Assembly: GCA_977020255.1 (NCBI GenBank)
Contig: CDROCS010000506.1
Span: 558,001-622,000 of the forward strand
Direction of reading: 5' to 3'
Origin: Obrimoposthia wandeli
Taxonomy: Eukaryota
Length of the DNA stretch: 64,000 bases
A program made the position numbers and the translations under genes. The notes under the pieces were generated by a model. That model worked only from the letters and a program-made list of their open reading frames with translations. It searched no databases and was not told the origin of the DNA. Positions 1 through 64,000 of this stretch are shown piece after piece; within the stretch, counting starts at the first letter, position 1, and each line of letters opens with the position of its first letter.

Positions 1-227
1 GTATCGACTAACGTGTTGTCGATAGAATTGTTATCAAATTCAGCATTGTCGAGCGAATCAAAATTAACGGGATCAGCAAGTTCAACAAGCGCTGGGCGCA
101 AAGGAATACTCGCGGTATTTTCACGATAAGTTACCTTCTGACCATCAAGTAAGTCAGGTAAAAAGATAATACCAATCGCCACTAAAATGATAGTGCCGAC
201 CAAGCGATGTTGAAATTTCGATGCCAC
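1..227 (-). CDS. dedD: Cell division protein DedD, N-terminal part (runs off window start)
   Basis: Manual translation from GTG at 227: MASKFQHRLVGTIILVAIGIIFLPDLLDG, the characteristic DedD N-terminus; directly downstream of folC as in the conserved accD-folC-dedD order. Confidence 0.85.
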   Translation of the reverse strand, partial: MASKFQHRLVGTIILVAIGIIFLPDLLDGQKVTYRENTASIPLRPALVELADPVNFDSLDNAEFDNNSIDNTLVD

Positions 228-233
228 GTTTAT

Positions 234-1559
234 TTAACCACTTATATGTTGGGTAATTTCCGCTACGGTGAAAAATGAGCCGAAACCAATAATAATGTCA
301 TTGCAATCAGCACGTTGATTTGCCGATTGCCAAGCTTGCGCTATTGTATCATGACTCATAGGCTGCTGCCTAAGGCTATCATGGCTTTTACTACTCGACT
401 GCATTGCATCAGCTAACCCTTGCTCGATCTGCTGGCATGGCGCGGCACGTTCACCTTGCAATGCTGCAAGGTGCCAGCAATCGACCACATCCGTCAACGC
501 AGCTAAGCTTGCGGCAATATCTTTATCTTTCAGCATACCAACAACGGCGATAACCTTAACTGGCGATCCAGCTTGTTGTTTTAAGCGATTAAGCTGGGTA
601 GCCAAGTAACGTGCTGATTCAGGATTATGTGCAACATCTAAATACTGTTGAGGCGCAGTGCCCAACTGCTGCATACGTCCAGGTAATCTTGCGTTAGCAA
701 CACCACTGCGAATTGCATGTTCAGGGACGGTTAGATCTAATGCTTGTACTGCTGCAATCGCAGTCGCGGCATTTTGTAATGGCAATTGTGGAATGGCTAA
801 CCCGGTAAATGCAAATACAGGATCATGCTGCTTTTCACTAGTACTTAATTGCCAATCCCAGCTGTTCGCATGCTGCGTATAATGGTAGTCACGATTAACC
901 GCGATCAAGTCAGCACCGATTTCATCGGCATACGCTGCAATCGTTAATGGTGGATTAATCACACCACAAATCGCTTTTTTACCTGCACGGAAGATACCGG
1001 ATTTCTCGCGGGCTATGACCGCTTTGTCCGTGCCTAACCAATCGGCGTGATCAATATCAATCGTGGTAACAACAGCTACATCAGCTGAAACGATGTTTGA
1101 CGCGTCTAAACGACCACCTAAACCGACTTCCAAGATCACCACATCTAATGCAGCGTCTTGAAATAATTTCAACGCTGATAATGTCGTAAACTCAAAATAA
1201 GTAAGGGTGGTATCGCCACGGCCTGATTCTATAAAAGCAAAAGAATCAGCGTGTGCTTGTGCAGTCAGCATTTTACCGTTAACGCGAACACGTTCTCGGT
1301 AATCTTGAATATGTGGAGAGCTAGTAACACCGACATTGAAGCCTGCATCCAGCAAAATACGCTCTAAAAAGGCGCAAGTAGACCCTTTACCATTAGTGCC
1401 AGCAACTGTAATTACTTTAGCATCAAATGTCGTTAATGCTAAGTCAGCAGCAACGCGGCCAATACGCCCTAAGCCCATTTCAATATTAACGGGATGAATA
1501 CTTTCTAAATAGCAAAGCCAGTCTGCAAGAGACTGGCTTTTATTAATATTGTTCAACAT
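234..1559 (-). CDS. folC: Bifunctional folylpolyglutamate synthase/dihydrofolate synthase
   Basis: VAGTNGKGST P-loop, LEVGLGGRLDA, DVAHNP motifs; position after accD. Confidence 0.97.
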   Translation of the reverse strand: MLNNINKSQSLADWLCYLESIHPVNIEMGLGRIGRVAADLALTTFDAKVITVAGTNGKGSTCAFLERILLDAGFNVGVTSSPHIQDYRERVRVNGKMLTAQAHADSFAFIESGRGDTTLTYFEFTTLSALKLFQDAALDVVILEVGLGGRLDASNIVSADVAVVTTIDIDHADWLGTDKAVIAREKSGIFRAGKKAICGVINPPLTIAAYADEIGADLIAVNRDYHYTQHANSWDWQLSTSEKQHDPVFAFTGLAIPQLPLQNAATAIAAVQALDLTVPEHAIRSGVANARLPGRMQQLGTAPQQYLDVAHNPESARYLATQLNRLKQQAGSPVKVIAVVGMLKDKDIAASLAALTDVVDCWHLAALQGERAAPCQQIEQGLADAMQSSSKSHDSLRQQPMSHDTIAQAWQSANQRADCNDIIIGFGSFFTVAEITQHISG

Positions 1560-1582
1560 CGGTAATAGTTACTCGCTAGTGT

Positions 1583-2539
1583 TTACTTGTTAATGCTTTC
1601 AGTTTCACTTGGCGTTTTAATTTCATCGGCTGCAGGAACAACGCTAGGTGTCACTTCAGTACTTGCTGCTTCAGTGGCGATGTTATCAGACGTTTCCAAG
1701 TTCATCATCTTCGCTAATAAGCTTGCAAGTTTATCACGCATTTCACGGCGGTCTACAATCATATCGATCGCGCCTTTTTCTAACAAGAACTCACTACGCT
1801 GGAAACCTTCAGGTAATTTTTCTCGTACCGTTTGCTCAATAACACGTGGGCCAGCAAAACCGATAAGTGCTTTAGGCTCAGCTAAGTTAAGATCACCTAA
1901 CATAGCAAGACTCGCAGATACACCACCCATTGTTGGATCAGTCATTACCGAGATATAAGGTAAGCCTTTCTTTGACAATTTAGCCAGTGCAGCACTTGTT
2001 TTTGCCATTTGCATTAGCGAGAACAACGCTTCCTGCATACGTGCACCGCCACTTGCTGAAAAGCAAATCAACGCACGGTTTTCTGCCATACACACATTAA
2101 TTGCCGCAACAAAACGTGCGCCAACAACCGTTGCCATTGAACCACCCATAAATGAGAATTCAAATGCGCATACAGCAACTGGGATACCTTTAATTGTGCC
2201 TTTTTCGACAACCAAAGCATCTTTTTCGTTGGTTGCTTTTTGTGCACTCGATAAACGGTCTTTATATTTCTTGGTATCACGGAATTTTAATTTATCACTT
2301 GGTTCAAATTCAGCACCGATTTCAATACGGCCATCTTTATCAAGTAATTTATTCAGGCGTTCACGTGCATTCACGCGCATATGGTGATCACACTTAGGAC
2401 AAACGCCTAAATTGCGCTCGAGTTCTGCATGATATAACACCTGGTCACAAGAACCACATTTAGTCCAAACACCTTCAGGGATGTTACGACGTGCCGTTGC
2501 GCTCTTGCTTTTTGGTAATATTTTTTCAATCCAGCTCAT
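1583..2539 (-). CDS. accD: Acetyl-CoA carboxylase carboxyltransferase beta subunit
   Basis: Zn finger CxxC...[29 protein letters not shown] motifs. Confidence 0.98.
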
Positions 2540-2884
2540 GAACCCTACTTATAATTTATTCTAATTAATTGAAGTATATGGAGTTAAATGCGTTGTTAAT
2601 TGGAGCGGAAATTAGCATCCCGATGCAATGAACAGAAATTAATGCGTTAAGTCGATGATTACCAAACTTAACAATACGCCACATTACTCGTGTAGCACAA
2701 TTAAATCACAGATTCCCCAATAAGTTTATATAAAACTGGTCATACCCTTGTAACTTGCTACCAAAATCCCATAAAAATAAATAAAGCGAAATAAAATTGA
2801 ATCATTTATAACGCGTTATTTTACACTTTAAGCATTGCTAGTCGTTTAAACTAAAATTGATTTTATAGCTTTTAAAGCAAAGAG

Positions 2885-3676
2885 TTAAAACTGTTCAGGT
2901 AAGAATAATGGGCCGACTGCTGGTCGCGGCAGGTTGAACTGGCTTGGGTAGTCAACTTCAACCATGTACAAGCCTGCAGCCTTGCTTGTAGCAGCAGCAG
3001 CTGAACGATCTTTTCCGGCTAATAACTCAGCAATCCAAGATACAGGCTTGTTACCTTTGCCTACTTCCATTAATGAACCAGCCAGATTTCTCACCATATG
3101 GTGTAAAAATGCATTCGCTTTGACGTCAATAATGATATACGCATTTTGACGTATAATCTTTATGTGGTGCATGGTTTTGATTGGGCTTTTAGCTTGGCAA
3201 TGTTTTGCACGAAAAGAAGTGAAATCATGCTCACCAATTAATTGCTGTGCCGCTTCATGCATCAAATCAACATTAATGTCACCATAGTAATGGCTAACAC
3301 CAGAACTTAAAATTGCAGGGCGTAGCTGATTGTTAAAGATAATATAACGATAACGTCGCGCTGTTGCGCTAAAGCGGGCATGAAACTCTTCATCCACTTC
3401 TTGTGCCCAACGCACCGCAATATCGTCTGGTAGATTAGCATTAACACCCAATGTCCAAGCAACGTCTTGGCGTACTGCATCAGTATCGAAATGCACAATT
3501 TGACCAGTACCATGAACACCAGAATCAGTACGTCCCGCACAATGTACGATCACTGGGTGATTAGCAACTCGAGATAAAGCCTCTTCTAGCTTTTGTTGTA
3601 CACTAATTACGTCTTTTTGACGCTGCCAGCCGTAATATTTACTACCGTCATACTCTATACCAAGTGCAATTCGCAT
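2885..3676 (-). CDS. truA: tRNA pseudouridine(38-40) synthase
   Basis: [12 protein letters not shown] start, AGRTDSGVH catalytic Asp motif, FLHHMVRN. Confidence 0.97.
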
Positions 3677-3717
3677 TTTTATTCCAACTTTAGACTTTTA
3701 TTCATCTCTTAAAACAA

Positions 3718-3743
3718 AAAGCGGTGACTCTCGTCACCGCTTT
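3718..3743 (-). terminator. Intrinsic terminator between fimV and truA
   Basis: Stem AAAGCGGTGAC/GTCACCGCTTT with 4-nt loop, followed on the minus strand by a T-rich tract. Confidence 0.75.
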
Positions 3744-3885
3744 ACTAAATATTACATAATAAATTTATTATGTTTTACAACATACGTGTATTCGCCGATT
3801 ATACCGTTTCAAGTGACAACTTGAAAGTAACTAACGCACGATACCCTAACGATTAACTTACGTTAGCCTCGCTATAATCAAATAC

Positions 3886-6327
3886 TCATAGTCTGCTCAG
3901 TAATTTATTAACTTCGGCCTGTTGTGCTGCATCACCGATACCGGCTAAGGGCTCTAAGATTGATTTAGCGCCATCTTTATCTTCAATCTCAAGATAAGCA
4001 CGAGCAAGATCTAACTGAGCGCCAAAACGATTCGTTTCATCATCGATATTAACCGTATCATTATCCGACAGTGAATGACTGTATTGCTCAAGTCCAACGT
4101 CTAGTTTCACTTGATCATAAGGTTCATCTTCGATGTTCGCAGGTTGTTGCCCCGCTTCGTTTAATAATTTGTCGATATCAATAAACTCTTCCGCTTGTGC
4201 AGCTTCAACATCAATCGGGGCTTGCTCGCTAGGCGCGGCACTAAATGCGTTAGGACTGTACTCCGCCATCATGGCTTCGATATCGTCCATTTTCACATCA
4301 TCATTAGATGGTGTAGTCACTGCTGGCGCCGTATTTTCAGCACCATCCAGCTCTGCCAACATTTCATCAACAGTCTGACCATGAGCCTGTGGCAATTCAT
4401 CCTTCGCTGATTCAGCTAACCCAGCGCTGGCTAAAATACTGTCAATATCGTCGACATCAACATCAAGACTATTGTCTTCGCTTGATCGGGCAGTTTCAGT
4501 TGCTGGAGCACCGTTATCCCCGCCCATCTCAGCCAGTAAGCTGTCAATATCATCCATATCAACAGTTTCTTGATTTGCGATATTCTCGGCTTCAGATTGC
4601 GCAATCGCATCTAAGCCAGCTTCAGCTAACAGGTTGTCTATATCATCCATGTCAACGACTGCATTCGCCGCTGTAACTTGAGGTTCGTTATCTGGCACGT
4701 CCGCCGCTTGATTAATCGCTTCTAATTCTGCCTCCGCAAGAATACTGTCAATATCATCCATATTGACAAATTCGTCAGCCGCAGCCTTATCAGATTGATT
4801 ATTGTCAGCCATATTGGCTTCAGCGAGAATACTATCAATATCATCCATGTTAACAAATTCATCGTTAACAACAGGTTCTCGAACCGTATCAGGAGTGCTT
4901 GGTGCTGTTACATCACCATCGTCAAGCGCGTTGAAATCAAAATCAGGAACGCCTTCGTCTGCTGTAGCTGCAGATCCATTAGATAGCTTAAACTGCGCTA
5001 ACATTGAATCAACTTCAGCGATGTCCTCATCCAATGTATTCGTCATATTTGCTGGTTGATCTGGTATCAAACTAGGTTCATCAAGCTCTTCACGCCAACT
5101 TAAATCGGGCGCGATGCTATCATTCTCAAAGCTGGTACTTTCATCATCCAGTGTTAGGTCAATATCACTAAAATCATTATCGTCCAAGTTTAAGTCTGGC
5201 ATGATAGGTGCTTGTTCAACAACTTCAGGCATAATCGGTGTTGCAACTTGAGTAACGACCGCTGCTGGAACATGGCTTACAACATCAGTAAGCTCCGCTT
5301 CCATTTGTAAATTAAAGTTAGGTTCATCTAAATCAGGTGCTGCAAACGAGTTTATCTCATCGGCCTCCATTCTAGACTGCGCAGCTGCAGATTGAGATGT
5401 TACAGGCGTTGATACATGGCTTGCCGCTGTTTCAGCCAACGTTTCCGTACTAAGGAAATCACTGAGTTCGTCAACACTATTGTCAGTCTCAAACATCAAA
5501 TCATCTTCAATGTTGTTCTTTTGATCGCTTCTATTTTTTAACCATAGACCTAACCAAACTAAGCTCAGTAATGAGAATACACCTGAAATACCACCGACCA
5601 ACCACCAATTATTATGGGTTTCGGCTTCTAATATTGCTGCATGTTTTGCTTTTTCAATTAAAACTTGTTGATCAGAGATTTGTGACTGTTGTTGTTCAAT
5701 TAGCGCTTTCAAATCTAATTTCAATTGATTATCAAGTGCCATTTGCTCCTTAAGTTCAGCTAATTCCATACGGATTATTTCTAGCTGTAACTTAAGACGG
5801 CGATTCGTTTCACTTGATAACAAAAGATGTTCATTACTTTCGGTTAGTTCACCTTGCAGTAAAGCAAGTTTATCTTGCTTAGTTTGTCTCTTGGTAGCCG
5901 TCTTAGGCTTTGAAACTGTAGGTTTACTAGCAGAGTCTGATTTCGATGCAGGTTTGTTCGTCAATAAACGCTTTAAATCTGAGCCATCAGTGGCTTGTAT
6001 TTCCGCTGCGCTAGGGATCTTCAGCAGGCTACCATCAATCATCTTGTTGATGTTACCGTCTAAGAATGCATGCGGGTTAAGCGCTAAAATTGCCGCCATT
6101 GTTTTATATAAACTAAGGCTATTGTTCGGCCTTGTCGCCGTAGCAACAGACCATAACGTGTCAGCTTTAACAATAGGGCCATAACTATTAGGTGATGACG
6201 GTGTATGAACTTCAGGGCCTTTTAACTGAAGCACAAATCCATTTGCATTGGCAGTCATGCCGGCCAGAGGCAGCAGCAAAAATAAAACAACCCATTTTAA
6301 CTTAGTTAAACCCGATATCATTGCCAA
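3886..6327 (-). CDS. fimV: FimV/HubP family polar landmark protein
   Basis: N-terminal LysM-like segment (DTLWSVA...NPHAF..GNINK), coiled coil, one TM helix, long acidic repeat region, C-terminal LDLARAYLEIEDKDGAKSIL FimV motif; asd-fimV-truA synteny. Start may be the ATG at 6321. Confidence 0.88.
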   Translation of the reverse strand: MAMISGLTKLKWVVLFLLLPLAGMTANANGFVLQLKGPEVHTPSSPNSYGPIVKADTLWSVATATRPNNSLSLYKTMAAILALNPHAFLDGNINKMIDGSLLKIPSAAEIQATDGSDLKRLLTNKPASKSDSASKPTVSKPKTATKRQTKQDKLALLQGELTESNEHLLLSSETNRRLKLQLEIIRMELAELKEQMALDNQLKLDLKALIEQQQSQISDQQVLIEKAKHAAILEAETHNNWWLVGGISGVFSLLSLVWLGLWLKNRSDQKNNIEDDLMFETDNSVDELSDFLSTETLAETAASHVSTPVTSQSAAAQSRMEADEINSFAAPDLDEPNFNLQMEAELTDVVSHVPAAVVTQVATPIMPEVVEQAPIMPDLNLDDNDFSDIDLTLDDESTSFENDSIAPDLSWREELDEPSLIPDQPANMTNTLDEDIAEVDSMLAQFKLSNGSAATADEGVPDFDFNALDDGDVTAPSTPDTVREPVVNDEFVNMDDIDSILAEANMADNNQSDKAAADEFVNMDDIDSILAEAELEAINQAADVPDNEPQVTAANAVVDMDDIDNLLAEAGLDAIAQSEAENIANQETVDMDDIDSLLAEMGGDNGAPATETARSSEDNSLDVDVDDIDSILASAGLAESAKDELPQAHGQTVDEMLAELDGAENTAPAVTTPSNDDVKMDDIEAMMAEYSPNAFSAAPSEQAPIDVEAAQAEEFIDIDKLLNEAGQQPANIEDEPYDQVKLDVGLEQYSHSLSDNDTVNIDDETNRFGAQLDLARAYLEIEDKDGAKSILEPLAGIGDAAQQAEVNKLLSRL

Positions 6328-6342
6328 CCCTTACTATGAAAC

Positions 6343-6385
6343 AATTCCAATACACTTAAATTCGATACACTTAAATTCAATATAC
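6343..6385. repeat. Short 15-bp-period tandem repeat upstream of fimV
   Basis: ATACACTTAAATTC occurs exactly at 6350-6363 and 6365-6378, with degenerate flanks. Confidence 0.7.
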
Positions 6386-6516
6386 CATATCCAAAATCCC
6401 AATATACACATGAATTTACAGGTATCTTGCACTTTACTATTTTAATGATTAATTTTTGTAAAAAACTTTTGATATCTGAAACTATGATATGAATCAGAAA
6501 ATTAAATCAAATAAAA

Positions 6517-6544
6517 AAATAGCACCCTAGATTGGGTGCTATTT
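6517..6544 (-). terminator. Intrinsic terminator after asd
   Basis: AAATAGCACCC/GGGTGCTATTT stem with 6-nt loop and T tract on the minus strand. Confidence 0.8.
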
Positions 6545-6620
6545 ATGCGACTAAAATATATTTATAACGAGTGACGTTTCAGCATCACCAAGTTATGCAC
6601 TTATTATTTGAATCTAAGTA

Positions 6621-7637
6621 TTATAGGTAATCTTTAATCAGTAGTTCTGCAATTTGTACGCTGTTTGTTGCAGCACCCTTACGGATGTTATCGCCTACAA
6701 CCCACAGGTTAATACCGCTTGCGTGTGAGATATCTTCACGAATACGACCAACGAATACTTCATCATGACCAGCTGAATCAGAAACCGGTGTTGGGTAATC
6801 TTCTTCATTCTCAATCAGTTTAACACCCGGAGCATGGCGCATAAGAGAACGTACTTCTTCTGCACTAATTGGCGTACGCGTTTCTAAATGTATCGCTTCT
6901 GAATGACCATAGAATACCGGCACACGAACAGCAGTTGGATTAACCATGATGTATTCATCACCAAAAATCTTCTGCGTTTCCCACACCATTTTCATTTCTT
7001 CTTTGGTGTAGCCATTTTCAGTAAATACATCAATCTGCGGGATCACGTTAAACGCGATCTGCTTTGGATATACTTTAGTTTCAACTTCACGTCCATTCAA
7101 TAGACTTGCAGTTTGACCAGCAAGTTCATCGATTGCACTTTTACCAGAGCCTGATACCGCTTGATACGTTGCTACGTTGATACGTTTAATACACGCTGCA
7201 TCATGAATCGGTTTTAATGCTACAAGCATTTGAATTGTTGAACAATTTGGATTCGCGATAATGCCACGGTTAGTATACTGTGCAATTGCTTCTGGATTTA
7301 CTTCTGGTATAACTAGTGGAATATCATCGTCATAACGGAATTGTGATGTGTTATCAATAATAACGACACCAGCATCGGCTGCGATTGGCGCCCATTTTTC
7401 TGATACCGAACCACCAGCTGAGAACAAACCGATTTGAACTTGTGTCCAATCGAATGTTTCAACATCTAAAACTTCAACTTGTTTATTATTAAAGGTAATC
7501 TTACCACCAGCACTACGGCTACTTGCTAATGGATAAATATTACCAATTGGAAATTCACGTTCCTGTAAAATTTCCAACATCATTTGCCCTACGGCACCTG
7601 TTGCTCCTAATACTGCAACATCATATAGTTGACTCAT
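6621..7637 (-). CDS. asd: Aspartate-semialdehyde dehydrogenase
   Basis: LGATGAVG Rossmann motif, IANPNCST catalytic Cys, DNIRKGAA; AGGAG RBS fits the ATG at 7637. Confidence 0.97.
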   Translation of the reverse strand: MSQLYDVAVLGATGAVGQMMLEILQEREFPIGNIYPLASSRSAGGKITFNNKQVEVLDVETFDWTQVQIGLFSAGGSVSEKWAPIAADAGVVIIDNTSQFRYDDDIPLVIPEVNPEAIAQYTNRGIIANPNCSTIQMLVALKPIHDAACIKRINVATYQAVSGSGKSAIDELAGQTASLLNGREVETKVYPKQIAFNVIPQIDVFTENGYTKEEMKMVWETQKIFGDEYIMVNPTAVRVPVFYGHSEAIHLETRTPISAEEVRSLMRHAPGVKLIENEEDYPTPVSDSAGHDEVFVGRIREDISHASGINLWVVGDNIRKGAATNSVQIAELLIKDYL

Positions 7638-7654
7638 CAACGACTCCTAGAAAA

Positions 7655-8773
7655 TTATTTGGCAAACCCAAGTTGATACATCGACTCTACCGCATAATGT
7701 GACTCATTTACTAGCCTCAATGAGGAAAATTCTCTTCTTTCTAAGTAATTTTTACGCATTTCATCAAAACTACCCGCTTTCATTATGTTTTTTCTAAAAA
7801 TAGCATCATCTCGGCGAACATCGTATACCAAATGGACCAAACTTTTAGCGAATGTTTGATCTGCATCTTGATTAACGTCAATGCGACTCACCGCTGGAAC
7901 AGGCAAGATATCGCTGATACTGCGCTCTGCAGGCTGACCCAGTAATTGCGCATAAGCTTGATAGATCATCTCCGTACCACGGGCTTTGCCTTCGAGGCTA
8001 TAACCAGCAATGTGTGGTGTTGCTATCGCAGCGTAAGGGATTAGCGCTAATAAGGGCGTTGGTTCGTTTTCCCAGACATCCAGCACTAACGTCATACCGT
8101 GACCTGCTTGTTTTAATTCCAGCAATGCTTGGTTATCAATTACATCACCACGACCGCTATTCACTAGGATCGCGTCTTGCGCTATACCAGCCAGTAAGTC
8201 CGCGGTTAATAGGTGCTTAGTCTGATTAGTACCGGTTTTGACCAGCGGTACATGTAAACAGATAATATCCGCTTGTAAGGCTTGCTCTAAGCTCACGAAA
8301 CCAGTCAGACCTTCCCGTTCTACTCGCGGTGGATCGCATAACATAACTTCTGCACCTAGTGCGGTCAGGCGACTAACAGTTTGCGCGCCAGTGTTACCCA
8401 CGCCAATAACCGCAATCGATTTATCAGCCAATGTGAAGCTTTGTTGCTCGGCTAATACCAATAATGCGCTACACACGTAATCGCCGACAGACACTGCATT
8501 ACAACCTGGTGCATTGGTGTAAGTAATATTACGTTGTTGCAATAGAGCTTGGTCTAAATGATCGATACCAATCGTTGCAGTACCAACAAAAGCAAGTTTG
8601 TTTGCCTGCGCAAGTAATGCCGCGTTAACTTGCGTGACAGAACGTACCATCAAGGCATCGACATCTTTTAAGTCTTCGGCACTAATGGTACGGCCAGATA
8701 AAGGCACGACTTCACCAAACTGTGAGAACAACTCAGTTGCGTAAGGCATATTTTCATCAACGACTATCTTCAT
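7655..8773 (-). CDS. pdxB: Erythronate-4-phosphate dehydrogenase
   Basis: MKIVVDENMPYA start, TPHIAGYSLEGKARGT, pdxB-asd synteny. Confidence 0.96.
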   Translation of the reverse strand: MKIVVDENMPYATELFSQFGEVVPLSGRTISAEDLKDVDALMVRSVTQVNAALLAQANKLAFVGTATIGIDHLDQALLQQRNITYTNAPGCNAVSVGDYVCSALLVLAEQQSFTLADKSIAVIGVGNTGAQTVSRLTALGAEVMLCDPPRVEREGLTGFVSLEQALQADIICLHVPLVKTGTNQTKHLLTADLLAGIAQDAILVNSGRGDVIDNQALLELKQAGHGMTLVLDVWENEPTPLLALIPYAAIATPHIAGYSLEGKARGTEMIYQAYAQLLGQPAERSISDILPVPAVSRIDVNQDADQTFAKSLVHLVYDVRRDDAIFRKNIMKAGSFDEMRKNYLERREFSSLRLVNESHYAVESMYQLGFAK

Positions 8774-8832
8774 TTAATTCTTCTCTGAATAAGACAACTC
8801 ATGTCATTTTGCGCGTTGTGAAGATAAAAAAA

Positions 8833-8866
8833 AAGCCCATTTATCAATAATCTGACAAATGGGCTT
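8833..8866 (-). terminator. Intrinsic terminator after fabB
   Basis: AAGCCCATTT/AAATGGGCTT stem followed by a long T run on the minus strand. Confidence 0.7.
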
Positions 8867-8922
8867 ATATTGTTCTCTTCACAGTAGAAAACGTATTACG
8901 TCTTCTTTAATGAATCGACATA

Positions 8923-10140
8923 CTATTTAGTGAATTTACTAAATACTAATGTCGCATTCGTGCCGCCGAAACCAAAGCTGTTCGACATTACGTTTGTTAG
9001 TACTGCATCAATTGCTTTACCTGAAACAATATCTAGACCTACCGCTTTTTCGTCAAGGTCTTGAATATTTGCACTTGCTGCAATGAAGTTATTTTCCATC
9101 ATGATTAATGAGTAGATAGCTTCATGTACACCAGCCGCGCCTAGCGCATGACCAGTCAATGCTTTCGTTGCACTGATTTTCGGTGATTTGTGACCAAATA
9201 CTGCTTGAATTGCTTCAAGTTCTTTCGTGTCACCAACCGGTGTCGATGTACCGTGGGTATTCAGGTAATCAATTTCGCCGTCAACAGTTTCTAGTGCTTG
9301 TTGCATACAACGTACAGCGCCTTCACCTGATGGTGCTACCATGTCGTAGCCATCTGATGTTGCACCGTAACCTGTGATTTCAGCATAGATAGTTGCGCCA
9401 CGAGCAAGTGCATGCTCAAGTTCTTCAACCACAACCATACCGCCACCACCAGAGATAACGAAACCATCACGGTTTGCGTCATAAGTACGTGATGCAAGTT
9501 CTGGTGTTTCGTTATATTTAGTTGATAATGCGCCCATTGCATCGAACTCTAGTGCTAGCGTCCAATCAATCTCTTCGCCGCCACCAGCAAATACGACATC
9601 TTGCTTGCCAAGTTGAATTTGTTCTACAGCATGACCAATACAATGCGCACTTGTTGCACATGCAGACGTAATTGAATAGCTTGGGCCTTTAATTTTAAAC
9701 GGTGTAGCAAGACAAGCAGAAATGGTGCTAGACATAGTACGAGTCACCATATAAGGACCCACACGCTTCACGCTTTTGTTACGCGCGATATCAACAGAAT
9801 CAACAACGTTCTTTGATGATGCTCCGCCTGAACCTGCGATGAGGCCAGTACGTACGTTAGATACTTGCTCTTCTGTTAGACCTGAATCATCAATCGCTTC
9901 TTGCATAGCAATATAACTAAAAGCGGCTGCATCACCCATGAAACGCATTGCTTTACGATCAATGATTTCTTTAGGATCAAGATTAACAGTACCGCAGACA
10001 TGGCTACGTAAGTTCTGTTCAGCGAATTGTGGTGCAAATTCGATACCACTAGTGCCTGCTTTTAGTGACTCACATACTTCTGCTTTATTGTTACCGATAC
10101 TTGATACAATACCGATACCTGTTATAACCGCTCTTTTCAT
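8923..10140 (-). CDS. fabB: Beta-ketoacyl-ACP synthase I
   Basis: SACATSAHC catalytic Cys, [22 protein letters not shown]; FabB-type [18 protein letters not shown] start. Confidence 0.96.
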
Positions 10141-10602
10141 GATATTCCCTAATATAAAATTATTACGTTATTCTTACTTATTTTTTAACGTGATCTGGTC
10201 TGCTTTCCCTATAATCGGATAAGATTATGACCGTTTTATTAATTTTGAGCCTATAGATGAATTATTTTTTCCATCCCAAAAACGTATTAACGCTTTCACT
10301 AGAGCCAACAAGACTCGTTATGCTACCTAACTTCATTATAGCAAAGTCTTAATTAACCAGTATCCCACTGCAATTCGTTCTTGTCACCGCTTAAAAATTG
10401 CGTCTGATCAAATCATCAGCCTTTACGGTTACTTTTACAGCTAAATAGCCATAACAATCCCATAATCCAGCCTAATGAAATATAAAGTTGGCCATTTAAA
10501 TCAATGTAAACAATCATTAATACTGACTACAATAACGATAGTTATTCATTATTGTGACCGTTAGTACACCAATTTCAAAGAAAATTGTCTAAGGAATAGG
10601 AT

Positions 10603-11490
10603 ATGACAACGCAGATTTTAACTCGTTCACTGGGTGTTTCTCGTTTATTCGTATTGCTCATTACGATGTTATTGAGCTTTTCAAGTCGTGCTGAAATTAA
10701 CTTGATTTTTGGTCTTTATACATCAGATAAACCAACAACCATGGTGACTAAATTTAAGCCTTTTATTAATACTCTCGAAGCACAAATGACTCATAAACTA
10801 AAACAGCCAGTCCGTATAAAAATGCATATATCCAGTAACTATAATGATGGCGTTCGCGCATTAACCAGTGGCCAAGTTGATTTTTCCCGTTTAGGCCCAG
10901 CGTCGTATATTACAGCTAAAGATATCAATGCCGATTTAACACTGCTTGCTATCGAGGCTAAAAAAGGTAAAAAGCGCTTTCATGGTATCATTGCCGTACA
11001 AACGGACAGTCCGATAACAAAAACGGAACAATTAATTGGTAAGCGATTCGCATTTGGCTCAGAACAATCAACGATCGGTCGCTACCTTTCTCAGAGTTAT
11101 CTTGCAGACCATCATGTTTTAGCCTCTGATTTAGCTAAATATGATTATTTAGACAGACATGACGCAGTAGGATCATCCGTAGCCGTTGGACGCTATGATG
11201 CTGGCGCGTTAAAAGAAGGCACGTTTAATAAGCTACGAAATAAAGGGGTTTTATTACGTGAAATAGCACGATTCCCTAACGTAACCAAACCTTGGGTTGC
11301 AAAAGCAGGCCTAGACGATGACATCGCGCAAGCTTTATCTGCACTGTTAATCGCGAGTAACGAATCAAATGCACTATACAAAAATTCATTCAGTAAAAAT
11401 GGGTTTCTAGCCGGTAATGACAGTGACTATGACATCATTCGTGAATCAATGAACGATAAGCGTTTTTTTGCAAAGAACCCGACTAAATGA
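10603..11490 (+). CDS. PhnD/phosphate-phosphonate family periplasmic substrate-binding protein
   Basis: Signal peptide, GKRFAFGSEQSTIG and RHDAV motifs resembling the PhnD-family STSG/HD anion-binding motifs; ATGA overlap with the downstream kinase. Confidence 0.75.
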   Translation: MTTQILTRSLGVSRLFVLLITMLLSFSSRAEINLIFGLYTSDKPTTMVTKFKPFINTLEAQMTHKLKQPVRIKMHISSNYNDGVRALTSGQVDFSRLGPASYITAKDINADLTLLAIEAKKGKKRFHGIIAVQTDSPITKTEQLIGKRFAFGSEQSTIGRYLSQSYLADHHVLASDLAKYDYLDRHDAVGSSVAVGRYDAGALKEGTFNKLRNKGVLLREIARFPNVTKPWVAKAGLDDDIAQALSALLIASNESNALYKNSFSKNGFLAGNDSDYDIIRESMNDKRFFAKNPTK

Positions 11491-13319
11491 CCAAGCTCGT
11501 AAATCATTTACCGCTCTGGTCCAAAATCCTCCTAACCACCTTGTGTATTACCCTCATCACAAGTTTAGCTGCCGGAGAGTTGGCTCGGCGTTTTGAATAT
11601 AACTACTTAACCAATAATCTAACCTTACAAATACAGCAAACATTAAATATTTTATCTGCAACAACCATCGATAGCGTGATAACAGAAGATATTCCGTTAC
11701 TTGAAACCATCATGTTACAAATATCATCGCATTACCCTAATATCGAATTCTTAGCCATTTATAATGAATTACACATAGTATTGGTCACTTGGGGGACTTT
11801 ACCCACAGAGGGAACCTTAGAACATCAAGTATTTCAGCAACCAGTGAGCTTTGAGGGTGAAACATTTGGTTATATGAAAATAGCCGTCAGCACCGCGAGT
11901 TTACGAGATGATATAACCGATCACGTAAACTTAATTCGTCTACTTATTGCCTTAATATTATTATGTTTAGCGCTCGCAATCTCATTATTACTGTATTCAT
12001 CAGTACTCAAACCTATCACCAACATCAATAATCGATTATTACGCTTGTCACAACAACATCAAGCCGATGAGCAGATCACGTTAGTATCAACAAACGAATT
12101 AGATCGCTTAAATGAATCAGTAGATCTTATTCAAGACTTTACACTCAAGCAAAAAAAGCGTGAGCTACAATTACATATAGCGAAAGAACAGGCAATTAAT
12201 GCCAATACCACAAAATCGATTTTTCTCGCCACCATGAGCCATGAAATAAGAAACCCTATGCATGCGATTTTAGGCGCCCTATCACTAATCAACAAGCGTG
12301 ACATGGACGCTGAACAGCAAAGCTTTCTCGATACCAGTCTAAAATCCGCCAATATATTACTGAGTTTATTAAACAACATTCTCGATATATCAAAAATCGA
12401 AGCTGGAAAATTACAACTCGAGTATCACCCTTTTAATATTCAGGATGTTTTGCTGGGTGTTACTAGCGTTCTTGAGCCATTAGCCAAGAAAAAGCACATT
12501 ACTTTAAATCATTCAAGCAATATTGATGCACCTTTATGGCTACTCGGTGATGATAATCGGTTAACGCAAATACTCATTAATTTGACTAACAATGCCATAA
12601 AATTCACCCCGCAAGGTCAAGTCAACGTAATAATGAAAGCAGTAACAGGGCAACACTATACGCAAATATATTTCACGATAAAAGACAGTGGTATTGGTAT
12701 CCCAGAGCATAAAATACAGCATATATTCGATAATTTTGTACAATCAGATAGCTCTTTTTCACGAGAATATGGCGGCTCAGGTTTAGGGCTTGCCATCTCA
12801 AAACAACTAGTCTGCTTGATGAAAGGAAGCATTACTGTAACAAGTCAATTAGATGAAGGCAGTGAGTTTACGATCGCCCTCACACTAGAAAACACAGTAG
12901 CGCCTGAGAATACAGAACGAGCATCACTAACACATACAATATCGGCAGGATCCCCTGTCCACCTACTGCTAGTTGAAGACAATAAAGCCAATCAATTTAT
13001 TACCAAAACGATCCTGCAGCGTGCGGGATATGTCGTTGATGTAGCAGGGAATGGTTCACTTGCTATTGCAGCCTGTGAAAAACAACGTTATCAATTAATC
13101 TTAATGGATTTACAGATGCCAGAAATGGATGGTTTTGATGCGACGAAAGGAATACGTAAGCCCAATAATATGAACCTACACACTCCAATTGTAGCGATGA
13201 CAGCAAACGCCACAATTGAAGATAGAAAAAATACCCTCGCGGTCGGAATGAATGACTTTTTAATGAAGCCTGTCCGCGAGGAGCAGTTAATGCAAAAGAT
13301 CCAGTATTGGTTAAATTAA
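11487..13319 (+). CDS. Hybrid sensor histidine kinase (2 TM, HAMP-like, HisKA, HATPase, REC)
   Basis: FLATMSHEIRNP H-box, LTNNAIKFT N-box, DSGIGI, GGSGLGLAIS, REC motifs LLVEDN and LMDLQMPEMDG. Confidence 0.93.
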   Translation: MTKLVNHLPLWSKILLTTLCITLITSLAAGELARRFEYNYLTNNLTLQIQQTLNILSATTIDSVITEDIPLLETIMLQISSHYPNIEFLAIYNELHIVLVTWGTLPTEGTLEHQVFQQPVSFEGETFGYMKIAVSTASLRDDITDHVNLIRLLIALILLCLALAISLLLYSSVLKPITNINNRLLRLSQQHQADEQITLVSTNELDRLNESVDLIQDFTLKQKKRELQLHIAKEQAINANTTKSIFLATMSHEIRNPMHAILGALSLINKRDMDAEQQSFLDTSLKSANILLSLLNNILDISKIEAGKLQLEYHPFNIQDVLLGVTSVLEPLAKKKHITLNHSSNIDAPLWLLGDDNRLTQILINLTNNAIKFTPQGQVNVIMKAVTGQHYTQIYFTIKDSGIGIPEHKIQHIFDNFVQSDSSFSREYGGSGLGLAISKQLVCLMKGSITVTSQLDEGSEFTIALTLENTVAPENTERASLTHTISAGSPVHLLLVEDNKANQFITKTILQRAGYVVDVAGNGSLAIAACEKQRYQLILMDLQMPEMDGFDATKGIRKPNNMNLHTPIVAMTANATIEDRKNTLAVGMNDFLMKPVREEQLMQKIQYWLN

Positions 13320-13339
13320 AGATTTAGCTGAGGAGCCTA

Positions 13340-14353
13340 TTAGCTAAATTGATAATTAAATTTAGCGATTGAATCTGCATTTTCTTGCCATAAACGACTC
13401 ATTTTTAACTCATCTAATGAAAAACTACTGCGGTGTTTAAGGTTAAAATCATCCGTGGTTAAATCATTATCCAAACCATCCAATAACGCGGCAACACCGG
13501 TGCGATCATTACACGCCAATAATAAATTACAGCCTGCCCACATCGCTTGCTCAGCACGCTCTAAATAGTTACCAGCAACACTCGCGCCATGCATAGATAA
13601 ATCATCAGAAAAAATAGCCCCTTTAAAGCCTAACTCTTGTCTTAATACGGTTTGTAACCAGTATTGAGAAAAACCAGCCGCTTTACTATCTACCTGCTGA
13701 TAAATCACGTGCGCAGGCATAATGGCATCAAGTTGCGAGTCAGCAATAAGCGCTTTAAATGGCAACAAATCAGTTTCAGTGATTTCCGCTAAACTGCGCT
13801 CATCAATCGGCAGGGCAATATGTGAATCAGCTAATACGCTGCCATGACCAGGGAAGTGTTTACCTGTGGTTTTCATTCCAGCCTTATGCATGCCAATACA
13901 CAGTTCAGTTGACAAATCAGTAACCCAACTTGGATCTGCATGGAACGAACGGTCACCAATCACTTGACTACCACGCTCTAGATCCAGCACTGGTGCAAAA
14001 CTTAAATCAATATCAAACGCGAGTAGCTCCGCAGCTAACATCCAGCCACATTGCTGGGTGAACTGTTTTGCGCTATCACGATCATCGGCATAGAGTTCAG
14101 CTATTTTTCCCATTGCTGGTATACGGGTGAACTGCTCACGAAAACGCTGTACTCGGCCACCTTCATGATCCACCGAGATCACGATAGGCGCACCTGCGGC
14201 TTTACGAATTGATTTAATTAAGGCGCTTAACTGAGCATGATCACCATAGTTACGGGTAAATAAGATCAGCCCACCGGTTAATGGGTGTGCCAAGATCTCT
14301 TTGTCTTCAGCGGTCAATTCATAACCGTTAACATCTACTATTACTGGTCCCAC
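13340..14353 (-). CDS. nagZ: Beta-N-acetylhexosaminidase (GH3)
   Basis: VDHEGGRVQRFR, KHFPGHG, DSH, FSDDLSM motifs; GTG start. Confidence 0.96.
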   Translation of the reverse strand: MGPVIVDVNGYELTAEDKEILAHPLTGGLILFTRNYGDHAQLSALIKSIRKAAGAPIVISVDHEGGRVQRFREQFTRIPAMGKIAELYADDRDSAKQFTQQCGWMLAAELLAFDIDLSFAPVLDLERGSQVIGDRSFHADPSWVTDLSTELCIGMHKAGMKTTGKHFPGHGSVLADSHIALPIDERSLAEITETDLLPFKALIADSQLDAIMPAHVIYQQVDSKAAGFSQYWLQTVLRQELGFKGAIFSDDLSMHGASVAGNYLERAEQAMWAGCNLLLACNDRTGVAALLDGLDNDLTTDDFNLKHRSSFSLDELKMSRLWQENADSIAKFNYQFS

Positions 14354-14395
14354 GTTTATTCCTCAGTTAATTGTCTAAATGGTTTAACTTATAAA

Positions 14396-15331
14396 TTAGT
14401 TAATCGTTAATCGTCTAATTTTGTCTGCAATAGCACGTTCAGATTGCTGCCATAGCGTTAAATAAGTCGTCTCTTTATCTTGCTGGAACATCACAATACA
14501 CCACAGCAGGGTCATCATCTCGACGACCACAGCCATCATATCTATCTGCCTAGCCGTGACTTGAACTGGGTCTTGCGCCGGGCCTTGTGCCGGGCCCTGT
14601 ACAGCACAGTAATATTGATTGTAATACTTTAAAAACAGCGCTTGCTGTTCGGTCTCCCACGCAAAAGTCTGAAACAAGGTCGCGATGTCAAAATCACCAT
14701 GCCCCGCGGCGGCAAACTCCCAGTCCAGCAAATATAACTTAGTCTGCGCATCTTCGATAAAATTCAATGGATTCATATCATGATGACAAAAAACGATTCT
14801 ATTGGCAGGTAAATGTTGTTGGATCAAGTTTATCACCAGCGCCAGCTGCTGTGCTAGCTGCGCAGTTTGAAATTCACTATCGAGAATTTGGTAATAATGC
14901 TGCAAGCGCTCGACCATATCCAGATGGTGATGAGGTAGAGGCTGTTGATGAAGCGTAGCGACTAATTGCGCTATTTTTTCTATATTGTCATCGTGGCATT
15001 GCGCGCTAGGATCCCAATGTTGACCTGCTATCCAATCACAGATCATGCCCTGCTCATGCTCGACAATTATCTTCGGCGCTAAACCGATACTGGCTGCCTG
15101 TGCTTGCGCTGCATATTCATGCTCAACATTGTTATCCATGTCGTTATAACTAGATGATAATTGCCGCACGAAATAACAATATTCAACATTATCACGCTGA
15201 AATTCAAGTCGATAATTATAATTGCTCAATCCACCGGGTACAGGAGTCAAAGAGAATAATTTAGGACTAAATTGCACCACAAAATCAGGCGCAATATCAA
15301 CACTGGTTAGCTGTTCCGGTTTCAGGATCAT
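14396..15331 (-). CDS. Choline/thiamine kinase-like phosphotransferase (occupies the thiK position)
   Basis: GGLSNYNY, CHHDMNPLN and LLDWEFA phosphotransferase motifs; same position as thiK in the enterobacterial hinT-ycfL-lpoB-thiK-nagZ operon. Confidence 0.75.
   Translation of the reverse strand: MILKPEQLTSVDIAPDFVVQFSPKLFSLTPVPGGLSNYNYRLEFQRDNVEYCYFVRQLSSSYNDMDNNVEHEYAAQAQAASIGLAPKIIVEHEQGMICDWIAGQHWDPSAQCHDDNIEKIAQLVATLHQQPLPHHHLDMVERLQHYYQILDSEFQTAQLAQQLALVINLIQQHLPANRIVFCHHDMNPLNFIEDAQTKLYLLDWEFAAAGHGDFDIATLFQTFAWETEQQALFLKYYNQYYCAVQGPAQGPAQDPVQVTARQIDMMAVVVEMMTLLWCIVMFQQDKETTYLTLWQQSERAIADKIRRLTIN
14561..14602 (-). repeat. In-frame 12-bp micro-repeat (VQGP-AQGP-AQDP-VQ) in the kinase gene
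   Basis: Three degenerate 12-bp units read directly from the sequence. Confidence 0.7.
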
Positions 15332-15864
15332 AACAAGATCACACGACTCACGTATGCTTCAACGGTATTGAAACGATTATTCATCAGTTCAATCGTTAGC
15401 ACATAACTATTCGGCGTATTCTCTGCGTTAACAATACTAATCAGCAATGAATAACGTCCCTCTAGCATTACCGCTTGTTGATCTTTTTCTACGACAGACA
15501 AAAGTTGATCTTGTTCTGTGGCGGACAAAATTGGCATATCGAACCAGCGAGATTGTGTCAGTGTTTCTGCACTTGCACGTTGTAACTCTTGATGCGTGAT
15601 TGGCAGAGAAACGACACTGCTGGGATAGCGAATATACAGACTTTGGCCATGTTCAAAATCACCTTGCACAAAGAAAGGTTGCTGCAACAGCAGTCCATTT
15701 AACTCGCGCACTTGAGTCGTTAATGGGTGCTCTTCAATCGTCTCAAGTGACATTTTCTGTGAGTCTGCCGGTGAGAGTTGTTGCGCGACTTGCTGCGAAG
15801 GCGCAGTACAAGCCGTAACCAACAATGCGCTAAGCAGATACGATAGTATGAGGATCCATTTCAT
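15328..15864 (-). CDS. Lipoprotein, possibly a divergent LpoB
   Basis: Lipobox LVTAC (Cys19); lies between hinT and the thiK-like gene, where lpoB sits in enterobacteria. Confidence 0.55.
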   Translation of the reverse strand: MKWILILSYLLSALLVTACTAPSQQVAQQLSPADSQKMSLETIEEHPLTTQVRELNGLLLQQPFFVQGDFEHGQSLYIRYPSSVVSLPITHQELQRASAETLTQSRWFDMPILSATEQDQLLSVVEKDQQAVMLEGRYSLLISIVNAENTPNSYVLTIELMNNRFNTVEAYVSRVILL

Positions 15865-15895
15865 TTATACTCTCCCAGCATGCTGTTGTTAAAAA

Positions 15896-16249
15896 CTATT
15901 TTACCGTAACCATAGCGCCAAGCTGTTCGCCGCCTACCAGATGCATGTGCAAATGATAAACTTCTTGGCCACCGTGTTTATTGCAATTCACAATAAGACG
16001 ATAGCCATTTTCAGCGATGCCTTCTTGTTCGGCTATTTTACGTGCCACGGTGAATAAACGCCCTAATGCAAGCTCATCGGCTTCGCATACATCATTGGTC
16101 GTCGGGATCAGTTTATTAGGGATAATCAATACATGTGTTGATGCTTTTGGACTAATATCACGAAATGCTGTCACTAACTCATCTTGGTAAAGAATATCAG
16201 CGGGGATGTCTTTATTAATGATCTTACGAAAAATCGTTTCTTCTGCCAT
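15896..16249 (-). CDS. hinT: Purine nucleoside phosphoramidase (HIT family)
   Basis: [11 protein letters not shown] start, HLHMH histidine triad. Confidence 0.95.
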
Positions 16250-16293
16250 TTTTTAGCTCCATTACAAAATTAAGTCTTTTGATAATAACAAAA

Positions 16294-16338
16294 AAGCCCG
16301 CTAGTCGCTACAATATGAGTGTAGTGGCTAGCGGGCTT
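16294..16338 (-). terminator. Intrinsic terminator between the QueD-like gene and hinT
   Basis: AAGCCCGCTAG/CTAGCGGGCTT outer stem with extended inner pairing; T run on the minus strand. Confidence 0.75.
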
Positions 16339-16381
16339 CTTATTTAACTAAAACAGTGAATAATGTCACTGTTAAGTGCAA

Positions 16382-17254
16382 TTAAGCAGAGGCAATAGCG
16401 CCTTTACCAACACCTTCATACGCAAATACCGTCAAAGTATCACTGCAATCTTTTGCTAATGTATCAGCAATATACTGGGCAATATTTTCAACTGTTGTTT
16501 CAGTCGGCATGATCTCGACAATTGACTTACCAATCGCCAGTTGGAATTCACCTTGTGGCGCCTGATATTTAAAACAGTAATGTTCCGGCGTTAATGCCGC
16601 CATCCCAGCGCGAGATAGTGATAACTCAGACGCTGATACCATATCGCACTGCTCTGCAAGGTAGATGTCTTTCCAACGCTCTGCCCAGCTCAGTTCAAGT
16701 GCGCTATCACGCTCATCGTTACGTAATATTTCTATCGTCGAGCGATGACCATGGGCGATACGCTGGCAATTACCTAAATGTTTACGTAAACCATGACTGT
16801 AGCAGTATTCTGCACCGTCAATTTTTTCTTCACGTAATTTAACATCAAGTTTTTTAACATTGTTTGGTAAGCGCAGCATTAACTGCTCAGTCAAATATGT
16901 TTCTAAACTAGCAAGAGTAATTTCCGCTGTTGGGATCAATGCAAATGCTTGGTCAGGACAAGCTAAATGAATTGATTCACTGTGCTCACGCCATACATCG
17001 ACATAAGTAAATGCACCATCGCTCATCACATCACAAAATTTAGCATGTGCAGGTACGATCAATTTATGATCGACTAATTCATCAACCGTCGACTTAATCA
17101 GTTTTTTCACAATCCCAAAATCAAGGATCATGCTTTGTTCATTTAAGTCACCATGCAGAACAATATCCACTAACCAACTTTGGCCAATAACGCCGCGTGA
17201 ATAATCTAATACTGAAGAATCAATAACAGTAAGATCTTTGACGAATAATTTCAT
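16382..17254 (-). CDS. 6-carboxytetrahydropterin synthase/PTPS-family protein with tandem T-fold domains
   Basis: N-terminal half has ILDFG...VDHK; C-terminal half has CQRIAHGH and PTETTVENIA; about twice the length of a single QueD. Confidence 0.75.
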   Translation of the reverse strand: MKLFVKDLTVIDSSVLDYSRGVIGQSWLVDIVLHGDLNEQSMILDFGIVKKLIKSTVDELVDHKLIVPAHAKFCDVMSDGAFTYVDVWREHSESIHLACPDQAFALIPTAEITLASLETYLTEQLMLRLPNNVKKLDVKLREEKIDGAEYCYSHGLRKHLGNCQRIAHGHRSTIEILRNDERDSALELSWAERWKDIYLAEQCDMVSASELSLSRAGMAALTPEHYCFKYQAPQGEFQLAIGKSIVEIMPTETTVENIAQYIADTLAKDCSDTLTVFAYEGVGKGAIASA

Positions 17255-17320
17255 CTAAATAATGTCCTTTATGGTAACTAAAATAGGTAGCGCTGTTTGA
17301 GTAATACTCATTGATCAATG

Positions 17321-17713
17321 CTATTTTTGTGCGTCGTATTCATCTTTAAATGAAGCGTTAAGTTCTTCACTATCAACCACAACTACATCTTGGCCTGCTT
17401 TTGGAAATACTGAGATAACAACGCCATCTGCAGCAAGACCTGGTAACCAATTGTTACGCCAAGCACCCATTTCAATTTTAAGCGGTTGGCACGCAGCCCA
17501 ATCGCCTTGGATCCACTCACTTGCAAACTCGGCATGTGGCCAAACTGGGATGCTTCTTTCGCCTTCAGTTTCGCTAATAACAAAACCGTTCTCGTCTGCT
17601 AATGTCCATATTTCTTCAGACTTAACTGCACGAAATATGAAATAGTTGAAACGTGCTTCAGGTGATTTCTCAACAGCGTCAGCAGTTTGCTTGTCATGGA
17701 TTTTAAATGTCAT
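17321..17713 (-). CDS. DUF2750-like hypothetical protein
   Basis: EEIWTL, IPVWPHAEFA, WLPGL motifs that I associate with DUF2750. Confidence 0.65.
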   Translation of the reverse strand: MTFKIHDKQTADAVEKSPEARFNYFIFRAVKSEEIWTLADENGFVISETEGERSIPVWPHAEFASEWIQGDWAACQPLKIEMGAWRNNWLPGLAADGVVISVFPKAGQDVVVVDSEELNASFKDEYDAQK

Positions 17714-17790
17714 AATTTTCTCTCAAGAAACCGCCGTTTGCAGTTTCAAATAATGTTTATAATAAAGCAGCCGAGGATTGTACGCTGCGT

Positions 17791-17840
17791 AATAATAAAT
17801 ACCAATAATAAATACTAATAATAAGAGTAAATAATAAAAG
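17791..17840. repeat. 13-bp-period AT-rich tandem repeat (about 4 units)
   Basis: AATAATAAATACC / AATAATAAATACT / AATAATAAGAGTA / AATAATAAAAG. Confidence 0.7.
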
Positions 17841-17868
17841 CCAGTATTACTATTTTCCAACAGCAAGT

Positions 17869-18810
17869 TTATTTTACAAATGACAACTTGCGTAAATAAC
17901 GCGGTAACATGGTTTCATTACCCTGCAATCCACCTTGGTGTATATAAAGAATGGGGCGATTATCGCTATTTTCAAGTCCTGCAGCGGTATTCTCATTCAT
18001 CATGGTAAATTCACGCTGCAAGCATAACCAAGCGAGCGGATCGTAAAGTAAATCAAATTCTATATTGGTGGTTTGTTTTAACTGCGTCCATATATGATAA
18101 AACGGCAGGTAAAGCTTACCAAAATGATACTTCTTATCAGTGCAAAGTACAGTCGGATGTGACGATTCATCAGCACACAAAGCGAAGAACTGTTGCTTTA
18201 AATAACTATTCCCACCCACACAGGCACATGCTTGCACTTCAAAAGGTAAGTTTTTCTGTAAAAATAACGCGGTTGTGCCAGTTCCTGCAGGCAACACTAC
18301 CCTAATATCGGCGTACGACTTTGCTTTGGCCCAAGCCATGATCTCATCAGCGAGTATTTTCAATCCCGTTTCAGCATACTGACATCGGCCACCTTCAGGA
18401 ATGAATACGGCGTGTTTGCCCTGCTCTACTAACGTCGGTAATACTTGCTGTTCAATATGTTCTATCACTGTCGATTCAGAATCAACAACAATAATGTGCG
18501 CGCCATACGCTAATGCAGCGCGGTAATTACCTTGGGGATTATCAATAAGATACTGCGGTAAGTGATCAACGTAATAATGCAGCTGGCATTGCTTTAACTG
18601 TGCTAATACGGCTAAAGAATACAAGGAATTAGCTTGAGCAGAACCGTGGCCAACCAGAATATCAACTTGGGATAAATCTTGTTGTAAGAAATGATAAAAT
18701 TTTCTAGCTTTGTTACCCGTAAAAGCCACATCTAATAAGTCATCACGCTTAACATACACTTGATGACCTAAGAATTCGATTTCATCGACAGGGGTATTGC
18801 GTAGTTGCAC
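17869..18810 (-). CDS. PLP-dependent ACC deaminase/D-cysteine desulfhydrase family protein
   Basis: VKRDDLL...GNKARK PLP-lysine motif, IPEGG, GTGTT, DLLYD. Confidence 0.85.
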   Translation of the reverse strand: MQLRNTPVDEIEFLGHQVYVKRDDLLDVAFTGNKARKFYHFLQQDLSQVDILVGHGSAQANSLYSLAVLAQLKQCQLHYYVDHLPQYLIDNPQGNYRAALAYGAHIIVVDSESTVIEHIEQQVLPTLVEQGKHAVFIPEGGRCQYAETGLKILADEIMAWAKAKSYADIRVVLPAGTGTTALFLQKNLPFEVQACACVGGNSYLKQQFFALCADESSHPTVLCTDKKYHFGKLYLPFYHIWTQLKQTTNIEFDLLYDPLAWLCLQREFTMMNENTAAGLENSDNRPILYIHQGGLQGNETMLPRYLRKLSFVK

Positions 18811-18836
18811 AGAGGAGTCCTCGTTTTATTACCTAA

Positions 18837-19637
18837 CTAAACTGACGTCGGCAGAGCCGCAGAGACAATGAATTGACGTCCGTTAACGGCCAATAATTCG
18901 GTATCAACATCATAGACTTGTTTAATGGTATCAACCGTTAACACTTGATTCGCACTGCCCTGACCAACAACACGCCCAGCCTTTAATAATAACACTTCCG
19001 ATGCATGGTTAAGGGCGAGGTTCAAATCATGAATAGAGGCGATAATGGTGATACCTTGCTGTGAAAATTCTTGGAGCATTTGTAATACTTCAATTTGGTG
19101 CTTTAAATCCAGACCTGTTAATGGTTCATCTAATAAGCACAGCACAGATTGTTTATTTAATATTGGCGATACTTGTACCAAGGTCCGCGCAATCAATACC
19201 CGCTGCCATTCACCACCTGATAGTTGGTCACAATTTCGCGTGACTAATTTCGCTATATCCAAACGCGATAACAGCTGGTTAATCACCAGACAGGCCTGCT
19301 CATCTTCCAAATTAATACCTAAAGGATGTAAGCCTAAAGCGATAAATTGATACACAGGGATAGCAAAAGGCGGCGGCGATGCTTGCGGTAACCAAGCGCG
19401 CTGAAGTGCAAGTTCTGCTATCGGATATTCAGCCACGTTGCGTTCAGCCAATTGATACTCGCCTTGGCAAGCTTGGGTATGACCTGCAAGCAATGATAAT
19501 AAAGTGCTTTTACCACTGCCGTTTGGGCCTAATAAAAACAGGCAACTACCAGCATCAACCGAGATGTTAATGTCATGTAAGCGTTGCTGATAATTAATCG
19601 CAGCTAACTTTATTATGTCAGATTGGTTCATCATCAA
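18837..19637 (-). CDS. btuD: Vitamin B12 ABC transporter ATP-binding protein
   Basis: GPNGSGKST Walker A, LSGGEWQRV signature typical of BtuD; follows btuC. Confidence 0.85.
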   Translation of the reverse strand: MMMNQSDIIKLAAINYQQRLHDINISVDAGSCLFLLGPNGSGKSTLLSLLAGHTQACQGEYQLAERNVAEYPIAELALQRAWLPQASPPPFAIPVYQFIALGLHPLGINLEDEQACLVINQLLSRLDIAKLVTRNCDQLSGGEWQRVLIARTLVQVSPILNKQSVLCLLDEPLTGLDLKHQIEVLQMLQEFSQQGITIIASIHDLNLALNHASEVLLLKAGRVVGQGSANQVLTVDTIKQVYDVDTELLAVNGRQFIVSAALPTSV

Positions 19638-19643
19638 ACTACC

Positions 19644-20663
19644 TTATATATCTTGCTTGCGCAGTAACAAATAGATAAAGAATGGCGCTCCAAGGCTAGC
19701 GGTTATTGCACCGACAGGTAACTCAGCGGTCGCAAATGCGCTGCGGGCAATGAGATCTGCTAATAATAAAAAGCTCGCCCCAAGTAACGCCGACGCAGGC
19801 ACCAAGAAACGTAACTGACTAGTCACCAATATGCGCAGAATATGCGGGATCACTAAACCAATGAAACTAATCACCCCGGCCATGGACACTGATATACCAG
19901 TCAATACAGCAACGCATAAAATTAATTGAATACGTAATTTAGGTACATCAATACCAGATTGAAAAGCGCCCTGCTCACCAAACTGTAACAGGTTAAGCGC
20001 ATCGATACGGCGCATGATCCACACAAAACTCAAAGCCAGTGGTATCACCGCAATATAAATAAGGTCGGCACCATAGGCTAAATTGCCCATCATCCAATAC
20101 AGCATCTGACGCATGCTACTGTCATCTGAAAAATACAGCAACCAAGTCATTATCGCTCCCGAGAAGATGCCAATCGCCACACCCAATAATAAGATCTTAG
20201 TGGTGGGTAAATTATTCTTCGTCACTTGGTAGAGTAAACCAGTAACCAGACTAGCGCCGACAAAAGCCGATAGTGGCAAGATGTACTGCTGCAGCCCAGC
20301 AAATTGTGGTAATAGCGAATCAAGCAACACGATTGATAATACCGCAAACAAGCTGGCAAACGATGAAATACCGATCACACCAGGCTCCGCCAGCGAATTC
20401 GCCAATAGCACCTGTAAGATACAGCCTGCAACAGCTAACGCCCCGCCCACTAAAATAGCAGTCATAATACGTGGCAGGCGTAATTCAAATAACACTTGTT
20501 GTTGTAAAGGTGAGAGTCCGTTAACAATATCATCCAAACCAATACTAAAATTGCCGGAGGTAAGTGAGATAAAACTAACCACAACAAGAAAGATTGATAA
20601 CAAGATAAGGGTGGTGCGACTTTTTTGCGTACTGGCACGCTGTAATTCAAGGAGGTCGATCAT
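19644..20663 (-). CDS. btuC: Vitamin B12 ABC transporter permease (FecCD family)
   Basis: ELRLPR, NSLAEPGVIG, ISFIGLVIPH, ELPVGAITASLGAPFF. Confidence 0.85.
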   Translation of the reverse strand: MIDLLELQRASTQKSRTTLILLSIFLVVVSFISLTSGNFSIGLDDIVNGLSPLQQQVLFELRLPRIMTAILVGGALAVAGCILQVLLANSLAEPGVIGISSFASLFAVLSIVLLDSLLPQFAGLQQYILPLSAFVGASLVTGLLYQVTKNNLPTTKILLLGVAIGIFSGAIMTWLLYFSDDSSMRQMLYWMMGNLAYGADLIYIAVIPLALSFVWIMRRIDALNLLQFGEQGAFQSGIDVPKLRIQLILCVAVLTGISVSMAGVISFIGLVIPHILRILVTSQLRFLVPASALLGASFLLLADLIARSAFATAELPVGAITASLGAPFFIYLLLRKQDI

Positions 20664-20761
20664 AATTAAAATCGGAATTCAGAAGGAAACAGACAAGGTA
20701 CTTTAAATAATGTCAGCATAACGCTTAAGCACATTTTAAATACCTTGCCAGTAGGCTGTAA

Positions 20762-21391
20762 TTAGATAGATTGACTTACAGCATCAATTAACGCATGGGT
20801 ATAGCCCATTTCAGCCATTAGCTGCGTAATTATATTACGTTTGCGTCCCGTATTGGTATTAGTAATAACCCAATATGGTGTGTTTTCGATATGACGCGGT
20901 TTAGTCGTGCTACCCGCGCTTAACAATTCACTTTCAGATTTTGCAAAGTAAATACGTTTACGACCTTTAATATCAGTCGCACTATCAAACTCTTTCGGGT
21001 TTTCAGCGTAAAGCACAGATAAGATCTGAATAAACTTAGTAACCGAAACAGTTGTTTCTTTAAATTTCTTATTTTTAATAAGCTTAGCGATACTGGCTGG
21101 CAATGTAGAATGACTAACAACCTCTACTGCTGTTTCTACCACGATAGGTGCAGATACAGGTGTAGGTTCTTCTTCTTCGACTACTACCGGTGATTTAGTT
21201 ACCGTTTGCTTAGTCTCACTGTTGGTGTCCACTGCATGCGGCTGCGATTCTTCAACATTCGTTAAATCTGCAGAAACATTTGCTGATACATCAAGTAAGC
21301 GACGTAAAATATCTGATGCACTTTCGCCAATATCTTTCGTTTGACTAGCAATATAACGATATAGGTCGTCTTCAAGCTCAATCGTTTTCAT
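20762..21391 (-). CDS. seqA: Replication initiation negative regulator SeqA
   Basis: MKTIELEDDLYRYIASQT..IGESASDILRRLL N-terminus; TPYWVITNTNTGRK C-terminal motif. Confidence 0.96.
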   Translation of the reverse strand: MKTIELEDDLYRYIASQTKDIGESASDILRRLLDVSANVSADLTNVEESQPHAVDTNSETKQTVTKSPVVVEEEEPTPVSAPIVVETAVEVVSHSTLPASIAKLIKNKKFKETTVSVTKFIQILSVLYAENPKEFDSATDIKGRKRIYFAKSESELLSAGSTTKPRHIENTPYWVITNTNTGRKRNIITQLMAEMGYTHALIDAVSQSI

Positions 21392-21561
21392 ATTTAACTA
21401 GTGAATCCTTGCTTATAAATTTGGTTTAATTATACCTTGTGAATAGATTTCTCTCTACGCTTATAAGCAAAATATTACCTCTATGATGCATTTGTCGACA
21501 ATTCATACACGACATTGACCTAATTATTGCGGTAGAATCAGCCACAATAACGGAGAGATAT

Positions 21562-22329
21562 ATGTTACTTAATCACAAAATATACGGTCAGGGTATTCCT
21601 GTTATCGTTATCCATGGTTTATTTGGCAGTGCCACTAACTTAGGCATGCTCATTAAACAACTAAAAACTGATTATCAAGTCATTGCTGTTGATGTCAGAA
21701 ACCATGGCTTATCTATGCGCCATCATAGTATGCATTATGATGATATGGCAAATGATATTATTCAGTTAATGGATCATTTAACGATCGAGCAAGCACACAT
21801 TGTCGGTCATTCGATGGGTGGCAAGATCGCGATGCGCACCGCGCTAAACTTTCCAGACCGGGTAAGTAGTTTAGCCGTCGCCGATATTGCGCCAGTTAAT
21901 TACCCGCCTCGACATGATAATGTCTTTGCTGGACTCAAAAATATACCACTCACCGACATAATGACACGTAGCGACGCGCAAGAAAAACTCGCAGAACATG
22001 TTGAAGAAGCCGGTGTGCAGCAATTTTTGCTCAAAGGTTTGTATAAAAATGCCCAAGGTCAGTACGATTTTTACTATGCATTAGACACCATTATTGCCCA
22101 GTATGAAGTCATTTCTGACTGGCCAGAGACTAATAAGCAGTATGATAAACCCGTGCTTTTCATCAAAGGCATGAATTCAGACTATATTACCAATGCACAT
22201 AAATCCGCTATTGCGCAATATTTCCCCCACGCTAAAGCAAAGTTAGTGCAAGGTACTGGACACTGGTTACACGCCGAAAAACCAGTGATATTTAATAAAA
22301 TAATAGCCGATTTTTTATTTAGTCATTAG
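21562..22329 (+). CDS. ybfF: Alpha/beta hydrolase esterase YbfF
   Basis: HGLFGS, GHSMGGK nucleophile elbow, GHWLHAEKP; divergent from seqA as in enterobacteria and vibrios. Confidence 0.9.
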   Translation: MLLNHKIYGQGIPVIVIHGLFGSATNLGMLIKQLKTDYQVIAVDVRNHGLSMRHHSMHYDDMANDIIQLMDHLTIEQAHIVGHSMGGKIAMRTALNFPDRVSSLAVADIAPVNYPPRHDNVFAGLKNIPLTDIMTRSDAQEKLAEHVEEAGVQQFLLKGLYKNAQGQYDFYYALDTIIAQYEVISDWPETNKQYDKPVLFIKGMNSDYITNAHKSAIAQYFPHAKAKLVQGTGHWLHAEKPVIFNKIIADFLFSH

Positions 22330-22387
22330 CCACATTGTGATATATTTGCCCATTCGTACTCTTAGTAAATGCTGTAAAGTAGTTTAG

Positions 22388-22615
22388 GTGAAAATTGATA
22401 TGTTGTATGAATACATTGACTTAATTGAAGCGGTAGGCATTAAACTGTTCTTTGTCGCACTGTTTTTCTTAATCGGCATGGCAATTCAAGACGTACTTAA
22501 AAAAGGTAATGTACCTAAATTTGGACGTATAGCCGTTTGGTTTGTACTCTGTTTTGGTATGGCTGGCTTTGTTTTTAAAGAAATATTGATCACTGTCTGG
22601 GAAACCCAGATTTAA
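22388..22615 (+). CDS. Small membrane protein (DUF2788-like)
   Basis: Two hydrophobic helices around IGMAIQDVLKKGNVPKFG; start could be the ATG at 22400. Confidence 0.7.
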   Translation: MKIDMLYEYIDLIEAVGIKLFFVALFFLIGMAIQDVLKKGNVPKFGRIAVWFVLCFGMAGFVFKEILITVWETQI

Positions 22616-22673
22616 TTACTAATACTATTAACTGCAACAATAAAGTGCAATTAACTGCAATGGCGAAAATAAC

Positions 22674-22946
22674 GTGGCAAAGGAAAGTTTAGATAGAACC
22701 ACGATTGACCTTTTTGCTGAAGAGAAGCGTGCAGGTAGACCTAAAACCAGCCCACTCTCACGCAAAGAGCAGTTGAAACACAATAAACGTAATCAATTGA
22801 GCCGCGATAAGGCTAATGGATTAAAACGTATTGAATTAAAAGTCGAACAAGACTTATTTGATATGTTAAATATGAAAGCAAAAAGTGCTAAGATGACACG
22901 CAGTGAATATATACAACAATTATTGCACACTCATGTAGCAAGATAA
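22674..22946 (+). CDS. ybfE: YbfE ribbon-helix-helix protein
   Basis: MAKESLDRTTIDLFA..RAGRPKTSPL...MTRSEYI; ybfE-fldA synteny. Confidence 0.88.
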   Translation: MAKESLDRTTIDLFAEEKRAGRPKTSPLSRKEQLKHNKRNQLSRDKANGLKRIELKVEQDLFDMLNMKAKSAKMTRSEYIQQLLHTHVAR

Positions 22947-22978
22947 GTTTAAATTACAACTATTAGGATAATTTAAGA

Positions 22979-23506
22979 ATGGCTAGCGTAGGCTTATTTT
23001 TTGGTAGTGACACTGGTAACACTGAAGTAGTTGCTAAAATGATCCAGAAACAACTGGGTAAACAGCTTGTTGATGTTAAAGACATAGCAAAATCAACAAC
23101 TGCAGATATTAACGAGTTCAGCCTATTAATTTTAGGTATTCCAACTTGGTATTATGGCGAATCTCAATGTGATTGGGATGATTTCATGCCATCACTAGAA
23201 GAAATTGATTTTTCTGACAAGCTTGTTGCAATCTTTGGTTGCGGCGACCAAGAAGATTACGCTGAGTACTTCCTTGATGCAATGGGCACACTACGTGACG
23301 TTGTTGAAGCAAAAGGCGGTACATTAATCGGTGAATGGTCAACTGAAGGTTATGATTTCGAAGCATCGAAAGCACTTACAGATGACAGCCACTTTGTTGG
23401 TCTAGGTATCGATGAAGATCGCCAACCTGAATTAACTGCAGAGCGTGTTGAAACTTGGGTAAAACAGATCCATAGCGAAATGTGCCTTGCTGAACTAGAA
23501 GACTAA
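22979..23506 (+). CDS. fldA: Flavodoxin FldA
   Basis: FFGSDTGNTE, GIPTWYYGE, FGCGDQEDYAEYF, GLGIDEDRQ. Confidence 0.97.
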   Translation: MASVGLFFGSDTGNTEVVAKMIQKQLGKQLVDVKDIAKSTTADINEFSLLILGIPTWYYGESQCDWDDFMPSLEEIDFSDKLVAIFGCGDQEDYAEYFLDAMGTLRDVVEAKGGTLIGEWSTEGYDFEASKALTDDSHFVGLGIDEDRQPELTAERVETWVKQIHSEMCLAELED

Positions 23507-23519
23507 TCTTCTTGTTTAC

Positions 23520-23568
23520 AAAGTAAGAGATAAAACGGCCTTTTATCGCTGGTTTTATCTCTTACTTT
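23520..23568 (+). terminator. Long hairpin, probable fldA terminator
   Basis: 17-bp arms AAAGTAAGAGATAAAAC/GTTTTATCTCTTACTTT followed by T-rich sequence. Confidence 0.7.
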
Positions 23569-23862
23569 ATTTTCCCCTTTTCCCTGATTCATATAATCTC
23601 CTCTTACTAACTTACTCCAATGAATGACTGACTCTTATTACCGACAAACCCCAAATTAGTTCTACTCCCCCTTTATTAGTCAAAAATCCTTAAACTACAC
23701 TTTAATATGACTAACTGAGCACGACACCGAAATTAAACATCAAAATTTATGCATTTAAATCCCGCTTTAACAAATATGAGGTTTATTGTTTTTGCGTCTC
23801 GTCATATAATGGTTAAGAATATAAAGAAAAAATAATTTTCTCTATTTTAAAATGAGTACGTT

Positions 23863-24288
23863 ATGACTGATAGAAAAAGCGCATTAAAAAAAGCAGGGTT
23901 AAAAATAACACTGCCAAGAATTAAAATTTTAGAATTGTTACAACTCCCTAGCAGTCAGCATACTAGTGCCGAAGATTTATACAAACAATTACTTAGCAAA
24001 GGCGAAGAAATTGGTCTAGCGACAGTATATCGAGTACTTAACCAATTTGATGATGCTGGTATTGTAACGCGCCATTACTTTGAAGGCGGTAAATCTGTTT
24101 TTGAATTGGCAACCCAAGACCATCACGATCATCTTGTATGTCTTGATTGCGGTCACGTAATTGAATTTCACGATGATATGATCGAAGAGCGTCAACGTGA
24201 TATTGCGACTGAAAATGGGATGTCATTGCAAGCCCACAGTTTATACCTGTATGGTCGTTCACTTAGTGGCAAATGTGACCATAAATAG
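23863..24288 (+). CDS. fur: Ferric uptake regulator
   Basis: LKKAGLKITLPRIKIL, EIGLATVYRVLNQF, HHDHLVCLDCG. Confidence 0.98.
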   Translation: MTDRKSALKKAGLKITLPRIKILELLQLPSSQHTSAEDLYKQLLSKGEEIGLATVYRVLNQFDDAGIVTRHYFEGGKSVFELATQDHHDHLVCLDCGHVIEFHDDMIEERQRDIATENGMSLQAHSLYLYGRSLSGKCDHK

Positions 24289-24314
24289 TTACATGAACTA
24301 AATAACAGATAAAT

Positions 24315-24342
24315 AAAAAGGAGCCTATCAGCTCCTTTTTTT
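24315..24342. terminator. Bidirectional intrinsic terminator between fur and glnS
   Basis: AAAAAGGAGC/GCTCCTTTTT stem between convergent genes. Confidence 0.8.
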
Positions 24343-24417
24343 ATACTCTTTTTTCGTGCTATGTAACGCCAAGAACGTTAGAGAACACCAAGAAATAAAT
24401 TTCTTGGTGTTCGACAC

Positions 24418-26061
24418 TTAGCCGCGTAAAGATACAGTACGGTTAAACACAAGTTTATCCGCTGTTGAATCTTTATCTGCACAGAAGTAACCTTCACGTT
24501 CAAACTGGTACGCGCTTTCAGCTTGCGCTGTCACTAGACCAGGTTCAACTTTAGCTGTTTTAATCACAACTAATGATTCTTCATTTAGTGCTTCTTCTAA
24601 TGTTTCCACACTTGCAGGATCTTCTATTTTAAATAGACGATCATAAACACGTACTTCTGCATCAACAGAACCCGTCGCTGATACCCAGTGAATAACACCT
24701 TTTGCTTTACGACCGTCACTTGGATTTTTACCCAATGTTTCATCGTCGTAAGTACAGTGGATCTCAGTGATGTTACCTTCGTCATCTTTAACAACGTCGT
24801 CAGCTCTAACGATATAAGCATTACGTAAACGTACTTCTTTACCTAATACTAAACGTTTGTATTTCTTGTTCGCTTCTTCACGGAAATCCGCACGATCAAT
24901 AAATAGTTCACGGCCGAATGGCAGCGTACGATTACCCATTTCTAATTTAGGGTGAGCAGGTGCAATTAATTGCTCTGTTTGATCTTCAGGGTAATTAGTA
25001 ATCACTAATTTAACCGGATCAAGTACAGCCATTGCACGTGGTGCTGAGTTCTCTAAATCTTCACGGATACACGCTTCTAGCATGCCCATTTCGATTGTAT
25101 TGATTTGCTTAGTTACACCAATACGCTTACAGAATTCACGGATTGACGCGGCAGTGTAACCACGGCGACGTAAACCAGCAATTGTTGGCATACGCGGATC
25201 ATCCCAACCAGTCACGTGATTCTCTGTTACTAATGCATTCAGCTTACGCTTAGACATCATCGTGTATTCGATATTCAAACGTGAGAATTCATATTGACGT
25301 GGACGGCAATCAATTGAGATATTATCTAATACCCAATCATAAACGCGGCGATTATCTTGGAATTCTAACGTACAGATAGAATGTGAAATACCTTCTATCG
25401 CATCAGAGATACAGTGGGTGAAATCGTACATTGGGTAAATGCACCATTTGTCGCCAGTCTGGTGATGATGAGCACGCTTGATACGATAGATAACAGGATC
25501 GCGCATACACATGAACGATGACGTCATGTCAATTTTAGCACGTAAGCTACATTCGCCATCAGCAAAGCCACCGTCACGCATTTTATTAAATAGCGCTAGG
25601 TTTTCTACAATGCTAGTTTCACGGAATGGGCTATTTTTACCCGGCTTATTCAGCGTTCCGCGATATTCACGTGTTTCTTCTGCATTTAAGAAACAAACAT
25701 AGGCTTTGCCCGCTTGAATCAACTCAACAGCATACTCGAATAACTTGTCAAAATAGTTTGATGAATAACGTACGTCACCATCCCAGTTAAAACCTAACCA
25801 CTTCACGTCTTCTTGGATCGCGTGAACGTAATCAATGTCTTCTTTTTCCGGGTTAGTATCATCAAAACGTAGATTACACTGTCCCTGGTAATCGTCAGCA
25901 ATACCAAAATTCAAACAAATAGATTTGGCATGACCAATGTGCAAAAAGCCATTCGGCTCCGGCGGAAAACGCGTGTGCACATTAGTGTGTTTGCCGGAAT
26001 TTAAATCTTCATCAATAATCTGACGAATAAAGTTCGTTGGACGTACTTCGGCCTGACTCAT
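24418..26061 (-). CDS. glnS: Glutamine--tRNA ligase
   Basis: [15 protein letters not shown] (HIGH), [22 protein letters not shown]. Confidence 0.98.
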
Positions 26062-26281
26062 TCCTTACCTCAAACAGTAAATTTTTCATAAAATAGTGAG
26101 CAATGATCTAACAAAATGTCGTCAGACACAACAATTAAATGCGAATGCGGGCCAGTTAGCCTTGTTCCAGCACCATTAACCTTAGCTTGAAAGGAATCGC
26201 GATCACAACACTGCCTAAAACATCACCAACAGTGGGTTTATTACCTAGGCTCTAGTCATCGAAGTCGTTGCGGAGAATATA

Positions 26282-26662
26282 ATGCAAAAGTTGTTCATTA
26301 CATCAGGGTTCACACTAATAGAATTGCTTATCACACTCACGGTCACGAGTATTTTGGCTGGTATAGCACTACCAAGTTATCAGCACAACATATTAACTAC
26401 CCATCGCCATCAAGCTAAAATGAAGTTAACAGCCATCAGTTTATTACAAACAGATAATTTTAGTCGGCTGCAACAATACGCTGAATTGCAGGATTTAGCG
26501 GTTGATCTCAGCAGTAATAAATACCAATACAGTATTCACCTAGCGGAAAATAATCACTACAAAGTGGCTGCAACAGCCATAGATAATCAACGTAATGATA
26601 GTGAGTGTCGAGAATTGAGTTTAGATCATAACTTAACGCGGTTACCCGCACACTGCTGGTGA
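26282..26662 (+). CDS. Type IV minor pilin, PilE-like
   Basis: Class III signal G-FTLIEL, IALPSYQ, C-terminal Cys pair. Confidence 0.85.
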   Translation: MQKLFITSGFTLIELLITLTVTSILAGIALPSYQHNILTTHRHQAKMKLTAISLLQTDNFSRLQQYAELQDLAVDLSSNKYQYSIHLAENNHYKVAATAIDNQRNDSECRELSLDHNLTRLPAHCW

Positions 26663-26664
26663 TG

Positions 26665-27183
26665 TTAACACAGTGATTTACTTTTAATCGCTGTATTAAC
26701 GATACACATGGTTGTCACGTTATGGATCAAATTAATCAGTAACACGCCACGCTCCAAACCATCCTTGCACTGATAAATAGCCTCAATACCTTTGAAAGGC
26801 CCTTCCTGAATAATCACGTGTTCACCGACACTATATTCCATCACTTCATCTGCTGAGTTATCTTGGCAGAATTGCTTCGCTTTCAATTCAGTAACCAATG
26901 CAGTAGGTACTTTGGTATAATTTGTGCCGCACTTAACGAAATCAATCACACCGCGCGTAGAGCGTATGCTATTAAAATTGGCAGTGTCCTTATCTATTTC
27001 GACGAACAAGTAATTAGGAAAAATAACTACGTCTTTACACGTGGGCTTATTGCGCACTTTTTTCTCGATTTTCATCGTTGGAAAAAAACTGTCAATCCCT
27101 TGATTTTCAAGATTAGTGAGCGCTCTAAGCTCTTCTTTCCCTTTGCAGTACAACAAGTACCATTGTTTTTTGTTAGCAGCCAT
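26665..27183 (-). CDS. rfaH: Transcription antiterminator RfaH
   Basis: WYLLYCK..EE.RA..NL.NQG, FPNYLFV, STRGV..FV, KOW GPFKGIEAI. Confidence 0.92.
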   Translation of the reverse strand: MAANKKQWYLLYCKGKEELRALTNLENQGIDSFFPTMKIEKKVRNKPTCKDVVIFPNYLFVEIDKDTANFNSIRSTRGVIDFVKCGTNYTKVPTALVTELKAKQFCQDNSADEVMEYSVGEHVIIQEGPFKGIEAIYQCKDGLERGVLLINLIHNVTTMCIVNTAIKSKSLC

Positions 27184-27503
27184 TTTGACTTGATCATCCG
27201 AATCATTATCACCCTATAAGTTTACGTAATAATCATAGAAATTAAAACCTAAATGTAATCTTGTGTAAAGTGCATAGTTATCAACCATAAACAATCATAA
27301 AGATAACATCTACTTAACACTAGATAGACATATATAGAACAAACACTCAAATTAGGGTGACTCAGCTCGTACAATCAATATTTACACTTGTGACCATCTA
27401 ACAAACGGGATATAAAAGAATGAATAGACTGATTAAAGATAAAATATCAGCATAAAAATACAAATATAAAAAACAAATACAAAAATACAACACAGGCGAT
27501 ATT

Positions 27504-28949
27504 ATGAATCCTAATAATTCAGATACATTTATGGGTCACCCAAAAGGGTTATTCCTTTTGTTCAGTACAGAAATGATGGAACGCTTTAGCTATTATGGCA
27601 TGCGTGCAATTCTTGTTCTTTTTCTAGTCTCAGTAACTCAAGACCAACAAGCTGCTGCATTATTAACCGACCCTAATTACCAAGGTGGTATGGCTGGTCT
27701 AGGTTGGAGTCAGGCAGATGCCCTTTCTCTTTATGGTACCTACACAGGTTTAGTCTACATCACCCCGTTAATCGGTGGTTGGTTAGCAGATAACTTTATT
27801 GGTCAACGCCGAAGCGTGATCATTGGTGGCGTATTAATGGCACTGGGGCAATTCCTTTTATTTGTACCGGTCGAAGCATTATCACTCAGCCCTACTGCTG
27901 GACTTTACTTAGGTCTTGCATTCATCATCGCCGGTAACGGTATGTTTAAACCAAACATCTCAACTATGGTTGGTGACTTATATGAAGAAGGTGATAACCG
28001 TCGTGATGGCGCATTTACTATCTTCTATATGGGTATTAACTTAGGCGCATTCTTGTCTGGTATTATGGTTGGTGCTGTTGTTGTCTACACAGGCGATTAC
28101 AAGTACGGGTTCTTAATGTCTGGTATCGCTATGGTACTGAGTGTTGTATTACAGAAACTATTTGCTAATAAATACCTCGGTAACATTGGTATTGAAGCCG
28201 CCGCTAAAAAAGAACTAGCTGCAAATAAAGGCAAAAAACCAACATTAACTGCAATTGAAGTTGACCGTATAAAAGTAATCTTAATCTTAGGTCTATTCGT
28301 TATCATCTTCTGGGCTGGTTTTGAACAAGCCGGTGGTCTGATGAACCTTTACGCAAATGATTATACCGACCGTATGATTGGTGGTTTTGAAGTACCTGTT
28401 GCTTGGTTCCAATCATTAAACCCGTTCTTCATTATTACCTGTGCACCAATCGTTAGTATGATTTGGATTAAGATGGGACCTAAAGAACCAACATCACCAG
28501 TGAAATTTGCAATGGCACTCTTGATGTTAGCTATTGGTTTTGTGTTCATGATCTTTGCAACACTAGAGCAAGGTGGCGATTTAACCGTTAAGACCAGCAT
28601 GTATTGGTTAGTGGGTGCTTATTTCTTCCATACAATGGGTGAATTATGTCTTTCTCCAATTGGTCTATCTATGATCACTAAATTAGCACCGCTACGCTTA
28701 GCATCATTAATGATGGGCGCTTGGTTTGGCTTTAATGCGATTGCCAATAAAGTAGCAGGTATGATTGGTTCACAAATTGGTGAAGCAGGTCCAATGGCTA
28801 TCTTCGGCGGTATCGCGATAGCAGCTGTGATTTCATCTCTGATCCTATTTGCATCAGCGCGTAAACTAATCTACTGGATGCACGGTGCAGAAGGTCAGGT
28901 TGTTACACAAGATACAAACAATCAAAAGCCAGCAGTTGCGACAGCTTAA
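27504..28949 (+). CDS. POT/PTR family proton-dependent oligopeptide transporter
   Basis: EMMERFSYYGMR (ExxERFxYY), GGWLAD, FYMGINLG, ELCLSPIG. Confidence 0.94.
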   Translation: MNPNNSDTFMGHPKGLFLLFSTEMMERFSYYGMRAILVLFLVSVTQDQQAAALLTDPNYQGGMAGLGWSQADALSLYGTYTGLVYITPLIGGWLADNFIGQRRSVIIGGVLMALGQFLLFVPVEALSLSPTAGLYLGLAFIIAGNGMFKPNISTMVGDLYEEGDNRRDGAFTIFYMGINLGAFLSGIMVGAVVVYTGDYKYGFLMSGIAMVLSVVLQKLFANKYLGNIGIEAAAKKELAANKGKKPTLTAIEVDRIKVILILGLFVIIFWAGFEQAGGLMNLYANDYTDRMIGGFEVPVAWFQSLNPFFIITCAPIVSMIWIKMGPKEPTSPVKFAMALLMLAIGFVFMIFATLEQGGDLTVKTSMYWLVGAYFFHTMGELCLSPIGLSMITKLAPLRLASLMMGAWFGFNAIANKVAGMIGSQIGEAGPMAIFGGIAIAAVISSLILFASARKLIYWMHGAEGQVVTQDTNNQKPAVATA

Positions 28950-29003
28950 TGCTGACGGCACTAATACATTAAATCGACCACACTGTTTGATTTAAAGAAA
29001 TGT

Positions 29004-29034
29004 AAAAACAGCCTCATGATGAGGCTGTTTTTTT
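29004..29034 (+). terminator. Intrinsic terminator after the POT gene
   Basis: AAAAACAGCCTCA/TGAGGCTGTTTTT stem with T run. Confidence 0.85.
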
Positions 29035-29092
29035 ATATCTGCGATTTTCATGATAAACTAAGTTTAATCGTTAGCCGTGAGCCAAAAACTTT

Positions 29093-29638
29093 ATGAAACA
29101 ATTTAATGAATTTCTTCCCCTGATCGTCTTTTTCATCATGTATAAAATGTACGACATCTATGCCGCAACAGCAGCATTGATCGCAGTGACAGCATGCACA
29201 CTACTCTTTACCTGGTTTAAATACCGTAAAGTTGAAAAAATGCAATTGATCACGTTTGCAATGGTGACGGTATTTGGTGGCATTACCTTGTTTACCCAGG
29301 ATTCCAGTTTCATTAAATGGAAAGTAACTGTTATTTATTGCCTATTTTCAATTGTGTTACTCGTTAGCCAGTATGGCTTTAAGCAAAACCTGCTGAAAAA
29401 AATGCTCGGTAAAGAAATGGTGTTACCTGAGTTTGTTTGGTCGCGAGTGAATACGGCATGGTCTATTTTCTTTCTTGCACTTGCAGGTCTGAACCATTAC
29501 ATCGCGTTTAATATGTCAGAAGAAATCTGGGTTGATTTCAAAGTGTTTGGCGTATTGGGTATCATGTTAGCCTTCACGATATTAACTGTGGCCTATCTTT
29601 ATCGCTACATGCCAAAAGAAAAAAGTGATAATAAATAG
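29093..29638 (+). CDS. yciB: Inner membrane protein YciB (IspZ/septation protein A)
   Basis: MKQFNEFLPLIVFF, FIKWKVT, WVDFKVFG. Confidence 0.93.
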   Translation: MKQFNEFLPLIVFFIMYKMYDIYAATAALIAVTACTLLFTWFKYRKVEKMQLITFAMVTVFGGITLFTQDSSFIKWKVTVIYCLFSIVLLVSQYGFKQNLLKKMLGKEMVLPEFVWSRVNTAWSIFFLALAGLNHYIAFNMSEEIWVDFKVFGVLGIMLAFTILTVAYLYRYMPKEKSDNK

Positions 29639-29879
29639 TTTAAAACGATAATCACAGCCCTCTATTTAAAGCTGCATTTGATAAACCATAATAGGTTTGT
29701 TAAATGCAGTCCTAGTTATCTTCCTTCTACTGCCTCCTATTACTATCTCCATTACGACTCCCTATTACAACCTCCTATTCCCTATTATCTCCTAATAATA
29801 TTCGGCAATGATTCTAAGTCCGACTAGTCCTTTTCTCATACTGTAAATTTGAACACCCATATAATTCCAACCCCAAAGA

Positions 29880-29895
29880 TGTGATAACACCCACA
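29880..29895. promoter_or_regulatory. Putative CRP site upstream of comEA
   Basis: TGTGA-TAACAC-CCACA, 9/10 match to TGTGA-N6-TCACA, about 90 bp upstream of comEA. Confidence 0.5.
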
Positions 29896-29986
29896 GCAAG
29901 ATCATATTAGTGAACAAAAAAAACGATTATGACTACAGTTTGATTCTGACAGAATAATTAATTGTTATAACTATAAAGGAATTGAA

Positions 29987-30364
29987 ATGTTAAAAAAAAT
30001 GAATCGCTTAGCCCTGTGTATTGCCGTTACTGCACCTTTACTGTTATTACCTTCCGTGAATGCAGAGCAGGTAGACATACCAGAGACGAGCTCAGCAATA
30101 ACGACAACCGAAACAACAGCACTTGATCTCAGCCATTCACCAATCGCTGAGCACACACTATCAACTCCAGTTAATATTAACACCGCCAGCGAATCACAGC
30201 TTACAGCGTTACCCGGGATTGGCGCTTATAAAGCAGCGAAAATAATACAGTGGCGTGACCACAATGGTGAATTTGTAACGACGACAGATTTAGCGAGCGT
30301 AAAAGGCATAGGACAAGCAACAATCACGAAGTTAGCAGGTAAAATCAGTGTGACTGACTTATAG
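29987..30364 (+). CDS. comEA: ComEA helix-hairpin-helix DNA-binding protein
   Basis: Signal peptide; VNINTAS...LPGIG..KA..I...R..NG.F....DL..VKGIG. Confidence 0.9.
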   Translation: MLKKMNRLALCIAVTAPLLLLPSVNAEQVDIPETSSAITTTETTALDLSHSPIAEHTLSTPVNINTASESQLTALPGIGAYKAAKIIQWRDHNGEFVTTTDLASVKGIGQATITKLAGKISVTDL

Positions 30365-30397
30365 TATTATACCCAATCTCAAGACGAACCAATTTAA

Positions 30398-30418
30398 AAC
30401 AGCTTAAACCGAGCTGTT
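30398..30418 (-). terminator. Possible terminator of the adhesin gene
   Basis: AACAGCT/AGCTGTT stem between the convergent comEA and adhesin ends. Confidence 0.45.
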
Positions 30419-30459
30419 ATAACCTTAAATTGGTCGCCTTGTTCATGATATATGAAGAG

Positions 30460-33400
30460 TTAAGAGTTAGAATCAACCTTAAAAACATCGTGATTGAATA
30501 GTTGACTCAAAATATCAGCTTCGCTAGCACCACCGAGACTCGCTGAGTCGATGTGATGAAGCACAATATTTTGCTCCTGATTTTCTTCTGTTTTAACGGT
30601 AAGGTTTACGTTTCCATCTGCATCAAAGCTTGCCGCCAAATCGCCAGAATCGGTGTGGGCTAATAAATCATCCATGGTAAATTTATCATCATCACCATCA
30701 GATAATATTTGCGATAAATCAAGTTGGTCTTCATCCAGTGTAAAATCAGTAATAGTATCAGTGCCAGAGGCGCTCTCTTCCCACGTAAACAAATCTGCGC
30801 CGTCACCACCGGTTAAGATATCATCACCTTCACCACCAGAAAGAATATCGGCACCATCGCCACCAATTAACGTATCGCTCCCGTCAAAACCGTATAGGTT
30901 TTCACCGCTATTATCTGCATTTAAGCTATTACTGTCTCCATTACCAAAATTATCGGCAACATCAAGTTGCCCACTGTTAAGTAATGCACCTAATTTGTCT
31001 TCATTAGACATGCCTGCAGGATCATTCCCTAAAAGCACTGATTCAGCCACACCATTTAGCACAATATTTTGAATCAAATTACCTTGTTCATCGTAAATTT
31101 CAAGCGTCGAATCAGCACCATTACCCGTCAGCTTGATAAGACTACTCAAGTCGCTCAATGACATAGCGTCATATGCACTGAAAGCATTTGTTAAATCAAT
31201 GGTATCAAAGGCCACTTCAAAGTCCATGATGTTATCTGTAGCCGCATTGCCTACTGTTCCAAAATCTCCGGCTTGCCATACAAAAGTATCTTTACTGCCA
31301 TCACCAGAGCCACCTTGAATACCGCCCCAAAGAATATCGTCACCCGCACCACCAATGAGAATATCAGATGCCGTACCACCAATTAAGATGTCATTGCCAG
31401 CACCACCCAATAGTGTTGCTTCAGCACTACTATCAATTACCAAATTTGCAGCATCAGAGTTAGATGAACCTCCTATCTGATTACCCGTATTAGCGAGATT
31501 ATCGACCACAATATTAATATCTACAGGGGTTGATTCCGCTTTGCTACCATCGGTTTCTTCTGACACTGCCACAACTTCTAAGTTGTTCTCACCTTCACTT
31601 AAGTTAATGACATGTAAGTCAGCGAGATCGGCCTCTAATACGACCCAGACACCGGCGCCCATATTAGTTCCAACAGGTTGACCATTGCTATCGACTAACT
31701 CCCCAGCACCTAAATTACGAACCTCAATGGTCAGAAGTTCTGATGCATCAGTGACAGCCGCTATCAATCCCAATAATGGAATCATGGTGTTCATCGAAGC
31801 ACGTATTGCACCGGTCTGAATAAAACTATTATCCAGTGATAATGTTGGCACATCAGCTTTTGGGGTTACCGTTACAGAAACTTTACTGATTGCAGTATCG
31901 TCAGAACCAGACCCAACATTACCACCATCATAAGTTGTCATCGTTAGTTCATCTGCACCACTGAAATTATCGTTACCTTCATAGGTAACGCCATTGTCCA
32001 ATAGCTCATTAATGTCATCTATTGAGCCTGTAATTATCACAGAGTCAGTTCCCTGACCTGTCACAGCAACACTGCTTCCATCAGGAATAACAACACTCAA
32101 AATACCGTTAGCCACATTTAATGTGACGAACATAGACCCTGTCGAGCCAGCTTCTCCAACATCAACATCACTTATCTGCATACCTGTAATCACTGTACCG
32201 TTATCGTCGTCTTCTACTGCTGCTGTCACTGAATTTGGTACCGTATTCACTGGTGCATCATTCACAGGGTTAACTGTTATCGTAATGCTGTCACTATCAG
32301 TCAAGCCTTCAGCAGGACCCGTACCAGAGTTCGCCTGATCATTCGTTTTCATGGTCAGAGTATCTTCACCATTAAAATTAGCATCACCGGTATATTCCAC
32401 ACCACTTGTGAGTAGCGCATTGATGTCATCAAGGCTGCCCGTAATGATTAATTCCTTCGAGCCTTCACCTGCCACGGTCAACCCTAACGCTGCCCAGTCA
32501 AAGCTATCTGGCACATTTATTATTCCATTACCAACATTCAGGGTGACGGTCATGTCACTGCCAACCGTTTCATTCGCATCAACATCAACCACTTTCAAAC
32601 TGGTAATTAACAGCGCTACATCTTCATCTGCGGTTAAATCACCTGGTAGTACATTGACCGGCGCATCATTTTCAGCTTCAACTTCGATATGGATAGTTTC
32701 ATCTATCGCGATACTATCTTCGGCTACAACGCCGTTATCCACAGCGCGGATATCAACATTGATATTACCGTCCCAGTTAATGTTATTCGCATCTCCAGGG
32801 TGGAAAATTAGTTTATCGAGATCTGAAGACTCAACAGTCACTACCCATATACCACCGCCCATGTTAGTCACGCTACCCGCAACGCCATCAGGTAGAGTAA
32901 TCGAGCTAGAATCAGGCACATTACTCAAGGTAATTTGTAAACCTTCTGGCCCTTTTTCTGTCACATTTGCGTCTGAGCCGTCGTAACTATCTTCATCATC
33001 AAAAGCTTCTACATTTAGGATTAAATCAATCCCTGCCGTATCGTTCTCTGTACCCGATGCTTCTGTTTCAACATCAGTATCCACACGGTCAGCCACTGAC
33101 TGCACGTCAATAGTGATACTAGTTGAGTTTTCCGCAACTTCCGTTAACGAATCTTCTTTACTGTATACCACGACATCCAATGTAACTTTACCGCTGAAAT
33201 TCTCAGGTGGAATTACTTTAATATTATCTAAGTTGAAAGTTGTCTGGCCTGGTGGTAATGAAATACTCCACTCACCACCACTATTATTTGTCGCTCCCTC
33301 AATAATGAAACCTTCAGGTACTCCTGTCAGCTTAATCGACAGAATTTGTTCAGAGCCATCAACATCGACAATCGTTCCACCGATGCCCGCTAGCGATACT

Positions 33401-36400
33401 CCCCCCGCATCTTCTTGACCAACGGCTGTAACTGGACCCGTCCAGCTCACTGAATCGTTAACCGCCACAACCTCAAATTCGACATTGGTAGTGTAAGAAC
33501 CGCTATCCGTCCGTGTTGAGTTATCAGTATCATCAAAGTTCGCAGTATCTGTAATATCGACTTTCACCCCTACACTAACCGCACCACTGAAATCAGCCAC
33601 AGGACGGAATTGAATATTGCCCAATTCACTCTCAGGTAGCGTAATTTCAGATACTAATGAACCGTCAGTTGTAACAAAGAAGCCTTGCGCCGCATCAACA
33701 GTCAGAGTAACTGACGTTACCGTTTCTAACCCTGCATTTATAGAGTTGCTGTTATCTGCAAGCACCACACTCAAATCAAGCGTAATATCACCATCTTCAT
33801 ACGCGACACCTATATATTCTTGACCTAAACTTCCATCTGTTATTGGCTGCTTGTCACTATCTAATCCACCGGTATTAATAACACTAATTTCAATTTCAGG
33901 CGTATTATTACCTGTTTGTGAACTACCAGGAATATCGACAACAGGTGTCACTTGCACCGGAATACTGCCAGTGACCTCTTTAACATCGCCACTCTCGGTA
34001 TCTGTCGTCACATACTTAATTTCAAGCTCAAAATCACCAGCAAAGTCTTTCGGCAATGACATACCAACCGCAGAAAGATCAACTTTACCATCTGAGCCAA
34101 TAGCCACATTAAGCACATATTCACCCGTTTCATAATTGTATTCCGTACCAGTGATAGATACACCAGGAGGAAGATCGCCAGCGCTAATAACGAAGGTGAA
34201 TACATCATCTACAGAATCGGCAATATTAACAGAAATGAATGCATCTAATTGCTCACCAAAATTAAGCAGAGTATCTTCAGTACCAACCACGATCGCATTA
34301 TTATCAACAACGATAGCACCAGCTTTTTGTTCGCTATCCGTTGCGCCATTGAAATCAAGTTTAATATGAGAGTCCATGTCTTTGATCACAACACTGCTAG
34401 CATCACCTTCATTGTTATCACCTAGATCACGAATCTCAGCAGAAAGATGCACGTAAACGGTTGGGGCCAAATCATCTGTTGCAATAATTTGCAGATCCTC
34501 TAAACCGGACTCAGGCACAGTCCAACTACCATCACCATTGTTAATGCCACCCTTCACATAGAATTGATCCAAAATAGCTTGGTCGGTTATCGTATTACCA
34601 TCAGCATCGACGAACGTAATGATGACTTTTTCAATGACTTCTGTGCTGCTCAAATCATCTTCAAGGAAACTTAATCCACCGGTAAAACTTGGATCTCCCG
34701 TTGTATTAATATTGATATCGATAGCACCAGTATCATTACTCGTGATAGTGATCGTATTTGTACTCGGATCCGGGATCAGTGCTGCCCCATTATTATCTAT
34801 AATCGCCAATATTCCATCGTCTTCGACAACAGCATCAATATTGATAGTGAGCTCGCCAAGTATGTCTTTCGTAACAATGGTCTCTGAATCAACATCTTTT
34901 TCAGTGACTGTCACTATGGTATTCAATATCAAGTCAACATCCGAATCTTCGGGGCCTCTCACACGCAGTGATTGTCCTCCAGATGTAATATCGATAACTT
35001 GCTGGGGACTCAACTCAATGCTGTTGCCGCCAGAAAAGATCTTGTCATTACCTATGTATAAATCATAACCAGCAGGAAGGTTTGTAATTACTAGACCAGT
35101 AATCACTTCTTTGCTATCAGAGAGTTCAGGTTGCCAATTCAAGTTAATGTTATTATCTTCAAGTCCATTTGAGTTTGTGCTGTAATTATCTGGCGCATCA
35201 ATAACCGGAAGAACATGGACAACCAAGTGACCATCAATGGATTTACTATCACCATCGTTCTCCGTCACAACCAATCGCACATCAAGATCAATATCAAGCG
35301 TGCTGTTTAATGGTGGTGTTATTGTGATGTTATTTAACGAACTCAGCTTCACCTCGTATTTCGGATTACCATTGTCATCAGTACCAACATAAACTAAGAA
35401 CTGCTCATTACCATCGCCATCATAGATTTTAACGCCTTCAGGTATATTCGAAATAACGAGGCTGAGTGTTTCAGAACTATCTGTTGGCGCTAATGCGAGC
35501 TCGCCCGACATAACAGAGAAGTCAAAACGTGCTGACGAGTCTTCCTGGATTGTAATTTCTAAGCCAGTACGAGGATCAGACTCAGGAAATGGCTTCCAAT
35601 CTGATGTTCCCAAATCAAACGCTGGATTGTCAGCAACGCCCGTTAAGTCAACTTCAATTGTTTGACTACCAGTAACAAATTCATTCACTACATCTGTCGT
35701 CGTTGTGCCATCAGGCTGTGTTACTGTGGCAGTATCTTTTACTACACCTTCGACAGTAAAGGTGAAATCAACATTACTTTCTGGTGTTGGTTTTAGCTGC
35801 AGACCATCAATAGCATCGTATGCCACTTCGTATTTACCATCGGCATCAGGTGTTAATTCTTGTCCATCAAGCAACAAAATAGCGTCTGTCGGCAAGCCTG
35901 ATATGCGCACAAATAGTTTCTCTGAACCATCAGTATTATCGTCTTGAGGAGTTAAGAATATGTGATCTTTCAAGCTAATCAGAGTATCTTCATCTGATTC
36001 AATACGCTTCACTTTCATGGTTGCTTCATCAGCATCAGGATTGACATTGATAATGATTTCTTTAACTACAGAGTCAGCCGTATCTTGATTATCACGCTCT
36101 TCACTCTGCGCGTATACATTCAGCTTAATGTCGCCACTGAAGTTATCAGCAGGGTCAACTTGCACAGAGCCGATATCGGCAGAAGCTACTTTATAGACGC
36201 CAGAACCAGTAGGTGTTTCTATTAAGTTGTCACCCACTAACGTGCCTTCACCTGCTGTGATCGTAATGAAGTAATACAGATCTTCTGAACTCGTATTAGA
36301 GCCATCATCATCTTGAAGTACGGCGGTCAGGTTCAGATCAACGTTATCCGTGTCTTCCGTTACCGTATAATGATAGGTAGTATTGGCATCATTCCATATT

Positions 36401-39400
36401 GGAATATCTGCGACACCATCGACATGCACAGTAAAGCTACCATTCATTTCTGGATGCTTGCTGCCATCCGTATTGACGATTTCAGCAGTCACATTGAAGT
36501 TCAAATCGCCATTAATGGTTGAGAAGTCTGTGCTTGGCATGAAGGTCACACCATCAAGAGTGAAGATGCCATCATTATTATTGTCCGTAAAAGCTCCAAC
36601 TGGAAGCGTAATCGAACCGTCGGCATTAGGCGTAATCGCAACGCCATTCCACATGAATTCACCGTGCATATCACCGGCAAGCGTTATGGTAACCGTGCCA
36701 ACAGATTCACCTCGATCTGAATCCCCCACATCGATGTCCATGCTAATGGCAATACCCTGATAATTAGAATCAATGGTGTCTGAAGCACTGCCATTATCTT
36801 CTTGCCCTGTGCTACTAAACGTTGTTAATGTGGCATCTTGATCGGTAATTGTAATGATCACTTCACCGGAAGCCGTGTCACCATCACCATCAGTAACATT
36901 AACGATAATCGTCTCAATAATTTCTTCACTATCATGATCTAAATCTGTATTTGATTCGAATCTAACTTGGCCATTGGCTTTAATAGAAATAATACCTAGA
37001 TATCGTCCTGAAGCGTCATGCACGTCAATATTATTGAAGTTATTCCCGGTAATATCATGTGAGGTCAGCACGCCTTGATCATTAAAAATATCAACAGATG
37101 TCACTTTAGCACCATCTGCACCTTCTCCTTTTCCATTAAGCACATCAACGTTCTTACCAAGAGCGTTACTATTCTCACCTTCGGTAAGAGTGATGCCCCT
37201 ATTTGTTACAGATGGAATGTCGTCCAATACATCTACTGACACATCAACATTTGCGCTGATATCGCCATCTTGATCAACTGCATATACTGGTACATCAATG
37301 TTGATACCGTCTTTACCTTGAATACTGTGATCTATTGGGCGTATAATTTCAAACTTATATGAACCATCTGCATTCAATTGGAATTCAAAGACAACTTTTC
37401 CATTTGCCATGCCTTGATATAAACCATTACCAGCATCGTTCAAAGTAACGCTATTTCCAGCAGATGTTATATTATTGTTCGTATTAAATGCATCCACGTC
37501 CACTTTAAAGTCAACGACTTCATCACTGCCACTATCAACGGTGATCTGACCTGAATCTGATTCACTCTTACCATTAGGGGTGGACCCCGTATGAATACCT
37601 TCTGAATTGCTAGCCTTGATATCACTTTCTTCAACGTTAAGATCTTCAACAGCAGTAATTACTGGATCGGTGCCATCATTGATAGTCACATCAACGGAAA
37701 TACCTGTATCTAATTTGTCACCGTCGGTGTCTGCGACTTGAACAGGTACATCGATGATAATCCTGCCATCATCGGTAGATACCATACCGACTGCATTGCC
37801 ACCTTGATGATCAAGTGGGTGGTTTTGTGTAATGGTAATTGTGATATCAACATCATGACCATTCGCGGCTTGCACTGCATCCACGACCACAGCCATCACG
37901 ACAACACCTGCTGCGACACCTGTTAGTGTGCCCGTATTTGCGTTGTAGCTGAACGTAATTGGCTGACCACCTGCGGTTAATTCATTTTGCAGTTCAGTTA
38001 TTAGTGCATTAAGCATATCGCTATCGATTTCTGCAGTATTCGGATCTAGACGATCGACTCCTGCAGGCACATTGATCGTGACGGTCCCCGTTACAGGATA
38101 AGGTAATTCAATACCTTCAGGTGTCAAATCACCTTCAGTAATTATAATAGTACCTGTTTGACCACCATCTGCATTAGTACCATCATTGATCACTATTTTA
38201 ATATGGCCCGGCGCACTGGTATCACCATCTTTATCATCTGCTAATACATTAAGAATGATATTTTCATTATCACCCGCTTGGTCAATTGGTTGTTTCTGAT
38301 TAACGGTGTAGTTACCATTAATGTCAACCGTGGCTTCCATGACCACAACATTCGGCGCACTCACCAAAGTGACAATAATCGTGCTGCCATCAGCACTCAC
38401 CGTGTAGGTAGTTGCTTGGCCATTACTGGTTAGGTTATTCAACGACGATTGCGCATCGTCGAAGTACACTTTAACAACATTGTCACTACCAGTGTCTACA
38501 TCAATTTGACCAGTCCCAGAAGCAACACCGTCATTTGCTTCTTCTAAAGTGACGGTGCTGTCTACACCAAATTTGGGGTCATCACCATCAGTGATAGTGA
38601 CATTCACAGTAACCGGCTTAACAAGGTCATCGCCGTCAGAATCTGTTAATTGAACTGGAATTTTGACAGTGATAGAGTCATCATTTACATTCACGTAAGT
38701 GCCCGTGCCACTAGTGTGATCCAATGGACCACTTTGCTCAATAGCCATCGCCACACTAACATCACCATTCGTGTCTTGCGTTGGCGTAAGTGTTATCTGT
38801 AAAATTTCAGTGCTACCGGTCTGTGTCATACCCGTAATAGTAATGACACCATCTGCATCAACCGTTAACGTAAACGTCAATGGCGCACCATTTGATGTCA
38901 GGCTGTTCAACTCAGTTAAAAGGTCAGTTTCCACAACGTCTTCAACACGCATAGTATTTGAAACCAAATTATCGTTCACAGCTTCAACCTTAAAGCTACC
39001 AGCCCCTGTTGATGGGTACGCTTTATCTGTAGCCGGATTTTCAAGATCGCCTTCTACAACAGTTAGGTTTGCAGTAACACTTTCACCTGTTGCATCTTGA
39101 CCATCTTTGATCGTAATAATGATTTGACCAGTATTACTAACATCACCGTCTTTATCGGTCGCAACAACCCCCAAGTTCAGACCGATGTCATCGCCTTGTA
39201 TATTATCTTGATCAAGTGGTTCATCTTGCTTGACCGTATACGTACCATCGTTACTCATGGTAATGGTTAGCACTGGATCACCGCTATTTGTACCGCCGTC
39301 AATCGTTACCGAAATTACATCACCATTAACTGTGTACGTTGTTGCTTGACCATTAGTGGTTAAGCCAACAAGTGACGCTTGTACTACATCAAACTCCATC

Positions 39401-42400
39401 TTGGCAATCGCATCACTTCCTACATCAAACTCAATAGAACCTGATACCGTTTGGCTATTTTCGGTTTCTGTAATCTCTGTGACATCATCAACACCAAACA
39501 CAGGATTGTCACCATCTTGAATGGTGATATCTACTTTAGCAGCAGTCTTTAGATCATCACCATCGGTGTCTTGCACTTGTACTGGCACGCTGATAGTAAT
39601 GTCATCACCATTGGTTTTGACAAAACCATCGGTATCGGTTGGATTATTATGATCCAGTGGCAGATGCTGTTTAAATTCAACGTTCACATTGATATCGTCA
39701 CCCACTTGAGTGCCTGATAGTGTGATTGTGACAGCTACAACACCACCAGGGGTCGTGGTGCCGACTAAAGTAGAACCATCTGCACTGGGCAAGAATACTA
39801 AACTTTCACCACCAGACGTTAACTCCGACTCCAACTCAGTGATCAACATTGCTACTTGTGCTGGATCTACGCTCACTGTTGCTGGGTCGAGGCGATCTTC
39901 TCCTGCTGTTACCTTAAAAGAGTCTGACGTTGTTTTAGGATAGGTCGTTCCGCCCGTTTGCGTCTCAAGATCCCCTTCAACTGCAGTCATTGCGTGACCT
40001 TCGCCACCAGTTGCATCACTGCCATCTGCAATTTCAATGTTAATGATGCCGCTAGCAGTATCACCATCATCATCTGTTACGGTCACTTTGATTGGTAAGT
40101 TCAGCAGGTTATTAATATCTTGATCTAATTCGCCAGTGATTTTCGCAGTATAAGAACCATCGTTATTAATAGTGACTTCAAGTACAGTCTTACCATCACT
40201 GTCTTTCAGCAGTAATACATTACCACTCACTTCAACTGTCGTTGCAAGCCCATTACTGGTGACACCATCAAAGCCAGATTGCATATTTGCATCATCAAAT
40301 ACGATAGATGTAATCTCATCACTACCCGTATCAACAATAATACTGCTCGAGATAACTTGGCCTTCTTGAGTTTCTTCATTCAGAGAAATACCAGTATCAA
40401 CACCAAATGATGGCAATTGACCATCTTTGATCGTTACCGTAACAACCGCAGGGTTATCTAAGCTGTCACCATCAGTATCTTTACCTTGCAGAGGAACATT
40501 GATTGCAATGCTGTCACCATTTTCGCTGACATATCCAGTACTATTCCCCAACGCGTTATGATCCAGAGGGAGAAGTTGATCGACTGTTACTGTCACAGTA
40601 ACATCTTGACCAGCTTGTACCGCTGTCACGGTCACGCTAACTGCAATGTCACCATTTGGAAGCTTACCAACTAGCACACCATTTTCGAGTGTAAATGTCA
40701 GAAGTTCACCACCAGAAGTTAATTCCGCTTCTAGCTCAGCAATTAAGGCTCCTGTGTCATCGATACCGACGGTGTTGACATCAAGACGATCTTCACCTGC
40801 CTTCAGCGTGATATCCGTCGTTGCAGAGACTGGGTAGCCATTTGGATTTGAATCGGGCTCAATAATTTCCATACTAACAGCTTCACCACCACTGCCATTC
40901 ACACCATCGGTAATACTGATTTTCATCTCGCCTGATGCTGGGTCTCCGTCTTTATCGGTGGCTATGACACCCAAGTTCAAATCAGTAGATAGGCTATCTT
41001 TTTGATCAATGGGACCTGTTACTGTCACCGTATACTTACCGTCTGTATCAACAGTAATCACCATGATTGGCTGATCATTGCTATCGAATAATGTAATGGT
41101 GTTATCAGTCACGTCATAGGTCGTAAGGTTACCGTTGCTGGTAAGGCCGTCGAGATCAGTTTGGTTCTCAGCAAAGACTAATGTTGCAATCGCATCTGAA
41201 CCCACATCCAGATTCAGCTGCCCTTCTACTGCAACATTTTTATCCGATGTTTCATTAACGGCAAGTACAGATTCAGTGTCAAAGAATGGGTCTTCACCAT
41301 CTTTAATAATGATGCCAACATTAACGGGGGTCGTCAGATCATCACCATCAGTATCAGTTGCCTGAACTGGTACCTTAATGTGAATCTCATCGTTTCCAGA
41401 AGTAACGTAACCCAAAGTATCACCGCTATTATTGTGATCTAATGGGATGTTTTGGGTTATGTCGACAGTCACAGTCAGATCTTGACCGTTTTGTGCCGCA
41501 GACAGTTCGACCGTCAATGCAACTTGGCCATTTAATCGACCAACAATGTCTCCGTCAGCATTTAAAGAGAAGGTTAACGCTTGACCGCCAGAAGTCAACT
41601 CAGACGCCAACTCCACCATCAGGGCACTAAGTTGTAAAGGGTCAACTTCAACAGAATCAGGAATCAAGCGATCTGCACCCGCAATAAGTTCAAAATCACC
41701 TGAATTCGTTGCAGGATAAGAGGTCCCTACGCCATCGGTATCAAGATCTCCTTCTGCTAATTCAATAGAGCTTGAACCACCGCCTGCGGCATCATCACCA
41801 TCAGCAATAGTAATATCCATTGAACCATTCGATGTATCACCGTCTTTATCGGTTGCTGTCACTGCCAAATCGATATTGATGCTATCACTCGCACCGTTTT
41901 GATCAATAGCTCCAATGACCGTGACCACATATGAGCCATCGGTATCAACAGTTACTGTCATTACAGGCTTACTAGCACTGTCATAAACAGTAATTGTACT
42001 GCCTGCCACTACATACGTTGTTGGTAAGCCATTACTTGTTAAATCAATTAATTCAGGTTGGTCTGCTTGGAAGACAATGCTGTCAATCGCATCGGAGCCC
42101 ACATTTAATGGGATCTGACCAGACATTGTCTCGCCTTTATTATCCGTCTCATTAATGGTCACGCCAGAATCAGTACCAAACGAAGGATTTGCACCATCTG
42201 TTATCGTGATATCTACATTCGCTGGCGCATCTAAATCATCACCGTCGGTATCGGTCGCTTGCACTGGCACATTGATGTGAATTTCATCATTAGCGGACGT
42301 TATATAGCCGCCGATGTCGCCAGTATTAGTATGATCTAATGGTACATTCTGCGTGATACTCACCGTAACCTTCACGTCTTGACCTTGCTGCTCGCCAGAT

Positions 42401-45400
42401 AAAGACACCGTCACCGCAACAACACCGCTTGGTAAAGTACCAACAAGATTGCCATCACTATCGACGCTAAAGCTCAGCGCTTCTCCGCCCGAGGTTAGCT
42501 CAGCTTCCAGCTCTGCGATTAACGTAGCTTGCAAAGTAGGGTCGATAACAATTGAATCAGGAACAAGGCTATCTTCGCCCGCTTTAATAACGAACGAACC
42601 TGATTGTGATGCAGGGTAAGTGGTATCAGTACCACCGTTACCATCAACATCTAAATCGCCTTCAACCAGTGTTAGCACACCGTCATCGCCACCCGCCGCA
42701 TTACTGCCATCCGTAAGGGTAATATCCAATGTGCCGTCAGTGCTATCGCCATCTTTATCGGTGGCTGTCACACCCAAATCAATATTGGTCAATTCGCTGT
42801 CACTTTGATCAACAGGACCAGTGACAATTACTTGGTATGAACCATCCGTCGCGATAGTGACTGTCATCACCGCATCGCCCGCGCTGTCAAGCACGGTTAA
42901 TATATTATCAACAACCGTAAACGTCGTCGCTGCGCCGTTACTGGTGATCCCTGTTAATCCAGGTTGCGCTGTTTGGAAGACAATGCTGTCAATCGCGTCT
43001 GAGCCCACATTTAATGGGATCTGACCTGAAATTGTATTGCCTTTCTCGGTTGACTCATTAATTGTCACACCAGAATCAGTACCAAACGAAGGATTTTCAC
43101 CATCTGTTATCGTGATATCTACATTCGCTGGCGCATCTAAATTATCACCGTCGGTATCGGTCGCTTGCACTGGCACATTGATGTGAATGTTCTCACCGTC
43201 AAAAGTTACGTAACCACCATCACTTGAACCGTTATGGTCTAATGGCACATTCTGCGTGATGCTCACCGTAACCTTCACGTCTTGACCTTGCTGCTCGCCA
43301 GATAAAGACACCGTCACCGCAACAACACCGTTTGGTAAAGTACCAACAAGATTGCCATCACTATCGACGCTAAAGCTCAGCGCTTCTCCGCCCGAGGTTA
43401 GCTCAGCTTCCAGCTCTGCGATTAACGTAGCTTGCAAAGTAGGGTCGATAACAATTGAATCAGGAACAAGGCTATCTTCGCCCGCTTTAATAACGAACGA
43501 ACCTGATTGTGATGCAGGGTAAGTGGTATCAGTACCACCGTTACCATCAACATCTAAATCGCCTTCAACCAGTGTTAGCACACCGTCATCGCCACCCGCC
43601 GCATTACTGCCATCCGTAAGGGTAATATCCAACGTGCCGTCAGTGCTATCGCCATCTTTATCGGTGGCTGTCACACCCAAATCAATATTGGTCAATTCGC
43701 TGTCACTTTGATCAACTGGACCAGTGACAATTACTTGGTATGAACCATCCGTCGCGATAGTGACTGTCATCACCGCATCGCCCGCGCTGTCAAGCACGGT
43801 TAATATATTATCAACAACCGTAAACGTCGTCGCTGCGCCGTTACTGGTGATCCCTGTTAATCCAGGTTGCGCTGTTTGGAAGACAATGCTGTCAATCGCG
43901 TCTGAGCCCACATTTAATGGGATCTGACCTGAAATTGTATTGCCTTTCTCGGTTGACTCATTAATTGTCACACCAGAATCAGTACCAAACGAAGGATTTT
44001 CACCATCTGTTATCGTGATATCTACATTCGCTGGCGCATCTAAATTATCACCGTCGGTATCGGTCGCTTGCACTGGCACATTGATGTGAATGTTGTCACC
44101 GTCAAAAGTTACGTAACCACCATCACTTGAACCGTTATGGTCTAATGGCACATTCTGCGTGATGCTCACCGTAACCTTCACATCTTGACCTTGCTGCTCG
44201 CCAGATAAAGACACCGTCACCGCAACAACACCGTTTGGTAAAGTACCAACAAGATTGCCATCACTATCGACGCTAAAGCTCAGCGCTTCTCCGCCCGAGG
44301 TTAGCTCAGCTTCCAGCTCTGCGATTAACGTAGCTTGCAAAGTAGGGTCGATAACAATTGAATCAGGAACAAGGCTATCTTCGCCCGCTTTAATAACGAA
44401 CGAACCTGATTGTGATGCAGGGTAAGTGGTATCAGTACCACCCACACCGTTACCATCAACATCTAAATCACCTTCAGCCAGTGTTAGCACACCGTCATCG
44501 CCACCCGCCGCATTACTGCCATCCGTAAGGGTAATAGCCAATGTGCCGTCAGTGCTATCGCCATCGTTATCGGTGGCTGTCACACCCAAATTAATATTGG
44601 TCAATTCGCTGTCACTTTGATCAACTGGACCAGTGACAATTACTTGGTATGAACCATCCGTCGCGATAGTGACTGTCATCACCGCATCGCCCGCGCTGTC
44701 AAGCACGGTTAATATATTATCAACAACCGTAAACGTCGTCGCTGCGCCGTTACTAGTGACCCCTGTTAATCCAGGTTGCACTGCTTGGAAGACAATGCTA
44801 TCAATCGCATCGGAGCCCACATTTAATGGGATCTGACCTGAAATTGTATTGCCTTTCTCGGTTGACTCATTAATTGTCACACCAGAATCAGTACCAAACG
44901 AAGGATTTTCACCATCTGTTATCGTGATATCTACATTCGCTGGCGCATCTAAATTATCACCGTCGGTATCGGTCGCTTGCACTGGCACATTGATGTGAAT
45001 GTTGTCACCGTCAAAAGTTACGTAACCACCATCACTTGAACCGTTATGGTCTAATGGCACATTCTGCGTGATGCTTACCGTAACCTTCACGTCTTGACCT
45101 TGCTGCTCGCCAGATAAAGACACCGTCACCGCAACAACACCGCTTGGTAAAGTACCAACAAGATTGCCATCACTATCGACGCTAAAGCTCAGCGCTTCTC
45201 CGCCCGAGGTTAGCTCAGCTTCCAGCTCTGCGATTAACGTAGCTTGCAAAGTAGGGTCGATAACAATTGAATCAGGAACAAGACGATCTTCACCCGCTTT
45301 AATAACGAACGAACCTGATTGTGATGCAGGGTAAGTGGTATCAGTACCACCCACACCGTTACCATCAACATCTAAATCGCCTTCAACCAGTGTTAGCACA

Positions 45401-48400
45401 CCGTCATCGCCACCCGCCGCATTACTGCCATCCGTAAGGGTAATATCCAATGTGCCGTCAGTGCTATCGCCATCTTTATCGGTGGCTGTCACACCCAAAT
45501 CAATATTGGTCAATTCGCTGTCACTTTGATCAACTGGACCAGTGACAATTACTTGGTATGAACCATCCGTCGCGATAGTGACTGTCATCACCGCATCGCC
45601 CGCGCTGTCAAGCACGGTTAATATATTATCAACAACCGTAAACGTCGTCGCTGCGCCGTTACTGGTGATCCCTGTTAATCCAGGTTGCACTGCTTGGAAG
45701 ACAATGCTGTCAATCGCGTCTGAGCCCACATTTAATGGGATCTGACCTGAAATTGTATTGCCTTTCTCGGTTGACTCATTAATTGTCACACCAGAATCAG
45801 TACCAAACGAAGGATTTTCACCATCTGTTATCGTGATATCTACATTCGCTGGCGCATCTAAATTATCACCGTCGGTATCGGTCGCTTGCACTGGCACATT
45901 GATGTGAATGTTGTCACCGTCAAAAGTTACGTAACCACCATCACTTGAACCGTTATGGTCTAATGGCACATTTTGCGTGATGCTCACCGTAACCTTCACG
46001 TCTTGACCTTGCTGCTCGCCAGATAAAGACACCGTCACCGCAACAACACCGTTTGGTAAAGTACCAACAAGATTGCCATCACTATCGACGCTAAAGCTCA
46101 GCGCTTCTCCGCCCGAGGTTAGCTCAGCTTCCAGCTCTGCGATTAACGTAGCTTGCAAAGTAGGGTCGATAACAATTGAATCAGGAACAAGGCTATCTTC
46201 GCCCGCTTTAATAACGAACGAACCTGATTGTGATGCAGGGTAAGTGGTATCAGTACCACCCACACCGTTACCATCAACATCTAAATCGCCTTCAACCAGT
46301 GTTAGCACACCGTCATCGCCACCCGCCGCATTACTGCCATCCGTAAGGGTAATAGCCAATGTGCCGTCAGTGCTATCGCCATCTTTATCGGTGGCTGTCA
46401 CACCCAAATCAATATTGGTCAATTCGCTGTCACTTTGATCAACTGGACCAGTGACAATTACTTGGTATGAACCATCCGTCGCGATAGTGACTGTCATCAC
46501 CGCATCGCCCGCGCTGTCAAGCACGGTTAATATATTATCAACAACCGTAAACGTCGTCGCTGCGCCGTTACTGGTGATCCCTGTTAATCCAGGTTGCGCT
46601 GTTTGGAAGACAATGCTGTCAATCGCGTCTGAGCCCACATTTAATGGGATCTGACCTGAAATTGTATTGCCTTTCTCGGTTGACTCATTAATTGTCACAC
46701 CAGAATCAGTACCAAACGAAGGATTTTCACCATCTGTTATCGTGATATCTACATTCGCTGGCGCATCTAAATTATCACCGTCGGTATCGGTCGCTTGCAC
46801 TGGCACATTGATGTGAATGTTCTCACCGTCAAAAGTTACGTAACCACCATCACTTGAACCGTTATGGTCTAACGGCACATTCTGCGTGATGCTCACCGTA
46901 ACCTTCACGTCTTGACCTTGCTGCTCGCCAGATAAAGACACCGTCACCGCAACAACACCGTTTGGTAAAGTACCAACAAGATTGCCATCACTATCGACGC
47001 TAAAGCTCAGCGCTTCTCCGCCCGAGGTTAGCTCAGCTTCCAGCTCTGCGATTAACGTAGCTTGCAAAGTAGGGTCGATAACAATTGAATCAGGAACAAG
47101 GCTATCTTCGCCCGCTTTAATAACGAACGAAGATTGTGATGCAGGGTAAGTGGTATCAGTACCACCCACACCGTTACCATCAACATCTAAATCGCCTTCA
47201 ACCAGTGTTAGCACACCGTCATCGCCACCCGCCGCATTACTGCCATCCGTAAGGGTAATATCCAATGTGCCGTCAGTGCTATCGCCATCTTTATCGGTGG
47301 CTGTCACACCCAAATCAATATTGGTCAATTCGCTGTCACTTTGATCAACTGGACCAGTGACAATTACTTGGTATGAACCATCCGTCGCGATAGTGACTGT
47401 CATCACCGCATCGCCCGCGCTGTCAAGCACGGTTAATATATTATCAACAACCGTAAACGTCGTCGCTGCGCCGTTACTGGTGATCCCTGTTAATCCAGGT
47501 TGCGCTGTTTGGAAGACAATGCTGTCAATCGCGTCTGAGCCCACATTTAATGGGATCTGACCTGAAATTGTATTGCCTTTCTCGGTTGACTCATTAATTG
47601 TCACACCAGAATCAGTACCAAACGAAGGATTTTCACCATCTGTTATCGTGATATCTACATTCGCTGGCGCATCTAAATTATCACCGTCGGTATCGGTCGC
47701 TTGCACTGGCACATTGATGTGAATGTTCTCACCGTCAAAAGTTACGTAACCACCATCACTTGAACCGTTATGGTCTAACGGCACATTCTGCGTGATGCTT
47801 ACCGTAACCTTCACGTCTTGACCTTGCTGCTCGCCAGATAAAGACACCGTCACCGCAACAACACCGTTTGGTAAAGTACCAACAAGATTGCCATCACTAT
47901 CGACGCTAAAGCTCAGCGCTTCTCCGCCCGAGGTTAGCTCAGCTTCCAGCTCTGCGATTAACGTAGCTTGCAAAGTAGGGTCGATAACAATTGAATCAGG
48001 AACAAGGCTATCTTCGCCCGCTTTAATAACGAACGAACCTGATTGTGATGCAGGGTAAGTGGTATCAGTACCACCCACACCGTTACCATCAACATCTAAA
48101 TCGCCTTCAGACAGTGTTAGCACACCGTCATCGCCACCCGCCGCATTACTGCCATCCGTAAGGGTAATATCCAATGTGCCGTCAGTGCTATCGCCATCTT
48201 TATCGGTGGCTGTCACACCCAAATCAATATTGGTCAATTCGCTGTCACTTTGATCAACAGGACCAGTGACAATTACTTGGTATGAACCATCCGTCGCGAT
48301 AGTGACTGTCATCACCGCATCGCCCGCGCTGTCAAGCACGGTTAATATATTATCAACAACCGTAAACGTCGTCGCTGCGCCGTTACTTGTGACCCCCATT

Positions 48401-51342
48401 AATCCAGGTTGCACTGCTTGGAAGACAATGCTGTCAATCGCGTCTGAACCTACATCTAATGGGATCTGACCTGAAATTGTATTGCCTTTCTCGGTTGACT
48501 CATTAATTGTCACACCAGAATCAGTACCAAACGAAGGATTTTCACCATCTGTTATCGTGATATCTACATTCGCTGGCGCATCTAAATTATCACCGTCGGT
48601 ATCGGTCGCTTGCACTGGCACATTGATGTGAATGTTGTCACCGTCAAAAGTTACGTAACCACCATCACTTGAACCGTTATGGTCTAACGGCACATTCTGC
48701 GTGATGCTTACCGTAACCTTCACGTCTTGACCTTGCTGCTCGCCAGATAAAGACACCGTCACCGCAACAACACCGTTTGGTAAAGTACCAACAAGATTGC
48801 CATCACTATCGACGCTAAAGCTCAGCGCTTCTCCGCCCGAGGTTAGCTCAGCTTCCAGCTCTGCGATTAACGTAGCTTGCAAAGTAGGGTCGATAACAAT
48901 TGAATCAGGAACAAGGCTATCTTCGCCCGCTTTAATAACGAACGAACCTGATTGTGATGCAGGGTAAGTGGTATCAGTACCACCCACACCGTTACCATCA
49001 ACATCTAAATCGCCTTCAACCAGTGTTAGCACACCGTCATCGCCACCCGCCGCATTACTGCCATCCGTAAGGGTAATATCCAATGTGCCGTCAGTGCTAT
49101 CGCCATCTTTATCGGTGGCTGTCACACCCAAATCAATATTGGTCAATTCGCTGTCACTTTGATCAACTGGACCAGTGACAATTACTTGGTATGAACCATC
49201 CGTCGCGATAGTGACTGTCATCACCGCATCGCCCGCGCTGTCGAGCACGGTTAATACATTATCAACAACCGTAAACGTCGTCGCTGCGCCGTTACTAGTG
49301 ACCCCCGTTAATCCAGGTTGCACTGCTTGGAAGGCAATACCGTCAATCGCGTCTGAGCCCACATTTAATGGGATCTGACCTGAAATTGTATTGCCTTTCT
49401 CGGTTGACTCATTAATTGTCACACCAGAATCAATACCGAACGATGGGTTTTCACCATCTGTTATCGTGATATCTACATTAGCTGGTGCATCTAAATCATC
49501 ACCGTCGGTATCGGTCGCTTGCACCGGTACATTGATGTGAATATTGTCACCGTCAAAAGTTACGTAACCACCATCACTTGAACCGTTATGGTCTAACGGC
49601 ACATTCTGCGTGATGCTCACCGTAACCTTCACGTCTTGACCTTGCTGCTCGCCAGATAAAGACACCGTCACCGCAACAACACCGCTTGGTAAAGTACCAA
49701 CAAGATTGCCGTCACTATCGACGCTAAAGCTCAGCGCTTCTCCGCCCGAGGTTAGTTCAGCTTCCAGCTCTGCGATTAACGCAGCTTGCAAAGCAGGGTC
49801 GATAACAATTGAATCAGGAACAAGACGATCTTCACCCGCTTGAATCACAAACGAGCCAGATTGTGATGCAGGGTAAGTGGTATCAGTACCACCCACACCG
49901 TTACCATCAACATCTAAATCACCTTCAGCCAGTGTTAGCACACCGTCATCGCCACCCGCCGCATTACTGCCATCCGTAAGGGTAATATCCAATGTGCCGT
50001 CAGTGCTATCGCCATCTTTATCGGTGGCTGTCACACCCAAATCAATATTGGTCAATTCGCTGTCACTTTGATCAACAGGACCAGTGACAATTACTTGGTA
50101 TGAACCATCCGTCGCGATAGTGACTGTCATCACCGCATCGCCCGCGCTGTCAAGCACGGTTAATATATTATCAACAACCGTAAACGTCGTCGCTGCGCCG
50201 TTACTGGTGATCCCTGTTAATCCAGGTTGCACTGCTTGGAAGACAATGCTGTCAATCGCGTCTGAACCTACATCTAATGGGATCTGACCTGAAATTGTAT
50301 TGCCTTTCTCGGTTGACTCATTAATTGTCACACCAGAATCAGTACCAAACGAAGGATTTTCACCATCTGTTATCGTGATATCTACATTCGCTGGCGCATC
50401 TAAATTATCACCGTCGGTATCGGTCGCTTGCACTGGCACATTGATGTGAATTTCATCATTAGCGGACGTTAGCCACCATGAACGCCAGTTATGATCTAAT
50501 GGGACATTCTGCGTGATGCTCACCGTAACCTTCACGTCTTGACCTTGCTGCTCGCCAGATAAAGACACCGTCACCGCAACAACACCGCTTGGTAAAGTAC
50601 CAACAAGATTGCCGTCACTATCGACGCTAAAGCTCAGCGCTTCTCCGCCCGAGGTTAGCTCAGCTTCCAGCTCTGCGATTAACGTAGCTTGCAAAGTAGG
50701 GTCGATAACAATTGAATCAGGAACAAGACGATCTTCACCCGCTTGGATCACAAACGAGCCAGATTGTGATGCAGGGTAAGTGGTATCAGTACCACCCACA
50801 CCGTTACCATCAACATCTAAATCACCTTCAGCCAGTGTTAGCACACCGTCATCGCCACCCGCCGCATTACTGCCATCCGTAAGGGTAATAGCCAATGTGC
50901 CGTCAGTGCTATCGCCATCATTATCGGTAGCTGTCACACCCAAATTAATATTGGTTAATTCACTGTCACTTTGATCAACTGGACCAGTGACAATTACTTG
51001 GTATGAACCATCCGTCGCGATAGTGACTGTCATCACCGCATCGCCCGCGCTGTCAAGCACGGTTAATATATTATCAACAACCGTAAACGTCGTCGCTGCG
51101 CCGTTACTGGTGATCCCTGTTAATCCAGGTTGCGCTGCTTGGAAGACAATGCTGTCAATCGCATCTGAACCTACATTTAATGGGATCTGACCTGAAATTG
51201 TATTGCCTTTCTCGGTTGACTCATTAATTGTCACACCAGAATCAGTACCAAACGAAGGATTTTCACCATCTGTTATCGTGATATCTACATTCGCTGGCGC
51301 ATCTAAATCATCCCCATCGGTATCGGTCGCTTGCACTGGCAC
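30460..51342 (-). CDS. Giant LapA-like RTX adhesin, C-terminal 6960 aa (T1SS-143-like repeats, Ig/cadherin-like modules, RTX nonapeptides, T1SS C-terminal target)
   Basis: Asp/Thr/Gly/Val-rich repeats, GGAGNDILIGG-type RTX repeats, DTFVW...D.I.DF...D.IDL motif; same reading frame as the 51373-55008 ORF, so probably one gene. Confidence 0.9.
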   Translation of the reverse strand: MPVQATDTDGDDLDAPANVDITITDGENPSFGTDSGVTINESTEKGNTISGQIPLNVGSDAIDSIVFQAAQPGLTGITSNGAATTFTVVDNILTVLDSAGDAVMTVTIATDGSYQVIVTGPVDQSDSELTNINLGVTATDNDGDSTDGTLAITLTDGSNAAGGDDGVLTLAEGDLDVDGNGVGGTDTTYPASQSGSFVIQAGEDRLVPDSIVIDPTLQATLIAELEAELTSGGEALSFSVDSDGNLVGTLPSGVVAVTVSLSGEQQGQDVKVTVSITQNVPLDHNWRSWWLTSANDEIHINVPVQATDTDGDNLDAPANVDITITDGENPSFGTDSGVTINESTEKGNTISGQIPLDVGSDAIDSIVFQAVQPGLTGITSNGAATTFTVVDNILTVLDSAGDAVMTVTIATDGSYQVIVTGPVDQSDSELTNIDLGVTATDKDGDSTDGTLDITLTDGSNAAGGDDGVLTLAEGDLDVDGNGVGGTDTTYPASQSGSFVIQAGEDRLVPDSIVIDPALQAALIAELEAELTSGGEALSFSVDSDGNLVGTLPSGVVAVTVSLSGEQQGQDVKVTVSITQNVPLDHNGSSDGGYVTFDGDNIHINVPVQATDTDGDDLDAPANVDITITDGENPSFGIDSGVTINESTEKGNTISGQIPLNVGSDAIDGIAFQAVQPGLTGVTSNGAATTFTVVDNVLTVLDSAGDAVMTVTIATDGSYQVIVTGPVDQSDSELTNIDLGVTATDKDGDSTDGTLDITLTDGSNAAGGDDGVLTLVEGDLDVDGNGVGGTDTTYPASQSGSFVIKAGEDSLVPDSIVIDPTLQATLIAELEAELTSGGEALSFSVDSDGNLVGTLPNGVVAVTVSLSGEQQGQDVKVTVSITQNVPLDHNGSSDGGYVTFDGDNIHINVPVQATDTDGDNLDAPANVDITITDGENPSFGTDSGVTINESTEKGNTISGQIPLDVGSDAIDSIVFQAVQPGLMGVTSNGAATTFTVVDNILTVLDSAGDAVMTVTIATDGSYQVIVTGPVDQSDSELTNIDLGVTATDKDGDSTDGTLDITLTDGSNAAGGDDGVLTLSEGDLDVDGNGVGGTDTTYPASQSGSFVIKAGEDSLVPDSIVIDPTLQATLIAELEAELTSGGEALSFSVDSDGNLVGTLPNGVVAVTVSLSGEQQGQDVKVTVSITQNVPLDHNGSSDGGYVTFDGENIHINVPVQATDTDGDNLDAPANVDITITDGENPSFGTDSGVTINESTEKGNTISGQIPLNVGSDAIDSIVFQTAQPGLTGITSNGAATTFTVVDNILTVLDSAGDAVMTVTIATDGSYQVIVTGPVDQSDSELTNIDLGVTATDKDGDSTDGTLDITLTDGSNAAGGDDGVLTLVEGDLDVDGNGVGGTDTTYPASQSSFVIKAGEDSLVPDSIVIDPTLQATLIAELEAELTSGGEALSFSVDSDGNLVGTLPNGVVAVTVSLSGEQQGQDVKVTVSITQNVPLDHNGSSDGGYVTFDGENIHINVPVQATDTDGDNLDAPANVDITITDGENPSFGTDSGVTINESTEKGNTISGQIPLNVGSDAIDSIVFQTAQPGLTGITSNGAATTFTVVDNILTVLDSAGDAVMTVTIATDGSYQVIVTGPVDQSDSELTNIDLGVTATDKDGDSTDGTLAITLTDGSNAAGGDDGVLTLVEGDLDVDGNGVGGTDTTYPASQSGSFVIKAGEDSLVPDSIVIDPTLQATLIAELEAELTSGGEALSFSVDSDGNLVGTLPNGVVAVTVSLSGEQQGQDVKVTVSITQNVPLDHNGSSDGGYVTFDGDNIHINVPVQATDTDGDNLDAPANVDITITDGENPSFGTDSGVTINESTEKGNTISGQIPLNVGSDAIDSIVFQAVQPGLTGITSNGAATTFTVVDNILTVLDSAGDAVMTVTIATDGSYQVIVTGPVDQSDSELTNIDLGVTATDKDGDSTDGTLDITLTDGSNAAGGDDGVLTLVEGDLDVDGNGVGGTDTTYPASQSGSFVIKAGEDRLVPDSIVIDPTLQATLIAELEAELTSGGEALSFSVDSDGNLVGTLPSGVVAVTVSLSGEQQGQDVKVTVSITQNVPLDHNGSSDGGYVTFDGDNIHINVPVQATDTDGDNLDAPANVDITITDGENPSFGTDSGVTINESTEKGNTISGQIPLNVGSDAIDSIVFQAVQPGLTGVTSNGAATTFTVVDNILTVLDSAGDAVMTVTIATDGSYQVIVTGPVDQSDSELTNINLGVTATDNDGDSTDGTLAITLTDGSNAAGGDDGVLTLAEGDLDVDGNGVGGTDTTYPASQSGSFVIKAGEDSLVPDSIVIDPTLQATLIAELEAELTSGGEALSFSVDSDGNLVGTLPNGVVAVTVSLSGEQQGQDVKVTVSITQNVPLDHNGSSDGGYVTFDGDNIHINVPVQATDTDGDNLDAPANVDITITDGENPSFGTDSGVTINESTEKGNTISGQIPLNVGSDAIDSIVFQTAQPGLTGITSNGAATTFTVVDNILTVLDSAGDAVMTVTIATDGSYQVIVTGPVDQSDSELTNIDLGVTATDKDGDSTDGTLDITLTDGSNAAGGDDGVLTLVEGDLDVDGNGGTDTTYPASQSGSFVIKAGEDSLVPDSIVIDPTLQATLIAELEAELTSGGEALSFSVDSDGNLVGTLPNGVVAVTVSLSGEQQGQDVKVTVSITQNVPLDHNGSSDGGYVTFDGENIHINVPVQATDTDGDNLDAPANVDITITDGENPSFGTDSGVTINESTEKGNTISGQIPLNVGSDAIDSIVFQTAQPGLTGITSNGAATTFTVVDNILTVLDSAGDAVMTVTIATDGSYQVIVTGPVDQSDSELTNIDLGVTATDKDGDSTDGTLDITLTDGSNAAGGDDGVLTLVEGDLDVDGNGGTDTTYPASQSGSFVIKAGEDSLVPDSIVIDPTLQATLIAELEAELTSGGEALSFSVDSDGNLVGTLPSGVVAVTVSLSGEQQGQDVKVTVSITQNVPLDHTNTGDIGGYITSANDEIHINVPVQATDTDGDDLDAPANVDITITDGANPSFGTDSGVTINETDNKGETMSGQIPLNVGSDAIDSIVFQADQPELIDLTSNGLPTTYVVAGSTITVYDSASKPVMTVTVDTDGSYVVTVIGAIDQNGASDSINIDLAVTATDKDGDTSNGSMDITIADGDDAAGGGSSSIELAEGDLDTDGVGTSYPATNSGDFELIAGADRLIPDSVEVDPLQLSALMVELASELTSGGQALTFSLNADGDIVGRLNGQVALTVELSAAQNGQDLTVTVDITQNIPLDHNNSGDTLGYVTSGNDEIHIKVPVQATDTDGDDLTTPVNVGIIIKDGEDPFFDTESVLAVNETSDKNVAVEGQLNLDVGSDAIATLVFAENQTDLDGLTSNGNLTTYDVTDNTITLFDSNDQPIMVITVDTDGKYTVTVTGPIDQKDSLSTDLNLGVIATDKDGDPASGEMKISITDGVNGSGGEAVSMEIIEPDSNPNGYPVSATTDITLKAGEDRLDVNTVGIDDTGALIAELEAELTSGGELLTFTLENGVLVGKLPNGDIAVSVTVTAVQAGQDVTVTVTVDQLLPLDHNALGNSTGYVSENGDSIAINVPLQGKDTDGDSLDNPAVVTVTIKDGQLPSFGVDTGISLNEETQEGQVISSSIIVDTGSDEITSIVFDDANMQSGFDGVTSNGLATTVEVSGNVLLLKDSDGKTVLEVTINNDGSYTAKITGELDQDINNLLNLPIKVTVTDDDGDTASGIINIEIADGSDATGGEGHAMTAVEGDLETQTGGTTYPKTTSDSFKVTAGEDRLDPATVSVDPAQVAMLITELESELTSGGESLVFLPSADGSTLVGTTTPGGVVAVTITLSGTQVGDDINVNVEFKQHLPLDHNNPTDTDGFVKTNGDDITISVPVQVQDTDGDDLKTAAKVDITIQDGDNPVFGVDDVTEITETENSQTVSGSIEFDVGSDAIAKMEFDVVQASLVGLTTNGQATTYTVNGDVISVTIDGGTNSGDPVLTITMSNDGTYTVKQDEPLDQDNIQGDDIGLNLGVVATDKDGDVSNTGQIIITIKDGQDATGESVTANLTVVEGDLENPATDKAYPSTGAGSFKVEAVNDNLVSNTMRVEDVVETDLLTELNSLTSNGAPLTFTLTVDADGVITITGMTQTGSTEILQITLTPTQDTNGDVSVAMAIEQSGPLDHTSGTGTYVNVNDDSITVKIPVQLTDSDGDDLVKPVTVNVTITDGDDPKFGVDSTVTLEEANDGVASGTGQIDVDTGSDNVVKVYFDDAQSSLNNLTSNGQATTYTVSADGSTIIVTLVSAPNVVVMEATVDINGNYTVNQKQPIDQAGDNENIILNVLADDKDGDTSAPGHIKIVINDGTNADGGQTGTIIITEGDLTPEGIELPYPVTGTVTINVPAGVDRLDPNTAEIDSDMLNALITELQNELTAGGQPITFSYNANTGTLTGVAAGVVVMAVVVDAVQAANGHDVDITITITQNHPLDHQGGNAVGMVSTDDGRIIIDVPVQVADTDGDKLDTGISVDVTINDGTDPVITAVEDLNVEESDIKASNSEGIHTGSTPNGKSESDSGQITVDSGSDEVVDFKVDVDAFNTNNNITSAGNSVTLNDAGNGLYQGMANGKVVFEFQLNADGSYKFEIIRPIDHSIQGKDGINIDVPVYAVDQDGDISANVDVSVDVLDDIPSVTNRGITLTEGENSNALGKNVDVLNGKGEGADGAKVTSVDIFNDQGVLTSHDITGNNFNNIDVHDASGRYLGIISIKANGQVRFESNTDLDHDSEEIIETIIVNVTDGDGDTASGEVIITITDQDATLTTFSSTGQEDNGSASDTIDSNYQGIAISMDIDVGDSDRGESVGTVTITLAGDMHGEFMWNGVAITPNADGSITLPVGAFTDNNNDGIFTLDGVTFMPSTDFSTINGDLNFNVTAEIVNTDGSKHPEMNGSFTVHVDGVADIPIWNDANTTYHYTVTEDTDNVDLNLTAVLQDDDGSNTSSEDLYYFITITAGEGTLVGDNLIETPTGSGVYKVASADIGSVQVDPADNFSGDIKLNVYAQSEERDNQDTADSVVKEIIINVNPDADEATMKVKRIESDEDTLISLKDHIFLTPQDDNTDGSEKLFVRISGLPTDAILLLDGQELTPDADGKYEVAYDAIDGLQLKPTPESNVDFTFTVEGVVKDTATVTQPDGTTTTDVVNEFVTGSQTIEVDLTGVADNPAFDLGTSDWKPFPESDPRTGLEITIQEDSSARFDFSVMSGELALAPTDSSETLSLVISNIPEGVKIYDGDGNEQFLVYVGTDDNGNPKYEVKLSSLNNITITPPLNSTLDIDLDVRLVVTENDGDSKSIDGHLVVHVLPVIDAPDNYSTNSNGLEDNNINLNWQPELSDSKEVITGLVITNLPAGYDLYIGNDKIFSGGNSIELSPQQVIDITSGGQSLRVRGPEDSDVDLILNTIVTVTEKDVDSETIVTKDILGELTINIDAVVEDDGILAIIDNNGAALIPDPSTNTITITSNDTGAIDININTTGDPSFTGGLSFLEDDLSSTEVIEKVIITFVDADGNTITDQAILDQFYVKGGINNGDGSWTVPESGLEDLQIIATDDLAPTVYVHLSAEIRDLGDNNEGDASSVVIKDMDSHIKLDFNGATDSEQKAGAIVVDNNAIVVGTEDTLLNFGEQLDAFISVNIADSVDDVFTFVISAGDLPPGVSITGTEYNYETGEYVLNVAIGSDGKVDLSAVGMSLPKDFAGDFELEIKYVTTDTESGDVKEVTGSIPVQVTPVVDIPGSSQTGNNTPEIEISVINTGGLDSDKQPITDGSLGQEYIGVAYEDGDITLDLSVVLADNSNSINAGLETVTSVTLTVDAAQGFFVTTDGSLVSEITLPESELGNIQFRPVADFSGAVSVGVKVDITDTANFDDTDNSTRTDSGSYTTNVEFEVVAVNDSVSWTGPVTAVGQEDAGGVSLAGIGGTIVDVDGSEQILSIKLTGVPEGFIIEGATNNSGGEWSISLPPGQTTFNLDNIKVIPPENFSGKVTLDVVVYSKEDSLTEVAENSTSITIDVQSVADRVDTDVETEASGTENDTAGIDLILNVEAFDDEDSYDGSDANVTEKGPEGLQITLSNVPDSSSITLPDGVAGSVTNMGGGIWVVTVESSDLDKLIFHPGDANNINWDGNINVDIRAVDNGVVAEDSIAIDETIHIEVEAENDAPVNVLPGDLTADEDVALLITSLKVVDVDANETVGSDMTVTLNVGNGIINVPDSFDWAALGLTVAGEGSKELIITGSLDDINALLTSGVEYTGDANFNGEDTLTMKTNDQANSGTGPAEGLTDSDSITITVNPVNDAPVNTVPNSVTAAVEDDDNGTVITGMQISDVDVGEAGSTGSMFVTLNVANGILSVVIPDGSSVAVTGQGTDSVIITGSIDDINELLDNGVTYEGNDNFSGADELTMTTYDGGNVGSGSDDTAISKVSVTVTPKADVPTLSLDNSFIQTGAIRASMNTMIPLLGLIAAVTDASELLTIEVRNLGAGELVDSNGQPVGTNMGAGVWVVLEADLADLHVINLSEGENNLEVVAVSEETDGSKAESTPVDINIVVDNLANTGNQIGGSSNSDAANLVIDSSAEATLLGGAGNDILIGGTASDILIGGAGDDILWGGIQGGSGDGSKDTFVWQAGDFGTVGNAATDNIMDFEVAFDTIDLTNAFSAYDAMSLSDLSSLIKLTGNGADSTLEIYDEQGNLIQNIVLNGVAESVLLGNDPAGMSNEDKLGALLNSGQLDVADNFGNGDSNSLNADNSGENLYGFDGSDTLIGGDGADILSGGEGDDILTGGDGADLFTWEESASGTDTITDFTLDEDQLDLSQILSDGDDDKFTMDDLLAHTDSGDLAASFDADGNVNLTVKTEENQEQNIVLHHIDSASLGGASEADILSQLFNHDVFKVDSNS

Positions 51343-54003
51343 ATTGATGTGAATTTCATCATTAGCGGAAAGTTACGTAACCACCATCACTTGATGTCGC
51401 CGTATATGATCTAACGGGACGTTCTGCGTGATGGTCACCGTAACCTTCACGTCTTGGCCTTGCTGCTCGCCAGATAGCGATACAGTCACTGCCACATCCC
51501 CGTTTAAAGTACCAACAAGATTGCCATCACTATCGACGCTAAAGCTCAGCGCTTCTCCGCCCGAGGTTAGCTCAGCTTCCAGCTCTGCGATTAACGTAGC
51601 TTGCAAAGTAGGGTCGATAACAATTGAATCAGGAACAAGACGATCTTCACCCGCTTGGATCACAAACGAGCCAGATTGTGATGCAGGGTAAGTGGTATCA
51701 GTACCACCCACACCGTTACCATCAACATCTAAATCGCCTTCAGCCAGTGTTAGCACACCGTCATCGCCACCCGCCGCATTACTGCCATCCGTAAGGGTAA
51801 TAGCCAATGTGCCGTCAGTGCTATCGCCATCGTTATCGGTGGCTGTCACACCCAAATTAATATTGGTCAATTCGCTGTCACTTTGATCAACTGGACCAGT
51901 GACAATTACTTGGTATGAACCATCCGTCGCGATAGTGACTGTCATCACCGCATCGCCCGCGCTGTCAAGCACGGTTAATATATTATCAACAACCGTAAAC
52001 GTCGTCGCTGCGCCGTTACTAGTGACCCCTGTTAATCCAGGTTGCGCTACTTGGAAGACAATGCTGTCAATCGCGTCTGAACCTACATCTAATGGGATCT
52101 GACCTGAAATTGTATTGCCTTTCTCGGTTGACTCATTAATTGTCACACCAGAATCAGTACCAAACGAAGGATTTTCACCATCTGTTATCGTGATATCTAC
52201 ATTCGCTGGCGCATCTAAATTATCACCGTCGGTATCGGTCGCTTGCACTGGCACATTGATGTGAATGTTCTCACCGTCAAAAGTTACGTAACCACCATCA
52301 CTTGAACCGTTATGGTCTAACGGCACATTCTGCGTGATGCTTACCGTAACCTTCACGTCTTGACCTTGCTGCTCGCCAGATAAAGACACCGTCACCGCAA
52401 CAACACCGTTTGGTAAAGTACCAACAAGATTGCCATCACTATCGACGCTAAAGCTCAGCGCTTCTCCGCCCGAGGTTAGCTCAGCTTCCAGCTCTGCGAT
52501 TAACGTAGCTTGCAAAGTAGGGTCGATAACAATTGAATCAGGAACAAGGCTATCTTCGCCCGCTTTAATAACGAACGAACCTGATTGTGATGCAGGGTAA
52601 GTGGTATCAGTACCACCAACACCGTTACCATCAACATCTAAATCGCCTTCAGCCAGTGTTAGCACACCGTCATCGCCACCCGCCGCATTACTGCCATCCG
52701 TAAGGGTAATATCCAATGTGCCGTCAGTGCTATCGCCATCGTTATCGGTGGCTGTCACACCCAAATCAATATTGGTCAATTCGCTGTCACTTTGATCAAC
52801 TGGACCAGTGACAATTACTTGGTATGAACCATCCGTCGCGATAGTGACTGTCATCACCGCATCGCCCGCGCTGTCAAGCACGGTTAATATATTATCAACA
52901 ACCGTAAACGTCGTCGCTGCGCCGTTACTGGTGATCCCTGTTAATCCAGGTTGCGCTGTTTGGAAGACAATGCTGTCAATCGCGTCTGAGCCCACATTTA
53001 ATGGGATCTGACCTGAAATTGTATTGCCTTTCTCGGTTGACTCATTAATTGTCACACCAGAATCAGTACCAAACGAAGGATTTTCACCATCTGTTATCGT
53101 GATATCTACATTCGCTGGCGCATCTAAATTATCACCGTCGGTATCGGTCGCTTGCACTGGCACATTGATGTGAATTTCATCATTAGCGGACGTTATATAG
53201 CCACTGATGTCGCCAGTATTAGTATGATCTAACGGCACATTCTGCGTGATGGTCACCGTGACTTTCACATCTTGACCTTGCTGCTCGCCAGATAAAGACA
53301 CCGTCACCGCAACAACACCGCTTGGTAAAGTACCAACAAGATTGCCGTCACTATCGACGCTAAAGCTCAGCGCTTCTCCGCCCGAGGTTAGTTCAGCTTC
53401 CAGCTCTGCGATTAACGCAGCTTGCAAAGTAGGGTCGATAACAATTGAATCAGGAACAAGACGATCTTCACCCGCTTGGATCACAAACGAGCCAGATTGT
53501 GATGCAGGGTAAGTGGTATCAGTACCACCCACACCGTTACCATCAACATCTAAATCACCTTCAGCCAGTGTTAGCACACCGTCATCGCCACCCGCCGCAT
53601 TACTGCCATCCGTAAGGGTAATAGCCAATGTGCCGTCAGTGCTATCGCCATCGTTATCGGTGGCTGTCACACCCAAATTAATATTGGTCAATTCGCTGTC
53701 ACTTTGATCAACTGGACCAGTGACAATCACTTCGTATGAACCATCCGTCGCGATAGTGACTGTCATCACCGCATCGCCCGCGCTGTCGAGCACGGTTAAT
53801 ACATTATCAACAACCGTAAACGTCGTCGCTGCGCCGTTACTAGTGATCCCCGTTAATCCAGGTTGCGCTGCTTGGAAGACAATACTGTCAATCGCGTCTG
53901 AACCTACATCTAATGGGATCTGACCAGAAATCACGTCGCCTTTATCATCGGCTTCATTAATAGTCACCCCCAAATCACTACCGAAGGACGGATCAGCACC
54001 ATC
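42200..54003 (-). repeat. 13 near-identical tandem units of 903-912 bp (about 303 aa, two T1SS-143-like domains each)
   Basis: Equivalent positions recur at 42620, 43523, 44426, 45335, 46244, 47150, 48059, 48968, 49877, 50780, 51692, 52601 and 53513. Confidence 0.95.
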
Positions 54004-55008
54004 AGCAATTTCAATGTCAATACTAATAGGGTTATTTAGCTCATTATTACTAGCATCAGAACCTTGAATTGACACATTAATATTTATTTTATCATCAATA
54101 TTGGTGACTAAACCTGAGCTATTTGTACCATCACCATGATCAATAGGTTGGTGTAATGTCGTCGTGATATTCACAGTAACATCTGGGCCATTGCTACTGG
54201 TATCTAAATCAATAGTCAATATCAGTTCACCGTTAAGCGTTCCAATAATAGAATTTGTTACTGAATCAAAGACAAACTCAATAGACTCACCACCTGATGT
54301 GATATCACTATTAAGTTCGCTAAGTAAGCTATCAAGAGTAAGAGGGTCGAACGTAAATGAATCAGGATTGAGTGGCTGTGTTCCTGCTTCAACAGTGACA
54401 GATTGAGTGGTTACAATTGGATAAGTACTTGATTGAAAATCATCATTTAAATCACCTTCCACCAAAGAAATAGACGCTACATTGCCCCCTTCAGCAGTAA
54501 GGTTAGCGAGACTTTCATCTTCATTTCTCGTTTCTTGTTGAGCACTAACAGTATCAAACCCTGCTTGTGCAAGTATTTCATTGTTATCATAATCAATAAC
54601 AACAAACGAGCTATTTGATGAACCTAGCGCCTCATTACCTGCCGCTGTGTCTATCGTTTCTGTTGGATCATCACCAGCTAAAATTGCATCTTGAATTGCA
54701 GCTATATCATCCAATGAAAAGTTAGCATTACTTGCGCCCTCTGCACTAAACGATACGCTATCACTAAGCTCTGATATTTTTAGGCCATCTTCAGACATCA
54801 TGATACAGGTGGGGCAAGATTCATTCACAATAGTAGGAATGCCATTTTTCATCACAACAAATTTAGCGCCAGCATTTGCTACAAGCACTTCATCTGATTG
54901 CATCTGATAATCAGCTTCAATAGGGACAACCTTTTCCCCTGCTTTAATAATGAAGACATCCTTTGAAACCTGCATATCAACCACATTTATCGTATCGTTC
55001 TTAGCCAT
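51373..55008 (-). CDS. Giant LapA-like RTX adhesin, N-terminal 1211 aa (retention module plus first repeats), ending at an in-frame TAA
   Basis: DDIAAIQDAILAGDDPT...TAAG retention-module signature; same repeats and same frame as the downstream ORF. Confidence 0.88.
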   Translation of the reverse strand: MAKNDTINVVDMQVSKDVFIIKAGEKVVPIEADYQMQSDEVLVANAGAKFVVMKNGIPTIVNESCPTCIMMSEDGLKISELSDSVSFSAEGASNANFSLDDIAAIQDAILAGDDPTETIDTAAGNEALGSSNSSFVVIDYDNNEILAQAGFDTVSAQQETRNEDESLANLTAEGGNVASISLVEGDLNDDFQSSTYPIVTTQSVTVEAGTQPLNPDSFTFDPLTLDSLLSELNSDITSGGESIEFVFDSVTNSIIGTLNGELILTIDLDTSSNGPDVTVNITTTLHQPIDHGDGTNSSGLVTNIDDKININVSIQGSDASNNELNNPISIDIEIADGADPSFGSDLGVTINEADDKGDVISGQIPLDVGSDAIDSIVFQAAQPGLTGITSNGAATTFTVVDNVLTVLDSAGDAVMTVTIATDGSYEVIVTGPVDQSDSELTNINLGVTATDNDGDSTDGTLAITLTDGSNAAGGDDGVLTLAEGDLDVDGNGVGGTDTTYPASQSGSFVIQAGEDRLVPDSIVIDPTLQAALIAELEAELTSGGEALSFSVDSDGNLVGTLPSGVVAVTVSLSGEQQGQDVKVTVTITQNVPLDHTNTGDISGYITSANDEIHINVPVQATDTDGDNLDAPANVDITITDGENPSFGTDSGVTINESTEKGNTISGQIPLNVGSDAIDSIVFQTAQPGLTGITSNGAATTFTVVDNILTVLDSAGDAVMTVTIATDGSYQVIVTGPVDQSDSELTNIDLGVTATDNDGDSTDGTLDITLTDGSNAAGGDDGVLTLAEGDLDVDGNGVGGTDTTYPASQSGSFVIKAGEDSLVPDSIVIDPTLQATLIAELEAELTSGGEALSFSVDSDGNLVGTLPNGVVAVTVSLSGEQQGQDVKVTVSITQNVPLDHNGSSDGGYVTFDGENIHINVPVQATDTDGDNLDAPANVDITITDGENPSFGTDSGVTINESTEKGNTISGQIPLDVGSDAIDSIVFQVAQPGLTGVTSNGAATTFTVVDNILTVLDSAGDAVMTVTIATDGSYQVIVTGPVDQSDSELTNINLGVTATDNDGDSTDGTLAITLTDGSNAAGGDDGVLTLAEGDLDVDGNGVGGTDTTYPASQSGSFVIQAGEDRLVPDSIVIDPTLQATLIAELEAELTSGGEALSFSVDSDGNLVGTLNGDVAVTVSLSGEQQGQDVKVTVTITQNVPLDHIRRHQVMVVT

Positions 55009-55085
55009 AAAAATACCACTCCATAAACACTTAAACTATGTACAACCCATAGATAACTCAATTTTTGTTACCACATTATGGCTAT

Positions 55086-55200
55086 ATTGTTACTAGACTT
55101 CTAGTGTAGCTCTATTACATTGTTATTGTTGTTATTGCATTACATTGTTACTAGACTTCTAGTGTAGCTCTATTGCATTGTTATTGTTGTTATTGCATTA
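55086..55200. repeat. 58-bp direct tandem duplication in the adhesin/T1SS divergent intergenic region
   Basis: Copies start at 55086 and 55144 and differ at one position (TATTACATT vs TATTGCATT). Confidence 0.92.
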
Positions 55201-55565
55201 AAAGGTATACTTTCCAATAAAGAGACATTGACCATTATATGGTATAGCGATTACTGTTTTATATCGTTTAATGATATGTTACTAATTATGTTATCATATT
55301 ATCATATTGTCATTTAAAATAATCTGCTGAAAAGATACCAAGGCCAGAATACTCAATGATTTTGCTACCAATTGTGAAAAATCAACAGGCCCTGCAGAAG
55401 AAAAGTAAATTTACATACTTGTAACGCACAATGAATTCAAAAAGTTAAGAGTGAATATTAAAGTATTAAACTCACTCTATTTTTATAAGGAATATCTATT
55501 TTCAGATCTAGAATGTGGCTACGTGTTTACATTAGAAGTTCTTAGATTATAGCATTGGTAATTAT

Positions 55566-56960
55566 ATGGCTAAAAAAAATAAAGTACTTTCAACGACTCA
55601 ATTAGATTTTGTTGATGATAAATCAGCTGCATTATTATTAAACACCCCACACAGTGCAAGAATCATGCTTTGGGTAATGGTTCTATTTTTTATCGTAGCA
55701 ATTGCTTGGGCGTCTGTTGCAGAGCTCGATAAAGTAACAGTGGGTACGGGCAAAGTAATTCCATCATCCCAGCTACAAATCGTGCAAAACCTCGAAGGTG
55801 GTATAGTTAAAGAAGTGTTAATAAAAGAAGGGCAACATGTCGAACAAAATCAAAAACTGTTATTAATTGATGACACCCTCTTTCGTTCTGATTTTCGTGA
55901 AAGGACACAAGGCTTAGCAGGCTCTCAAGCTGACTCGATACGATTAAATGCTTTACTAGGCAGCGTCACTATTCACAAAAAGAATGCGAATACTAACTGG
56001 CGAAAAAGTGTTGATATTAAAGATAACATGCTTAAATTCGATACTGATTTTGCAGATAAGCATCAGAAATTAGTTCGACGTCAAAAAAATGAATACAACG
56101 ATAAAATTTCAAATATTCAAAACCAGTTATCGGGAATGGCACAACAGATCAGCCAAAAAGAACGCGAATTAATCGAAACTAAATCACGTATGAACAACCT
56201 TCGACGCAGCTATAACATCGCGAGTGAAGAATACAACATTACCAAACCACTTGCAGACGAAGGTGTTGTACCAAAAATTGAATTACTCAAACTGCAACGA
56301 CAATTAAACGATACCAATCGTGAATTAACCTCTGCAGAGCTTCAGATACCAGTAACACAAGCAACCATTCAAGAAGTCATTTTCAAATACATTAATATTG
56401 CATCTAATTTTCGCTCTGAAGCACAAGCGGAATTGAATGAAACGAGTGACCAACTCACCAGTTTATTAGAATCGCAGGTCGGTCTTGAAGATCGCGTAAA
56501 TCGAACTGTCGTTTTATCTCCTGTAAAAGGCACAATTCAAAAAATTTATGTTAATACGGTGGGCGGTGTTATTCAACCGGGTATGGACTTAGTTGAAATT
56601 GTTCCAACAGAAGATGCTTTAATGGTTGAGGCAAAAATTGCGCCTCAAGATATTGGTTTTTTACGCCCTGATTTACCTGTAATAATCAAATTTAGTGCTT
56701 ATGATTTTACAGTCTACGGTGGGCTGTCTGGTTACTTAGAAACAATCAGCGCCGACACAATTCAGGATGAAGAAGGAAATAGTTATTACCAAGTACGTAT
56801 AAGGACTGAAGATAACACTCTTAAAGGACCAGATGGTGAACCCTTACCTATCATCCCTGGTATGACAGCATCGGCAGACATCATAACAGGCAAACGTTCT
56901 GTTTTAGATTACCTGCTTAAACCCGTTCTTAAAGTTCGTCAAACGGCATTAAGAGAGTAA
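55566..56960 (+). CDS. lapC: T1SS membrane fusion protein (HlyD family, LapC-like)
   Basis: N-terminal TM, GKVIPSSQLQIVQNLEGGIV, SPVKG, PGM..VEIVP, PGMTASADIITGKRSVLDYLLKP. Confidence 0.9.
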   Translation: MAKKNKVLSTTQLDFVDDKSAALLLNTPHSARIMLWVMVLFFIVAIAWASVAELDKVTVGTGKVIPSSQLQIVQNLEGGIVKEVLIKEGQHVEQNQKLLLIDDTLFRSDFRERTQGLAGSQADSIRLNALLGSVTIHKKNANTNWRKSVDIKDNMLKFDTDFADKHQKLVRRQKNEYNDKISNIQNQLSGMAQQISQKERELIETKSRMNNLRRSYNIASEEYNITKPLADEGVVPKIELLKLQRQLNDTNRELTSAELQIPVTQATIQEVIFKYINIASNFRSEAQAELNETSDQLTSLLESQVGLEDRVNRTVVLSPVKGTIQKIYVNTVGGVIQPGMDLVEIVPTEDALMVEAKIAPQDIGFLRPDLPVIIKFSAYDFTVYGGLSGYLETISADTIQDEEGNSYYQVRIRTEDNTLKGPDGEPLPIIPGMTASADIITGKRSVLDYLLKPVLKVRQTALRE

Positions 56961-56965
56961 TTATA

Positions 56966-58279
56966 ATGATAATAAAAAACCGTATTAAAAAAATAGCACT
57001 ACTTATTAGCCTTCAATCCGTGGCTATACCAGTGATGGCGCAATCATTAGAGCAAGCGATAGCGCAAACATTAAGATCAAATCCTGAAATCAAAAGTACA
57101 TATAATGAATTTATGAGCCGTAACGAACTCATTAATGCTTCAACAGGTGACTATCTACCTTCTGTCGATCTAGAAGCCGGAATTGGTTATGAAGACTACG
57201 ATAATGAAACTGGCTCCAAAGGGGATTATGATCCTCGTAATGTAAAAATATCGTTTAAGCAATTATTATGGGATGGTTCGATTTCCTATAACGATATTCA
57301 GCGTAATAAAGCTGAAGCAGAAGCTCAACGTTACCAATTACTGTCTGATGCACAAGACATAGCATTAACAGCTACTGAAAGTTACCTCGATGTGTTACGC
57401 GCCCAAAACATATTAACTCTGTCTCAAACCAACTTTGCCGTTCACCAACGTATGTATTCTGATATAAAAAAACGAGCAGATGCTGGTATCGGATCTAGCG
57501 CTGATCTTGCCCAAATCGAAGGGCGTTTAGCGCGTTCTAATAGCAATTTAATCTCAGCACAAAATAACCTTATCGATAAAAACACGTCATTTTTCCATAC
57601 AATTGGCGCATTTCCTGAAGCATTAGAGAAACCAGAGGTCGATATCAATTTCCTCGCCAAATCACTCGATGATGCAATGGAAAAAGCACGAAATAATAAC
57701 CCTGTTACCTATGTTGCCTCTAATGATATCGAAGCTGCTCTACAACAATACGAACAAGCCAAAGGCACATTTTACCCATCATTTAGCATCGAAGCATCTC
57801 AAGAATGGGGAGACGAGCTCAATGGCTCACCAGGTTATACTGATGAGTTTTCAGCCATGTTAAAAATGCGTTATAACCTCTATAACGGCGGGTCTGATAA
57901 GGCAAAAAGTCGTCGCGCGGCATACCAAATAAATAAATCCAAAGATATTCGAGACAGTGCCTACCGTATGCTAGAAGAGGGTACGCGTTTAGCATGGAGT
58001 GCTATGGAACTAACATCCGAACAATCCAAATTTTTGCAACAACATGTAGATGCTTCAGCTAAAACCGTCGTCGCTTATGAAAAACAATTTAGGATTGGGA
58101 AGCGAACACTATTGGACTTATTGAATACAGAGAATGAACTATTTGAATCACGCAAAGCCTATTTAAATGCCCATTACAGCGGTATTTTGGCCAAATATCG
58201 AGTATTAAATGCAACAGGTTTATTGCTCGATTCCATGCGTGTCGATGTACCAAAGAGTTGGGCTAGCACTGTCAAATAG
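56966..58279 (+). CDS. lapE: T1SS outer membrane protein (TolC family, LapE/AggA-like)
   Basis: Signal peptide, QSLEQAIAQTL.SNPEI, QFRIGKRTLLDLLNTENELF. Confidence 0.9.
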   Translation: MIIKNRIKKIALLISLQSVAIPVMAQSLEQAIAQTLRSNPEIKSTYNEFMSRNELINASTGDYLPSVDLEAGIGYEDYDNETGSKGDYDPRNVKISFKQLLWDGSISYNDIQRNKAEAEAQRYQLLSDAQDIALTATESYLDVLRAQNILTLSQTNFAVHQRMYSDIKKRADAGIGSSADLAQIEGRLARSNSNLISAQNNLIDKNTSFFHTIGAFPEALEKPEVDINFLAKSLDDAMEKARNNNPVTYVASNDIEAALQQYEQAKGTFYPSFSIEASQEWGDELNGSPGYTDEFSAMLKMRYNLYNGGSDKAKSRRAAYQINKSKDIRDSAYRMLEEGTRLAWSAMELTSEQSKFLQQHVDASAKTVVAYEKQFRIGKRTLLDLLNTENELFESRKAYLNAHYSGILAKYRVLNATGLLLDSMRVDVPKSWASTVK

Positions 58280-58296
58280 AAAAGGGAATAATAATA

Positions 58297-58887
58297 ATGA
58301 AACGAACTTTAACTGGTTTATTAGCACTCAGCTTATTTGGCTGTTCTGTCACAGTGGAAGATCCACCTATTGCAGAGCAATCACAAGATCAACGAGACTT
58401 TGATAACGATGGTGTCATCAATATTCGAGATCTATGTGCTGAAACCCCTCATTCAGCCGTCGTAGATAACGATGGTTGCCCAACAAGCATAAAGCATAAC
58501 GAAGAAAATAATGTACGGGTTCTTTTTGCAAATGATTCAGCTGAAATACCTGAAACCTCCCTAGCAGAAATTCAACGCATGGCTGATTTTCTAGATGCCT
58601 ACCCAGAAACCTATATTGAATTAAAAGGTTATGCTAGCCCTGTTGGTAGAGCAGAATACAATATTGCTCTATCAAAACGACGAGCAACAAAAGTGCAGGA
58701 ACAGCTCATTGCCGAAGGTGTTGACCCTCAGAGAATAAAAGCAATCGGCTTCGGTGATATAGAACCCATAGAAGCAGAATCAAGAGACGCGACTAACACA
58801 CTAAGCCGTCGTGTTGTTGCCCGTGTTATCGGTTCAAAAGGGACCCTTGTTGAGGAATGGACTATTTTCACGTTCAGAGATCGTTGA
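58297..58887 (+). CDS. OmpA-family lipoprotein with an N-terminal Ca-binding (TSP3-like) loop
   Basis: Lipobox LFGC, DFDNDGVINIRDLC...DNDGCP, OmpA motifs YNIALSKRRA and LSRRV. Confidence 0.88.
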   Translation: MKRTLTGLLALSLFGCSVTVEDPPIAEQSQDQRDFDNDGVINIRDLCAETPHSAVVDNDGCPTSIKHNEENNVRVLFANDSAEIPETSLAEIQRMADFLDAYPETYIELKGYASPVGRAEYNIALSKRRATKVQEQLIAEGVDPQRIKAIGFGDIEPIEAESRDATNTLSRRVVARVIGSKGTLVEEWTIFTFRDR

Positions 58888-58969
58888 TTTTATCTCTAAT
58901 AATTGACTCTATATGAATGAATGAAATCAAAATAAATAAACCTAAAACTAACTTTGATGAGTGAGTATA

Positions 58970-60913
58970 ATGACACTTTATAGACAACTACTGATATGGA
59001 TACTGGTTGTATTTTTTGCTATTATCACCTCAGTATTTGCGATTCAATTCAACACTACACGTGATGTTATACGCGAACAGCAATCGACTGAAATTGATAA
59101 TACAATCAGAAATATAAATCTGGCATTAACCCCCTATTTACAAGTCAATGATACTGTATCAGCAAAGTCAATGTTCAACGCTAGCTTCGACGGCAACCGT
59201 TATAGCAAGGTACATCTCAGTATATTAGATTATAATGATGAGCTTGTTCTTAGCTATCCCACACAAGTAACAAATGTACCGAGTTGGTTTCAAAGTGTCA
59301 TCACTATCGATCCTATCATTCGAACTTCAGCCTTAACCAATGGTTTGATACCACTAGCAAACCTAACTGTAACCAGCAGTTCAATTTATGCTTACCAACA
59401 GCTTTGGCAAGCGAGTTTACAGCTTATATTCGGTTTTATTGTTACATTCTTATTAGGCTTATTATTACTCGCCTTTATTTTATCTAAAGTGCTTAAACCG
59501 CTAAAAGCGATTCAATACAGTGCTAGTAAAATGTCTGATAATCAATTTGGCCCTCCTTTAAAAATCCCCAACACTCGCGAATTAAGTGACGTGGTGATTG
59601 CATTGAACCATATGAGTGCACAACTCAAAGTTCATTTTGATCAACAAGCACAAGAAGCTGATAATTTACGTATTAGAGCATATCAAGATGCTGTATCGGG
59701 ACTCGCAAACCGTGGCTACTTAATGACACAAATTGAGGCGTGGTTAACATTACCTTCGACAGGCGGTATCGCCTTATTAAAAGTAGATTTAATTACAGAT
59801 GCCTATTCACAAGATGGGGATGAGGCTGGCGACCAGCTAGTACAAATATTATCATCTCGGATGAAAGAACTTATTAATGATGATTATACGCTCGCACGTA
59901 TTAACCAGTCCGAATTCATGTTGCTCGCGCCACGTATCACGGCGGAAGAACTAAAAACCATAGGCCGTTCATTACTGCTAATGACATCAGAACTGCAAAA
60001 CGACCCTCTTTATATTGCTCCAATTCCAGCAACCGTCGGTTTAGTCATGCGCAATCATGATGACACAATGATGACATTACTTGCACAAGCTGATAATGCG
60101 CTTATGCAAGCTAGACAGCAATTACAAGAACCTTTAACCTTATTTGATGTAAAAGAGCAAAGTCAGGCGACTAAAAAGATCACTAAAGGTAAGCAACAAT
60201 GGAAAGCATTAGTAGAGGAAGCTATTGCGAATAAATTGTTCAAATTCAACTTCCAAAGAGCCATTGACCATAACCAAAATACGCTTCATCAAGAAGTATT
60301 TGCTTATATTAAAAAAGATAACCAACTTTATTATGCCGCACAATTTTTAGGGGCAATAGAACAATCAAATACCAGTATGGATATGGATATGCACATCATC
60401 GATGAGCTATTTAATATGCTAAAAAATGATACCACTATCGATAATATTGCAATTAATATTACAAAAAAAAGTGTCAATGACACAGGTTTCATTCGTTGGT
60501 TAGCCAATAAAATGCAATCTAACCCACAATTGAAAGAGCGTATTATATTTGAGATTCCTGAAATTTGTTTTATCAAACATAGTAACAATGTAGGGTTATT
60601 ATGTGACATAATTCATCAAAATAACTTTGCTTTTGGTATCGATAATTTTGGACATAATTTCAGTTCGATTGGCTACCTAAATCAGTTTCGTCCAGCGTAT
60701 GTAAAACTGGATTTTGCATATACTCATCAACTTGAACATCAAGTCAAAGCTGATGTGCTTGCATCAATTACCCGAACAGCGAATAACCTATTAATTACTA
60801 CCATTGCGACTCGTGTTGAAGCAATTAGCCAACAAGAAAAATTGGCAAAGCTTATGGTAAGGGGTTTTCAAGGTTATGTGGTAGATAAAATAAATAGTGA
60901 ACAAAATATATGA
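58970..60913 (+). CDS. lapD: LapD-family c-di-GMP receptor (periplasmic, HAMP, degenerate GGDEF, degenerate EAL)
   Basis: MTLYRQL start, PSWF periplasmic motif, YAYQQLW before TM2, GGDEF replaced by NQSEF, EAL replaced by HQEVF; lies inside a T1SS operon. The ORF track starts at an upstream GTG at 58961. Confidence 0.85.
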   Translation: MTLYRQLLIWILVVFFAIITSVFAIQFNTTRDVIREQQSTEIDNTIRNINLALTPYLQVNDTVSAKSMFNASFDGNRYSKVHLSILDYNDELVLSYPTQVTNVPSWFQSVITIDPIIRTSALTNGLIPLANLTVTSSSIYAYQQLWQASLQLIFGFIVTFLLGLLLLAFILSKVLKPLKAIQYSASKMSDNQFGPPLKIPNTRELSDVVIALNHMSAQLKVHFDQQAQEADNLRIRAYQDAVSGLANRGYLMTQIEAWLTLPSTGGIALLKVDLITDAYSQDGDEAGDQLVQILSSRMKELINDDYTLARINQSEFMLLAPRITAEELKTIGRSLLLMTSELQNDPLYIAPIPATVGLVMRNHDDTMMTLLAQADNALMQARQQLQEPLTLFDVKEQSQATKKITKGKQQWKALVEEAIANKLFKFNFQRAIDHNQNTLHQEVFAYIKKDNQLYYAAQFLGAIEQSNTSMDMDMHIIDELFNMLKNDTTIDNIAINITKKSVNDTGFIRWLANKMQSNPQLKERIIFEIPEICFIKHSNNVGLLCDIIHQNNFAFGIDNFGHNFSSIGYLNQFRPAYVKLDFAYTHQLEHQVKADVLASITRTANNLLITTIATRVEAISQQEKLAKLMVRGFQGYVVDKINSEQNI

Positions 60914-63027
60914 AAGATCCACTACTCCAGTCTTTAGTTTATGTAAGTCGTTATTATGGTCAGGCGAACTCCCCGGAAGCTTTGGTTTCCAATCTTCCCC
61001 TTGCGGACGGTCTTCTTACACCATTTCTTTTGCCTCGAGCAGCCGAAAAGGCTGGCTTACAAGCCAAAGAGAGTAAAATGGCTCTCAATGATATCTCTCC
61101 GTTATTATTTCCTATCATCATACTCTTGAAAGGAGGTGATGCATGTGTTGTTCTCAGTATTGAACATGAAAAAGGTGAAGCAGAAGTGGTACTCGCACAA
61201 TCAGATGCGAGCCAACAATGGGTAAGTCTTGATGATCTAAACCAGCAATATACAGGACATTTATTTTTAATGAAAAAACGCTTTCGATATGATGAGCGTT
61301 CTCCTGAAATATTAAAAAATCGCGATGGTCACTGGTTTTGGAGTACAATATGGGAATCTCGTAACATCTACCGCGATGTATTCATTGTTTCGATTTTAAT
61401 CAATATATTTGCTATTTCGACCCCCCTCTTCACTCGTCTTGTTTACGATAAAATAGTGCCTAATCTGGCCTTTGATTCTTTATGGGTACTGGCTATTGGT
61501 ATCTCCATTATTTTTGGCTTTGATTTAATACTAAAAATTATGCGCAGTTATTTTATCGACCTAGCAGGGAAAAAATCAGACCTATTAATATCAGCTAAGA
61601 TTTTTAGTCGAGTGATGGGGATTCGAATGGAAGTTAAGCCGCCGTCAGTGGGTGCTTTTGCTCGTCACATGCAAGAGTTTGAATCTATTAGAGAATTTTT
61701 CACCTCTGCCACAGTCTCATCATTGATTGATTTACCATTCGCATTGATATTTCTTGTTATTATTTGGTTTGTTGCTGGCCCTTTAGCCTATGTCCCATTG
61801 ATTGCAGTCATTATTTTAGTGATTTATAGCTTATTTATACAACGACCTTTGCGCCGTAGTATTGAAGAAGGATCGCGTCTTTCATCACAAAAAAATGCCA
61901 ACCTAATTGAAAGCTTAAGTGGTTTAGAAACTGTAAAACTATTCGGAGCACAAAATCAATTCCAGTACCGTTGGGAAGAAGCTGTTGCCCACATGGCTAA
62001 TTGGGGACTCAAATCTCGCCGCATTACAGATTCAGTGCAAAATGTCGCGGGATTTTTACAACAATTTTCCTCTGTAGCTATGATCGTATTTGGTGTCTAC
62101 CTCATTGCAGATGGCCAATTAAGCATGGGGGGACTTATTGCTGCCACTATGTTAAGTGGACGAGCGATTGGCCCTTTAGTGCAGCTCTCGTTGTTATCAA
62201 CGCGCTACAACCAGGCAAAATCAGCCATGACTATCATCGAGCAACTTATGCAGATGCCAACAGAGCAAGAAGACGGTAAACGTTATATTCACCGCCCTGT
62301 AATCAAAGGTAAAATTGTTTTTAATAAAGTTAGTTTTACTTACCCTAATGCAACTAATGCCGCACTTAAAGACGTTAGTTTCACAATTAACCCTGGAGAA
62401 AAGGTCGCTATCATTGGCCGTATTGGTTCAGGAAAAACGACTATTGAACGTTTGATTATGGGGTTATATCAGCCCATAGAGGGATCTGTTCAAATTGATG
62501 ATACCGACATCAAGCAACTTCATCATATTGATGTTCGCCGAAATATTGGTTGCGTTCCCCAAGATATCACTTTGTTCTTTGGCTCGATTCGAGACAACAT
62601 TATTCTGGGTCGCCCATTAACAACAGATCAAGATATTTTACTTGCAGCTGAACGCTCAGGGGTGACAAACTTTACCCAACAAGATGCTGCAGGTTTAGAG
62701 AAGCAAGTCGCTGAAGGCGGTGCTGCTCTTTCTGGTGGGCAACGCCAAGCGATTGCCATTGCACGTGCCCTAGTTGGAAAACCTCCAGTACTGTTAATGG
62801 ATGAACCAACAAGCAGCATGGATAACCGTTCAGAAATGTATATTAAGCACCAACTAAAAGCCTTATCTAAAGACGAAACTCTTATTCTCATTACTCATAA
62901 AAACAGCATGTTAGATGTTGTTGATCGTTTAATTGTGATGGAAAAAGGGCAGATCATTGCTGATGGCCCTAAGAGTCAGGTACTTAAACAATTAAGTGAA
63001 GGCAGCGTTACACGGGCAACAACTTAA
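60910..63027 (+). CDS. lapB: T1SS ABC transporter/permease (LapB-like, C39-like N-terminus)
   Basis: VYDKIVPN, GRIGSGKTT Walker A, LSGGQRQ, LLMDEPTSSMD; ATGA overlap with lapD. Confidence 0.93.
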   Translation: MKDPLLQSLVYVSRYYGQANSPEALVSNLPLADGLLTPFLLPRAAEKAGLQAKESKMALNDISPLLFPIIILLKGGDACVVLSIEHEKGEAEVVLAQSDASQQWVSLDDLNQQYTGHLFLMKKRFRYDERSPEILKNRDGHWFWSTIWESRNIYRDVFIVSILINIFAISTPLFTRLVYDKIVPNLAFDSLWVLAIGISIIFGFDLILKIMRSYFIDLAGKKSDLLISAKIFSRVMGIRMEVKPPSVGAFARHMQEFESIREFFTSATVSSLIDLPFALIFLVIIWFVAGPLAYVPLIAVIILVIYSLFIQRPLRRSIEEGSRLSSQKNANLIESLSGLETVKLFGAQNQFQYRWEEAVAHMANWGLKSRRITDSVQNVAGFLQQFSSVAMIVFGVYLIADGQLSMGGLIAATMLSGRAIGPLVQLSLLSTRYNQAKSAMTIIEQLMQMPTEQEDGKRYIHRPVIKGKIVFNKVSFTYPNATNAALKDVSFTINPGEKVAIIGRIGSGKTTIERLIMGLYQPIEGSVQIDDTDIKQLHHIDVRRNIGCVPQDITLFFGSIRDNIILGRPLTTDQDILLAAERSGVTNFTQQDAAGLEKQVAEGGAALSGGQRQAIAIARALVGKPPVLLMDEPTSSMDNRSEMYIKHQLKALSKDETLILITHKNSMLDVVDRLIVMEKGQIIADGPKSQVLKQLSEGSVTRATT

Positions 63028-63067
63028 CTTCAACATTGGATTTATCGAGAAGATTTGGACATAAAAA

Positions 63068-63102
63068 GACCCCCAATAATTGGTTTCCAACTATTGGGGG
63101 TC
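63068..63102. terminator. Terminator hairpin between convergent lapB and nadA
   Basis: GACCCCCAATA/TATTGGGGGTC stem with a T run on the minus strand. Confidence 0.8.
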
Positions 63103-63148
63103 AGTTAAAAATGCACTCAGGCTTGTTTCATTTTAACGTATTATACGT

Positions 63149-64000
63149 TTAGTTTGATACGTTAAAATTTAACATACGCTCTAATGGAATAAGTGCTTTT
63201 ACACGAATCTCTTCATCGACAAAGACTTCATGGCCATCATCATTAACTAATGACTCTTCAATCGCTTTAAGGCCATTCATGCCCATCCAAGGACACATAG
63301 CACAGCTACGACAACTCGCGCCATTACCGCCTGTTGGAGCCGCTATCATTTCTTTATCTGGACATGCTTGTTGCATCTTAAAGAAGATACCTTTATCCGT
63401 AGCAACAATCAGCTTTTGCTGTGGTAATTCTTTTGCCGCTTTAATCAGCTGGCTTGTCGAACCCACTGCATCTGCAAGATCAATCACATCCGCTGGTGAT
63501 TCAGGATGAACAAGCACCGCCGCTTCTGGGTTTTCTGCTTTTAAACGTTTTAACGCCGACGCTTTAAATTCATCATGTACGATACAAGCGCCCTGCCAGC
63601 GAACCATTTTCGCGCCAGTTTGCTTTTCAATCCAAGCGCCTAAGTGACGATCAGGACCCCAAATTAGTTTCTTACCTTCGCTATCTAGATGGTCAACAAC
63701 ATCCAATGCAATACTCGATGTTACAACCCAGTCAGCGCGTGCTTTAACGGCTGCAGATGTATTAGCATAAACAACAACGGTATGATCAGGGTGTGCATCA
63801 CAAAATGCTGAGAACTCTTTAACCGGACAACCAAGATCTAATGAACAAGTTGCATCTAACGCGGGCATGATAATACGTTTGCTTGGCGCTAAGATCTTTG
63901 CTGTTTCACCCATGAAGCGAACACCAGCAATGATGAGCGTTTTAGCTGGATGGTTATTACCAAAACGAGCCATTTCCAAAGAGTCAGCTACACAACCGCC
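63149..64000 (-). CDS. nadA: Quinolinate synthase A (5' end outside the window)
   Basis: [56 protein letters not shown]. Confidence 0.97.

What the first reader, a model, noticed from the sequence alone, without database searches (positions are those of the whole stretch)
58888..60913. Lap-type c-di-GMP adhesion system with no lapG, and a LapD whose LapG-docking GWxQ loop reads GLIP
Seen: the operon is HlyD-TolC-OmpA-LapD-ABC with only about 80 bp between ompA and lapD, and no transglutaminase-like cysteine peptidase ORF occurs anywhere in the window. At 59342-59353 the LapD periplasmic loop reads GGT TTG ATA CCA (G-L126-I-P), in the context TSALTN-GLIP-LANLTVTSS. Established: Pseudomonas fluorescens LapD binds LapG through W125 of a GWxQ loop, and lapG is normally adjacent to lapD. 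Each codon here is one base from GWIQ (TGG to TTG, CAA to CCA). Inference: receptor and protease were uncoupled together. The adhesin may be constitutively anchored, or this intact-looking LapD may signal to a different periplasmic partner, such as the co-encoded OmpA lipoprotein or the TolC pore.
Basis: partly seen in the sequence, partly recalled or inferred. Interest (0 to 1): 0.78.

Follow-up and report, generated by a model that had tools for sequence, protein, structure and literature searches.

The report
LapD receptor orphaned by lapG deletion
A marine Moritella keeps a giant-adhesin secretion operon from which the release protease gene lapG has been deleted, leaving a 14-codon scar. 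Its c-di-GMP receptor LapD has lost the tryptophan that normally holds that protease yet stays intact, which suggests LapD has a second job.

Summary
The operon reads adhesin / HlyD-TolC-OmpA-LapD-ABC, with 82 bp between ompA and lapD. The 64-kb window holds no LapG-like ORF. LapD Leu126 aligns with the LapG-docking Trp of P. fluorescens and Legionella LapD.

It is not a sequencing slip: M. marina, M. dasanensis and a metagenome contig also read GLIP. The spacer still holds the last 14 codons and the stop codon of lapG, so lapG was deleted in place.

On a LapD tree, seven lapG-less, Trp-less sequences form one clade whose loop has drifted to GLIP, GSTP, GSLK or a deletion. A second, independent lapG loss (loop GRVQ) shows the same pairing.

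After the loss, LapD dN/dS rose from 0.04-0.08 to 0.16-0.27, and most in the periplasmic domain. The secretion genes did not change. The GGDEF-EAL half stays constrained and every ORF is intact.

The adhesin keeps its targeting helix, DP motif and TAAG site. A lapG elsewhere in the genome is therefore not excluded, and I could not test the whole genome. The idea of a new periplasmic partner (OmpA or TolC) finds no support.

Verdict: a degenerate variant of the known Lap system, and a useful natural experiment that hints at a LapG-independent role for LapD.

The parts
51373..55008 (-). Adhesin, N-terminal piece (1211 codons): retention module, targeting helix, DP motif and TAAG site. It ends at an in-frame TAA at 51373-51375.
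   Evidence: The N-terminus matches the M. primoryensis adhesin region I structure 5ix9 (E = 2e-4). Pfam DUF5801.
54637..54648 (-). TAAG, the canonical LapG cleavage motif (codons 121-124). It is preceded by DDIAAIQDAILAGDDPTETID, which supplies the targeting helix and the DP motif.
   Evidence: Motif definitions come from bioRxiv 10.1101/198937 and PMC13090378.
30460..51342 (-). Adhesin, C-terminal piece (6960-aa ORF in the same frame as the N-terminal piece), with RTX repeats and a C-terminal secretion region.
   Evidence: HemolysinCabind in the last 1199 aa.
55566..56960 (+). HlyD/LapC-type membrane fusion protein.
   Evidence: Pfam HlyD_3. dN/dS 0.04-0.07.
56966..58279 (+). TolC/LapE-type outer-membrane factor.
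   Evidence: Pfam OEP, 196 bits.
58297..58887 (+). OmpA-family lipoprotein (lipobox LFGC).
   Evidence: Pfam OmpA. Translation.
58920..58964 (+). lapG scar: the last 14 codons (NEIKINKPKTNFDE) plus the TGA stop of the deleted lapG, 5 nt before the lapD ATG.
   Evidence: tblastn to four LapG proteins at residues 208-221. Side-by-side comparison with the LapG C-termini 'RIKLNRPKINFDE*' of L003, L005, L007 and L047.
58970..60913 (+). LapD homologue, 647 aa: LapD_MoxY_N periplasmic domain, HAMP, degenerate GGDEF and EAL.
59342..59353 (+). GLIP loop in place of the LapG-docking GWxQ motif.
60910..63027 (+). LapB-type ABC transporter with an N-terminal C39-like domain. Its start overlaps the lapD stop (ATGA).

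Best explanation
This is a Lap-type giant-adhesin type I secretion operon that once read ompA-lapG-lapD-ABC. An internal deletion removed lapG in an ancestor of a Moritella-centred clade; only the last 14 codons and the stop codon survive here.

With its protease partner gone from the operon, LapD lost the Trp and Gln of the GWxQ docking loop (here GLIP). Its periplasmic output domain and HAMP relay have since evolved under relaxed constraint.

Shown: the deletion scar, the loop change, its phylogenetic pairing with lapG loss, and the LapD-specific rise in dN/dS.

Inferred: this LapD can no longer sequester LapG, so the operon has lost its own c-di-GMP-gated release switch. If no lapG acts from elsewhere, the adhesin stays plugged in its TolC pore once exported.

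Also inferred: LapD is still kept as an intact protein whose GGDEF-EAL half remains under purifying selection. It therefore probably retains a cytoplasmic role, such as binding c-di-GMP or scaffolding cyclases and other partners, that does not need LapG.
For: 1. L126 aligns with the docking Trp of 3pjv and 4u64. The literature calls GWxQ strictly conserved and the Trp the main LapG anchor (PMC4359373).

2. The lapG scar lies at 58920-58964. L040 also keeps LapG signal-peptide codons joined to the same tail.

3. Gene contexts. WIN, M. marina (L001/L002), L040, L006, L036, L037 and L038 lack lapG and lack the Trp. Photobacterium, Psychromonas, Moritella-MAG and Photobacterium sp. SDRW27 relatives have ompA-lapG-lapD with GW[MLV]Q.

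4. Tree. The Trp-less sequences form one clade (support 96/92), sister to lapG-bearing Psychromonas marina. L038 is an independent loss; the AU test rejects a single origin (p = 9e-62).

5. Selection. LapD dN/dS is 0.16-0.27 in lapG-less pairs and 0.04-0.08 in lapG-bearing pairs. The periplasmic domain reaches 0.17-0.44, while EAL stays at 0.11-0.22. HlyD, TolC and ABC stay at 0.03-0.10 in the same pairs.

6. Family-conserved positions changed: 2-7 of 19 in the periplasmic domain, against 0-4 of 65 in EAL. In the window sequence the only radical changes are W126L and Q128P.

7. All seven lapG-less LapD ORFs are full length despite dS of 0.7-1.2 between lineages.

8. LapD homologues have known cytoplasmic partners: cyclases and CheY3 (PMC11395469).
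Against: Only 64 kb of the genome could be searched, so lapG may exist elsewhere.

The adhesin keeps the targeting helix, DP motif and TAAG in all lapG-less loci. That fits continued cleavage by some LapG, although the whole segment is conserved and may be constrained for threading through TolC.

Leu is hydrophobic, and residual LapG binding was not tested.

The association rests on only two or three independent events, so the sign test cannot reach significance. Motilimonas LapD sits next to lapG yet has no Trp, so Trp loss does not always mean lapG loss.

dN/dS was computed with the pairwise Nei-Gojobori method, not with a branch model.
Confidence: 0.6

Rival explanations
1. lapG is encoded elsewhere in the same genome, alone or with a second, Trp-bearing LapD, and still cleaves this adhesin at TAAG. 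The LapD in this operon became redundant and LapG-blind, which is why its docking loop decayed.
For: The adhesin keeps its helix, DP motif and TAAG in every lapG-less locus.

V. cholerae LapG acts in trans on adhesins encoded elsewhere (PMC6890996).

Vibrio gangliei-type loci carry two LapDs and one lapG. The T1SS-embedded LapD1 has lost its Trp in some members.

Moritella-labelled MAGs have lapG-bearing Lap loci at other chromosomal sites.

The best run holding the window (X19) also holds an 80-85% relative of such a locus.
Against: In X19 and X1 the second locus sits on contigs at 13 and 19 depth, against about 34 and 122 for the window-type contig. Ratios that differ and are unequal point to another organism.

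No second Moritella marina or dasanensis LapD or LapG appeared among the named hits. No Moritella locus appeared in the genome-contig scan with a Moritella-MAG LapG. All three searches have limited sensitivity.
Confidence: 0.25
2. One reading: the intact LapD now signals through its periplasmic domain to a different partner, such as the OmpA lipoprotein or the TolC pore.
For: LapD remains intact and its stop overlaps the ABC start. Periplasmic-domain dN/dS is still below 1. Most fold-conserved positions are kept in the window sequence.
Against: The former docking loop differs in each sub-lineage (GLIP, GSTP, GSLK, 3-residue deletion), so no common new interface has been fixed there.

The periplasmic domain and HAMP are the fastest-evolving parts.

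OmpA and TolC dN/dS are the same in lapG-less and lapG-bearing clades, so there is no sign of co-adaptation.
Confidence: 0.07
3. Artefact: the GLIP codons or the missing lapG reflect sequencing or assembly error.
For: None beyond the fact that each codon is one base away from the consensus motif.
Against: The same GLIP loop and lapG-less spacer occur in M. marina, M. dasanensis-like and metagenome contigs from independent projects. Twenty public runs from 12 studies hold parts of this stretch.
Confidence: 0.02

Closest known systems
Pseudomonas fluorescens Lap system (LapA adhesin, LapEBC T1SS, LapD receptor, LapG protease)
   Same: LapD domain architecture. Adhesin with N-terminal retention module, targeting helix, DP motif and TAAG site, plus C-terminal RTX repeats. 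LapB-type ABC transporter, membrane fusion protein and TolC-like pore.
   Different: No lapG in the operon, only a scar. The GWxQ docking loop reads GLIP. An OmpA lipoprotein gene is present. lapD sits inside the T1SS operon and overlaps the ABC gene start.
Photobacterium profundum/frigidiphilum and Psychromonas marina ompA-lapG-lapD-ABC operons (L003, L005, L011-L013, L020)
   Same: Closest relatives: LapD 75-81% identical, same gene order, same adhesin N-terminus.
   Different: They keep the 221-aa LapG and the GW[MV]Q loop. Their LapD evolves at dN/dS 0.04-0.08.
Vibrio cholerae LapD/LapG with FrhA and CraA
   Same: The cytoplasmic module is the best solved-structure match (6pwj, E = 2e-94). 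The same EVF, DN(F/Y)G and KLD pattern occurs in the degenerate EAL domain.
   Different: V. cholerae has lapG adjacent to lapD and adhesins encoded elsewhere. Here the adhesin is adjacent and lapG is missing.
Desulfovibrio vulgaris DvhD/DvhG
   Same: A c-di-GMP receptor of a Lap-like system that lacks the docking tryptophan (PMC13090378).
   Different: DvhD has an unrelated dCache periplasmic domain, and its protease DvhG is present with an altered pocket. Here the LapD-type domain is retained and the protease gene is deleted.
Shewanella oneidensis BpfD
   Same: A LapD homologue in an ompA-containing Lap-type operon, with documented cytoplasmic partners (the cyclases PdgA and PdgB, and CheY3).
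   Different: The Bpf system keeps the protease BpfG.

Membership tests
Lap c-di-GMP adhesin-release system | Inner-membrane receptor with LapD_MoxY_N periplasmic domain, HAMP, degenerate GGDEF and EAL | tested here: met
   Pfam scores: EAL 1.4e-34, LapD_MoxY_N 1.1e-27, GGDEF 1.6e-13, HAMP 8e-6. Matches to solved structures 6pwj, 3pjw, 3pjv and 4u64.
Lap c-di-GMP adhesin-release system | GWxQ loop whose Trp docks LapG | tested here: not met
   The loop reads GLIP. The Leu aligns with W125/W126 of the solved structures and with Trp in 102 of 112 homologues.
Lap c-di-GMP adhesin-release system | LapG, a periplasmic calcium-dependent transglutaminase-like cysteine protease (PF06035), usually adjacent to lapD | tested here: not met
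   Absent from the operon and from the 64-kb window. A 14-codon scar remains. The rest of the genome could not be searched with these tools.
Lap c-di-GMP adhesin-release system | Giant adhesin with N-terminal retention module, [T/A/P]AA[G/V] site within residues 80-150, and C-terminal RTX repeats | tested here: met
   TAAG at residues 121-124, preceded by the helix and DP motif. Match to 5ix9. HemolysinCabind. Caveat: one in-frame stop at codon 1212 in this assembly.
Lap c-di-GMP adhesin-release system | Dedicated T1SS (LapB-type ABC transporter with C39-like domain, LapC fusion protein, LapE TolC-like pore) | tested here: met
   Pfam hits. Strong purifying selection, dN/dS 0.03-0.10.
Lap c-di-GMP adhesin-release system | c-di-GMP binding by the EAL domain that drives inside-out signalling | not testable with these tools
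   61 of 65 family-conserved EAL positions are kept. The cytoplasmic module matches V. cholerae LapD at 320 bits. Binding itself needs an assay.

The most novel reading that the evidence does not exclude
LapD has a LapG-independent function that selection maintains after lapG is lost. One example would be c-di-GMP-dependent control or scaffolding at the cytoplasmic face of the T1SS, since its gene is translationally coupled to the ABC transporter. The lapG-less Moritella clade would then be a natural system in which that second function can be isolated.
Probability: 0.3. Interest if true: 0.7.

Novelty: new variant of a known kind. Interest (0 to 1): 0.5.

Why it matters
LapD and LapG are treated as an inseparable signalling node, and the GWxQ Trp is described as strictly conserved. 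This clade is a natural knock-out. It shows that the docking loop and output domain are held in place only by LapG, because they drift once lapG is gone, twice independently. It also shows that the cytoplasmic half of LapD and the intact ORF persist. That makes a LapG-independent role of LapD directly testable. It also suggests that some cold-water Moritella may display their giant adhesin without the usual c-di-GMP-controlled release.

Tried and rejected
1. Whole-genome lapG search. The tools give no access to the rest of the chromosome.
- The scan's own notes hold no lapG or LapD entry for this genome. The one note that mentions LapG (s1-214962) describes LapG release sites on two adhesins on another piece. 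The sequence look-up was blank, which means nothing.
- The genome-contig scan with a Moritella-MAG LapG found 25 loci, none from Moritella. It depends on exact 8-residue words and missed most known LapG genomes, so it is weak evidence.

2. Second Lap locus in the same genome. I laid the contigs of four runs on L044, a lapG-linked Moritella-MAG type locus. Relatives are present in the same samples but at different depth from the window-type contig. All four runs are complex samples, so they are probably from another organism.

3. R450 of P. fluorescens LapD as a c-di-GMP marker. Rejected, because V. cholerae LapD also lacks it.

4. Statistical test of the Trp/lapG association. Only three independent contrasts exist, so the sign test has p of 0.25-0.5.

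5. The metagenome scan with LapD gave only seven loci.

6. Literature search for a LapD without LapG, and for Moritella Lap systems, found nothing.

Full report
**What is there.** The plus strand carries five tightly packed genes: HlyD-type fusion protein (55566-56960), TolC-type pore (56966-58279), OmpA-family lipoprotein (58297-58887, lipobox LFGC), a 647-aa LapD homologue (58970-60913) and an ABC transporter with a C39-like domain (60910-63027). The lapD stop overlaps the ABC start as ATGA.

Divergently transcribed is a giant adhesin gene (30460-55008, minus strand). Its N-terminus matches the retention-module structure 5ix9 of the Marinomonas primoryensis adhesin. It carries the motif series DDIAAIQDAILAG-DDP-TETID-TAAG at residues 98-124. 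These correspond to the targeting helix, the DP turn and the [T/A/P]AA[G/V] LapG site defined in bioRxiv 10.1101/198937 and PMC13090378. Its C-terminus has RTX repeats.

The organism is a Moritella. LapD is 91% identical to M. marina and 88% to M. dasanensis. The M. marina contig has the same neighbours, nadA and tol-pal.

Bases 59342-59353 encode G125-L126-I127-P128. HMMER alignments to the solved output domains put L126 on W125 of P. fluorescens LapD (3pjv) and on W126 of the Legionella homologue (4u64). The literature describes GWxQ as strictly conserved and the Trp as the main anchor inserted into a LapG pocket (PMC4359373).

No LapG-like ORF exists in the window by blastp, by tblastn, or by a purpose-built LapG HMM on six-frame ORFs. 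GLIP is not an error, because M. marina, M. dasanensis and metagenome contig L040 read the same.

**lapG was deleted in place.** The 82-bp ompA-lapD spacer ends with NEIKINKPKTNFDE-TGA at 58920-58964, 5 nt before the lapD ATG. Relatives' LapG proteins end ...RIKLNRPKINFDE-stop with the same 5-nt spacing. In L040 the remnant also keeps LapG signal-peptide codons (LLFVSAITLTDKESKQI) joined directly to that tail, so the deletion was internal to lapG. L038 likewise keeps N- and C-terminal fragments.

**Comparative pattern.** I looked up gene contexts of LapD homologues.
- Trp-less LapDs with the ompA-lapD order all lack lapG between ompA and lapD. These are the window, M. marina L001/L002, L040, L006 (GSTP), L036 (GSLK), L037 (three-residue deletion) and L038 (GRVQ).
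- Trp-bearing relatives all have ompA-lapG(221 aa)-lapD. These are the Photobacterium profundum group, Psychromonas marina, the Moritella MAG L007 and Photobacterium sp. SDRW27. A second Moritella MAG (L049) also has lapG directly before lapD, but there hlyD lies between ompA and lapG.

An ML tree places the first six groups, together with M. dasanensis P0002, in one clade (96/92 support), sister to lapG-bearing P. marina. L038 lies elsewhere, sister to the lapG-bearing SDRW27. An AU test rejects a single origin (p = 9e-62). So there are at least two independent lapG losses, each with loss of the Trp. Inside the larger clade the loop has since taken four different forms while its flanks (LANLTVTSS) stay conserved.

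A third Trp loss occurs in Vibrio gangliei-type loci (adhesin-HlyD-LapD1-ABC-TolC-OmpA-LapG-LapD2). There a second LapD sits next to lapG.

One exception cuts the other way: Motilimonas LapD is adjacent to lapG yet has a very divergent periplasmic domain with no Trp.

With only three independent contrasts the association cannot reach formal significance.

**Selection.** Pairwise Nei-Gojobori estimates:

| Gene or domain | lapG-less pairs | lapG-bearing pairs |
|---|---|---|
| LapD, whole | 0.16-0.27 | 0.04-0.08 |
| LapD periplasmic domain | 0.17-0.44 | 0.02-0.09 |
| LapD EAL domain | 0.11-0.22 | 0.03-0.07 |
| HlyD, TolC, ABC | 0.03-0.10 | 0.03-0.12 |
| OmpA | about 0.2 | about 0.2 |

In the lapG-less clade, periplasmic amino-acid divergence is 2 to 2.5 times that of EAL. 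In lapG-bearing pairs the two are equal.

Of positions at least 97% conserved in Trp-bearing LapDs, Trp-less sequences have changed 2-7 of 19 in the periplasmic domain but only 0-4 of 65 in EAL. In the window sequence the periplasmic changes are L34I, I69F, W126L and Q128P, so the only radical ones are in the docking loop.

All lapG-less LapD ORFs are full length despite dS of roughly 0.7-1.2 between lineages. Neutral decay would not allow that. The overlap with the ABC start could select against premature stops, but it would not hold dN/dS at 0.1-0.2 in the cytoplasmic domains.

**Interpretation.** The operon has lost its own protease. Its receptor has lost the means to hold one, and the output half of LapD is eroding while the c-di-GMP-binding half is kept. 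Known cytoplasmic partners of LapD homologues, such as diguanylate cyclases and CheY3 (PMC11395469), offer a plausible reason for retention. This is inference.

Whether the adhesin is permanently anchored depends on whether a lapG acts in trans. The retained helix-DP-TAAG segment in every lapG-less locus and the V. cholerae precedent of trans-acting LapG keep that rival alive.

I could not search the rest of the chromosome. Laying contigs of four runs on a lapG-linked Moritella-MAG-type locus (L044) showed relatives in the same samples. Their depth was 13 against about 34 (X19) and 19 against about 122 (X1) relative to the window-type contig. All these runs are complex samples, so the second locus probably belongs to another organism.

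The loop is not conserved within the clade. The periplasmic domain is the least constrained part. OmpA and TolC rates do not change.

**Comparison and novelty.** It works like, and descends from, the Lap system. It fails two defining features: the GWxQ Trp and an adjacent lapG. I found no paper describing a LapD retained without LapG, or any Lap system in Moritella. The nearest precedent for a Trp-less receptor is Desulfovibrio DvhD, which has a different periplasmic fold and keeps its protease.

I rate this a new variant of a known kind, of moderate interest. Its main value is as a natural experiment on what LapD does without LapG.

**Caveat on the adhesin.** In this assembly the adhesin frame carries one in-frame TAA at codon 1212 of 8183 (51373-51375), inside roughly 300-residue tandem repeats. 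The M. marina gene is called as one 8617-aa product. I did not verify this against reads.

Noticed in passing
window 51373-51375 (minus strand): A single in-frame TAA at codon 1212 of the 8183-codon adhesin frame splits it into a 1211-aa N-terminal piece and a 6960-aa ORF. It lies inside roughly 300-residue tandem repeats. The M. marina orthologue is called as one 8617-aa gene. It could be a real nonsense mutation or an assembly error in repeats.
   Followed up: partly
L048 (Vibrio gangliei AP021870.1) 8474-19032; L039 1906-12448: These loci carry two LapD genes and one lapG: adhesin-HlyD-LapD1-ABC-TolC-OmpA-LapG-LapD2. LapD1 reads NWQP in V. gangliei but NGQP or NGEP (no Trp) in L039 and P0063.
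   Followed up: partly
L021 9208-11154 and L022 10561-12501 (Motilimonas): A LapD-like protein directly after lapG has a very divergent periplasmic domain (LapD_MoxY_N only 18 bits) and no GWxQ Trp. It is a possible case of a different docking mode with the protease retained.
   Followed up: partly
window 55566-56960 compared with L003 5981-7375: The window's HlyD is 95% identical to the Photobacterium profundum-type HlyD (dS 0.60). TolC and LapD of the same pair are 82% and 79% identical (dS about 1.05). This suggests recombination or transfer within the operon between Moritella and Photobacterium.
   Followed up: no
L001, L007, L049: Three Moritella-labelled genomes carry Lap-type operons at three different chromosomal sites (nadA/tol-pal, birA-murB, clpB-bamD). 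The last two have lapG. This suggests mobile or multiple Lap loci in the genus.
   Followed up: no
L045 1975-3921 (metagenome contig JAAUYM010031741.1): A distant LapD (24% identity, strong LapD_MoxY_N hit) reads DGLVEW at the loop, with Leu at the Trp column. It has no lapG or T1SS gene in the 1.9 kb upstream.
   Followed up: no
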